Positions 1 through 64,000 of a DNA stretch of 64,000 nucleotides are shown piece by piece. The stretch is from assembly GCA_002269645.1 (NCBI GenBank), contig NIVC01001597.1, positions 1 through 64,000 on the forward strand, in the 5' to 3' direction. The first letter of the stretch is position 1, and every line of letters begins with the position of its first letter. The notes under the pieces were generated by a model. It saw only the letters and a program-made list of their open reading frames with translations, did no database searches and was not told the DNA's origin. The stretch is from Macrostomum lignano. Lineage: Eukaryota. Position numbers and translations under genes: made by a program.

Positions 1-352
1 GCTATCCTTAGAAATCCCTATTTGGCACCCTTAGAAATCCTATTTGCTATCCTTAGAAATCCCTATTTGGCACTCTTAGAAATCCTATTTGGCACTCCTA
101 GAATCATAGAAATCCCTATTTGCTTCCTTAGAAATCCCTATTTGGCACCCTTAGAAATCCCTATTTGGCACTCCTAGATTCATAGAAATCCCTATTTGCT
201 ATCCTTAGAAATCCCTATTTGCTATCCTTAGAAATCCCTATTTGCTATCCTTAAATCCCTATTTGCTATCCTTAGAAATCCCTATTTGCTATCCTTAGAA
301 ATCCCTATTTGGCACCCTTAGAAATCCCTATTTGGCACTCCTAGATTCATAG
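1..352. repeat. ~23-bp minisatellite (GCTATCCTTAGAAATCCCTATTT and variants), truncated by window start
   Basis: About 14 imperfect tandem copies are directly visible; probably intronic in the PDXDC1 gene. Confidence 0.9.
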
Positions 353-461
353 AAACCTACTTGGCGCCACTTCGAATCTCTGTTTAGGCACCTGTTACTG
401 TTTCAGTGCCAGTGAGTGTTGCTAACCAAATTCCCCAAAACCAACAAAACCCCATCTGCAG

Positions 462-3400
462 TTGCCAGGCAGTTCGCACAACCCCGACTGCATCGATCAT
501 TCCGAATTGCAACGCTTAGTCGAGTCGGACTCTGGCGAAGGTCGAACTCCGCTATTCGTGCAGGCCATGTGCGGCACCGCCTGACCGGCTCCTATGATCG
601 GCTGGGCGCGTGGCCGCCATCTGTCGGCAGCACCGGGTCTGGCTGCACGTTCAGGGCTCGAAGCTGTCCCAGCTGGCGCTAAACTCTGTACCAACTAGTT
701 TGAGACCGTTGCTAGGCGGCAGCTCGGCTGTCTCCTCCTGTCTGATGGAGTTCGACCAGTGGCTGGGCTATCCGGGTCTGGTCAGCGCCACTGTGCTGCG
801 GATTGCTAGGACGGCTCTCTGCTGCACAAGGTGAGGAAAGAGTAGCTACCGCTGAGCTCCCTGACTGATTTGTGAATGATCTGGATAGCAACTGGGTGAG
901 TAGCCGTGACTGATTTGTGAATGATCTGGGTAGCAACTGGGTGAGTAGCCCTGACTGATTTGTGAATGATCTGGGTAGCAACTGAGTGAGTAAGCCTTGG
1001 CTGATTTGTGAATGATCTGGGTAGCAACCGCCTGCATGATTTAAAGAAATTGAGATACCCTAATTATACGTACAATAATTCGTAATTAGAATAACCTAAA
1101 TATTGCAATACAGGTTAGAAATATAGCTAATTTCCTATAGTAGCGCAGATAGGAAGTTAAATATATATTGAGACAACACAAACTAACTTGAATAACTTGC
1201 AGACAACAGATGAAGACGAAGCCTCCGCTACCAAAGCCAATAAGCATAGTGACAAAAGAACCACAGAAGCTGCGACGCCAAGCAACAACGACAAGCCAAA
1301 AGGCGAAGAAGAAGAAGAAGAAGAGCAAACTGAGCAGCAATTCGGGCAGCAGAGGAAGCAGCAGCCGCTGACAGCCCCGGCCGATATTCGCTGCCTATCC
1401 TACCAGCCAATGTCTCTCCTGCCGCTCTGGTTCGTCCTGCAAGCGATCGGCTACGACAATATCCAAGCTCGAGTCCGCAATGTCGAACAGACGGTCAAAG
1501 CCACTTTAACGGCGCTAAAAACAGCGCCAGACATTGAACTGATAGAGCCGCAGTCTCTATCCGACAATGACCGAGCAGATATCAAAGCCAATAGCAATCT
1601 GCTAGGCCAGATGCTGAGCTTTCTGATTGATTTTGAATTCGCGCCAACTGTTCTGCTGTTCCGGTATTGTCCGCCGAGCAGCGCTGCGAACTGGCTATTG
1701 ATAGCGGTGCTAATGAGGATAAGGTGGCTAATAAGGCCATTAGCGCAGCTAAAAGTACAAACCAGGCCAGGGCGCCCTACGCGCGCATCGGCAGTGACCG
1801 GCGAAATAGCGGCGATGCTCATCATGAGCAGGCTAAAGATAAAACTGATGAGGAAGCTGCAGAAGCTGCGGAGAACTCGTCTAAACCTGCCCATGATGAT
1901 TCTGAAGACGCTCAGGAAGAGGTGAAGAAAATTGTGCGAGTATTTTGACCAGGATAATCTCACTAGAGAGACCCAGGTTAATCTCCCCAAGAGATATCCA
2001 GGATAATCTCCCTTAAAGATACCCAGGATAATCTCACTGGAGGTACTCAAGATAATCTCCCCAGAAATACCCGATATAATCTCCTCTAGAAATACCCGAG
2101 ATAATCTCCCCAGAAATACCCGGGATAATCTACCCTAGAAATACCCGGGATAATCTCCTCTAGAAATACCCGAGATAATCTCCCTTCAGAAATGCCCGAG
2201 ATAATTTCTCCTAGAAATACCTGGGATAATCTTCCCTTGATATACCTTTGATAATCTCCCCAGAAATACCCGGATAATCTCCCATAGAAATACTCTGGAT
2301 AATATTCTCTGGAGATACACGGGATAATCACTTCTAAAGTATCTGCTCACTCAAGCTACAATGAGCGCCCAATCAATCAATGGATTCTTTCAGCGCTTGC
2401 AGCAGCAACTGGCCCAACGCCGTCTACTAGGAGAGAATCGCTGGCTAGTGGACAGCCTCCGCTCAGCGCTGCCTCATCTGCAGTCTCTGTCCGTCATCAA
2501 AATTCGCCTACGTAACGGAGATAGTGAATCGAACGCCTCCAGGTACTGCATCCGGTTCTGCCCGATCGAGTCGTGCGCCGACTGGCTGCCAGATCACGTT
2601 GACGGCCTGGCCGAAGCTCTGAGCAGTTCGCTTCGCCTGCTCGACTCTACTAGGCGAGCTCGATCGGAGTTTATAAAACTGGCCGAGGCTAGCGAAGGCC
2701 GATTGATGTACGTTGACATGCCCGACTGGCCTGGCCTTGGCGGCCTGCGCTATCGGCTTAGGCCGGAGGATTTCGGCGATGAAGATGAAGAGGAGAAGCA
2801 GCAGAAGGAGGCTGAGACGGCAACTGGCGGCCCGACTGTTGAGGATGTCGGCGAGGAAAAGGTTGGTTTAATTTTTTTTTAGTTTATTTCTCTCACTATG
2901 CTACTACCAATAGTTGCAGTTTGCTAAATAATATATTGAGCGTTAAAGTGTATCTTAATTTAAATTAAAATTTACTGTCATAATTCTAGGTTCAATCCTT
3001 ACTTCCGGCGACTTGTTCAAGCTGCAACCTTAGCTTACTTCTGGTAGCTAGTTCAAGCTGCAACCCTTAGTTCCGTCACTAGGGCAAGCTACAACCATAC
3101 TTCCGGTTACTAAGGCAGGCTAACCCTACTTCCGGTTGCTAGTTCAAGCTATCTTACGGCCCTTACTTCCGGTCACTATTGCAAGCTACAACCCTTACTT
3201 CTGGTCACTAGGGCAACTTACATCCCTTATTACCGGTCACTAGGGCAAGTTACATCCCTTATTACCGGTCACTAGTGCAAGCTACAACACTTACTTCCGG
3301 TCACTAGTGCAAGCTACAACACTTACTTCCGGTCACTAGGACCAGCTACAACCCTTACTTCCGGTCTGCTTCTAATGACCCCATGCTTCTCTCCTCCCCC

Positions 3401-3901
3401 TGATTCCAGCCATTCGTCGCCGCTGACTCAACGCCAGACGTCATCTCCGCCGAGGAAGAGGACGCCGTGAATCGCGACCTCGCCGCCGCCGTCCGCTCCA
3501 TGGACGCCGGATTTGCCTGGTGCCCAGAGTCTGGCTGCCTGCGCTGCGGCCTTGTCCCGGAGGACGCCGACCTGCCATCCTTAGTTCGCCGCGTTCTCGA
3601 AGCCGGCGCCGCCGCAGCCGACGCCAGACTGTGCGCGCGCCGTCTAGACGCCCTAGTTCGTCGACGAATTGCCGAGGCGGAATCGGCGCTCAGACGGGAG
3701 CAACAGCGTCGCCTAGCTGAGGCCGGCGCCCTTCGCCAGGTGCCGTTCCTTGACTCGGTGGTCAACTGGCTGTCGCCGCTAGCCAAGGATCCGGCCAAGG
3801 ACTCAGGCGGTGCGGCGTTCTCGTTGCAGAGTGGCCGGCTGACATCGACCGAGCTCACCTACAAGTACAAGATGCAAGTGAACGGGGGGCCAAATCTGTG
3901 A
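462..3901 (+). CDS. PDXDC1: Pyridoxal-dependent decarboxylase domain-containing protein 1 (5'-partial; 4 exons visible; apparent 1-bp deletions)
   Basis: Hand-built exons: 462-830, 1203-~1921, ~2340-2861, 3410-3901 (TGA). Motifs match PDXDC1 as I recall it: IDHSELQRLVESDSGEGRTPLFVQAMCGT, ICRQHRVWLHVQGSKL, LLPLWFVLQAIGYDNI, CIRFCPI, LMYVDMPDWPGLGGLRY, GALRQVPFLDSVVNWLSP, FSLQSGRLTSTELTYKYK. Continuity needs frame changes near 580, 609, ~810 and ~1673. The exon 2/3 boundaries are approximate. Confidence 0.88.
861..1030. repeat. 45-bp intronic minisatellite, ~3.7 copies
   Basis: Unit CTGACTGATTTGTGAATGATCTGGGTAGCAACTGGGTGAGTAGCC starts at 861, 906, 951 and ~997. Confidence 0.9.
1948..2330. repeat. 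~24-bp intronic minisatellite
   Basis: Unit GGGATAATCTCCCCAGAAATACCC, ~15 degenerate copies. Confidence 0.88.
2998..3366. repeat. ~32-bp intronic minisatellite with ACTTCCGG core
   Basis: Unit ACTTCCGGTCACTAGGGCAAGCTACAACCCTT, ~11 copies. Confidence 0.88.
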
Positions 3902-4184
3902 CTGATTTCACTTTTGTATCGATGAGATTTTTTCCTTTGTTTTCCTTTCATTTTACTATTAACTATTCCTCCTAATATAAGTAAAAAAGTTGCTTTGAAA
4001 TGACTTTTACTTTTGCACTATATGATATTAGTAGCTAGCTATAGTACCTATATTACTAGGTAGGTTCCGGTTCAGTGTTAACGGTTAGCTTATAGCTTAT
4101 GGTATTTCCGGTCCGTTCAGTTTACTTTAGATTGAAAATTAATTTTTTGACGTACCCATCTATAGCTTGATTTTTAACTTCCGG

Positions 4185-4702
4185 TTCATAAGTTTATGTT
4201 ATAGTTTAACTTCCGGTCCATAGGTTTTAGGCTGTAATATATGAATAACTTCCGGTCCATATGTTCAGGTTGTAATATAACTTCCGGTCCATAGGTTCAG
4301 GCTGTAATATAACTTCCGGTCCATATGTTCAGGCTGTAATATAACTTCCGGTCCATAGGTTCAGGCTGTAATATAACTTCCGGTTCATAGGTTCAGGCTG
4401 TAATATAACTTCCGGTTCATAGGTTCAGGCTGTAATATAACTTCTGGTTCATAGGTTCAGGCTGTAATATAACTTCCGGTCCATAGGTTCAGGCTGTAAT
4501 ATAACTTCCGGTTCATAGGTTCAGGTTGTAATATAACTTCCGGTTCATAGGTTCAGGCTGTAATATAACTTCCGGTCCATAGGTTCAGGCCGTAATATAA
4601 CTTCCGGTCCATAGGTTCAGGCTGTAATATAACTTCTGGTTCATAGGTTCAGGCTGTAATATAACTTCCGGTCCATAGGTTCAGGCTGTAATATAACTTC
4701 CT
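4185..4702. repeat. 32-bp minisatellite downstream of PDXDC1, related to the 3.0-3.4 kb array
   Basis: Unit AACTTCCGGTCCATAGGTTCAGGCTGTAATAT; ~14 near-perfect copies plus a degenerate lead-in. Confidence 0.92.
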
Positions 4703-6018
4703 GTCTAATTCCTGTAAAATTAACTTTTTTAAAAGCAACTGTAGCATGTCGCCAGTAATTTAGAATTTTAGATATCTACCTGGACATGTTTATTCGTAAT
4801 AAGTAGTTCGATTGTATCAATTTTTTAACCATATTTCCTATTTGATGTCTTATATATTCTGCCAGATGTGTCTTAAAATTCCTAACTTCATTTTTTTTAT
4901 TCAGTAAAATTTGTTACATGTATTCCTAACCGCTTTGTCCACGCAATATGATATTTAAAATCATTGATGCTTTTTTGCTACATGCTGTATCTTTCTGTGT
5001 TAGCTGGGTTCTGTGTCTTGGTTAGCTTGTGTTTCTTTACTAAGCTGATCAATAATAACCAGTGTATGGTTGGCCTCAGTTGCACTTTTATTATTGTTTT
5101 GTACTGGATTTTTCTGGTCACAATCCCATAGGTTTGACTGCGAATGCTTAAAACAGCTGTAAGTAAGGATTTGAATCCTGAAATTCCAGATAACAATTTG
5201 TTTTAGTGCGCGTACGATTGTAGTAATTGGGTTTTCCGGCTTTTTTCTGTATCCACTATCCAGATACTAAGAGAATACGCGTATGTTCTTATTTAACAGA
5301 ATTCAATTTTCCTTGTTTATGCCTATTTAATTTGCCTGTGATCTCACAATTCCTTTGCTTTATGGTAATAGAAAATATACAGAACGTGTGTGAGTTTTTA
5401 GTAGCTTGTTAAATTACGTAAGAACACAGGTACGTTAATCGTTTATATTAATTCTGAGTTCCTACTGTTAGTAGGAAGCAAAAACGGTACGGGATTTTAA
5501 GTCAACCAAGACAGTAAACATGACCAAACAAAAGAGAAAGCTGTCGCAAGCAAAGGAGCGCATGTGGAAGAATTGAACGACAATAAACTGGATTGCACCG
5601 CGCTTAGCGAGAAAATCGATAAACTAACATCTTCACCCTCCCCAGGCCACGCACACAGGCGAAGTGGTGGAATTAAAATGTTAAAGTCATTACAGTCAGC
5701 GGAGCCGGGGGTTGAGGTTGGGTTGGGGTTAGCCAGAAAGTCCCTCAATAGCATTCATTCCAATCCAGACCAAGCGCTCGGGCTGGGAGAAGTGTAACGA
5801 TAATTAAGTCATCAACTTGGGGAGTGGGTTAGCCAAACAATTAGTCAAAGCGGGTTAATTTAATTGGCGCACAGCTAGGGCAAGGAAATCAGTTTATTTA
5901 TAACGTTGCTATAAAATCAGCGTGGGTCAACGATGGATAAATTGATAATGTGAAGAATTGAAGTGGTCGGGGGTTATACGAACCAGCAATTAAATCGATA
6001 AATCGATAATAGACGAAG

Positions 6019-7669
6019 CAGGGACAACTTAAACTACCGGGACGCAAAACAAGCCAAATCATGGTGAAAAAAGTTGGGGGCTCGTTTGAAAGCAGTGTTC
6101 TATGGCCGTTCCAACTACAACTCTTCAGTCTAAAGAGGTGTGAGGGCAAACAAATAGCCCTCAACTCTTGTGCGACTGTGAAAAATGTCGAGAAAGTGCA
6201 GCGTCTTTAACTGTAGATCAAACTATAACTCAGAAGAAAGCCGAACAACGATATTTGCTCTTCCTTGAGATGCACGAGAACGGGAGCGTTGGAGACAGAC
6301 CCTACCAAATATTTTTGAGGTAAGAAGGATATTAATTCTAAGCCATCGTACGCTGGTATGCGTGGATGAATTTATTACACAAACTAATTGTTAAAAATAA
6401 CCACTGCGATAAAATTTACCATTCTAGACAGTGACTGAACACATGGACATATGCCAAAAGCATTTGCCAAGTGACACCCCATGTTGAAGAATGGTCGATA
6501 TGAAAGACCGAAAGATCTGACTTCTGTCTTCTCTGGCTTTCCATCTTCGTGCTTGATACAGACGGAAAGACAGACAGTTTTTATTGCCCCAAACTTCTCT
6601 GTTCGCGCATTCATTATGCATACGCCAGTTTTGATTCGAGACTTGCAATAATTGGCAAACTGAATCCAATGGAACCTTAACTATTCAACCGCCAGGTGCA
6701 GACAGTAAATATATCGGCCAAATGGGTGGACGTGATCCGACTGTACAAATCAGAAGAATATCACGTTGTCAAACGAACGGAATTAGCCCATGAAGCTTGC
6801 TATCCTTCAGTTCAAGCATACACAAAAACGAAGGTAACACTCGCTCTCCAAGTCTTCAATGAAAAGGTTGTTGCAGCACTGAAGTGCGACGGTTCCATAG
6901 ACACGGCAGCAGTATAAGTCGTCGGCTTACGAATGTTTATTTTAAAGGCCTGGTAAAGCGCTCATCCAAGGTTGCACCTGCGCCGACTACATCGCACGAC
7001 AGAAAGCTACGCAAACTGGGAGGCCAATGAATTTGCGGTATAGTTTTTAGTATTCTGTCTTTGGAGTTTCAAATTTTTCAATCCGAAATCTTTCATATCT
7101 AGCTGCTCCTTATCTGGGTTCCTCCTAAAATTCGTTCTGTTTAGTCCTGATTTTCTGTGTTCTATTCTACGAGTACGAGTTGCCTTGTACTTTTGTACAC
7201 ACATCATTTCATGCTTTTAAACTTTTTTCTCTTGTGCTTATCTCACATGCTTAAATATACGTACTTTTCGCTTAGTACCCCAGTTTTTCCTATACAGTAT
7301 ACAGGTCCCCGTATAAGTTCCTCCTCAAATAAGCTATTCAGTTCCGTTCCACATATATACACCATCCTAAGTTTAAATATTTTCTTCGTGAATATCTCGC
7401 GTGTCTAATTGTATGTCACTGTGCTCTGTACGGCCATTTTTTAGTACTCAAAAAAAAACAAAAAAACATATTTAAAACTGAATAAAAAAACTTTTAGACA
7501 ACTTCTGAACCTTTTAAAGCAAAAATAATACTGTGGCCTTAGTCTTTTCAGCAGCTAAGCTAAGCATTTAATGCATGAAAAATCGGGCGCCCATAGACTC
7601 AAACGCGCCCCCAACTTTTTTCGCCATGATTTGGCTTGTTTCGCGTCCCGGTAGTTTAAGTTGTCCCTG
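6019..7669 (+). mobile_element. P-superfamily DNA transposon, internally deleted and non-autonomous (1651 bp)
   Basis: 71-bp TIRs at 6019-6089 and 7599-7669 (CAGGGACAACTTAAACTACCGGGACGC..., 3 mismatches). Exact 8-bp TSD AGACGAAG at 6011-6018 and 7670-7677. Contains THAP and P-type transposase remnants. Confidence 0.92.
6185..6917 (+). pseudogene. Degenerate THAP-domain P-element transposase
   Basis: MSRKCSVFNCRSNYNSEESRTTIFALP*DARERERWRQTLPNIFE (TGA at 6266), GT-AG intron 6320-6427, then TVTEHMDICQKHLP completing the C2CH THAP motif. A frameshift follows, then VIRLYKSEEYHVVKRTELAHEACYPSVQAYTKTKVTLALQVFNEKVVAALK, typical of P/THAP9 transposases. Most of the catalytic core is missing. Confidence 0.85.
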
Positions 7670-9964
7670 AGACGAAGAATATCTGTTCGGTAACGAAATA
7701 ACTTTTCTGCAGACTGGCATTAGAGTCGCAGCATGTGCAGCTTAAAGTTAAATGACCAGGCGCAACCGGATTATCCCAGGGCGTCAGGGGTGGCCGGTCG
7801 GGGCCGGGGGTATATTAAATATTTCAATTTGCATCAAGTCTACGAACATCTCGTACTCGTAGCGTTTTTGGTTTATCTCTAATTTACACATTAGAATTTC
7901 TGAATGTTTGAAGTACATGCGGTTATAGTTACATCGGTGACTACTGACTACTACTGTAAAATATATGTAGTTCATATACATATATATGTACGTCTTTAGA
8001 AGAGTGACAGTGACATACTATTGCAATTATAGTATTACAAAGAAGTTTGCATTTAATGCATATGCATACATGTCTACAAGGGTATGGTTATATTCGTCCG
8101 GTAGTTCTATTCGTCTACTGTAAAGAGTTTAGAAGTAAAATAGTAAATAGTAAAATAATTGCGCACTGAAGAGCAACTTTTTAAATACTAAATCGTGTCA
8201 AAAAACTAATTATTTAATATTTTGAAATTTAAAGTATTCTGCTAAAATATAATGGGAAATACCTATATAAATATTTTCACCGGTTTCACCTCCACGAGAT
8301 GAACCATGCAGAGGCCTCTTACAAAAATACCCTGCTCAAATCCCACACTGTCGGGCCTAGGCTGTCGGGTCGACCATGCGGGACCGCGTGTCAAATGTAT
8401 CCCATCTGTCTGGGCCTGGGATGTTCCTGGCAGGCTGGTCCCCTCCCTTCCCAGCACAATTGCCGGTCAAGATCAAGACACCATAGCAGACGGACGCTCA
8501 AGTTCCTCTGGTACAGTCTAAATTAAATTTTTTAAACCTTACCCAGACAAAAGCAAACAAGCAAAGAACATGCTTCAAATCCAATGAATTTTGGCCACGG
8601 TTATTTTTTATTTCCATCTATCAAGCGCCTGCTATGTCCTAGCTAAATTGCCAATTCTGATCTAAGGGACACATTGCTTTCTGAATTTGTATCGTCTAAA
8701 AAACAGACCAAAATTACTTCCAGCCCGAAGGGACGGGGTGCATGCCGCAAGTACGTAAAAAGACGAGATTAAGCATGCGCCAGGACCATCCAGAATATTT
8801 TCTGCTTGAGTAAACAGCTGTTGAGTACGAACGCACAATATGTACATGTAACTTCGTTCTTAAATGGATAGCATTTTTTTTTACAAATTAGTTTGCACGC
8901 GGAATGTATCTACGAGCGTATAATGGTCCCCAGGCCATAAATATTCACACACGCAAAGCCACACGTAGGACATGGAGCTTCGCCCTAAGGAATTCACGAA
9001 GAGAAAAATTAACTTTTTTATCTGTTGTGACCTTCAAGCAGACAGTTGCTAGCACTCTTCAATGCACAACCACTTTAGCTCATCTTACTCAGGGGACCCA
9101 GCTGCAGTTAATGTACGGAATTATACTCTTATACGGACCCATCCATGCAGAGCCGGCCTAATCTCAACCTATGCAGAACACGACCCATCTACTCAGCCAG
9201 CTTGCGGGCACGTGTCTAGCTAGCCTTGCTGAGCCTGGGTTGTAGGTAGGCCATGAAACCATTCTATTCATGAATGCGTATGCCTTCTCATTTCATTTAG
9301 CCGCTTTTCATTTTACTACAAACCAAATAGAAAATGACGAGCTAACTTACTACAAGAGCACAATGGACGACCATTGTGCTGAGGGCGAGCATGGTAGGGT
9401 TCAGATTTGATAAGACTTTTTCTTTAGTCTCCTAGCGTAGAATTGTCAGAGCTAGACTTCGCCCAACTCGCAAGTTGATGGCGTGACTCATCCCAAGCAA
9501 ACGAGCCCCAAACCCCTTACCGCGGCGAATTTTTCTGGCAGTGTAATGGCTTGTTGTTAGGGTAAAGTTGGGTCATTGCATGCAGTCCGACTGGCTCTAA
9601 GCATGGATCTTCGTGGCTAATTGCCTTGCCTATACGCCTCCCACACTCCAACACTTTGCTTAAGTAGTTTTTTCTCTTTATAATTTGTTTGGTCTCTTTT
9701 AAACTGGCTGCGCCCATCTTGTGAAATGGCTACAGTACCGTGCTGCAGTGTGGGTATAGGTAGGTATAGGTAGACCAGATTGCACCTTCCCAAGTTCATA
9801 GCTATAGATTGCTTCTAAACTTTCAATCCACCTCATCTCTTTGGTTTGCAAATCTTGTATATACTTTTAAACGTAACAGCTTAATATAGCAGTTTTCATT
9901 TTACCCAAAAATTCAAGCATTCATTTTAATACACTGAATCATATTCAGCCAATACTTCTACTTT

Positions 9965-10172
9965 AGTCTATGGTCAAACACCGTCTCTATAGTCTATGGT
10001 CAAACACCGTCTCTATAGTCTATGGTCAAACACCGTCTCTATAGTCTATGGTCAAACACCGTCTCTATAGTCTATGGTCAAACACCGTCTCTATAGTCTA
10101 TGGTCAAACACCGTCTCTATAGTCTATGGTCAAACACCGTCTCTATTGTCTATGGTCAAACACCGTCTCTAT
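9965..10172. repeat. 26-bp minisatellite, 8 copies
   Basis: Unit AGTCTATGGTCAAACACCGTCTCTAT; 208 bp = 8 x 26. Confidence 0.95.
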
Positions 10173-12469
10173 AGTCTGTGGCACAGGCGCAGGCAGAGAA
10201 CTGAATTTAAGGCAGCAGTTAAATTCAGACAAGTAATATTTGCCTGAAGTCATTGCCTGAGTTAGCAGTGGCTGAACTAATCTATGACCTGAATTCTGTC
10301 AAGTGATGCATCGTGCAAGCGCTGCTGTTGTGCTGAACTACTGCTAGCTGCTAAGCTTCGTGAAATCGGCTGCACCAGACGAAATCATTCTACAGGATTG
10401 GTGTTCCCTTGGTACTACAGAGAGGATGTCATCACGGTTTCCAAGAGTGCAGCCTGGTTTGCTCACACACTGCGCTTCCTGTCCTGCTGTTTTGCCCGCG
10501 AAAACATCTGATTTGAGCACTCGCACGTGGTCTGACAGTTTAGTCACAGATAAGACTTGTTTGATATGGGCATCGCAAAATGCTAATTGACTTTAATCGC
10601 TTGATCACTTTCTGCACAAATTTTTGTTTAAAATTTAAAATCTGAATTCAACTGCTCCAGGTTTTGGCCATAGACAATTATGGGTAAAATATGATTGGCC
10701 TTGCTGAGACTTGTTTGACGCTACACTGTACGTTAATCTGCTAAATGGATGGACTACGCCACTGGACGGATATTTCGATTAACTTGTACAGCATTCGACT
10801 TGCATTCTTAATCCATACTTTTATACTTAATACTACTATAAGTATAGAATAATAGTTTAATAGTTTATAGAATAATAAAAGCTCACAGGGCAGAGCGCAA
10901 TGCGAAGGCGACGTGCAAGATGCGAAACGCCAAATCAGTGGCGCAACCAGGGGGGGGGGCGGCCACCGGGCACAATAAGACACTTTCATGAGCATGATGC
11001 GTGCGTGTGGTGGCGCGAGGAGAGGTAAAGAAAAGCTGGGTGGGTATGCGGCTTCAGAACAGAACTTAAAAAAATATTTACAACTTACTCATACTGCTTC
11101 TATCTGAACAACAGCACAATAAAAATGGCTATGAGAAGTTCACAATTTGATGAGACCACCTGGCCGAAGAAGATTCACTAAACTGGATTGCATTTGAATC
11201 TATTAGGCATTGCATCGAGCGCCAGCAAACGTCTCGTTTGAAATTGAAAAGCCATAGCTAGCTTTAGCTATCTCCATCCCATTTTGAAAGCATGCATTTT
11301 CTATAGCCCAACGCAACCGACCCGAAAGCTTATATTAATACGAGCTAATGTGGTGTCGGAAATTTCTGGAAATAAAATCCTTTTTGAAGCTATAACAACA
11401 AAAGTAGTGATGACGTAGGTCTCTCGAATTCATTTTCGATTTTTTTAAATAACCTTTTTAAAAAGGCTTTCCATGTTTTGTCCAAGTCTTACTAAATCTG
11501 TTTTGGATACAGATTAATGTGTCCCTCAGCCACCTTCTTTTCCCACAATCTGTCTATAAGTAAGCGCTTTGCTTGAACAATCATTCACAGCGAGCGTGGT
11601 TTTCTTTTCTTATACTAATAGCTATTTTTGCCCCTCCGCAACTGGACGTGACGTATGACATAGAGAACACAGAGATATGCAGTGTGACCTGTACAACACC
11701 GACAGACAGAAAAACCAGTTTTCTGGCATGGCATAGCTACCGACTCTTTGCTAACCCATAGCACAGAAGAATTAAGTTGTGTGTGGTGCGGGTCAATTGC
11801 CCGACGAGTTTGAGATGGGTGAGACTCCTGCTGGCTGTTGGTCTTTCTCCCAGCGGTGGCAGTCTTTGAGTAGCCACCTCCTGCTCTACGCCCCGACTAA
11901 CGCCTAACAGCGATCTCCTGGGCGCAGTGCAAACAAACTTGAGGCTGTCTTTTGTAGGCTGAAAGCGCTCTCAACCATTCTGTCTACTCTGCCTCCCACC
12001 CCCGGCTTTAAATCTCTCAATGAAGTCTGAGACATGCAACTGAAAGCAAGGGTTAAAATGGAAGTTTTACGAGCTAGATGCTTGAGATTTACGCGCAGTC
12101 TCTTGAGACCGGGGCGCGGAGGAGAGGGGAGGGCGCTCCACCCACACAAGCCAGCAGTATAAAAGGCGACCTGTTGCTAATTTGGGAAACTCCGATTAAA
12201 GAAGGTCATTTTGCGAGAATAAATATTGTTGAAAATATTGATGAGCTGAGTAAGCAAGCATGCGTCATGGTAGTTCGCTGTTTTCATTCAAACTACAATC
12301 CCAGAGCCACACAAACCACTCATCACTGGTTAGTTTGAAGTTACTCTCCAAAGCAGTTGATTTCAACAGCTGAAGGACCACTTAGCTTCGAAATGCTCGG
12401 ATTCACAAAAGGGGCATAGCGGGGCACCAGTCGCAGAAGCGCCACTTTGAGGGCGTCTGGAGGGTCGCT

Positions 12470-12695
12470 TTCACAAGACCGAAATTTCATAACGCCGAAA
12501 AATACTGCACGACACTTCACAAGACCGAAACTTCACAAGACCGAAACTTCACAAGACCGAAATTTCACAACGCCGAAAATTCTGCATGGTCCTTGTTATA
12601 TTAAGTTTTTAACTTTGTGGAGTTTCGGTCTTATGAGTTTCGGTATTGTAAAGTTTAGTGCTTCGACGTTGTGAAATTGCCGTCTTATGAGTGTT
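12470..12695. mobile_element. Small foldback/MITE-like element with internal 16-bp repeats
   Basis: Left arm TTTCACAAGACCGAAATTTCATAACGCCGAA with CTTCACAAGACCGAAA repeats. The right arm TTCGACGTTGTGAAATTGCCGTCTTATGAG is its imperfect reverse complement. No TSD identified. Confidence 0.55.
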
Positions 12696-13565
12696 TAGCA
12701 TAACCACACAATCTTGAGGTCAGGGCGCCATCGTTGGGGCGCCAGCACCAATGTGGATTTATTTACAAAATGCGAAAAAGTTCAAGGGATTTATAAATTT
12801 TACATCGCCACAGTGAGCAAAATCCGTCAAAACAGACGCTCAGAACCTGACTGCTGGGGTGGGTAGTAAAAAGCATGTATCTATGACAATAAGCTGAGCA
12901 AATTGATTTCAATTTGGACGAAATAAGTGAGCTGTATCCCTACAACCAAGCTTATACGAGCGTATTCCTGTCTCCCTCTCGTCCCTCTCTTCTGCCTCTC
13001 TCGGGTCCTGTTTTTCTTTGCGTCAAAAAGCAACTTTATCATTTCGTCTAGCGTTGTTTTATCCTGTATATTTACAACGTCGCATTTATTCTTCTTAATC
13101 GTGTGAGAGCCATGCATATTATATTCAAAAGCGCGCAAGTTTGCAATAAATTTTTTGCCTCAATTGACTTCAGCTAGCTAGTTGATATCTAATGTCCATT
13201 TGCCTCGTGTTCAAGCTAAACTAGCACGTCTTCTCCTTTTCTCATTCTACCTAAAGGTAAGCGGACCCAAAGCCGATACGCGGAGAGATGCATGCAGGGT
13301 GCGCGCAGCCAAAGGTTCGGACAGAGATTTCTTGCTGCTTTGTTCGCTAAGGGGTGCCGCGTCAGAGGTCGGGTGGTCCAGCCGGCCAATAGCTCGAAAC
13401 GGCCTCATCGTTCCACTATAAATAGTCGGCGAACTAAAAGAAATAGCAAACTAGTTCTTTTAAGAGAAGAAAAAGATTCAAAGTAGAAGGACAACGAGTA
13501 TTCTAAAAACTGTCAAAACTTTTTTTAAACTTCTTGCATTGAAACCAGAAAATTTGGGAAAAAAT

Positions 13566-16500
13566 ATGTGGCGCTGCCACTACGCCCTGCATTTGCTGAT
13601 TGCAGCATTACTCGTCTGCAGTAAGTTTATTAAACCATTGAAGTTTGACTGCCAAATTTTTGACGGCTTAAGTTTAAATGTATCTTTAATACATAGGAGT
13701 CTCAAAACTCAAATATCATCAACATCTTTGTAGAACTCTCAGCAAGCACGACTGAAATTCCAAATCAGTCCACAACAGCTGAAGCGGTAGCTCCATCTAG
13801 TGAACCTGCCACTTCCGAAGCTCCAACTCTACCAGTCCCATCTGAGGCTCCTACTGCACCTGCTCCATCTGACGCTCCGAGTGCGCCTCCATCGAGCGGA
13901 CCTGCCCCGTCCGACGCTCCCAGTGCACCTCCATCGAGCGGACCTGCTCCATCCGACGCTCCCAGTGCACCTCCATCGAGCGGACCTGCTCCAAGTGATG
14001 CTCCGAGTGCAACTCCATCAAGCGGACCTGCTTCAAGTGACGCTCCGAGTGCGCCTCCATCGAGCGGACCTGCTTCAAGTGACGCTCCGAGTGCGCCTCC
14101 ATCGAGCGGACCTGCTCCAAGTGACGCTCCGAGCGCAGCTACATTGAGCGGACCTGCCCCGTCCGACGTTCCGAGTGCGCCTCCATCGAGCGGACCTGCT
14201 CCATCGGACGCTCCGAGTGCGCCTCCATCAAGCGGACCTGCCCCGTCCGACGCTCCCAGTGCACCTCCATCGAGCGGACCTGCTCCATCCGACGCTCCCA
14301 GTGCACCTCCATCGAGCGGACCTGCTCCATCCGACGCTCCCAGTGCACCTCCATCGAGCGGACCTGCTCCAAGTGATGCTTCGAGTGCAACTCCATCAAG
14401 CGGACCTGCTCCAAGTGATGCTCCGAGTGTACCTCCATCGAGCGGACCTGCTCCAAGTGATGCTCCGAGTGCGCCTCCATCGAGCGGACCTGCTCCAAGT
14501 GATGCTCCGAGTGCGCCTCCATCGAGCGGACCTGCCCCGTCCGACGCTCCCAGTGCACCTCCATCGAGCGGATCTGCTCCATCCGACGCTCCCAGTGCAC
14601 CTCCATCGAGCGGACCTGCCCCGTCCGACGCTCCCAGTGCACCTCCATCGAGCGGACCTGCTCCATCCGACGCTCCCAGTGCACCTCCATCGAGCGGACC
14701 TGCTCCAAGTGATGCTCCGAGTGTACCTCCATCGAGCGGACCTGCTTCAAGTGATGCTCCGAGTGCGCCTCCATCGAGCGGACCTGCTCCAAGTGATGCT
14801 CCGAGTGCGCCTCCATCGAGCGGACCTGCCCCGTCCGACGCTCCCAGTGCACCTCCATCGAGCGGACCTGCTCCATCCGACGCTCCCAGTGCACCTCCAT
14901 CGAGCGGACCTGCTCCATCCGACGCTCCCAGTGCACCTCCATCGAGCGGACCTGCTCCAAGTGATGCTTCGAGTGCAACTCCATCAAGCGGACCTGCTCC
15001 AAGTGATGCTCCGAGTGCGCCTCCATCGAGCGGACCTGCTCCATCCGACGCTCCGAGTGCATCTCCATCGAGCGGACCTGCTCCATCCGACGCTCCCAGT
15101 GCAACTCCATCAAGCGGACCTGCTCCAAGTGACGCTCCGAGTGCGCCTCCATCGAGCGGACCTGCCCCGTCCGACGCTCCAAGCGCAGCTACATTGAGCG
15201 GACCTGCCCCTTCCGACGTTCCGAGTGCGCCTCCATCGAGCGGACCTGCTCCATCTGACGCTCCGAGTGCGCTTCCATCGAGTGGACCTGCCGCGTCAGA
15301 CGCTCCGAGTGCGCCTCCATCGAGCGGACCTGCCCCGTCCGACGCTCCAAGCGCAGCTACATTGAGCGGACCTGCCCCTTCCGACGTTCCGAGTGCGCCT
15401 CCATCGAGCGGACCTGCTCCATCTGACGCTCCGAGTGCGCTTCCATCGAGTGGACCTGCCGCGTCAGACGCTCCGAGTGCGCCTCCATCGAGCGGACCTG
15501 CCCCGTCCGACGCTCCGAGTGCGCCTCCATCGAGCGGACCTGCTCCGAGTGATGCTCCGAGTGCGCCTCCATCAAGCGGACCTGCTTCAAGTGACGCTCC
15601 GAGTGCGCCTCCATCGAGCGGACCTGCCCCGTCCGACGCTCCGAGCGCAGCTACATTGAGCGGACCTGCCCCGTCCGACGTTCCGAGTGCGCCTCCATCG
15701 AGCGGACCTGCTCCATCCGACGCTCCCAGTGCACCTCCATCGAGCGGACCTGCTCCAAGTGACGCTCCGAGCGCAGCTACATTGAGAGGACCTGCCCCGT
15801 CCGACGCTCCCAGTGCACCTCCATCGAGCGGACCTGCTCCAAGTGATGCTCCGAGTGAAACTCCATCAAGCGGACCTGCTTCAAGTGACGCTCCGAGTGC
15901 GCCTCCATCAAGCGGACCTGCTCCAAGTGACGCTCCGAGCGCAGCTACATTGAGCGGACCTGCACCGTCCGACGTTCCGAGTGCGCCTCCATCGAGCGGA
16001 CGTGCTCCATCTGACGCTCCGAGTGCGCCTCCATCGAGCGGACCTGCCCCGTCCGACGCTCCCAGTGCACCTCCATCGAGCGGACCTGCTCCATCCGACG
16101 CTCCCAGTGCACCTCCATCGAGCGGACCTGCTCCAAGTGATGCTCCGAGTGCAACTCCATCAAGCGGACCTGCTTCAAGTGACGCTCCGAGTGTACCTCC
16201 ATCGAGCGGACCTGCTCCAAGTGATGCTCCGAGTGCGCCTCCATCGAGCGGACCTGCTTCATCTACATCACCAGCGGCATTGACGACAGTTGCGCCAACA
16301 ACAGCTGCAACAACGTGTTTAGTTGGCTATTGCAAAAATGACGGTGTTTGTTCGATCGTCAACAATGAGCGTACCTGCCAATGCCCTGTTAATTGGGGAG
16401 GAGATCATTGTGAAGAACGTATGTGTTTTTTCTAGCCTCTTGATACAATTATCTATGTTGCATTGCTGAAAAAAACATTTTTTCTCCTATTATAGGGGCA

Positions 16501-19500
16501 AAGATTGTTCGACCAAAGGTCGTCGTGCAGAAAGACTACGATGAGGACATGAGAGACAACAACAGCCCTGCCGCGCAGAATTTCTGGTTAGCATTCGTAC
16601 GATTTGTAAGTTAAACGCTTATTTTAACTAATGAAACTAAGAATACGAGTGTACAAAGTACAAAGTTGCCTTTGTTTCTTTTTTATCATTTTTAAATGAT
16701 CAACTACAGATGCTGGCAGTATTTCGTCGCTCAAGCAACCCAGCATTTGCCAACGCAAGGCACACGCTGATACTGATCAGCCTTGGACCAGGATCTGTTA
16801 TCACTGAGTTCGACGACAAAATTAGCGGGCCACAGGTAGACACAATCGAAACAGAGGCAATTTCTTCTGATATCGAGTCTGGCATTTCGAATCTGGCATC
16901 ATCGAACGAATCATTCTCCAACTTTACCGTAAGCAATGTATCCTCGGCAGGTAAGTGGATCTCAGTGTGAAAATTTGTGAAGTTTTCTTTATCCGAACCT
17001 ACTAAAATAGGATCACTCGATATTTCTGCATAACATTGCCTGTTTTAGTGCCCAGCCTGTGCTCCAACACCAGCTGTTCCATTTATGCCTCTTGCGACAA
17101 CAGCTCTACAAACGTTTCAACCCTCTGCACCTGCAACTTCGGTTATAGAAGCGACTCCAACAATTCATATCCTGGTTACCTCTGCACCCAGGAGTGCAGT
17201 TCTACCAGCTGCTCCACCGATGAGACATGCATGGAAAACATTGGTGCCAATTTCACATGTAACACAATAACCACAGTGGGCCCGACAGTCGCTCCTGGCA
17301 CGACTGCAGAGCTCAGCTCTACAGAAGCTCCAAGAGCAACAGAAATTTCATCAGCATCAACAGCCGATATTGGCTCGACAGAAACTCCTGAATCCTCAGC
17401 AGCTCCGGTATCGACAGAAACTCCTGGATCTCCAGCAGCTCCGGTATCGACAGAAGCTCCTGGATCCCCAGCAGCTTCGGTATCGACAGAAGCTCCTGGA
17501 TCCCCAGCAGCTTCGGTATCGACAGAAACTCCTGGATCCCCAGCAGCTCCGGTATCGACAGAAACTCCTGGATCCCCAGCAGCTCCGGTATCGACAGAAA
17601 CTCCTGGATCCCCAGCAGCTTCGGTATCGACAGAAACTCCTGGATCCCCAGCATCTTCGGTATCGACAGAAACTCCTGGATCTCCAGCAGCTCCGGTATC
17701 GACAGAAACTCCTGGATCGCCAGAAGCTCCGGTATCGACAGAAACTCCTGGATCCCCAGAAGCTCCGGTATCGACAGAAACTCCTGGATCCCCAGCAGCT
17801 CCAGTATCGACCGAAACTCCTGGATCCCCAGCAGCTTCGGTATCGACAGAAGCTCCTGGAACCCCAGCAGCTCCAGTATCGACAGAAACTCCTGGATCCC
17901 CAGCAGCTCCGGTATCGACAGAAACTCCTGGATCCCCAGCAGCTTCGGTATCGACAGAAACTCCTGGATCCCCAGCAGCTTCGGTATCGACAGAAACTCC
18001 TGGATCCCCAGCATCTTCGGTATCGACAGAAACTCTTGGATCCCCAGAAGCTCCAGTATCGACTGAAACTCCTGGATCCCCAGCAGCTTCAGTATCGACA
18101 GAAACTCCTGGATCCCCAGCAGCTCCAGTATCGACTGAAACTCCTGGATCCCCAGCAGCTTCAGTATCGACAGAAACTCCTGGATCCCCAGCAGCTCCAG
18201 TATCGACTGAAACTCCTGGATCCCCAGCAGCTCCAGTATCGACTGAAACTCCTGGATCCCCAGCAGCTCCAGTATCGACAGAAACTCCTGGATCCCCAGC
18301 AGCTTCGGTATCGACAGAAACTCCTGGATCGCCAGAAGCTCCGGTATCGACAGAAACTCCTGGATCCCCAGAAGCTCCGGTATCGACAGAAACTCCTGGA
18401 TCCCCAGCAGCTGCAGTATCGACCGAAACTCCTGGATCCCCAGAAGCTCCGGTATCGACTGAAACTCCTAGATCCCCAGCAGCTTCGGTATCGACAGAAA
18501 CTCCTGGATCCCCAGCAGCTCCAGTATCGACAGAAACTCCTGGATCCCCAGCAGCTCCGGTATCGACAGAAACTCCTGGATCCCCAGCAGCTCCAGTATC
18601 GACCGAAACTCCTGGATCCCCAGAAGCTCCGGTATCGACAGAAACTCCTGGATCCCCAGCAGCTCCAGTATCGACAGAAACTCCTGGATCCCCAGCAGCT
18701 CCAGTATCAACTGAAACTCCTGGATCCCCAGCAGCTTCAGTATCGACAGAAACTCCTGGATCCCCAGCAGCTCCAGTATCGACTGAAACTCCTGGATCCC
18801 CAGCAGCTTCGGTATCGACAGAAGCTCCTGGATCCCCAGCAGCTCCAGTATCGACAGAAACTCCTGGATCCCCAGCAGCTCAGTATCGACTGAAACTCCT
18901 GGATCCCCAGCAGCTCCAGTATCGACTGAAACTCCTGGATCCCCAGCAGCTTCGGTATCGACAGAAACTCCTGGATCCCCAGCAGCTTCGGTATCGACAG
19001 AAACTCCTGGATCCCCAGCAGCTCCGGTATCGACAGAAACTCCTGGATCTCCAGCAGCTCCGGTATCGACTGAAACTCCTGGATCCCCAGAAGCTCCGGT
19101 ATCGACAGAAACTCCTGGATCCCCAGAAGCTCCGGTATCGACAGAAACTCCTGGATCCCCAGCAGCTCCGGTATCGACAGAAACTCCTAGATCTCCAGCA
19201 GCTCCGGTATCGACTGAAATTCCAACTTCTCCTCCATCGAGCGGACCTGCCCCGTCCGAGCCTTCAACTTCATCTACATCACCAGCGGCATTGACGACAG
19301 TTGCGCCAACAACAGCTGCAACAACGTGTTTAGTTGGCTATTGCAAAAATGACGGTGTTTGTTCGATCGTCAACAATGAGCGTACCTGCCAATGCCCTGT
19401 TAATAGGGGAGGAGATCGTTGTGAAGAACGTATGTGCTTTTTCTAGCCTCTTGATACAATTTTCTGTGTTGCATTGCTGAAAAAAACATTTTTTCTTCTA

Positions 19501-22500
19501 TTATAGCGGCAAAGATTGTTCGACCAAAGGTCGTCGTGCAGAAAGACTACGATGAGGACATGAGAGACAACAACAGCCCTGCCGCGCAGAATTTCTGGAT
19601 TGCATTCGTACAGTTTGTAAGTTAAACGCTTATTTTAACTAATAAAACTAAGAATACGAGCGTATAAAGTATAAAGTTGTTTTTGTTTCTTTTTTATCAT
19701 TTTTAAATGCTCACTTACAGATGTTGGCAGTATTTCGTCGCTCAAGCAACCCAGCATTTGCCAACGCGAGGCACACGCTGATACTGATCAGCCTTGGACC
19801 AGGATCTGTTATCACTGAGTTCGACGACAAAATTAGCGGGCCACAGGTAGACACAATCGAAACAGAGGCAATTTCTTCTGATATCGAGTCTGGCATTTCG
19901 AATCTGGCATCATCGAACGAATCATTCTCCAACTTTACCGTAAGCAATGTATCCTCGGCAGGTAAGTGGATCTCAGTATGAAAATTTGTGAAGTTTTCTA
20001 TATTCGAACCTACTAAAATAGGATCACTCGATATTTCTGCATAACATTGCCTGTTTTAGTGCCCAGCCTGTGCTCCAACACCAGCTGTTCCATTTATGCC
20101 TCTTGCGACAACAGCTCTACAAACGTTTCAACCCTCTGCACCTGCAACTTCGGTTATAGAAGCGACTCCAACAATTCATATCCTGGTTACCTCTGCACCC
20201 AGGAGTGCAGTTCTACCAGCTGCTCCACCGATGAGACATGCATGGAAAACATTGGTGCCAATTTCACATGTAACACAATAACCACAGTGGGCCCGACAGT
20301 CGCTCCTGGCACGACTGCAGAGCTCAGCTCTACAGAAGCTCCAAGAGCAACAGAAATTTCATCAGCATCAACAGCCGATATTGGCTCGACAGAAACTCCT
20401 GGATCCTCAGCAGCTCCGGTATCGACAGAAACTCCTGGATCTCCAGCAGCTCCGGTATCGACAGAAGCTCCTGGATCCCCAGCAGCTTCGGTATCGACAG
20501 AAGCTCCTGGATCCCCAGCAGCTCCAGTATCGACTGAAACTCCTGGATCCCCAGCAGCTTCGGTATCGACAGAAACTCCTGGATCCCCAGCAGCTCCGGT
20601 ATCGACAGAAACTCCTGGATCCCCAGCAGCTCCAGTATCGACAGAAACTCCTGGATCCCCAACAGCTCCAGTATCGACAGAAACTCCTGGATCCCCAGCA
20701 GCTTCAGTATCGACAGAAACTCCTGGATCCCCAGCAGCTCCGGTATCGACAGAAACTCCTGGATCCCCAGCAGCTCCAGTATCGACAGAAACTCCTGGAT
20801 CCCCAGCAGCTCCGGTATCGACAGAAACTCCTGGATCTCCAGCAGCTCCGGTATCGACAGAAGCTTCTGGATCCCCAGCAGCTCCAGTATCGACAGAGAC
20901 TCCTGAATCCACTGCAGCTCCTGGCTCAACCGCCGCTCCTGAATCCACTGCAGCTCCTGGCTCAACTGCCGCTCCTGGATCCACTGCAGCTCCTGGCTCA
21001 ACCGCCGCTCCTGAATCCACTGCAGCTCCTGGATCCACTGCAGCTCCTGGCTCAACCACCGCTCCTGAATCCACTGCTGCTCCTGGCTCAACCGCAGCTC
21101 CTGGATCCACTGCAGCTCCTGACTCAACCGCAGCTCCTGGATCCACTGCAGCTCCTGGATCCACTGCAGCTCCTGGCTCAACCGCCGCTCCTGGATCCAC
21201 TGCAGCTCCTGACTCAACCGCAGCTCCTGGATCCACTGCAGCTCCTGGCTCAACCGCCGCTCCTGGATCCACTGCCGCTCCTGGATCCACTGCAGCTCCT
21301 GGCTCAACCGCAGCTCCTGGATCCACTGCCGCTCCTGGATCCACTGCAGCTCCTGGCTCAACCGCAGCTCCTGGATCCACTGCAGCTCCTGGCTCAACCG
21401 CCGCTCCTGGATCCACTGCAGCTCCTGGCTCAACCGCAGCTCCTGGATCCACTGCAGCTCCTGGATCCACCACTGCTCCTGGATCCACTGCTGCTCCTGG
21501 CTCAACGGCAGCTCCTGGCTCAACGGCAGCTCCTGGATCCACTGCAGCTCCTGGCTCAACGGCAGCTCCTGGATCCACTGCCGCTTCTGGATCCACCGCT
21601 GCTCCTGGATCCACTGCCGCTCCTGGATCCACTGCAGCTCCTGGCTCAACCGCAGCTCCTGGATCCACTGCAGCTCCTGGCTCAACCGCCGCTCCTGGAT
21701 CCACTGCAGCTCCTGGCTCAACCGCAGCTCCTGGATCCACTGCAGCTCCTGGATCCACCACTGCTCCTGGATCCACTGCAGCTCCTGGCTCAACGGCAGC
21801 TCCTGGATCCACTGCCGCTCCTGGATCCACCGCTGCTCCTGGATCCACCGCTGCTCCTGGATCCACTGTCGCTCCTGGATCCACTGCCGCTCCTGGATCC
21901 ACTACAGCTCCTGACTCAACAGCACATCTTGGATCCACTGCAGCTCCTGACTCAACAGCAGATCTTGGATCCACGACTTCTCCTGTATGTAACCCTTCTA
22001 ACTGCAGGTTTGGCGGAACTTGCGTCGGCGTCTCCAGAGCTTGCAGTTGCAGACCAAATCGTGGAGGACAGTTCTGTGAGAAAAGTAAGCTTACTGACGT
22101 GTTCGAACAAAGAATTGAATATTTTTCGGGAAGTTTAGGAGTTTAAAAGCTTCTGTAAGCTTTTCAGTAAACATTAAAATACTTGTTCTAAACTGAGTTC
22201 GCAACACTTTTTGCATTCTAGAAAAAACGCGCGTTCGTTGCCGAAACCGGATGCCAAAACTTGTCTTCAAGACTGATTACCTGGACTTTTCACTACCGAT
22301 AACAGTAGCTCTTTGGCAAGATGTGAAGGCATTCGTAAGTGCAATTTCTTTCCACAGTTTTTTATTTAGCTTGCTGGTTGAACTTTCGACAAGATAAACT
22401 TTGTTGTTTCAGATCATTGGCAGCTTCAGACGGTCGACTAATGCCAACTTCAAAAATGCTGAGTTCAATTTGGTATTTATTGCGTTCAAATCGGGCTCAG

Positions 22501-24234
22501 TTTTAGTAGATTACGATTTGGAATTCAGCGTTCCTGACAGTGCGCCGATCATGTCAGTGGACGAGATAAAGGCAGCCATGGACTCCGGCCTCAGTGCCAC
22601 CAGCAGCTCCACTTCGAACTACACAATGGATGCAAACACAACTGCTACAGGTAAAAGAGCTCCACGTTGCAGCTTTTCGTGACATTTGGGCCCGCACAGA
22701 TTTGTATTCACGAAAGGCAGTGACATGGAGCATGGAGTTAGACAGATTTTCACGCCTTTACGCCCGTTTGAGTACGTATCTGTTTGCGTAACGTGCATCT
22801 ATGCGTGTGTACGCGCGTATATGTGCTCAGGTTTTAGTAGAAAGTGCAAGTCTAATTCAAGGACTACTTAAGAAGACTGCTTAATAAACGATAACTTAAA
22901 TCGTTCTTGATCGAATTTCCCACCTTTCTGCTCGTGTTTCGACTGTCACAAACAGTTACGTCAGCGCCGAAATCACAGCAAAAAGCACATAAACACACTT
23001 CCTTGAAATTTCAGCGTACGATTACTGTGCGACATCACCGTGCTCGAAGTACGCCACCTGTACTAACTTCGCAAGCAACAGCACCTTCGACTGTAGCTGC
23101 TGGAATGGTTTCCTAGACGAGGACACCAGTGTTAAGGGCACTAAATGTACCGAGCAGTGCAACAGCTCGCAAATTTACTGCTCAGGCAATGGAGTCTGTC
23201 GAACGAACGCTTACAATAGAGTCGGCTGCCAGTGCTTCAGCGGCTACACCGGGGACACGTGCTCAACTGTGTCCCTCACTGATCCAGTGCTGGCCATCGT
23301 GATTGCTGTGCCAATTTTATTCGTCATAATTGTGGTTGTGATTGCCGTGGTTGTGTACATCTACAGGAAGCAGGGCCGGTTCAAGCAGGCCATGATCGAT
23401 TCGCGCAGTTTCGCGGATGGCGCAGGCTACGGAGAGGACGGCGGGGCGGATCGGTTCCAACCGATGCCTCCCAGCTCCGCCGGGTCGTTGAAGAATTCGG
23501 TAAAGTTTTTTTTACTAGCTGCACTTGCTCAATCCGCGTACACGTACCCCAAGCACTTCACAAATCCATCAAGGTAGACACACCCAAGCACATCTTTAGC
23601 TTACCCAGGTACACACTTGATCACCCCATACATCCCTTCTAGTATACAATACGTGAACAGCTCATAAATGAAACAAAGTAGGTCACACACTCATTAACAA
23701 TAAATTAATCCTGGTAGGTCACACATTCATGCCATAAATTAACCCAGGTAGGTCACACATTCATATAAACCATAAATTAATCCAGGTAGGTCAGACACTC
23801 ATTAACCATAAACTAATCCAGGTAGGTCACACACTCATTAACTATTTTGAATCCAGGTACACACCAAGCAAATCATTAACTCATCCAGGTACATATTCCT
23901 CGAGCGAGGCTGGCTGGTCCAGAATTCGGAAACATGTACCAACAGGAGCGGCAAGAAAGCGGCGCCAGCATTGACGGATCCATGAACTTCGACCAGCAGC
24001 CAACTCCCAGCTTCAGCTATCCGTACAAGCGTTACTCAGATTCAACATTCCGCAGTGGGGGAGCGGTGAGTCACCACTATCGACCTAATTTTCTTGCTAT
24101 TATTTCGATTGCACTTTTATTTACAAGGCATGGTAATATGCATCTACTTGCAATTCCAAGAACTTACTATTCCTTTGAAAATTGAATTCCAGGGACCTTC
24201 CAGGGCTGAGGAGGATGGCAGGCAATATTTCTAA
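13566..24234 (+). CDS. Multi-SEA/EGF type-I transmembrane mucin, gene A (MUC13/HEG1/MUC3-17-like architecture)
   Basis: Exons: 13566-13620 (signal peptide MWRCHYALHLLIAALLVC), 13734-16418, 16496-16605, 16710-16950, 17049-19429 (1-bp deletion at ~18880), 19507-19616, 19721-19961, 20060-22084, 22222-22334, 22413-22650, 23015-23499, 23889-24065, 24193-24234 (TAA). All are GT-AG and phase-compatible. Order: SP-PTS-EGF-SEA-EGF-EGF-PTS-EGF-SEA-EGF-EGF-PTS-EGF-SEA-EGF-EGF-TM(VLAIVIAVPILFVIIVVVIAVVVYIY)-tail ending EEDGRQYF. Confidence 0.9.
13860..16260 (+). repeat. Coding VNTR, 42-bp unit (SGPAPSDAPSAPPS), ~57 copies
   Basis: Visible in the sequence and in ORF 14144-16435. Confidence 0.95.
16255..20900 (+). 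repeat. Recent ~3.0-kb tandem duplication inside mucin gene A (EGF-SEA-EGF-EGF-PTS module, introns included)
   Basis: The sequence from 16261 recurs at 19272 (offset 3011). Exons and introns are near-identical, with scattered SNPs (e.g. PVNWGGDHC vs PVNRGGDRC). Confidence 0.93.
17375..19225 (+). repeat. Coding VNTR, 36-bp unit (STETPGSPAAPV), ~51 copies
   Basis: Visible in the sequence and ORF 17036-19294; one unit at 18871-18890 lacks one base. Confidence 0.95.
20386..21975 (+). repeat. Coding VNTR: ~14 copies of the 36-bp unit, then ~60 copies of an 18-bp unit (GSTAAP)
   Basis: ORF 20047-22146; the unit changes at ~20900. Confidence 0.95.
23580..23890 (+). repeat. ~37-bp intronic minisatellite whose units contain CCAG|GTA(GGT)
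   Basis: CCAG ends at 23608, 23747, 23785, 23821, 23856 and at the modelled acceptor 23888. Confidence 0.8.
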
Positions 24235-26572
24235 TAATGATTAATTGTTAAAGACGCTTATAATTTCGACGCTTTGCTACCGATGCTATTTAAGCTGAGC
24301 TGTATTGATTTTATTGTATGTACGAGCGTAAGCTTTATACTGACGTATGTGTTATGGCATCTTCTCCGGTATAGAATGGTGTTCGATAATGTTACGCCGT
24401 AAATAGCTGGCTAAATGCTTTTTAAGAATATAAGAACATCTAGAAGGTTTTCCCTATCCAGTCGGACTTTTTTGCCGTCACATTTGAAAAAAAGAAAAAA
24501 AGCAGATTTTGTTATTATTTAATTTAAGATTGTCGGTTTAGTTCAAACCAAGCTTAAACTTTTCTACCGGCAAGCAGCTAAAAATTTGTTTTATTTTAAA
24601 AGCAGAATCGACGATATTGTTTTAAAAGCACCGTTAACTACTCGTAATAATTCGCGTGTGACCTGTTGAATAAGTATTTTTCGTTTATGCGAACGTAAGA
24701 GCGTATAAATTTCAATCTAGATATTGGACGTTCCCTCGTTCGTTTTAACTATTGCTTCTGCTGACTATTTTTATAATATTTTTTGCTCAGAATGTCTGTG
24801 ATTTAAAATTACGTTTTTTGTAACTTCCTGCCTCAAATTTTGTCGAGTATTTTGAAAACCGGAACATTTTTGATACTTTTTTGGCCAAAAAATATAACGA
24901 GGCGTTTCTGAGTGATATCGACCAGACTGAATGCCTAGTGCTCGCTTCTGTTCCTCACAAATTCTCAAGTTCAAGACCGACGTCGGGATAAAATTCTCGA
25001 TGCACTTCATTTTCGCCCTCTTTCCCACCCTCCCCCACTTTCCTGTCCATTAATCCTGATTATTTTGCGTGTGTCACGGGGTTAGATGGCTTAGATGGGT
25101 TAGATAGTCTTTCTCGGCCCATCGAAACCCACCCCACTTTCCTATCCCCACACTAACCCCAATTAATCGCGTGTGTGGCGGGGCTAGAGGGCCGTCTTTA
25201 TCGGCCCGTCGACACCCACCTACCTCACTTTGTTATACCGCTATTTATTGATCGTTATTTCAATGGCATGACGTTGGACCAAATACATACATTACAGTCT
25301 AAATTTATACAGTTTATATTGATTGTAATATTTTCGGTAACAAACAAGGTGGGGTAGCAAAAACTTTACTATATCGCACCGTCATAACTGATAAATTTCT
25401 CGGAACAAAATATACAATGCATGCTACTTTTTGGAATCGTGTTATGTGTACAAAGTAGTATTCTTAGGACATTGCACTAAAATGAATACGATAATTGGGC
25501 AACTGTTGGGTTATAAGTTATAAAAAGCTATTCATACATTATCACAGCGCGTAGTTTTTGAAAAGACAGCGCAGCGCTCGCATCACCCACCCATCTAGCA
25601 AGTGACCCACCCACTTTGAAGAAACAATAGTGGAATTTTTTAACTCAGCCCTGTCAGAATTTTTTAAATAGAGCTACTCATATTTTTCTGAAACGGCGCA
25701 GATAAACAAAAGTTAATCATCTTATCTGCACGCATAAGCTTCATGATTGCGTAAGGAATATCTGCATAGGCTGTTTTGTACTCAACTCCAAAGAATTCAT
25801 TTAGATAGACGTAAATAGCCTTCTATAGTGAATAATGATCGTTTATAAAGCTCAACTAAAAGCAACAGAAAGGACAGAAAAGATTAATGAGACGACGTCT
25901 TAGCAGGTGAATGCGGGGCTAAATCTCTCGCGCATTCCTGAGACTTCAAAATAAAATTGCATGACGAGGCCGCGGGCTTGTTGTGCCAACAAGTTGCATG
26001 CGCCAAGATAACAAAGTTAGCGGGCGCACCCAGAAAGATGAAAAAATATGCTCGCGACATTAGCCGAACTTATGGGAAGCTAAAATCACCCGTATTTCGG
26101 TCGAGAAGCAGGGATAAATGAAGTCAAGCAGTCTTGACCATTATGCTGAATTTCGATGATGTGAGCTTCTGTCACGTGCTCACTTGCTCACTTATCCAGA
26201 ATTAATAGAATCGTGTGTCGAATGACATAAACATATTATCAATATAAGAGTTCTGTGAACCCGAGACCGACCATTCACATTCAACGCTTAGTGTATCTTT
26301 TGAACTCTGTTATTTTGCAACAGAGTCATACTAGCTGTTTAGATTATAGTCGTACGCTAGCACACAACCCAGTCTCACCCGGGCCTCACAGTTGTTTGCT
26401 AATTGTTGTTATTCGGTCAGCAAGTCTCGTAGGCGAATGCGCGATAGCGGTAGACGCACTGTCGGACTGCTCAACTATAAATAGGGTGAATATTGCTCAG
26501 AAGATAAATGGTTTTTTGTAAGCTTTTGAGACAACGCTTCAAGAAAGTTAGCTGCTGTTGGTGTCAAGAAAA

Positions 26573-29500
26573 ATGTTGGTGCCCAAGTTTGCGCTGCTAC
26601 TAGCGCTGCTGCTTTCGTTGCGTCCGTTTGGTGGTAAGGTTTTCATGACTTGGCTACAGACTTCCAATCTCTGAATAAAATATCTCATTTTAAATCATTA
26701 TTTGCAGCCTCAGCGTCAACAACAGCAAGATCTGATGAACCAGCAGCTAACACAGCGTCACCAGGTAAAAATGGCCGAATTTTCATAATTCATAACTCGT
26801 GCAAGCCGACTAATTGAATGGATAAACTGAATAAATATACATGCCAAATTTCCAGAAACCTCCCAGCTAGTTTCTACACTTCCACCCATCGAGCCAGCAA
26901 CCGAGGCTATTGTAAACGGATCTGGCACTCCCGCACTCGAGACTAGCACTCCAGCATCCGAGACTGGCACTCCAGCACCCGAGACTGGCACTCCAGCACC
27001 CGAGACTGGCACTCCAGCACCCGAGACTGGCACTCCAGCACCCGAGACTGGCACTCCATCACCCGAGACTGCCACCGATCTTACAGCAGAGACACAAGAA
27101 CCGACTATGCCAGCTACAGCAATGACAAATGACGCAGGATCAACTCACGAAGGCAGTACACCGATGCCTGAAGCTACTGGTTCAACACCTGAAGCACCCA
27201 CACCGATGCCTGAGGCTACTGGATCAACACCTGAAGCGCCCACACCGATGCCTGAGGCTACTGGTTCAACACCTGAAGCACCCACACCGATGCCTCAGGC
27301 CACTGGATCAAAACCTGAAGCGCCCACACCGATGCCTCAGGCCACTGGATCAACACCTGAAGCGCCCACACCGATGCATGAGGCTACTGGTTCAACACCT
27401 GAAGCGCCCACACCGATGCATGAAGCTACTGGTTCAACACCTGAAGCGCCCACACCGATGCCTGAAGCTACTGGTTCAACACCTGAAGCGCCCACACCGA
27501 TGTCTGAAGCTACTGGTTCAACACCTGAAGCGCCCACACCGATGTCTGAAGCTACTGGTTCAACACCTGAAGCACCCACACCGATGCCTGAGGCTACTGG
27601 TTCAACACCTGAAGCACCCACACCGGTGACTGAGGCTACTAGTTCAACACCTGAAGCACCCACACCGATGCATGAGGCTACTGGATCAACACCTGAAGCA
27701 CCCACACCGATGCCTGAGGCTACTGGATCAACACCTGAAGCACCCACACCGATGCCTGAGGCTACTGGATCAACACCTGAAGCGCCCACACCGATGCCTG
27801 AGGCTACTGGATCAACACCTGAAGCACCCACACCGATGCCTGAGGCTACTGGATCAACACCTGAAGCGCCCACACCGATGCCTGAGGCTACTGGTTCAAC
27901 ACCTGAAGCACCCACACCGGTGACTGAGGCTACTAGTTCAACACCTGAAGCACCCACACCGATGCATGAGGCTACTGGATCAACACCTGAAGCGCCCACA
28001 CCGATGCCTGAGGCTACTGGATCAACACCTGAAGCGCCCACACCGATGCATGAGGCTACTGGTTCAACACCTGAAGCGCCCACACCGATGCATGAAGCTA
28101 CTGGTTCAACACCTGAAGCGCCCACACCGATGCCTGAGGCTACTGGTTCAACACCTGAAGCACCCACACCGGTGACTGAGGCTACTGGTTCAACACCTGA
28201 AGCACCCACACCGATGCCTCAGGCTACTGGATCAACACCTGAAGCGCCCACACCGATGCCTGAGGCTACTGGATCAACACCTGAAGCGCCCACACCGATG
28301 CCTGAGGCTACTGGATCAACACCTGAAGCGCCCACACCGATGCCTCAGGCCACTGGATCAACACCTGAAGCACCCACACCGATGCCTCAGGCCACTGGAT
28401 CAACACCTGAAGCACCCACACCGATGCCTCAGGCTACTGGATCAACACCTGAAGCGCCCACAACGATGCCTGAGGCTACTGGATCAACACCTGAAGCGCC
28501 CACACCGATGCCTGAGGCTACTGGTTCAACACCTGAAGCGCCCACACCGATGCCTGAGGCTACTGATTCAACACCTGAAGCACCCACACAGATGCCTGAG
28601 GCTACTGGTTCAACACCTGAAGCGCCCACACCGATGCCTGAGGCTACTGGTTCAACACCTGAAGCGTCCACACCGATGCCTGAAGCTACTGGTTCAACAC
28701 CTGAAGCGCCCACACCGATGCATGAAGCTACTGGTTCAACACCTGAAGCGCCCACACCGATGCCTGAAGCTACTGGTTCAACACCTGAAGCGCCCACACC
28801 GATGTCTGAAGCTACTGGTTCAACACCTGAAGCACCCACACCGATATCTGAAGCTACTGGTTCAACACCTGAAGCACCCACACCGATGCCTGAGGCTACT
28901 GGTTCAACACCTGAAGCACCCACACCGGTGACTGAGGCTACTAGTTCAACACATGAAGCACCCACACCGATGCATGAGGCTACTGGATCAACACCTGAAG
29001 CACCCACACCGATGCCTGAGGCTACTGGATCAACACCTGAAGCACCCACACCGATGCCTGAGGCTACTGGATCAACACCTGAAGCGCCCACACCGATGCC
29101 TGAGGCTACTGGTTCAACACCTGAAGCGCCCACACCGGTGCCTGAAACCACAGGATCAACTCAAGTCAGCCCACCGGTGACTGAGGCAACCGGTTCAACA
29201 CCTGAAGCACCCACACCGATGCCTGAGGCTACTGGTTCAACACCTGAAGCGCCCTCACCGGTGCCTGAAGCCACAGGATCAACTGAAGAAGTCAGCACAC
29301 CGGTGCCTGAAGCTACTGCCTCGACGCCTGTCGTGTCTTACTGGGAAGTGCTTTGCCGAAATTTGATGCCAGGCGAGCCGTACAAGCCGGAATATGGCGA
29401 CTTGGCATCGGGAGACGCTCAAGCTTTGAGCGATGATGTGAAAGCGTTTGTAAGTTAATGACACCTGTGCTTAAACACCTTACTGTGTGCGGTTATTACA

Positions 29501-32500
29501 GACACATTTTCACAACCTACACAGCTTCTGTCTATAAGTTTACAAGCTTCAAATTAGGGAAAAGAGTTATGGAATCACTTCACAATTCCTAATTTCACAA
29601 CTCCTAAATTTTACAATCCCTAAACTTTAATTCCTCAAGAGGCTCAATCTACAAAATTCACAATTCCAGAACTTCACAATCCACAAACTTCTCAATCCCA
29701 AAGTTCACAATCCCTAAACTTCACAATCCCCAAGCTTCACAATCCCCAAGCTTCACAATCCCCAAGCGTCACAATCCCCAAGCTTCACAATCCCCATGCC
29801 TAACAATCCCAAGCCTCACAATCCCAAGCTTCACAATCCCCAAACTTCACAATCCCAAGCTTCACAATCCCCATGCCTAACAATCACAAGCCTCACAATC
29901 CCCAAGCTTCACAATCCCCAAGCTTCACAATCCCCAAGCTTCACAATCCCCAAGCTTCACAATCCCCAAGCTTCACAATCCCCAAGCTTCACAATCCCCA
30001 AACTTCACAATCCCGATGCCTAACAATCCCAAGCTTCACAATCCCCAAGCTTCACAATCCCCAAGCCTCACAATCCCCAAGCTTCACAATCCCCAAGCTT
30101 CACTATACCCAAGCTTCACAATACCCAAGCTTCACAATCCCCAAGCTTCACAATCCCCAAACTTCACAATCCCGATGCCTAACAATCCCAAGCTTCACAA
30201 TCCCCAAGCTTCACAATCCCCAAGCTTCACAATACCCAAGCTTCACAATACCCAAGCTTCACAATCCCCAAGCTTCACAATCCCCAAACTTCACAATCCC
30301 GATGCCTAACAATCCCAAGCTTCACAATCCCCAAGCTTCACAATACCCAAGCCTCACAATCCCCAAGCTTCACAATCCCCAAGCTTCACAATCCCCAAGC
30401 TTCACAATACCCAAGCTTCACAATACCCAAGCCTCACAATCCCCAAGCTTCACAATCCCCAAGCCTCACAATCCCCAAGCTTCACAATACCCAAGCTTCA
30501 CAATACCCAAGCCTCACAATCCCCAAACTTCACGTTTAACAGACTCCACAATCCCCGTTACATTACTTTAATGATGAGTTTATCATCAATATTAAACCCG
30601 CACCTGAAGTACATACATGTATCACCGGTTTGAAGAAATGGCATGGACATCAAAAATGAAAATTTGCATTTCAGCTCCAAGAAGCGTTCATCATTTCTGG
30701 CAACAACGATTTGAAAAACTCAGAAATTGACATCGTTGGCTTCGGCAACTCCGGCGGCTCTGTGCAAGTTAACTACGTGCTGAAGATGCCCAGGAGCCCT
30801 ACTCAAACTTCTCTTGAGTTCCTCAAGTTCTACATTGACTTTGGAATTCGCATCTATCAATCATCTGGCAGTAGAAAGATAACAGTACAGGCCGATACAA
30901 AAGTGCAAGGTAATTTTCACAGGCCAATGCATTGCAGAATGGACAATGGACAGTGTATAAATTAATATGCAAACATTTTCAGACTACTCCGGGCTCTTTA
31001 CACTGCCGCCCATCCAGTCAGCAACCGAGACTGGCACTCCAGTACCCGAGACTGGTACTACGTCAACTGAGACTGGCACTCCTGCACCGGAGACTGGCAC
31101 TCCAGTATCCGAGACTGGCACTCCAGTACCCGAGACTGGCACTCCAGTACCCGAGACTGGCACTCCAGTACCCGAGACTGGTACTACGTCAACTGAGACT
31201 GGCACTCCTGCACCGGAGACTGGCACTCCAGTATCCGAGACTGGCACTCCAGTACCCGAGACTGGCACTCCAGTACCCGAGACTGGCACTCCAGTACCCG
31301 AGACTGGCACTCCAGTACCCGAGACTGGCACTTCAGAACCTGAAACTGGCTCTCCGACTTCTGAGACTGGCACTCCGGCATCCCAGACTGCCACCGATCT
31401 TACAGCAGAGACACAAGAACCGACTATGCCAGCTACAGCAATGACAAAGGTCGCAGGATCAACTCATGAAAGCAGTACACAGATGCCTGAGGCTACTGGT
31501 TCAACACCTGAAGCGCCCACACCGATGCCTGAGGCTACTGGATCAACACCTGAAGCGCCCACACCGATGCCTGAGGCTACTGGTTCAACACCTGAAGCGC
31601 CCACACCGATGCCTGAGGCTACTGATTCAACACCTGAAGCACCCACACAGATGCCTGAGGCTACTGGTTCAACACCTGAAGCGCCCACACCGATGCCTGA
31701 GGCTACTGGTTCAACACCTGAAGCGTCCACACCGATGCCTGAAGCTACTGGTTCAACACCTGAAGCGCCCACACCGATGCCTGAGGCTACTGGTTCAACA
31801 CCTGAAGCACCCACACCGATGCCTCAGGCTACTGGATCAACGCCTGAAGCGACCTCACCGATGCCTCAGGCTACTGGATCAACGCCTGAAGCGACCACAC
31901 CGATGCCTCAGGCTACAGGATCAACGCCTGAAGCGACCTCACCGATGCCTCAGGCTACTGGTTCAACACCTGAAGCGACCTCACCGATGCCTCAGGCTAC
32001 TGAATCAATGCCTGAAGCGACCACAATAAAGCCTGAAGTTACTTTATCGACGCGTGAAGCGACTGGATTGTCGCCGGACCCAACTGCAACGCCGTCAGTG
32101 CCTGAGGCTTCACCAACGTCTCAAAAATCAACAACATTAAGTGCTTCGATGACATCAGAGGCAGCGACATCAACTTCAATGATTAGTCAAAGAATGACGG
32201 AGTCAACAACAACAGCACTCCAACCTGCCACGTCTACTACCAAGTCTGCTTCGGTGCCGACCACAACCGTAACGACTTCTGCTACAACTGCGCCGGCGTT
32301 TTGCCTGCCTTCCAGTTGCAGATTTGGCGGTCGCTGCGTCAACGGCTTTTGCAGATGCAGACCGTTCCGAGGGGGATGGCGCTGCGAAAAGAGTAAGCTC
32401 TAAGAATATATATACTGTGTATAGATATTTCTATTCGAAAACCTAACGAAGCTGATATGATACGAACTAACTTTAAATAGTAAACGCCCTAACCAAAAAT

Positions 32501-34920
32501 AACACTTTGCCGTCGATGGGCGAGACAAGTTAATGTTCAGAGTAGTCCTTGACAATGTACAGCCAAGCCTTCGTATACACAAACGGCTCCCTATACTGGG
32601 ATGGTAAAGCTTTGCATACCTTTGAGATTTAAACTGGCAGCGATAGTCTATGGTCAGCCATGTAGCAGCGATAGTCTAAGGCCAGCCCTGTGGCAGCAAT
32701 AGTCTAAGGTCAGCCCTGTGGCAGCAATAGTCTAAGGCCAGCCCTGTGGCAGCAATAGTCTAAGGTCAGCCCTGTGGCAGCAATAGTCTAAGGCCAGCCC
32801 TGTGGCAGCAATAGTCTAAGGCCAGCCCTGTGGCAGCGATAGTCTAAGGCCAGCCCTGTGGCAGCAATAGTCTAAGGCCAGCCCTGTGGCAGCGATAGTC
32901 TAAGGCCAGCCCTGTGGCAGCAATAGTCTAAGGCCAGCCCTGTGGCAGCGATAGTCTATGGTCAGCCCTGCTGACCACGTCGGCGAGAACAGATTTCAAT
33001 CTGTTTCCAGGCTTCATCAAAAGACGTAATCATGCATGTTTAGCTGATAATGGGCAGATGCTGTCTATGGTTTTTATCTGTGTGTATAGCTTTTAGCCGG
33101 TGCTTGAATCGAATGTAAAAAGAATTAACTGACGGTTTCTGTTGGTTACGGAATGAGGGCTTAAGAGTGGCGAACAGGATTTCACCGAACCTTTTAATCA
33201 TGACCAAAAAACCACCGCCGCATTCGCAGGGCGAACCAAGGTGAACTGTCGGAACCGAATGCCCAGAGAGATTTTTCGCGACATCTATCGCGACCTGCTG
33301 GCTGAAATCACCCTCCTTTTTTGGAGGATTGTTATGGAGTTTGTAAGTATTTTGTTCACGATTCGTGGGCTGGAACTTGGCTGGAGAATATTTCCAATAA
33401 GATACGTACTCGTACAATGATTGCCTGCCCTCCGCGCCTTTCATCAGCTGCTAAGCAGTTTCCGCATGTCGGCCAGCGCGTCATTCAGAGAGGCGGACTT
33501 CAATCTGCAGTTAAGAGGCTTCGACGAAGGCTCGGTTGTGGTTCGGTACACCCTGCAGTTTGACATGCCGGATTCTGGCCAGCCTCCGATGACGCTGGAC
33601 GCGATTAAGTCAGCCATCGATTCGGGCATTGCAGCCTACAGCAGTACGAATAGCAGCAACCTCACTATGGAGGCCAATACCACAGTTACGGGTAAGCGTT
33701 CTATGATTCAGGCCTTAAATTGATAAGGCCACATCATACTCGTAATTTGGAGTTCGAGCACGGAGACCATGTTGATGAAGACACTTGCTGCTGTTGAAGA
33801 CAATGAGAAAATCAGGGCTGCTGTAACACCATCTTAGGCTGCGTGTGATTTCTCTCACGAGTCCGCGATATGGACACACCATCTGCTTTCCTTATCACCT
33901 TGACAGGGTCATCAGCTGCAACTTTCTGCATTACTCTCACAAATCTATCAGACTCCGTCACTTTGAAAACCCGCAGCTTACAACTACTGCGCCGACAGCA
34001 CCACTCCAGCAGCCTGTTCTCAGTTTGCCAACTGCACCCTGGAGCCGAGCATCAGCAGCTACAGCTGCTCCTGCTTCACCGGCTTCCGTGATGACGATAG
34101 CAGCGCGCCGGGCACAACCTGCACCGAGATGTGCACCAGCTCCACAGCCTACTGTTCGGGCAATGGAATCTGTCGAACAAACAGGGACGCTCGCGTCAGC
34201 TGCGAGTGCTTCAGCGGCTACAGCGGAGACTCGTGCCAGACGACCGGGCTAAGTCCAACGTTACTAGCGATCGCTATTGTTGTGCCAATTCTGTTTGTTA
34301 TTATCGTTGTGCTGATCGCGCTGATCGTGTGGATGCATCGTAGGCAGACTCGATTCAAGAAAGCGATGCACCAACTGCAGACTGGGGGCGCAGGTGGCGG
34401 AGAGGACAGAGAAGACGGAGGAGGTCAAGGTCAAGAAGAGGATAACTGGTTGAGAAGTCCATTCGTTCAGCTGCCATGGGTGAGTGCGCGTGAAGTCTGC
34501 CAACTGACCTGGGCGATCGATATGGAGATGGCACTCTTTTCTTGAGACGTCCCATTTAAAGCTGCTACAAGCGTAATCTTTTTTGAATCAAGCCTGCGAA
34601 ACTCTGTAGCTTAGACTTGTAGGAAACGATCTGAACCATGGGTCTTGTTTAAAATTCTTCAAAGTTTCGAAGTTGTTGTACAGAGACGCCGGGGTCCTTA
34701 GTGATGAACATTATTCTGCAGGTCACGTAAAGTAAGGACTTAAAGTAAGTCTATCCAATCTCTTAACCAATAAATAAACTCATCTTTCTCCAAGGACAAA
34801 ATGCCGAGAGCCAACCTATCAACGGAGCATCCGAAAGCGCGTCGTTTAGCCGAAGAAGACTCAGCCGCCGAGTCCGGCGGTGTAGAAGGCGAAGCCTACA
34901 GTCCTAGCCAGCTGTTCTGA
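26573..34920 (+). CDS. Multi-SEA/EGF type-I transmembrane mucin, gene B (paralog of gene A)
   Basis: Exons: 26573-26633 (signal peptide MLVPKFALLLALLLSLRPFG), 26708-26764, 26856-29449, 30675-30909, 30983-32392, 33229-33342, 33448-33691, 33977-34479, 34795-34920 (TGA). All are GT-AG and phase-compatible. Order: SP-PTS-SEA-PTS-EGF-SEA(FDEGSVVV)-EGF-EGF-TM(LLAIAIVVPILFVIIVVLIALIVWM)-tail ending YSPSQLF. The membrane-proximal part aligns with gene A (CRNRMP, YCSGNGxCRTN, CFSGYxGDxC, xPRA). Confidence 0.9.
26925..29320 (+). repeat. Coding VNTRs of gene B: 21-bp (ETGTPAP), then 42-bp (PEATGSTPEAPTPM, ~51 copies)
   Basis: ORF 27107-29458 and its upstream in-frame sequence. Confidence 0.95.
29575..30535. 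repeat. 16-bp intronic minisatellite (CTTCACAATCCCCAAG), ~50 copies, in the intron that splits SEA1 of gene B
   Basis: Directly visible. It shares period and CTTCACAA core with the 12.5-kb element. The ORFs 29796-30571 are artefacts of the repeat. Confidence 0.93.
31025..32010 (+). repeat. Second PTS block of gene B: 21-bp (ETGTPVP) and 42-bp units
   Basis: ORF 30967-32403. The linker TATDLTAETQEPTMPATAMT is duplicated from ~27065-27125. Confidence 0.93.
32643..32970. repeat. 28-bp intronic minisatellite, ~11 copies
   Basis: Unit ATAGTCTAAGGCCAGCCCTGTGGCAGCA. Confidence 0.93.
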
Positions 34921-35754
34921 CCTGCAGCTATAGACAAGCACCCCGACTGAGTCATGGACAAAGCAAACAATGAATATTATATTGATCATGTGTGCTCAAC
35001 TAAAACTCCACCTGACGCGCTATGCTACACACTTTCTGAAATATTTTTTCTCTGTTAAGTAATACCTTATCCCGCAAGTCTACCATAAATAAGTGAAATT
35101 GTCAAAACAGATGTCAATCAATCAATCAATCAATTATAATTAAATTTGAGTTGAATCAATCTATTCAACTTTTTCGAACAAAGAAACACCTTTAGACAGG
35201 ATTATAAGTATCAGCACACAGCGAGGCTAATGTAGCACAGTATATTAACTGCATATATAGATATTTATATACGCTAGGGTGCCTATAGAGAAGAAATGAA
35301 ACAGCACACAATAGGAAAGCCTTGCTATAAATTACATTAATAATTATCATTATAGCTACGAGTATTTATTAAAAAGATGGCGGTTAACAATTTGGAGTTA
35401 TTGAACTATCTCTCTCTCTCTCTTTTTCTATCTTCATCTGTGAGCGACAGAAACAGGGGACAAAGTGTGAAACATCTGTACAAATTTAAATTAATTAATT
35501 ATGGTTTTTTGCAGCAGAGTTAGATAATAAGCAGCTAATGTAGCACTCGATTAGTCCATATGCTTACTAGGCATATATTAATTATAATAATAACTGATTA
35601 TTGCATTTACAAAAGCAACTAGGCTGAATTCGCCAACTCGATTCGGGGTTCTGCTGCTGATATTTACGTTGGGATAGCAACCAGCCTTGAGAATGTTACG
35701 AGCTAATTTATTGAGCGATTCATCATTCGTTCCATTGTTTTGCGAATGATTTTT

Positions 35755-36230
35755 GGGTGGCTGTCAGGGTTTGTCCGAGTTTTATATGGGGTGGCTATCC
35801 GGGTTTGTCCGGGTTTTATGAAGTGGTTGTCCGGGTTTTATATGGGGTGGCTGTCCGGGTTTTATATGGGGTGGCTGTTTGGGTTTGTCCAAGTTTTATG
35901 AGGTGGCTGTCCGGGTTTTTAATGGGGTGGCCGTCCGGATTTTATATGGGGTAGCTGTCTAGGTTTGTCCAAGTTTTATGAGGTGGCCGTCGGGGTTTTA
36001 TATGGGTTGGCTGTCCGGGTTTGTCCGGGTTTTATGAGGTGGCTGTTCGGGTTGGTCCGGTTTTATGAGGTGGCTGTCCGGGTTTTAACGGGTTTTATAT
36101 GAGTTGACTGTCCAGGTTTGTCCAGGTTTATATGCGGTAGGTGTCCGGTTTTATCCGAGTTTAATACGGAGTGGGTGTCCGGATTTGTCCGAGTTTAGTA
36201 CGAGGCGACTGTCCGGGTTTGTCCGGATTT
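35755..36230. repeat. Degenerate ~24-35-bp minisatellite (GGGTGGCTGTCCGGGTTTTATATG)
   Basis: Many imperfect copies of the GGCTGTCCGGGTTT core. Confidence 0.8.
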
Positions 36231-36894
36231 TAAAATTGTTTTATAATGTTTTACAATACAATGTCATTAAAACTAAAGGCAAGCAAAATGGTACAGGAAA
36301 CAAAGACCAGAGCACACTTTAATCAATAGCAGAAGAAATCAATACAGCCGATAAATTACAAAAAGAGGGGATCGTGTTGATTCTGCACAAGGCGAGACAA
36401 ACAATCTAAGGCCAAAATATTGGGGGATGCAATTAGCTAATTATATAGATAGAGAGAAATCTCTTGTTCGTTCAGGATTAAACGGGTTCGCCATGTATCA
36501 TTTAATCAAGCATTGCTTAATGAAACTGATGAGTAACTGCCAGAGGACACAAGCAAATAATTAACAAGATAGAACAGCCGAGCTAAACTCGTGGAAGAAG
36601 GCAGATTAAGTTTGTTTTAAAAAAACTGAAACTACTAAATGAGGCAAATATGCAATTTAATAGAAAACATGCTCAACCGATATGTATCGAAAAAGTACTT
36701 TGATTCCTAGCTGCCTCCATGCACTATTTACTCGGCTATTGTTTCTTCATCATCGCTCAATACAACAAATAAAAACCTTGTGCCGCGCTATACTACTTAC
36801 AATGAAGCATATGAATAGGATATTGTACTAACTACTGCTATGAGTAGTGCAACTGAGTACTGCTATCAGTAGTGCAATAGACAGCCAACTATTG

Positions 36895-39800
36895 CTATTT
36901 GGGATAGCCAAGCTGGTGCTGATGAGGAAACATGAACTGCGAGCCTGTAGGAGGTGGCGGTGGCCTCTGGTGAGCCGCTGTGAGAGAGCGTTGAAGCTCA
37001 GCTAAAGCCTGCTGATGCTGTTGCTGCTGCTGGTGCTGATGCTGGGCGTACATGAACTGTTGCTGATGCTGGTGGCCGGGGATGAAGCTGGCGCCGCTGG
37101 TTGACGGAAACAGACCGGCCGCGGCGGCGGCCGCCAGCACAGCCGGCGACACGGCGGAAGGTGGCGGCGGCGGGCGAGGTGGGTGCGGCGGCGGCTGCTG
37201 CTGAGGTGTACCGAGTCGTTGACGCTTAGTTGCCGAAGCTGATCGACTACTTGGATGCTGCTGATGATGATTGGGGAAGCTGGACGAATTTGCTGAGCAG
37301 CTGGAGGCTGGTGAGTACAGGCCCGATGCCGGCTGCAGCGGCGGCGGCGGCGGCATTGACATGGCCGCAGCAGCCAGCGGATGAGGCGGCCAAACAGGCA
37401 GAGCAGCCGCTGAAGCCAAGGAATTCGTGGAATTCGTAGCCGAAGCTGACGACAGAGGCGGTGCCGGCAGGCCCCAGGAGACGAATGGATTTCTGCCAGC
37501 TGCTTGAGCAGCGGCTAACTGTTGCTGCTGTTGCTGCTGCTGCTGTTGACGCTGATGCAGAGCAGAAGAAGCCGCTGCAAGTTGAGCATCGGCAGAGAAG
37601 ACAGACAGATGAGGCATTACTACCGAATCTACACGATTGCTGGCACTATTGTTGCTGCTAGCTGACTGCCTGCGGTGTTGCTGCTGCTGCTTCTGGTTCT
37701 GCTTTCGCTGTGTTGGCGGCTGCTGCTGCAGCGGAGGCGGCGGCTGCTGTTGCTGTGGCCTCTGCTTCCAGTTCTTAATGAAATGCGCAATACGAACGTG
37801 CAAAGCGTTCCAACGACCGCGCTGGGGCGGCTGCTGTTGCTTGGGATGCTGCTGCTTAGACAGAGGCGGAGGCGGCGCCGAATCGCCTCCGGCGGGCAGC
37901 CGACGCATGGACGATACGACGGCAGGGTGCATCAGCGAAGATGACGACGGCGGCGGCATCGGCGGAGGTTGCTGTAGCAGCATCGCCGCCTGCGGCTGAG
38001 GAGGAGCTGAAGGAAATGCATAGGCGGTAGCAGCGGACATCGGTCTGGACGGCGGCTGTTTCGGCTTTAAAAACGACGCAATGAACGGATTGCTGTCGGG
38101 ATCGCTGAACATTCTGTCCCGATTTGCTGGTGTAGCTGACGAAAGCGGCGGCAGAATCGGCGGCAACTGAGGCCTGGAGGATGAGGCGGCTGAATTAGAT
38201 AAAATCCTTTGAGAAGCTGACGGCTGCTGATGAGGATGAGGAGGCTGCGGATGATGAGGCGGAGGCTGATGAGGTAAAGACGGCGGCTGCAGGTGCGAGT
38301 TCTGTGCCATGCCATTAGCAACGCCAGCTGACAGAAGCGGAGGTGGCGGCATAAATAGCGGGGGCGGCGGGGGCGGCTGCTGCGGCTGCCTGCGCTCCGT
38401 GGGACTGAAGCCGGGACTCAGCAACCGATGCTGATGCTGACTGGCTGATCCAGTCACAGCAGCAGCAGCAGTAGCAACAGAATCTGCTTCAGCAATGCCA
38501 ACGGACACTCTTAGCGGACCGTGCGGCGAAATCTGCGGCGGCGGCAACTGCGGCTGACAGGCAGCGGTGGCCGCCTGGTGCATCAGCTGCAGGTGGGTCT
38601 TGGGCTTGTAGGCTGACTTGTTAGGCGACACAGGCAGACCCTGCTGCTGCTGCAGGGCTGGCGCTGGCAGACTGGGAGACTGGCCGCCAGGTGCCGAGGT
38701 GACAGGCGAGTCGCCAGGAGCTGCAGTCCCCGCCGGTGGCTCCTCAACAGCTCGCACCGTGTCACCGCTGGCGTTGGCTACGGAGCTGCGAGACGCGGGC
38801 TCGCCGTTGGCACCGACGCTGTCGTCATTGTTGTTGGTTGATGCAGCGGCCGTTGCTGCTTCTGCCGATGTTCCAGCGGAATTTGCGGACCGTTTCCTTG
38901 ACAACCCGGACTGGCTCTGCTGCTGTTTGCGTTTCTTCTGCTTTTGCTCAAACTCACTCTCGGTGTCGGCTGCTGCTGCTGCTGCTGTTGCTGCAGCTTC
39001 TTTTCGTTTGGCCTCCTCCTCGTAGGCCTGTGAGTAATTGGGGCGGGGGGGCAACGTTGCGCAAGTGCTTGGTATTTAATAGGCTTAGCAATTTGTTGCC
39101 TTAACAGGTAGGACTGGCTTTTAGGTAGTATGGCAGAATTTCGTTAAGCTTGGGATTTTATAGGCGAAAACTTGATTAACCCTTGAATTCTATAAGCGCA
39201 AACTTCATTAAGCTTAGAATTCTATAAGCGCAAACTTCATTAAGCTTAGAATTCTATAAGCGCAAACTTCATTAAGCTTAGAATTCTATAAGCGCAAACT
39301 TCATTAAGCTTAGAATTCTATAAGCGCAAACTTCATTAAGCTTAGAATTCTATAAGCGCAAACTTCATTAAGCTTAGAATTCTATAAGCGCAAACTTCAT
39401 TAAGCTTAGAATTCTATAAGCGCAAACTTCATTAAGCTTAGAATTCTATAAGCAAAAACTTCATCATTAAGCTTAAAAATCTTTAAGCGCAAACTTTATT
39501 AAGCTCGTAAAACATTAATAAGCTTAATTTTTTTAAGTTTAATCTTTATTAAGCTCGAGAATTTGTAAGCTAAAACTTTAGTCATCTTACAAGCTAATTT
39601 CATAAATAGAAGCCTGATAAACAGTTTTTTAGGTGAATAGTTTGTTTACACGGTTGGACTCGGGTAATTTATATGAAATGGAAAATAGATCCTGTCGCGA
39701 GTAAATCTGTAACCAACCGCCTCACTGCAGCAAAATATAGAACATCTATAGATGGTCGAGAAAAAGTCTAGTTTATAGAATTCTAGGGATAATCGGTGAC

Positions 39801-42800
39801 GAAAAATGTGCGTGAGACTCTCCTGACGGTTATTTTGCCATGGGAACAGGTGGGCAGAAATTATTAAGCCTCTGTTTTGAAAAAAGAAAATAACTCGAAA
39901 CGCTTTAAGATCACCTGGGACAGTCTTTCCTTTTTTCTGCTTCTTTTTCCAAAGAAAGCAGTCCAATTTCCGTGCCGAAAATGCACCTGAGATGCGCTTA
40001 CTAACACATAATAGCGGCTGCGCATGACAGCAGAGGTTTAAAACGAGGTTTTACCGCCTTGCGAAAACAAATATTATTAGGCCTTATTCTGTTATCTTCA
40101 TATCCTATGTACATGTCTAGGGGGGGGGGTTGCTGAGATGTCAATCAAGTCTTGGGGAATTGCTGAGATGGCAAGGCTTGGGGGAATTGCTGAGATGGCA
40201 AGACTTGGGGGGAATTGCTGAGATGACAAGGCTTGGGGAATTGCTGAGATGACAAGGCTTGGGGGAATTGCTGAGATGACAAGTCTTGGGGGAATTGCTG
40301 AGATGACAAGGCTTGGGGGAATTGCTGAGATGACAAGGCTTGGGGAATTGCTGAGATTGCAAGGCTACAAATGCTTTTGTGTTTGCCATAGAGAATTGCA
40401 GATTTTGTTAGGACAATTATTTTCCACTATGCTAGCAAATTTAGAAGTTGGCCCATGGACATTCTTTAGCTAAACTAACTTCTAGAATAGACTAGAAATA
40501 TTAGCAATAGATCTCAAGAATTAAAAGTTTTTTAAAGGAAATGCTATATGCAACCTGGTATACTTTAAGTGACATTGTCATACATCTAACAAGAGGCAAG
40601 ATTCTATAACTTAGGAGGTACTCTACCAACTTTCCTAAACAGGCACATAAGCATACAGATAGCAATGTAGTCATATATATAGGCACACACTTATATATGA
40701 TTATACAATAGCCCTACTTAAATTGTTAGGCATGTTATGTACACTTGGCATACAGCTATAGCTTTGCATATAGAGAACACCAAGATAGCAGGTAGAACCA
40801 AAGTTCCAAGTCCCAATCAATGTATATAGATATAGCATACAAAAATGATTAAGTTTAATTTTGGTAGTGTTCTGCCATAAGGAGGGTCCATGTACCGTAG
40901 CCATTGCCATAAGCAAAACTACGGCTTATTCCAATTCTCCATATTCCGTAGCCATAGGGACCCCTGAAATTACCATATTCCTGTAGTTCCCATAGCCGTA
41001 GCAATAGTTTTAACAAAAAGTCAAAAAAAATATTTTGAATCAAGATAATAACCTAGTGCTTAAACAACTGCAAATTAAATTAGAAAATAAAAGAAACACT
41101 CGATTGCCCTTGTAAGATTATATTTCATCTTTTTTCAGAGCAACAATACTTAATATTACTGAAAGTACTAACGCTAAACGTTTTTATATTAATAAAAATT
41201 AGAGTTTGCTAGTGTTTTATTGTACTTTTTTAGGTATATTTTATAAGTTTCTAGGTTGATAATATAGTTTACTAAAAGTATTTTTGTTCTACTCTACTTT
41301 TTTCTAATATTTTTTTCCAATTCTTAACATTAATAACTATGGCTATGGGAATCTACGGAATATGACAGCAACTACAATATTTCCATAGTTGTAGCCATAA
41401 GAGCAGCTAGCCCATAGTCCGGATCATGGCCTGTACGCCAAATTAATTTGGTATACAGTCACCCCTTGCTAACCCTATTGGCATACATTGGCGTACAACC
41501 AAAAAATTGGGCCCTACCTATTGGCATGAGTGGCGTACACACTGTTGCTATTGCAACTTGCAATGTAATGTACATAAACATAGGTATTTTTTAGGAATTT
41601 GCACAATAATTTAAAAAAATGGAATTTATGTTAGAAATACATTCACTTTAACAAATATATTCCCATCTATTGTTCTATTGAATAATTTTAATATTCTAAT
41701 AATTGAATCATCAAATAGTTTTGAAGTAGGAAATTTGTACTTATAAAAGTGGCATACAGTTAGGGAAGGCAAAAAAATTTTGCGTACATTGGTATACAAA
41801 CTGTGGATCCATCAAGTTTTTGTTTGGCATACACCCTACCATGATCCAGACTATGGCAGCTAGCTACTGTAAGTGTATCGTAGCTGCCATAGGCACCTAT
41901 TTTATTGTATTTGCCATAGGATCCCATAGCCATAGCTACAGCTATAGCGGAACACTAAATTTTGGCATAGTCTTCATATACATAGCTAAAATAGCTAAAT
42001 TAAAATTTTGACTGAAAAGAATTAACTTCATCTTGGCCTTTCCAAAAAAATTTAAAACTAAATTTAAAAAATTGTGTCTAACATTTCAAAGAAGTTGAAA
42101 GTAAAATGAAATTAATAATAGTTGCAATAAACAATTTTTTTATGGTTTAAAAAAATTATAAGTTTGTACTAATAATGTTTTGACATCAAATTTTACAAGA
42201 ATCTAATATCAGTTGTAATTTATTATTTTTGTTTCAATGTATTTTTGTTCTTAAAAAGCAAAGACCCTAGGATATACCATGCTCGCCAATTTTAGCATCA
42301 ATTTTACGCATCTATTGGCTACTATTATGGGGGTTGGTTTTCGATGCTCTGTATTGGCCGATGACAAGGTCAGTTGTATACTGTCTAGGGTCATCCCCCG
42401 TTTATATTTAGCTCGTTTAGTATCGAAATAGAAAGCGTGGGGGTAGCCCGCTAACTGATAAAAACGCGCGCGCGCAAGCATCAATCGAAGGCAGAATGCA
42501 AGTCAGTCAGCCAGCCAGCCAATTCTTCAATCTATGGTTAGTTAAGTTAGCTATTCTCTTGCTTGCGAGTTTTGATCATTTCACGCATTTCACCCAGTCT
42601 CTGCTTCGTTTGATTGTTTCTACGTTTAATTGGATTGGATGGTCACATCACCTTAGTGACTGGTGATGTGACCAACTGACTGTGATGTGACCTTGGTGAC
42701 TGTGATGTGACCCGACTGACTAGTGATGTGACCCGACTGACTGGTGATGTGACCTGACTGACTGGTGTTGTGACCACGTTGACTTGTGATGTGACCCAGT

Positions 42801-44385
42801 TGAATGGTGATGTGACCCAGTTGACTGGTGATGTGACCCGACTGACTGGTGATGTGACCCAATTGACTGGTGATGTGACCCCACTGACTGGTGATGTGAC
42901 CCGACTGACTGGTGATGTGACCCGACTGACTGGTGATGTGACCCAACTGACTGGTGATGTGAAGTTGACTGGTGATGTGACCCGACTGACTGGTGATGTG
43001 ACCCAGATGACTGGTGATGTGACATTGTTGACTGGTGAATTGACCCAGTGGCTGGTGATGTGACCCTGTTGACTGGTGATGTGACTTTAGTGACTGGTGA
43101 TGTGACCCAATTGACTGGTGATGTGACCCAACTGACTGGTGATGTGACCCAATTGACTGGTGATGTGACCCGACTGACTGGTGATGTGACCCAATTGACT
43201 GGTGATGTGACCCGACTGACTGGTGATGTGACCCGACTGACTAGTGATGTGACCCGACTGACTGGTGATGTGACCTGACTGACTGGTGTTGTGACCACGT
43301 TGACTTGTGATGTGACCCAGTTGAATGGTGATGTGACCCAGTTGACTGGTGATGTGACCACATTGACTGGTGATGTGACCCAGTTGACTGGTGATGTGAC
43401 CCAGTTGACTGGTGATGTGACCCGACTGACTGGTGATGTGACCCAGATGACTGGTGATGTGACCTTGGTGACTGGTGATGTGACCTTGGTGACTGGTGAT
43501 GTGACCTTGGTGACTGGTGATGTGACCACGTTGACTGGTGATGTGACCACGTTGACTGGTGATGTGACCTTGGTGACTGGTGATGTGACCACGTTGACTG
43601 GTGATGTGAGCTTGGTGACTGGTGATGTGACCTTAATGACTGGTGATGTGACCTTGGTGACTGGTGATGTGACCTTAATGACTGGTGATGTGACCTTGGT
43701 GACTGGTGATGTGACCTTGGTGACTGGTGATGTGACCAGACTGACTGGTGATGTGACCATGTTGACTGGTGATGTGACCTCTACTGGTGTTTTGACCCCT
43801 AAGACTGGTGATTTGACCTCGATTACCGATCAAAAGCAGTTGCGCTAAACGAATCCAGCTGTTTTTCTTTCATTGGATATCAAAAGTTCAAACGGTCACC
43901 CTGGATGACAATAATGAAACACGAAAGTCTATCAATTAACCAATCCATTCAATTGGGTTTGCAAATGTCAGAAATGCAGCGTCAGTATATTTATTAAAAC
44001 TTGCAAAGCTACTGAAAGAAAGTCTATGTGAATTGGCGATATGAAGATTCAAACGCTTGAAGTTATTAGCTAGCAGTGCGTTGTAGTAGATTCCCAATTT
44101 ATCCAGAATAGTAGCGCATACAGTTTCCATGCCTTTCCACACATAAGAAAACATGACTTGTTTTAAGACGCTAGCTATAATAAAAAGGGCTTATAATAGA
44201 GAGGCTGCTTCAACTGAACTCGCATCATGTAATAGACCTGTTGTATAGCGAAACTGTGATCATTAGATAATTGTAGTTAAAGTGCTATAGCATATTGCTC
44301 CACCTAGACATGCAGCATGTAAGGGACCTGTTACATATAGTGAAAGTGCAATTGTGAAACAATAGTAGTTAAGGGCTATAGCATA

Positions 44386-44464
<79 letters not shown>

Positions 44465-44555
44465 CTGCTCCACCTAAACATGCAGCATGTAAGGGACCTG
44501 TTACATATATTGAAAGTGCAATTGTGAAAAAATAGTAGTTAAGGGCTATAGCATA

Positions 44556-44602
<47 letters not shown>

Positions 44603-46423
44603 CTGCTCCACCTAAACATGCAGCATGTAAGGGACCTGTTACATATAGTGAAAGTGCAAGTTTGACATGATTATAAAAGTGAATGGGATTTCTTCCGCTT
44701 CAGAATTTCCAGGATGAGAGTTTGTACTATTTCACCTTCAAAGGCGTAGCTACACTCGTGATATAATAAAACAAATTGAAAAAGCACAGTTGCAACTTAC
44801 TTGATAGAAACGCGAAAGGTGAACGTAGTAGCTATGCTTATCTATACTAGATAGAGCAAGCGAGAGAGCCGGGCGCAAGACGCCGCTCTACTTACAACTG
44901 AGCAAGAGCAAAATAGTCAGGGTTTAAAACATCGAGATGGACAGGTCGGCCTCAATCTATGTCTATGGCTGCAACAACGTATCGAGAGTGATAAATCGAT
45001 AGGGAGACTTCAAATTTTTATTCTATGGCAAAAAGGAGGCAGTAGAATGAGTATTCAGCCAGAAGGGAGTTTAGAGTGTGTACAAACAGCATGCTATATT
45101 ATAACCCAGACAGTTTAACTTGTACTTTCTTAATCGCAGTCACAAACGAATAGAAGAAACAAATAGGCGGGTGTGATTTTGAATTGCAGCGGCCCATGGC
45201 ATGGAGAGGAGAGGAAAGCATCGGGAGAGTGGCTTCCCCCAAGATAAGTTACCCTCAGACAGCAACAGGTGGCTTCCCCAGGATAAAAGTATTCACATAC
45301 AGCGTTTCCCAGAAAAAATTTCTCTAGAGCGTCCCCAAGAATTAAACTAGGGTTAGGGTTAGGGTTTGGGTATTGTTACTATAAATAGCGTTTATGTTAC
45401 TATAAATAGACAGTACAAACGGTCATCATCAGCATGTCATCATCATATTTATAGATGGTTATTACTATATATAGCCGACTAATATATATTTATAGATGGT
45501 TGTTACTATATATAGCCGACTAATATATATTTATAGATGGTTTTTACTATATATAGCCGCGGTTAGTCTATTTATATCGATTTATTACTATAATTAGTAG
45601 TCTATGTTACTAATTATGGATGTTGTTACTAAAAATATAATTGCATACTCGTCCCTAAGAGATATAGACCGCTGACTATAGCTACACTCGCTAATATCTA
45701 CTAGTTGTCTATGTGTCTAACCTATCGTATATATCATCAACTCGTCTCTATATCTCTTAGGGACGAGTATGCAATTATATTTTTAGTAACAACATCCATA
45801 ATTAGTAACATAAACGCTATTTATAGTAATAAATCGAAATAAATAGACTAACCGCGGCTATATATAGTAAAAACCATCTATAAATATATATTAGTCGGCT
45901 ATATATAGTAACAACCATCTATAAATATATATTAGTCGGCTACATATAGTAACAACCATCTATAAATAGATAGACACATAATAACGAATGGAGAGCTAAA
46001 ATCTTGTTCGATGGCTGACTGGCTGACTAAACCAATTATAGTAACAGTTACTAATAATAGAATCTGTTAACTAATAACTAATAATAATAATAGTTTTTAG
46101 CGCATTATATTATATAGATATTAATAGAGACGCAGAGGGGAGGGAGGGAGATTAGAGCAGTGCGCGATCAATGTTAAAAAAGAGAATTAATTGTCTATGG
46201 TTGTTGGTTATGTGCAACTGAATGATACCATGCACTCACTATGTCGATATCTCTTACCCCTACATCACTTTGTTTGGATGGAGGGATGGATGGATGAATG
46301 GATGCTAACCGACACTAGTTAGTACTTTAGTCTATGGTAATCTATCTATGTTAGATAGTTTATGTTTGTCTCTTCTGTTTCTAATACTTCTGTTAATCAA
46401 ACCAACCGGCTGGCTGGCTGGCC

Positions 46424-46454
<31 letters not shown>

Positions 46455-49132
46455 TGACTGACTAAACAATAAACACTAGTAGTACTCCCTCATATAGCAT
46501 ACTGATTGACTAACTAATAAACTAACTAACCTACCCAATCTACCTACCTATCACTATCATTATTCACAACCCCAACCCAACCACTTACCTGTCACAGCCT
46601 AGTTTTTTTCTGGGGGACCGCTGCGCTCGCTCGAGAAATGTGAAATTTCTCTAAGTGTCAAAATTATTTTGACTTAAAAAATTTTTCGCATAAATTTTTT
46701 TTTACTTTCATTTCAACTAATGAAACGTATGCTGCTGTTTTGAAAAACTTATCTGGGGAAACGCCTGTTGCTGTCTGAGTGTAGCTTATCTGAGAGTAGC
46801 CAGCCCTAACCCTAACCATAACCCTAACCCTAACCCTAACCCTAACCCTAATTGACGCTAGCCCTAACCCTAACGTAACCCTAACCCTAATTGACGCCAG
46901 ACCTAACCCTAACGTAACCCTAACCCTAATTGACGCCAGCCCTAACCCTAACATAACCCTAGCCCTAATTGACGCCAGACCTAACCCTAACGTAACCCTA
47001 ACCCTAATTGACACCAGACCTAACCCTAACGTAACCCTAACCCTAATTGACGCTAGCCCTAACCCTAACTTAACCCTAACCCTAATTGACGCCAGCCCTA
47101 ACCCTAACGTAACCCTAACCCTAATTGACGCCAGCCCTAACCCTAACGTAACCCTAACCCTAATTGACGCCAGCCCTAACCCTAACTTAACCCTAACCCT
47201 AATTGACGCCATAACTAACCCTAACCCTAAAGCGCGTTAGCCAATTGCATCAGCCAAACGTGTCAGCCAAACGTGTCAGCCAAACGCGTCAACCAAACGC
47301 GTCAGCCAAACGCGTCAGCCAAGCGCGTCAACCAAGCGCGTCAACCAAGCGCGTTAGCCAAGCGCGTTAGCCAAGCGCGTCAGCCAAACGCGTCAGCCAA
47401 ACGCATCAGCCAAACGCGTCAGCCAAACGCGTCAGCCAAGCGCGTCAACCAAACGCGTCAGCCAAACGCGTCAACCAAGCGCGTCAGCCAAACGCGTCAG
47501 CCAAACGCGTCAGCCAAACGCGTCAGCCAAGTGCGTCAGCCAAACGCGTCAGCCAAGTGCGTCAACCAAACGCGTCAGCCAAATGCGTCAGCCAAACGCG
47601 TCAACCACTCTATGGCTTATATATGTGCATAGGGGAAATCTGTCACGATAGTCCTGCGTGATAGATGTTCATATATTCTATGGTCTATGCGCTAGGGAAA
47701 TCCTATTAGGCGAGGGAAATCCAAAATCTAGTCGACGCACTTGGCTGACGCGCTTGGTAACCCTTGACGCGCTTGGCAGATACAATTTTGTGTGCAAAAA
47801 GTCTATTGTTATACATTGGCATACATGAGCTAGGCCTAGGCCAGGATGGAATTCTTGCACAAAAGTTGTTACGCATTTATGCGCGCTTGTGCGCTGAAAA
47901 GAAGCCTACTTGCGTGCTCTTAAAGAAGGTGTATGCGCACTCCATTATTGTATGCACTTGCATAAGAAGCTGTTTGCTGAAGAATCACAGACAGGATTTG
48001 ACTTTTACATGCATTAAACATGGTTATGTGCCATGTGGTGTATGCGGGCTCAAGTTCTCTTACTTTTCATAGTCTGGAAGATTGTTTTTACGCCGGAAAA
48101 TTTCAAAACAAAAGTAAAACAAAGAATAATAGTTTTTAGCAAAAACAGTTTTTTTGAAGTTTAGTAAAACTTTTATAATTTTTAAGAATATTTTCTCTAA
48201 AAAATATAGTGTTCAAGCTACTTTACACTTAAGTACAACTTTTTAATTTACATTGGCATAGAATTGAAAAACTAGAAATTTCATTTTTTCGTTGCATGGG
48301 GCCATGATCTGCATTATGACTTATTTTTACAGTTGGCGTGCGCGCTTGCGCGCTGCTCCAAAAACGTGCGTGCCTGTTTTCCTACCCCCGAGCAAGAATT
48401 CTATCCTGGGGCCTAGGGAAACAAATTTTATTTGGTATATGCCAATACACAATCTTGACCCTGATTTATATTTAACTAGCTATAGTATAACATTAGACTT
48501 GTATGCTATTCATTGGTGAAAATGTACTTTATAAAAAAGGATTAAGGAGTTACATAATTAATATATAGCCTTAAACTGAATATCTTAAGTCTTATTTAAA
48601 ATTTTAATGTGACAAAAATCAAATGACAAATATTAATTCAAAAGTAAAAAAAGCTTTTAACTTAAGTTACCTTTAGGTGTTCTACAGACTTAAAGCTGAT
48701 AATTGCAAAGCCATCAATGATGTCTTCCTTGAAATCAATAAGGAAAGTTGGGAGCATTGACTTTGGAGTGGAATGATCTTTTGTATCTGTAGCTTCAGCT
48801 TCACCAACCACAGGGCTATACTTTGATGGACTTTGCTTGGTACTTGAGGTCTTTTTTGTTGTGTCAACGCCATCACCAGCTGAAGTTAGGGGCTCACAAG
48901 TTGATGGTGATTGATCTGAAGCATAGTTTATTGGATTGTTGGGAAGCTTCTGTAAATATTCAAAACATTTCTGAGAAGAATTGTATGGTGGAATTTGCTT
49001 ATTTAAAATATCTTCCGTTGACAAAGGCTTTACATCGCGTAAATCTTTATAGCATTTAGAGCTACCTGACTTGTGACTATCATCAACACCATTGCTCGTC
49101 TGACCAGAATTTAAAGCATGCTTGCTATCCAT
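36895..49132 (-). CDS. AUTS2: AUTS2/fibrosin-like/tay bridge family protein (2 coding exons modelled, ~864 aa)
   Basis: Exon 49132(ATG)-48671 ends KEDIIDGFAIISFKSVEHLK|GTAACT, matching the AUTS2 N-terminal EEDIIDGFAMTSF motif. Exon 39027-36895 (acceptor CACAG, phase 0) is P/Q/A-rich and contains GRWNALHVRIAHFIK, matching the Auts2-domain GKWCAMHVHIAWQIY motif. An acceptor at 49168 implies a further upstream exon or trans-splicing. Small intermediate exons cannot be excluded. The symbol denotes family, not proven orthology. Confidence 0.8.
39185..39480. repeat. 32-bp intronic minisatellite, ~9 copies
   Basis: Unit AAGCTTAGAATTCTATAAGCGCAAACTTCATT. Confidence 0.93.
40130..40360. repeat. 27-bp intronic minisatellite, ~8 copies
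   Basis: Unit AATTGCTGAGATGACAAGGCTTGGGGG. Confidence 0.92.
40870..41960. repeat. Degenerate repeat region with short inverted repeats (CCATAG/CTATGG, TGGCRTACA motifs); possible decayed MITE
   Basis: ~29-bp imperfect inverted repeat at ~40973-41003 versus ~41336-41366; recurrent TTGGYRTACA motifs at 41430-41830. No clear termini. Confidence 0.35.
42640..43815. repeat. 21-bp intronic minisatellite (GACTGGTGATGTGACCCGACT), ~55 copies
   Basis: Directly visible. The ORFs 42653-43848 are artefacts of the repeat. Confidence 0.95.
44197..44660. repeat. Tandem ~95-bp unit separated by (GA)n tracts of different length
   Basis: GCTCCACCTAAACATGCAGCATGTAAGGGACCTGTTACATAT... recurs at ~44297, ~44466 and ~44604, with a degenerate copy at ~44200. 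GA tracts are at 44389-44463 and 44559-44601. Confidence 0.9.
45446..45967. mobile_element. Foldback-like palindrome: ~220-bp arms with internal 41-bp tandem repeats, 78-bp spacer
   Basis: 45446-45668 is a near-perfect reverse complement of 45747-45967 (e.g. ...GCATACTCGTCCCTAAGAGATATAGA / TCTATATCTCTTAGGGACGAGTATGC...). The palindrome is certain; its identity as a TE is inferred. Confidence 0.8.
46801..47229. repeat. Interstitial telomere-like 39-bp higher-order array: (CCCTAA)2-CGTAA-(CCCTAA)2-TTGACGCCAG, ~10 copies
   Basis: Directly visible; preceded by ~8 plain CCCTAA-type hexamers. Confidence 0.93.
47245..47606. repeat. 13-bp minisatellite (CAGCCAAACGCGT), ~27 copies
   Basis: Directly visible; two or three inverted copies at ~47740-47780. 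Confidence 0.93.
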
Positions 49133-50459
49133 ACTGCAATTTTTGCAGGAAGGATACAAAGCCTCCACTAACACAAACTAATGTAATACTATGCAAAAAT
49201 ATGCATAGTTAAGTACCTACTAACTACCAGGAAGGCGTCAAGCTTTACTATGAAATATTTACTATTAACTACAGAAGTCAAACTATTTAAGTGAACAAAG
49301 AAATTACAGCAAAACGTTTTCTACGAAAAAAATATATTTTGCTAAAAGGTAATTTCAAAAAAATGACAAATACTTTAACAAAGTACTAAGTAAAATGTCT
49401 TGTTTTGGGTACTATACAAAAATTAAGTAATGTCTGTATTAAAAAATTAATTTTTTAAAGTATTTCTATCATAGTGCAATTGAATACTAGAACTTATAAA
49501 CTTTAGTTTTCTAACGTCCAAGTCTGGCTCAGAACCTGAATTTTTTGGTATTCATATGCAAGTCTGCCTGGTCGTATACAGACAACTAACTTACTTGTAT
49601 ACAATATGCACGTACATCTATAGCTCCCTGCAATATTTTTGGTGCCAGAGGGTCTTGTTTTTTGTTGTTAAACGGGGAGCCAGACTATATGCCTAGCGCG
49701 GATATCAGCCCAAAAAAGCTCTCTCGGACCGCTTAAGCAATTCCCAATATTTTTTAGAGCTGGGTAGTGAAAAAGCCTTGAGGCTCACAGCGCTATTGGA
49801 GGGTTAATCCCAGCAGAGCTCCTGATTAGGAGACTATAGTCCTTGGTAGATAGGCTGCCCAGACTCGCTCCAATCTAAAGCCTTTTCCGTAGAATTTGGG
49901 GTTTCCCCACTCAGCTCGGACCGCTTTCTAAACTACAATATTTTTGCGCGCACTCCCGGGTTTTGTCTGCTGGGGGTGGTGGGTGGACTCGGTCCTAGCA
50001 CCGTCCCTGATTCCACTTTGGGTTGGCGGTGTCATCTGAGTAGTCCATAGGTTAGAGCTAGTAGTCCTGGTCCCAATCGTGGCCTCTCGGGCTATGCTCC
50101 TGCAGTGCTGCATTGCCTGCATTGCTATGCTGGCAATATGGCCCACAGATAAATCCAGCGGCAAAGCCCTACTTGGGCTGATCCGCGGGGGCCCCTGGCT
50201 TCCCACCCTCGTTTAACAACAAAAAGCTATAGGGCTCTGCCGTGGGTTACTTTACTTTACTTGATAGGTAGGGGCTCATAAAATTATTTGCCCTGCGCCT
50301 CAGCCCTTTGAAGGGCTCTTGCGCAACTTTTTTATTTTTGTGGTCCGAGTTTGAGATAACAACAAAAAGCTATAGGGCTCTGCCGTGGGTTGGGTCCACC
50401 AGGGGATATAGCCCGGGCCACTAACCTAAAAAAAATTGGAGTCCTCCTTTTTGTAGCAC

Positions 50460-51040
50460 AAAGCTAATTTTGGGCTGCGCACAAAGATTCGCAGACTATT
50501 GGGGATTTGGCCGGGGTGGCCTAAAAGCCAAAAGAGTCAAGGTTGGAGCGCCATCAGGGGTGCAAATTTTTGTACATGTAAGTCTCTTACTGCAAAGTCT
50601 AAACTGTCATGAATGGCCAGAACACCGTTATCTTTTAGTTGGATCAGGTCCGGCTTCCTAAGGTAACCATCGATCATCATGATCAGTCCCGACCGAAAAC
50701 CGCCCTGCTTCAGGCTGGGCTGCTGTAGGCAACCGCGAGATCTATGATTGCATCTCTGTTGCAAGCCGTCGGAATCCCGCACCCCAGGTGAGAGCTGCAG
50801 TCGCCAGATACTGCCGAACACTAATTCCAAGATATCATGCAGGGTCCCCAATTCCGGCGGGTTCCATCATCTTGGGCACTTCCGGGACCACACGCATACG
50901 AGCTACGCTCGTATGTGTGGCCTTCCAGGCAGCCCGGACAGGAGGCCCCAGGCCGCAGCACAACCCTCCGGGCTGAGTACGCCAAAGGCGACTATCTCAT
51001 CAGAGATCCTCTTTACGGCAAAACCACAAATGCATATGTC
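50460..51040 (-). mobile_element. Probable decayed RLE (R2/NeSL-like) non-LTR retrotransposon 3' fragment
   Basis: Minus-strand GYLRKPDLIQLKDNGVLAIHD fits the RKPD-x12-14-D restriction-like endonuclease motif. An upstream, frameshifted C...C..H.GC...RDAIIDL stretch resembles the CCHC knuckle/RHN region. It is bounded by (TA)n at 51044-51070. No RT domain is seen. Confidence 0.4.
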
Positions 51041-53338
51041 ATTTATATATATATATATATATAATATATAAATATCAACGACACTCCTAGTGGCACGTGT
51101 TTATAAATATATGCATGCATATGTACACCATATATGTGTATACGCTCGTAATTTTACTATGTAAATGAGCACTTATACATACATGTAATGCATGAACTTT
51201 ATAGTTCACGTAGGCTACGCTTTTGGTGCATTTATATACAGCCCTAGTTACACACTTCGTCGCGGCAACGTCGCGTATTGGTCGCGTTAGGTCGCGAAAG
51301 TCGCGGCCTTTATTGGTGAAACTTTGACGTCGCGAAAACGTCGCGAAAACGTCGGAAATTAAAGTACCAAAAATCGTTGAAATTTAACTTAATCAACCTG
51401 TTATACCTTTGATCAGACAGTATATATCAACTGCAATATTTATTGCCTCTGAATTCAATAGATGAAAATAGAAAATGGTAGCCATGTAAATGGCAGTGTG
51501 CATGAACAAAAAATATTCATATGTTTAGAGCAATTTAAAATAGTTGGAATTATTATATGTGCAGCAAAAAACTTGGATGCCCCGAATATAGCGACAAACT
51601 TAGGCTGCGCTAGTTATTTATGAAACCTTTAATTGTTTAATTATTCAGTATCTAAGATACTAAAAATGACTTTTTTCAGAAGCACGTAATATAATTCACT
51701 AAATTACGTAACAACTTATTTGAATGCAAATTATTAGTGGTTTTAAAACCGTATTTATTAACTTGAGTGATTTTTTTAATGGAAGTTACTCTTTCGTGGC
51801 ATTCGTTTGTTAAACTAACTGTTCCGTGTTTAGCAATTCAAAACCAACAGGGCGTCTCTCGGCGTGCCACTGTCACGATCAACCTGCAGTTTTCAGTGGA
51901 CTCGTTGCGGACTGTGTGCTTAATAAATTGAATAGTATACTCTTAATTCCCAAGTGTTTAATTATCAGCAGGTTGAGCATTTGAGGTTGAGTTTTTGCTG
52001 TTTTGAACAATTGCTGATTGCTTTGAATGAACCAGTATTTGCATATTTTTTCTTGACCTGGAATATTTTACATGTTTGACCAACACAATACCTTAAAGTG
52101 CAAGTGCAATCTTTTATGCTGGCTGCTAGGTGGCGAGTTAAAGTTTATAAGCAATTAGCATTTTAATTCAGTATAAGGGTATTATTTATCATGTGAGCTC
52201 ACTTTTCTAAATTTGCATAGGCCTATTATTTTTATGGTAGAATTTTTGCACTTTTGGCCCCACCTTTGTGGCTTGAAGTCAATCTATATATATATATCAA
52301 TATTTATGGTATAACATTGTTAGTTGCAAAAGTTCATTAAATAATATTGTTTATTGTGCACAAAAAATTAAATTACTGAGTAATTCACAAAACTTGGATG
52401 CCTGCCCTGCATTCAGGATTCAGTGTCATCATATATTAAGTTGTTCCATAGTATATTATATAAATGTTTATTGGCAAATATTATATTGGCAATCTTAAAA
52501 TTTGAGACATTGGGACAGACATTTTTCTTTAAAATGCACATTTAAAAAAAGTTATGCATAGAAATTGTCTTATCTTTATATTAGATGTTTAATTTACCAA
52601 AAAGTAGAAGAAAAGCTAAATATAGACAACATGAAGCCATCAGTGTATTGGATATTAAAAGTGACTGCTACATTATTCTTAATTATACTTTGTTACACAA
52701 CAATAACATTTTTAAACTGCTTCAAAATATTCTGATATCTAAATAGAATTCAACAAGGAGGAACTCCCTAGGATTTTACAATCATTGTTTATATTAGACT
52801 TTCTATAGAATAGTTTATTGCGTAAAATGCTAGTAATGTATCAAGTCACTCTAAATGATTTACAATTAAGTCAATATAAAGAAAGCAGTCAGAATGACCA
52901 TCTGCTTATATAGTAATTAACTCATATTGCAAAGCAAAGAGTAAAATTTTGATATTATTCAAATTTCAAATTATCAGATTAATTAAAATTGCCTTTCATA
53001 TTCAAAGATCTGCTTTAAAGCTCAATGTTCTTAGTGCTGTTAGCACCTCATTAATTAAATTAGTAATCACATTTCATTTCATTGTTTTATTTCATTTTGC
53101 AGCAATTTGATATTTGCCTTTCTTGGAATACTATATTGGCTAATTTTGTATAAGTGCCTGCTGACTTAAAAAGCTTTGTATTTGGAATAATTAATATCTA
53201 GCAAAATAGCAGTTTTATTCAACTTGCCAAATTGACACTGGTTCAAACTTTGTCATAGTTGAAACTAATCATCATATTGGTAAAATAAACTTACTGGTAA
53301 ACTGCTCTAATCACAATCCAACTGGCTTAAAAATTACA

Positions 53339-55252
53339 ATGTACAATGTATCAAAGAGAGCCCAACAACGAGGAATCAAAAGGAAAGTAAATGAATTTTT
53401 AACAGAACTAAAGGCTAGTTCAACAAGCACAGCACAAGAAGAATATGATAAAAACCCTCAACTAGATGCGTCAGAGCATGAGATCAGCACTTTTTTTGCT
53501 AGTGAAGGAATTCTTGATGAAACCAGCTACAATTATGATGATACCATTGGCGAATGCAGTGATGATGAGTTCTGTGACAATCAGCCAAAGACTGACATCG
53601 CCCAAGTAATCAGGAATTGGGCTGTCTTGTATAGAATTCCTGGCAATGCACTATCTGCACTATTAAAAATCCTTGTGAATTTTTTCCCATCCTTGCCATT
53701 GTCATCAAGAACTCTTCTCAAGACTCCAAGGCACACAACATTCACTGCAATGGGCTCTGGAAAGTTCACTTACTTCTTCGGGTTGCAAGACCTTGTGAAC
53801 CAAGTGCTGTCTTCATCTGAAAAGCCTCAGCTTCAGATCAACATTGATGGCCTACCAGTTGGAAGCAACTCGAAAAAAGAATTTTGGCCAATTCAGGCTT
53901 CCATTGGAAAAGACCCGCCAACTATAATAGGTCTGTACTGTGGAGAGCAAAAGCCACCTCTTGAGGAATATTTGAAGGATCTGATTGCTGAGCTGCAAGG
54001 TCTTGAAGACTGGTTCGACATCAAGTTCATATGCGACGCTCCAGCTCGTGCATTCATTAAATGCATCAAGGGACACGGCGGATATTCCTCATGCGAGCAG
54101 TGTACTGCTTATGGCAGATATGTTGGCCACGTAATTCTGGAAGACGTTGATGCCCCATTGCGCACGGATGACTCGTTCAGGCAACAGATTGATGAGGAGC
54201 ACCATACCGGAACAAGCCCCCTGATGGCTTTGAAGATCAATATGATTACAGCTTTCCCACTGGACTACATGCATCTTGTATGTCTTGGGGTGATGAAGCG
54301 GCTGTTGTTGCAATGGGTTGGCGGTCGACTGCCAAATCGACTGTCTAATCAGCACGTATTGCAAATTTCTGGTCATATCCTGAATGTTGCCAATTTCATT
54401 CCATCGGAGTTTGCTCGAGAACCGAGACCACTGAGTGAATGCCGGCGTTGGAAAGCGACTGAATTCCGGTCATTTCTGCTTTATTCAGGAAAAGTTGTAC
54501 TGAAATCAGTTTTGCCCTCCAAGCTGTACAAGCATTTCTTGCTGCTGAGCGTCGCTATTTTCTGCCTGTGTAATCCTGAAAGGTGCATTCAGCTGGCAGA
54601 TTATGCTGCAGAACTCCTTCGGATGTTTGTGTCCGACTGTGCGAAAATTTACGGTGACAATTTCATGAGTCATAATGTGCATTGCCTGCTCCATCTACCA
54701 TCCTGTGTCAAACACAACGGGTCTCTTGACAGTTTTTCTGCCTTTAAGTTCGAAAACAATATGCAATCCATCAAAGCAAAACTCAGAACCAGCAACTTAC
54801 CATTCGAGCAAGTTTGCAACAGAATTCACGAAGAAAAAAGCATCAACGTGAATCGATCAGCCGCCAAGTCTACAAAATACATTGGCCTGCATTGGTCAGG
54901 TCCGCTTCCGAATATTCCCCCTTCGTGCATTGAGCAGTACAGAGCGATCATTTCGAGCAGGTTCAGACTGTCCAGTGCCGTAAATGATTCCTTCATTGAA
55001 TGCTCAGAAGGCTGCTACTATAGAATCGTGAATGTCCTGCAGGTGGAGAATGAGTCCAGCTTGGTGTGTCGCCGATTCAAAACCAAAGAGTCATTCTTCG
55101 CATACCCTGTTGAATCAGAAAAGATGGGCATCCATCTTGTGTCGAATTTAGATTTAGTTAACCTCTACACACTACGAATTACAGAGGTGAAGAGAACGTT
55201 CTACGGACTGCCCGTCGACAACAAGGTTGTCCTCACACCCATGTTTCTGTAA
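53339..55252 (+). CDS. EnSpm/CACTA-type DDE transposase, intact 637 aa
   Basis: Uninterrupted ORF with LQINIDGLP (D), FICDAPARAFIKCIKGHGGYSSCEQC (D, CxxC), FPLDYMHLVCLG, WKATEFRSFLLY, HNVHCLLHL and SAFKFEN (E), the typical animal EnSpm-like motif series. Confidence 0.92.
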   Translation: MYNVSKRAQQRGIKRKVNEFLTELKASSTSTAQEEYDKNPQLDASEHEISTFFASEGILDETSYNYDDTIGECSDDEFCDNQPKTDIAQVIRNWAVLYRIPGNALSALLKILVNFFPSLPLSSRTLLKTPRHTTFTAMGSGKFTYFFGLQDLVNQVLSSSEKPQLQINIDGLPVGSNSKKEFWPIQASIGKDPPTIIGLYCGEQKPPLEEYLKDLIAELQGLEDWFDIKFICDAPARAFIKCIKGHGGYSSCEQCTAYGRYVGHVILEDVDAPLRTDDSFRQQIDEEHHTGTSPLMALKINMITAFPLDYMHLVCLGVMKRLLLQWVGGRLPNRLSNQHVLQISGHILNVANFIPSEFAREPRPLSECRRWKATEFRSFLLYSGKVVLKSVLPSKLYKHFLLLSVAIFCLCNPERCIQLADYAAELLRMFVSDCAKIYGDNFMSHNVHCLLHLPSCVKHNGSLDSFSAFKFENNMQSIKAKLRTSNLPFEQVCNRIHEEKSINVNRSAAKSTKYIGLHWSGPLPNIPPSCIEQYRAIISSRFRLSSAVNDSFIECSEGCYYRIVNVLQVENESSLVCRRFKTKESFFAYPVESEKMGIHLVSNLDLVNLYTLRITEVKRTFYGLPVDNKVVLTPMFL

Positions 55253-55265
55253 AACATCGTTGCAG

Positions 55266-56807
55266 ATGCACTTTTGCGTTGTGGAATTTGCGGACAAGTC
55301 AGTTGAATATGTCAGCGAGGCCTGGCTCGTAGGACGTATCCGCTGTTACTGGCCACCGATAACTGTAGCGAGGGCCATTAAGTTAAGGTCTAAGCACGCT
55401 GCACCGAATTCAGAATGGGAGCTTCATGACATTAAAATTTTGTCGATGACAACCAACGAATGCACGGCACGCCGACGACTCAACCGGGCATCATGCGGCG
55501 CAGAAGAGCTGACAACCGATGCTGAGGCAACAGCCAACAGGAAGCGCACTCAACCGATCCGCTTCATCGATGGGCCTGCTCAGCAAAACAAAAAAAGAAC
55601 AAAGACGGCAAGGATCGTGTCAGACTCAGATCTAGAGTCATGCGATGGATATGACGATGATGCTGATCTGCCACCTCCATTGCCAAATTTTCGTGAGTAC
55701 GCACATTTGAAGTTCGATCTTTGAATTGGCTAAAACAAATTTCAGTAAATCAAATGTTTTAAAACTGTTCATTCTTCTGCAGCCCGCATTAATGAGACGC
55801 CCCGAGCAGCGAGAGGCGGACGCGAAGAGTCAGTGGGATCGTCCAGCTGTGCAGCTGTTCTGTTTGAGGCGGCGCATTTGAATTCGTGCAGGCAGGATGA
55901 CGCTGCGCAGTTGACGCAGACGCCGGCTGCTGCTGCCTACCCCGCTCAACAGTCGAACCAGACTCCCCTCTCGAATGCTTTGGAATGACGCCGGCAAACA
56001 GGCCGCTCTCAGCTGTGCGACCTCCCGCTCCACCGTCAGCTGCTGCCTCCGCTGTCGCAAGTGAACCCAGACTGGCAGTTGCGCCAGATTGTGCTGCAGG
56101 CGCGAGCACGCGTAAGTGTTCACAGATTCATTTGAAATGCTGTTGTTGTGAGAACTAAAATCATGCACGTGTACACCAATGTCATTTTTGCTAAAGTACA
56201 AGAGCACTGTAGTGTGATATCCATGATGAAAATTCCCGCCTTGATCTTTCAGCATTCGAGAAGATTGTTATGAGGGAACTGGCAGCCATCCGTCAATACG
56301 TTGAACGGATTGAACGCACGGTCTCCGCGATCGCGTCACGAAAGAGCGTGGCGGCTCCAAATCTGCCTGTCAACTTGCCGTGCTCGGCAGAAGACATGGC
56401 AGAACTAGTCCAGCATCTGGAAGAAAATCCAGCGGATGCAGAAGCGCTCGTGAGTGCATCGGCGTTCCTGTTTTTCTTCAATTCTTCTGTTGCGTGTAAA
56501 ATAAAAAACAATTAGACAATTTTGCGTAACTGCTTCATTTGCATTACAGGAAGGACAGATGGCCTGCATTGGTGGCGGCAGCACCCAGGATGCAGTGCGT
56601 CGCATTTTGCGCCGGCTGCTGGCTCCGCCGGCTATGGCGAGTTTTAGTTTCGCAGGACGGCGAGAGAAAGCGGCGTTCAAGGACAGCATCCTGTGGACAA
56701 TCGTGCGAGGTGCAACGCTACGCAGCGTCAAGGCGAAGGAGAAGGAGATAGAAGCCGCTGTAAAGGAGGTGCTAAAGCATGCAAATGACCCGAATCGCGC
56801 TCGTTAG
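55266..56807 (+). CDS. Second transposon gene (DUF4806-like accessory protein, possible TnpA analogue), 4 exons
   Basis: Exons 55266-55692, ~55783/55911-56111, 56253-56449, 56550-56807. N-terminus MHFCVVEFADKSVEYVSEAWL...CYWPP and C-terminus IGGGSTQDAVRRILRRLL...FSFAGRREKAAF...IEAAVKEVLKHAND resemble DUF4806-family proteins. Exon 2 has a frame conflict (TGA at 55986 in the frame entered from acceptor 55782). Confidence 0.72.
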
Positions 56808-58181
56808 CTTCATGTTGGAGGTCCCCTGGCCGCGGGAAAAATAGGCTCCCGAGCCTTGTCAGTTTGTTTCGATTTATTCATGCAGAGTAGGCTGGAATGG
56901 AGAAACTTAGATATAGAAAAATGGGGCGGGAAATTAGCTCTTTCCCTACCTAGTCACCAGATCCCTCCCCACCAAAATTTTAGATTCTAAGACAAACAGG
57001 GGTCGCAAAAACCCGTTTTTTAAACCAGTTTTCAGTAATTTAAAAAAAAACGGTGAAAACGGTAAAACTGTTTTGTTGGCCTTTTTGGCTTAAATTATTT
57101 CAAGTGTTATATTATTATGTGTTATATTATATTTACTATATACTGGGCGTTTATTTGCCAATTAAATTGGCTGTTTATTCTAGGAAACAAAAAATTTATT
57201 AATTAATTAAATGCTGCGTTGCTCTCATTTTTCTCTACTCTAATTACTTTTATCTACTATAATTTTACTCTAATTACCATTCATCGCTACGTTCTACTAT
57301 TCATTACCCAGTTCCCAGTTGGTATTTATGTTCCTTTTGTTTGCTATAGCTTTTATTATCTCCTATTGCATATAATTGCGTACTATATTTTTTTCAGCGG
57401 CTGACATATAGCTGTACAATCCTGGTGCGAGTCGACCTTCGCCAATAAAATATCACCCAGTATCTGATATAAGAAAGTTTATAGTAACACCGGTAGGAAA
57501 CTGGTAAAACTGCCTATTTTTTTAGCATTTTGGCTTACATTATTTCAGGTATGCGTGCTCACAAGCGTGTATGTCAGTACGTGTGCATGACAAATTATCT
57601 TGGTGTGCAATTGCTGCTGTGAATTACAGCATTTAAACCTTATAAATTTTTAAACAGCATTTAACGTGGCGATCACCTCTGTGAAACTGCATTCAAATCA
57701 AGAAGTAAGAAACTAACCGCAGCCAACTGTAAACTAGTCGCGTAAAGGTCGCGTAATGGTAATAACGTGACGTCGCTAAGTGAAGTGTACGCGACGTCGC
57801 GTGGCGCGACACTTGACCCCTTCCCGCGACGTAACTTTGCGACGTTTACGCGACGTTGCCGCGACGAAGTGTGTTACTAGGGCAGGTAGTAGATTAAAAA
57901 TACACGCCTGTACTACTGTAAGATTGCAAAGCTGAAGATTCATATGTAATGTTATTGTATCGGTACACAATTGTAGCTGTATTAGCGTAACCACGTGTTC
58001 ATTTACATATCTTTTTTTGTGGCACAAACTGATGAATTACCACAGACAGTGTATCGCCAGTATCGGTATTATAATTTGAAATGAACGTAAATAAAAATTA
58101 AAGCATTTCCACTATTGTTGGAATCATTAACGCAACCTCTCTCTGGCTAACAGATTTTGGTGTACAAGGGCGAGCTAGAAA

Positions 58182-58931
58182 ATGAGCCCAGAATCTCATT
58201 CTCAGACTGCCGCGATTCCACACCAGATCATAACTGCAGTAGCCAATAGGCCAAGTGGCAGAGTACTGCTACGCTCCTTCTGCAAGAGCATCGGCTGGTG
58301 CGCATGCGACATCACAGCCTCAAATTCTCCACGAGCAATTATTCCACCATACAGAGTCGACGCCGAGTCAGTAGATGGTATACTACGCAATCGAAAACGG
58401 CGAGAACTTTTTACGCCACAACCACCGGTACAATCTCACGGTACCGGTTTACATAGCCATAATCTGAGTACTACTTCATACAGCACACATCAAGACAGTG
58501 GACTATCTTCTAGTGTAAGTCTAATCTCCAATATTGAGACTAGCAGCCAATATGATGAAGCATCGCCAGCAAGCGACATCGCGATCGTCGGTACTTTGAC
58601 GGGTCGGAATCAAAACGGCGAATTTATAAATGTCACAGGAGTATCAGTTAATTCCTTAAGAGCTGACGATCAGGAAAATGATGGACAATCATACAGCAAC
58701 AGCCACACCATCATTGCTACTGCTAATTTACAAATGCAGTCGTCTCGAGATCCATTGGAGCGACAAGTGACTCCAAATACAGCTGAACTGGTGCATCATC
58801 AAGTAGGTCCCAATGCACGGAGCAATGGAACTTGGCTGCACATTATACTACTATTTACTATCGTCATCGTCATTATTTTTGTCTTCTCTCTTTTATGTGA
58901 GGGAGACGAGGAGAGGCGAGAGATGAGATGA
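58182..58931 (+). CDS. Orphan 249-aa ORF, S/T-rich, with a single C-terminal transmembrane helix
   Basis: ATG in A-rich context directly after an in-frame TAG; non-repetitive 750-bp ORF; hydrophobic WLHIILLFTIVIVIIFVFSLLC near the C-terminus; no signal peptide; no family recognised. Confidence 0.5.
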   Translation: MSPESHSQTAAIPHQIITAVANRPSGRVLLRSFCKSIGWCACDITASNSPRAIIPPYRVDAESVDGILRNRKRRELFTPQPPVQSHGTGLHSHNLSTTSYSTHQDSGLSSSVSLISNIETSSQYDEASPASDIAIVGTLTGRNQNGEFINVTGVSVNSLRADDQENDGQSYSNSHTIIATANLQMQSSRDPLERQVTPNTAELVHHQVGPNARSNGTWLHIILLFTIVIVIIFVFSLLCEGDEERREMR

Positions 58932-59055
58932 GAGAAGAGATAAAAGATAAGATAGAAGAGAGGAGAGAGTGGGGAGGGAGGAGAAAGAGAAAGGAGAGAG
59001 ATGAGAGACAAGAGAAGAGAAAGGAGATGAAAGAGAAGAGAGCTGAGAAGAGTCA
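58905..59055. repeat. GA-rich low-complexity purine tract
   Basis: Nearly pure A/G on the plus strand. Confidence 0.85.
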
Positions 59056-60445
59056 CAAGCCTTGAGCAGGCCGGATTGATATTGTGAAGTTACAAAGACT
59101 CGACTGCTGCATAGAGAGGCTTTGCAGGCCGTATGTTGCCGACCTCTATAAATTTAAGCTGATTTTTATATTGTGTTTTACGCAAGCTACGACTATAATG
59201 CTATAGGGACTGGGATTGCACAAGCAAGGTCACAAGCAGGCTGTTAATTATTATAAAGGACTGAACGCCGAGTCAGCTCACAGCCAGACAGTTTGAAATC
59301 CGTCACTGACGACGACTCGAGCGAACGACGACGTCCTCAGTGAGACAGGCCTCAACGGTTGAAGCGGATCAGCTGCCTGACTGCGCTGAAGAGCGGTGGT
59401 GCAGCCGTGCTACTGGCTCACAATGGCAACTGCGGCTTGACAAGCTGGTGGCAGCGGCTGAAAGCCGGGAGACTGCTGTTCATTCGCCGGATTTCCTGGC
59501 CGGGCAGTGGTGCTGCTCGAGGTTGGCAGCAACCATATCAGCCGTTGCCATGTGATTTTTTACTTTGTTTTTTTTGTTTTTTCACCCTAGCTGCAGTTAG
59601 TAACATCTTTCGGTATTTAAAACTCTTCATATTTTAGCTTTAGGTTGGACTTTTAAGGTAAAATTTGTCAAATTAGCTAGCACTGAGCTAGCACTCTTAA
59701 GCTAGCACTTATTTGTCAAACAAGACGCGACGACTATACCTTTGCTATTTGCTTGCTTGCATATTTTTCATTAAATCTGTGCTTCAAGGATATGATTTAT
59801 TTAACTCTTCTCCATGCTTGAAGAAAAGCTGCATGGAAGCATACCTTGGCGAGTGGACAGGAATTAAACAGGGTCCTGCTAGCCTGGGTCATACCCAAAA
59901 TCAGCAAGTGCTCAAGACTTTCAAGGCCTTGAAAGTGAGTAGGAAATTAAGAGAACAAATAGTTACACGGGAGCAGGGGAGACAAAGTTATCTTTCATAG
60001 GCTACACGGGCGCTCACTTGAGCTAGCGGTCTACAGAAAGCAAATAGGGAGGCAGGACGAGGAGGCAGAGTGCCGGCGCAAGACGAGGAAACGTCGGGCC
60101 ACCTGTAGTGACCTCCCACGGTCGTGTGCCGGTGCAGAGTCTCACGCAGCTGGGCGACCTCTGCAGCTACCAATACCGCCACTATACGTACCCGGCTATG
60201 TAGGGTGCGTGAGCAACAGAAACGTAAATTGAGCTGCAGAAATGGATTAAAAGAATTGATCTGTGATTATTTCATGAGAAGGTTACACAGAGAAGTAGTG
60301 AGTAAGTTGCAGAACGGACTTTTAGACAGAAATTCGGGTGCTTAAAATGTGAGAAGCATTGTAAATTTATATTTAGACTAGGCCTAAAAAGTGAACATTT
60401 AACCATTTTAAAGTGTAGCGTCTTATAGTTCTCATGCGGATCGAC

Positions 60446-62606
60446 TCAAACTGCCGTTAGCAGCGTGCGCTGCTTTCGATTGACTGACATCACATTAACG
60501 GCAGCTGGAAACTTGCCAACAATCGTTGGATTGTTAGAAATATTCTCAGCCCTGGCATCTCCATCTGCAGTCGCTCTTTGACACCTCCTGAGACATTTCG
60601 TCCACCTCAGACGGCCGGGATTCAACAGTCGAGCCGCGTCGTGACGATAATTGGGCACGCAAAGCAGTAGCAGCAGACAGTTGGTCAGCGGCTGCACGGC
60701 CGAGCACAACCGACCAATGAACAGGCGCCACTCGTCGTTCGTTGGGCGGTAGAACTAAAAGCATTATTGCAAGGCGAATTCAAAAAGATGCGAAAATCTA
60801 TGCGAGACAAATATAATTGTCGAATTTGATAAAGAAAAAAGTACTAGCCATTGGAGTGTAAAACTTGAGCGAAATTTCAGCTATCCGGATCTCTCTAATT
60901 CATTTCCTGCGAGTTCTGTGACTTCTGTGGATGTTAGAACCTTTCAGAAACGTGTCACTTATCACAATACTTAAAGTTGAAGTTACATGTACATCCTGCT
61001 ACTGCCATCGCTCCTTGCTTTTGTTAGTCTTCTAATAGATCCATGTATTAAAAAACTCGCGTCAGTGACAAGTAACTTGAACTCTTTGTCAAGCGTCTTT
61101 CTCACCTGCCCCAGATCCCTGGCACCAGATGCCTGCGCAGCCAGGCTGGCAGACAGAAACCTAACGTACATGATGCAGCTGTGCACAGCGCTCGGCGACT
61201 GCAGAGCCGCGTAGGTCAGCGAGCAAGCCAACAGGGACTGGCTGACGCTGCGAAACAGGCGCCTGTCAATGATGTGATAGTCCAGGCTTTTGCTGCAGGT
61301 GTACTGTAAACAACCATCCGAATTCGTATCGACATTACGTCGGCGTCGACCGAAACGGGAACAACGCCACAAGTGTCGATAACCGGAGCTCGCTGCCCAC
61401 AAAACGACAAACAGCGGCGCAAGGTCACCAATAAGTAGGTCGGTGAGTGGCCACAGCCAGGTGGTGAAGAGCTCCGTCACTGGCCAGGTGGCACCCCAGC
61501 CACAGTGATAAACTCTATCGAATTCACCACTAGAGCTTTCTTTAACTAGCGCCAGCGTCCACAGGTGATGACCATTGATTAACACGAGAATTACGCACAT
61601 AAGTATGAGACTGTTCTTCACCCACTCAGCGCTGTATCGCTCAACACAACGCAGTGGTCGCACAACTAACCGTCTAGCATCAACGGCCATGGCGATTTGT
61701 AGCATCGCCTTGAAATGGTACAGAATTGAGTAAAGCATGTTCATCAATTGGCAAGCCGACTCGTCCATCATCATCAGAGACAAGGTCAGCCTCATGTCGA
61801 AGACCGACTGCAGCCATAAGTCTAACTGGCGGTAGTATAAAATGATCGTGTCAACAGCGCTAAGAACAACCAGGTAGAAGCAAACCGGCAGCTGTCTATC
61901 GCAGTAGCCAATGGCCACCCGGGCATTCAGCAGGTTCAACAATGTGCCAACCAGCACAAGTATGAGGGGTAAAGCGCAATTCGCCTGCAAGATGCTTTCG
62001 TCGATGAAGTCACCAGCGCAGATGTCAGCAGCCTGCAGTTGCTGTTCGGCAACTACTGCCCAAGTCGGCGGTTGTGTAGTGGTGGCATTGCCTACCCCTC
62101 GGAGTTGACCGCCAGCTGAAATGGGATTAAATATGAAGATTGTTCGTTTGCAGAAATGATCGGGCACTGTAGCAAATCTATAGGCGACAGTCAATCTACA
62201 CGGACAGTGATGATCGGCAAGCAGTCACGCAAGAGACACACGTGTGCGACCTGAGAATCATTGGTTAATGGACCTAACCAAAGTTATAGCTTGTATACAA
62301 AAGATTGTGCAGAAATGGAATTGTTATAAAAGGAAGTCAAATAAGTACAGTAATTTGATACCTGTGTGTACTCGTAGATAAGAAAAATTCGGGGCATTTT
62401 CGAAAGAAACCTACGGTAGCCTTGTGTAACAATGCCCTTATTTGTACAAACAAAACTATGAGGGCATTACCTGGGTAGTGACGTCTTCTGCTTGCCCTCC
62501 TTTCTAATCTTTCATCTGTCATCCTCGCGCTCTCCATTATATTTTTGGCTAAACCAACTGCAGGCCTTTGCCGACTGTTTACTGACAGACCCGCGGCTGG
62601 ATTCAT
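60446..62606 (-). CDS. Class A (rhodopsin-like) orphan GPCR, invertebrate peptide-receptor-like, 3 exons, ~484 aa
   Basis: Exons 62606-62471 (ends CCA G|GTAAT), 62115-61106 (acceptor ATTTCAG; ends CAG|GTGAG) and 60754-60446 are phase-compatible (1, 0). TM1 LPLILVLVGTLLNLL, TM2 FYLVVLSAVDTIILY, TM3 ACQLMNMLYSILYHFKAMLQIAMAVDARR, TM4, ECL2 Cys, TM5, TM6 and TM7 LFIGRLCSAVQPLTNCLLLLLC are present; the C-terminus is LLTAV. The ORF-track end at 60983 is intron read-through. Confidence 0.82.
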
Positions 62607-64000
62607 ATACTATGAATATTAGTAACCTTTTGCCATTTCAGTCGATGACTGCATGCGCTGTGGCACACATTATGTGAGTGTACGGTAATATTCTCGTGGA
62701 CAACTGCAGTAGAAGGATCCTATAATCTCACAATTTGTGCAAATTTCCTGGATTACGAGCTCATTCATCTATGGTGTAAACTCTGGGGCTGATCTTGCTC
62801 CTCTGCAGCAGTTGCAAATGAGGCTATGCGCCGGCCTTGCTACCATAGACAAAAGCTCCGTCACACTGGCAAATGTATCTTGGATTAAATTCAATGCGCG
62901 TAGGCCCAAATGGCTGCAAAATGCTATGGCTACTAGAGTATCTAGATAAGTAGTCTTAGAAAAATATATGAAAATATGAAAGTATAAATATATTATTGAA
63001 AACCCTGTTTAATTTGATTAACTGGCCTAAACTTCCCGTCGGTTTAAAAACCAGATTTCATTGTTATGCTATCAACATCGGGCAATGAGTTTGTGGCCGA
63101 TGAATACTTTGCCGCGTTCATCAAGTTTTTAGAGAATGGTCCGATGGAATAAGAAGACTTAGAGAAGATGAAGAATTGCCATTCTCCACCGAAGAGCCAG
63201 CGATGTTAGCATAATCTCTTCCTATCTCTTCTCTTCCTAGCAAGACTCGTGTCGGCCCATGGCTCGAGTTTTGTGAACGCTTACATTTCCGGCGCTAATC
63301 GACCTTTTCGTACTTCAAAGTTTCGTAAAACTGCCGATGCGACTCAGGGACTGGGAGAAGGGGCCGAGAGCATTCGGCTAGCTTGGAGTCAAATAATTAG
63401 CTGGAAAAAGTGATAGCTGGCTCCAATCATTTTTACCCATACTTCACACCTAAACAGACATGATTGCTTATTTTGGAATGCGCGAAATTCTAGGTGGTCT
63501 CCAGTGAGATTAACACGATTTGCAACTGTATCAGATAGAGTCCTTCTATCCTCGGTTGTCCATGAGTATAGTTCAGAATATGCAGCTTAATAGTCTCTTG
63601 TCGAAATTCAGAACCAGAACAGAACTTTAGAAAATTTTCCTTTCTCTTTTATAAAAGATAAAAAAACGACTTATGAATTATGAGACTCAGCCCAAACAAA
63701 CAAAACAAAATACTCGTACAAGTATGCAGTTTTAAAATTGTATTAGCAAAGTAGAAAATAAAATAATTGTCTTTAAATAGAAACATACATTACCTCAAGA
63801 CAACTTTACGGGTACATGTAATAACGACATTTTACGACTTCGGTGAAAATCTATCCAGTGGGTTTTCATACAGCTAATTTGAATTTGCCAACGAAATGCA
63901 TGTTTATAGCTGCAGCTTGAAGGCGAGCAGTCCCAAGCAATTTGGTTTTAAAGTTTATTGTCTCTCTTGCACTTTTTTGGCTAATTAATTCACGAAATTA

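Follow-up and report, generated by a model that had tools for sequence, protein, structure and literature searches.

The 64,000-nucleotide stretch of Macrostomum lignano DNA analysed here (the window) encodes, in two neighbouring genes, giant predicted membrane-anchored mucins in which repeat arrays alternate with SEA modules, three of them in gene A and two in gene B. It is likely that the two genes lie in tandem as paralogues within a family of type I transmembrane mucins specific to Macrostomum, in which cleavage of the membrane-proximal SEA modules gives break points. An earlier sequence-only reading had described a tandem pair of such genes, in which multiple SEA modules separate PTS arrays of distinct chemistry. 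Its arrays, motifs, introns and range were borne out almost to the base, from the ATG at 13566 to the stop codon at 34918-34920.

Organisation of the two genes

The models were built by hand and place gene A at 13566-24234 (13 exons, 2967 amino acids) and gene B at 26573-34920 (9 exons, 1780 amino acids), both on the + strand, with consistent exon phases and GT-AG introns throughout. Parts of them recur in independent annotations and in a homologue's transcript contig, which lacks introns and has the order PTS-EGF-SEA-EGF-EGF-TM-tail. Both genes encode a signal peptide, S/T/P arrays, EGF-like modules, SEA modules, one TM helix and a tail, and both end in a cassette with that same order. Upstream of this terminal cassette, extra SEA modules divide different PTS arrays: gene A has two truncated EGF-SEA-EGF-(partial EGF) cassettes, and gene B one bare SEA.

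Exon 1 of gene A (13566-13620), whose ATG and GTAAGT donor were read directly, contains the start codon and the signal peptide MWRCHYALHLLIAALLVC and ends in phase 1. Exon 2 (13734-16418) encodes PTS-A1, about 57 units of 14 amino acids (PAPSDAPSAPPSSG), then an EGF-like module (CLVGYC...DHCEE), and its junction with the next exon is confirmed by the NCBI model PAA/BOX15_Mlig021149g2. SEA-A1 follows at 16496-16950 (exons 16496-16605 and 16710-16950). Exon 5 (17049-19429) encodes an EGF-like module, a partial EGF with four cysteines, PTS-A2 (about 51 units of 12 amino acids, STETPGSPAAPV) and another EGF-like module; it precedes SEA-A2 at 19507-19961 (exons 19507-19616 and 19721-19961), the sequence of which is found in UniRef A0A1I8GA25. 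Exon 8 (20060-22084) again opens with an EGF-like module and a partial, four-cysteine EGF, continues with PTS-A3 (13 units of 12 amino acids, then about 56 of 6, PGSTAA) and ends with the EGF-like CNPSNC...QFCEK. SEA-A3 lies at 22222-22650 (exons 22222-22334 and 22413-22650), its second half identical to A0A1I8GA25. The C-terminus (23015-24234; exons 23015-23499, 23889-24065 and 24193-24234, stop codon 24232-24234) comprises two EGF-like modules, the TM helix VLAIVIAVPILFVIIVVVIAVVVYIY and the cytoplasmic tail, and is 100% identical to residues 167-479 of the same UniRef entry.

In gene B, exons 1-2 (26573-26764; 26573-26633 and 26708-26764) encode the signal peptide MLVPKFALLLALLLSLRPFG and, in a short exon, an S/T-rich stretch; their GT-AG sites and phases (1-1) were read directly, and no transcript or annotation support was found for these first exons. 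Exon 3 (26856-29449) encodes PTS-B1, 7-residue ETGTPAP units followed by about 51 units of 14 amino acids (TPMPEATGSTPEAP), then leads straight, with no EGF in between, to the first half of SEA-B1, the second half of which lies at 30675-30909. The 1.2-kb intron inside this module carries a 16-bp minisatellite (29657-30533). SEA-B1 was found in none of the database proteins and has no transcript or annotation support. Exon 5 (30983-32392) encodes PTS-B2 (16 units of 7 amino acids, 13 of 14, and a non-repetitive S/T-rich stretch) and the EGF-like CLPSSC...WRCEK, and its end is matched by UniRef A0A1I8HLK8 at 94.5% identity. This paralogue also confirms the splice junction of SEA-B2 (33230-33691; exons 33230-33342 and 33448-33691) and repeats the junction ...QLPW|DKMPRAN... 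of the C-terminus (33977-34920; exons 33977-34479 and 34795-34920, stop codon 34918-34920), which encodes two EGF-like modules, the TM helix and the tail. The EGF modules mostly score just below the Pfam threshold and have canonical six-cysteine patterns. The alternation of EGF and SEA modules with arrays, as first described, holds for the other SEA modules but not for SEA-B1, which has no EGF neighbours.

The arrays were located with TRF and their composition was read in the coding frame. In gene A they lie at 13858-16264 (42 bp, 57 copies), 17375-19223 (36 bp, 51 copies) and 20396-21974 (36/18 bp); in gene B at 26922-27075 (21 bp), 27158-29318 (42 bp, 51 copies), 31025-31394 (21 bp) and 31477-32025 (42 bp). 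They encode units of 14, 12, 6, 7 and 14 amino acids. The five translated PTS domains contain 31-37% S+T and 17-31% P, no cysteine and almost no aromatic residues; with 0-1.4% K+R and 2-14% D+E, they are acidic or neutral and practically free of K/R, as had been read from the sequence. Those between SEA modules differ in unit and charge and are 360-860 amino acids long. Judged from how the units vary, the arrays are coding and under purifying selection, because inter-unit differences fall mainly at third codon positions and are biased towards synonymous changes: in PTS-A1 they number 53/41/143 by codon position (163 synonymous against 49 non-synonymous), and in the 6-residue array 6/12/92 (84 against 17). 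This bias rules out chance satellites.

SEA modules and the G-S-V motif

From profiles and modelled structure, the five modules are identified as SEA domains on three lines of evidence. First, spliced SEA-B1 scores 27.4 bits against Pfam SEA, above the cut-off of 26.4, in a match that spans the splice junction. Second, the AlphaFold model of SEA-A1 (pLDDT 83.8, pTM 0.78) has the beta-alpha-beta-beta-alpha-beta order, and its top seven Foldseek matches in the PDB are all SEA domains, with TMPRSS6, MUC16 (four times) and TMPRSS11 among them (TM-scores 0.57-0.76). Third, a profile of the type that includes SEA-A3 and SEA-B2 aligns with Pfam-validated SEA domains at 97.9% hhalign probability (E 4e-13), with G-S-V aligned, and a search of 1.84 billion representatives with the module profile retrieves Pfam-validated SEA proteins. 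The fold check proposed at the outset thus succeeded for SEA-B1 by Pfam and for SEA-A1 by modelling, but not throughout: four of the five modules stay below the Pfam threshold, with 19.3 bits for SEA-A1, only 13 for SEA-A3 and no match for SEA-B2, and the model of a paralogue of the SEA-A3 type is incomplete and has no significant Foldseek match, its best TM-scores (0.58-0.60) still being to SEA domains.

All five modules are split by a phase-0 GT-AG intron directly after a TTT/TTC (F) codon (donors at 16606, 19617, 22335, 29450 and 33343), and all carry the G-S-V motif exactly where first reported: GSVI at 16791 and 19802, GSVL at 22494, GSVQ at 30756 and GSVV at 33529. In the SEA-A1 model, G65/S66 lie in the beta2-beta3 hairpin, between strands 54-63 and 66-76, which is the place of MUC1-type cleavage. 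Reported cleavage motifs are GSxxV, where x is V or I (PMC9478142), and GSVVV, GSVIV and GSVIA (PMC2958558). The canonical GSVVV occurs only in SEA-B2; the other four modules deviate at position +3 or +5 (GSVLV in SEA-A3, GSVIT in SEA-A1 and SEA-A2, GSVQV in SEA-B1). Serial autocleavage of the modules is plausible on these motifs. The SEA modules, or at least the internal ones, might instead be folded spacers or glycosylation-associated modules in one covalent chain, like most SEA repeats of MUC16 and SEA-1 of IMPG1/2. Such domains are common, IMPG SEA-1 is uncleaved (PMC9478142), and the internal modules depart from GSxxV. We nevertheless regard this reading as rather unlikely: SEA domains that do not cleave usually lack any G-S dipeptide, while here G-S is invariant in every module and homologue compared, and G-S-V is the sole fully invariant stretch among paralogues 25-50% identical, which argues for selection on it.

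Internal duplication in gene A

Within gene A a segment of 3011 bp is duplicated, and SEA-A2 lies in its second copy. The reading frame of the gene is interrupted: a stop occurs at codon 1778 unless a 1-nt deletion in exon 5, between 18880 and 18881, is bridged. The earlier reading had missed this frameshift, and also that independent support for the duplication is weak. The three-SEA structure of this gene could then in part be an artefact, with two alleles or homeologues set in tandem by the assembly, or the frameshift could mark a decaying pseudogene. Near-identical paralogues are indeed numerous in M. lignano, UniRef A0A1I8GA25 fuses 14-residue-type repeat sequence directly to the second-copy SEA, and the independently assembled contig NIVC01000068.1 ends at about 19274 of the window. 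As this is exactly the duplication boundary, the tandem position of the second cassette is so far seen in the present assembly only. We consider such an artefact or decay improbable, however. Between the copies there are 26 substitutions and no indel in 1164 ungapped bases (97.8% identity); the downstream arrays differ, one having 12-residue units only and the other 12- and 6-residue units; and the repeat variation is strongly synonymous. The missing C is probably an assembly error, because NIVC01000068.1 reads GCTCCAG where the window has GCT-CAG; that contig has homopolymer deletions of its own within the same array.

Known relatives and putative break points

Genes A and B are real and only moderately unusual relatives of the vertebrate membrane mucins, and the earlier claim of an unprecedented architecture was overstated, given MUC16, IMPG1/2, Xenopus SEA/PTS proteins and a fish protein with ten SEA domains. 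In vertebrate MUC13, the PTS region is followed by EGF-SEA-EGF-EGF-TM-tail. MUC13 (with MUC3/12/17) has in common with genes A and B this order, a signal peptide, PTS tandem repeats in one large exon and G-S-V at the SEA hairpin (domain content: PMC1552070, PMC9080433). Unlike MUC13, they have extra internal SEA modules, several chemically different PTS arrays and an unrelated tail, and no MUC13 orthology is detectable in searches, which return Macrostomum proteins only and weak domain-level matches. The repeats of MUC16 are short and uniform, at about 156 amino acids each, and their SEA modules mostly lack GSVVV, whereas genes A and B have long distinct PTS arrays (360-860 amino acids), G-S-V in all modules, and EGF modules. 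Likenesses to MUC16 (CA125), a membrane mucin, are its many SEA modules in series and the S/T-rich linkers between them (PMC1552070). The SEA-A1 model has MUC16 SEA structures among its best structural matches. In IMPG2, two SEA modules are followed by EGF-like repeats. Like genes A and B, IMPG1 and IMPG2 have SEA modules, two in each, flanking a mucin-like region, IMPG2 has a TM helix, and SEA-2 autocleaves at GSxxV (PMC9478142); unlike them, these vertebrate retina proteins have an uncleaved SEA-1 without the motif and no long tandem PTS arrays, and no sequence relationship to genes A and B was found.

A Xenopus tropicalis family, as a 2007 study is summarised in PMC4948705, has SEA domains alternating with PTS domains within a single chain but is described there as secreted. 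The uncharacterised fish protein XP_075319068 (Odontesthes bonariensis) shows the same alternation: S/T/P/N-rich linkers separate ten SEA domains (Pfam, 435 bits), all of which carry GSVV; no EGF-EGF-TM cassette is evident in it by eye. As far as these Xenopus and fish proteins are described, their repeat units are uniform, whereas those of genes A and B are of different chemistries. Closer by, M. lignano PAA64830 (Mlig000697g4) has the order PTS-EGF-SEA(GSVVT)-EGF-EGF-TM-tail and the tail motif F/Y-P-F/Y-K-R-Y-S of genes A and B, with a single SEA as far as its partial model goes. The trematode Fasciolopsis buski protein KAA0199240 combines an EGF and a TM helix with four SEA-like repeats (GSVW/GSVY), and differs in that PTS arrays are almost absent.

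If every module cleaved, gene A would yield four non-covalent segments and gene B three, as had been calculated. Outside-in shedding of one glycodomain at a time, each break exposing a new repeat chemistry, is very unlikely, even though G-S-V is invariant in the five modules and their paralogues and sits correctly in the SEA-A1 hairpin, and although the arrays between the modules vary in repeat unit and charge. The canonical motif is confined to one module, SEA-B1 has Gln and SEA-A1/2 have Thr where V, I or A is reported (PMC9478142, PMC2958558), and SEA-A1 and SEA-A2 differ by only three residues. Moreover, every module of a series feels equal tension. Which one gives way first, the weakest or one at random, would depend on relative stability and not on position, and from mechanics a single proximal rupture would strip everything distal at once.

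We favour instead the reading in which at least the membrane-proximal modules cleave. Each protein would be made as a single chain whose K/R-free S/T/P arrays carry dense O-glycosylation, and would form an extended glycocalyx, acidic or neutral, over an epithelial surface. During folding, SEA-B2 (GSVVV) and SEA-A3 (GSVLV) would probably undergo a MUC1-type N-to-O acyl shift at the G|S of the beta2-beta3 hairpin, after which the cleaved halves would remain joined in a single beta-sheet and separate only when pulled; the internal SEA modules may be extra break points or only folded spacers. If this is true, one or more mechanical break points would release the ectodomain under force, and the membrane would be spared from tearing.

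Gene models of two neighbouring putative mucins

Genes A (13566-24234, forward strand; 13 exons, 2967 aa) and B (26573-34920, forward strand; 9 exons, 1780 aa) were modelled by hand from open reading frames and splice signals. All introns of both models are GT-AG with consistent phases, and introns of phase 1-1 bound the modules, as is usual where extracellular modules have been shuffled. At the sequence level, each model includes a signal peptide, a long S/T/P tandem-repeat domain, a juxtamembrane SEA module, a single TM helix, and a cytoplasmic tail. Many of the junctions are reproduced by independent sequences. First, the Macrostomum lignano UniRef protein A0A1I8GA25 (P0001) spans the four exons at the 3' end of gene A and is 100% identical to its C-terminal part, in keeping with the window being DNA of this species. 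Second, the NCBI model BOX15_Mlig021149g2 (P0003) reproduces the order PTS-A1, EGF, A-SEA1, EGF, EGF, PTS-A2, where PTS stands for the Ser/Thr/Pro-rich arrays. Third, A0A1I8HLK8 (P0007), at 94.5% identity, covers gene B from the array PTS-B2 to the stop codon. Fourth, a Logan contig from run SRR28338165 (L001) encodes an intronless homologue, 56% identical, which runs EGF-SEA-EGF-EGF-TM-tail and whose open 5' end reads into S/T/P/G-rich sequence. Compared with window positions 19507-22650, A0A1I8GA25 starts out of frame within the PTS array and joins the first part of A-SEA2 directly to the second half of A-SEA3, a mis-annotation caused by the repeats. Public annotations cover both genes only in fragments or splice them wrongly, and the present models are a practical improvement. 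A tblastn search of the window for further members of the family matched only genes A and B; a literature search for locus tags and accessions of these genes returned nothing, and a search for proteomic data on their proteins found none.

All the repeat arrays named by the sequence-only reading are present. In the coding frame, they contain 31-37% Ser+Thr, 17-31% Pro, 2-14% Asp+Glu and no Cys, with 0-6 Lys+Arg residues per PTS domain. Units differ chiefly at third codon positions, and most of the changes are synonymous (163 synonymous versus 49 non-synonymous in the 14-aa array of gene A, 84 versus 17 in the 6-aa array), which shows selection on the peptide. The introns of the two genes also hold minisatellites, at 23663-23842 (36-bp units), 29657-30533 (55 units of 16 bp, in the intron splitting B-SEA1), and 32635-32970 (12 units of 28 bp).

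In this assembly a one-base deletion shifts the frame of gene A: the 36-bp array lacks a C between 18880 and 18881 (GCT-CAG versus GCTCCAG), and with this deletion the frame closes at codon 1778. From 6046 to 18967, the window matches at 99% the terminal part of contig NIVC01000068.1 (GCA_002269645.1), which we treated as an independent assembly. Since this contig has the base at 18880, and itself has lost bases from several homopolymers of the 36-bp array (CCCC to CCC), a consensus error is the likelier cause of the deletion. That gene A is instead a pseudogene is unlikely, given that the contig retains the C and that variation among the repeats is biased towards synonymous changes.

A-SEA1 and A-SEA2, which differ at 3 residues, lie in a tandem duplication of 3011 bp within the gene, whose copies are 97.8% identical over 1164 ungapped bases. 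NIVC01000068.1 ends exactly at the boundary of this duplication, so that the three SEA modules of gene A are counted on the present assembly only. The internal cassette of the gene is a truncated version of its C-terminal one, with an EGF, a SEA, an EGF, and a partial EGF of 4 Cys.

Elsewhere in the window, a 21-bp repeat at 42657-43779 (54 units) was considered as a minus-strand mucin and rejected, as all three frames are open (reading VTSPVTK, GHITSQ and SHHQS) and there are no flanking modules; it is probably a satellite and not a third mucin. An interstitial telomere-like (CCCTAA)n tract lies within a 39-bp repeat at 46804-47607, followed directly by an array of 13-bp repeats. An intronless ORF of 637 aa (53339-55252, plus strand), with no Pfam match, is possibly a mobile-element protein, and a long Gln/Ala/Pro-rich ORF lies downstream of gene B (36898-39075, minus strand). 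A Pfam scan of the other ORFs of the window gave no match.

Identity of the SEA and EGF-like modules

Pfam alone is equivocal on the identity of the SEA modules: against a gathering score of 26.4 bits for PF01390, B-SEA1 scores above the cut-off (27.4 bits), A-SEA1 reaches 19.3 and A-SEA3 13, and the scan of B-SEA2 gave no match. The question is settled by three lines of evidence from structure prediction and profile comparison. First, the AlphaFold model of A-SEA1, computed from the aligned flatworm modules (pLDDT 83.8, pTM 0.78), has the ferredoxin-like order beta-alpha-beta-beta-alpha-beta, and its best PDB matches in Foldseek are all SEA domains (7/7, TMq 0.57-0.76, probability 1.00): TMPRSS6, MUC16 (four times) and 1ivz, and a mouse TMPRSS11 protease. 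Second, a profile of the modules searched against 1.84 billion representative proteins found only 15: paralogues from Macrostomum, a single trematode protein, and some vertebrate proteins that Pfam scores as SEA at 32-436 bits. Third, a profile of A-SEA3, B-SEA2 and paralogues matches one of 9 Pfam-validated SEA domains with an hhalign probability of 97.9% (E 4.3e-13) and with GSV in register. Two results were less informative. The model of P0005, a paralogue of the A-SEA3/B-SEA2 type, lacks strands beta1 and beta4, because the database protein begins inside the module; its Foldseek matches were not significant. A profile of six SEA modules found no SEA structure among PDB sequences, the best match being a phage baseplate protein (E 0.01); for these modules, comparison by sequence alone is thus not sensitive enough.

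The SEA identity proposed by the sequence-only reading is thus borne out. So is its remark that a phase-0 intron after a Phe codon splits each module (5/5); the intron position is identical across the alignment of all modules. B-SEA1 is the most divergent module and has no EGF neighbours, and a search of database proteins found none containing it. The evidence that it is real consists of an open frame, good splice sites, an intron at the conserved position, and a Pfam match across the predicted junction.

The pre-SEA and C-terminal EGF-like modules have the canonical six-Cys spacing (C-x-C...G-x-x-C), and the second EGF after A-SEA1 and A-SEA2 has 4 Cys only. The Pfam scores of these modules fall just below the cut-offs (EGF, EGF_2 and EGF_Teneurin, 16-23 bits), and the homologous module of the paralogue P0009 passes as EGF_3 at 41 bits. 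A lone unpaired Cys precedes the first SEA strand, in the motif V-x-C-R/S-N-x-M-P, in A-SEA3 (~22240), B-SEA1 (~29395), B-SEA2 (~33250) and the homologue L001 (~215). No other Cys occurs within hundreds of residues of the one in B-SEA1, and A-SEA1 and A-SEA2 have no such residue. This Cys may make an intermolecular disulphide.

Predicted cleavage and possible serial break points

The five G-S-V sites lie exactly where they had been placed, at 16791, 19802, 22494, 30756 and 33529, and G-S is invariant in the five modules. The A-SEA1 model has P64-G65 at the turn that joins strands 54-63 (beta2) and 66-76 (beta3), with S66 as the first residue of the latter, and the same hairpin is found in the model of P0005. 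G-S-V is the sole invariant block among paralogues of 25-50% identity, which argues that it is functional.

Cleaving motifs reported previously are GSVVV in mucins, GSVIV in enteropeptidase and GSVIA in matriptase (PMC2958558), and GSVVV or GSIVA in adhesion GPCRs (PMC6954182); they have been summarised as GSxxV, where x is V or I (PMC9478142). GSVVV of B-SEA2 fits exactly, and GSVLV of A-SEA3 has a conservative change (L at +3). GSVIT of A-SEA1 and A-SEA2 has the first four residues of the matriptase and enteropeptidase modules and T at +5, and GSVQV of B-SEA1 places a polar residue, Q at +3, in the strand. From these motifs and the invariance of G-S-V, the membrane-proximal modules are likely to cleave; cleavage of all five is uncertain.

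The halves of cleaved SEA modules remain associated until separated by force (PMC6954182, PMC10556640). If all five modules self-cleaved, each mucin would consist of three or four glycodomains held together non-covalently, forming a surface coat with several mechanical release points of graded strength, evolved independently of vertebrate mucins by re-use of the truncated juxtamembrane EGF-SEA-EGF cassette. We regard this complete scenario as quite improbable. The sequence-only reading went further, with glycodomains shed one by one and a different repeat chemistry exposed after each break. Its multi-SEA membrane-mucin architecture stands together with the SEA identity, but ordered shedding from the outside in is not implied: modules in series share the same tension, so that the order of rupture would be set by their relative stability and not by their position, and rupture at a proximal module would release everything distal to it.

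Relation to known mucins

MUC13 has the domain order EGF-SEA-EGF-EGF-TM, and the C-terminal cassette of the flatworm genes has the same. The domain content of MUC13 has been described (PMC1552070, PMC9080433), and several elements of the architecture have precedents: MUC16 has several SEA modules in one mucin (PMC1552070), IMPG1/2 have two around a mucin region, of which only the second cleaves (PMC9478142), SEA-type mucin-like proteins are described in cnidarians (PMC9080433), and secreted proteins in which SEA and PTS domains alternate are reported from Xenopus tropicalis (Lang et al. 2007, cited in PMC4948705). The concept of multi-SEA mucins and alternating SEA/PTS proteins is therefore already known. 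What is new here, in the predicted proteins, is the combination in one membrane mucin of long PTS arrays of different chemistry with intervening SEA modules, every one of which keeps the cleavage dipeptide.

When the C-terminal cassette and the profiles were used as queries, only Macrostomum proteins matched at strong E-values, and vertebrate matches were at the domain level. By these searches, no vertebrate MUC gene is an orthologue of the flatworm genes, which belong to no MUC orthogroup; their architecture resembles that of SEA-type transmembrane mucins, and they are best seen as an elaboration that is independent and specific to the lineage. Two uncharacterised proteins have related organisations. 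XP_075319068 (P0011), of Odontesthes bonariensis, has ten GSVV-type SEA modules alternating with S/T/P/N-rich linkers, and KAA0199240 (P0014), of the trematode Fasciolopsis buski, has four SEA-like repeats keeping G-S-V, together with one EGF and a TM helix. These two proteins suggest that serial SEA chains of the GSV type are more widespread than published work indicates.

The locus places a MUC13-like EGF-SEA-EGF-EGF-TM cassette outside vertebrates and illustrates a route, tandem duplication of that cassette, by which internal SEA modules can be gained. Provided that the proteins are produced as modelled, this genetically tractable, transparent flatworm would offer a natural test of the role of SEA modules in mucins, and of whether serial break points alter the shedding of the glycocalyx.
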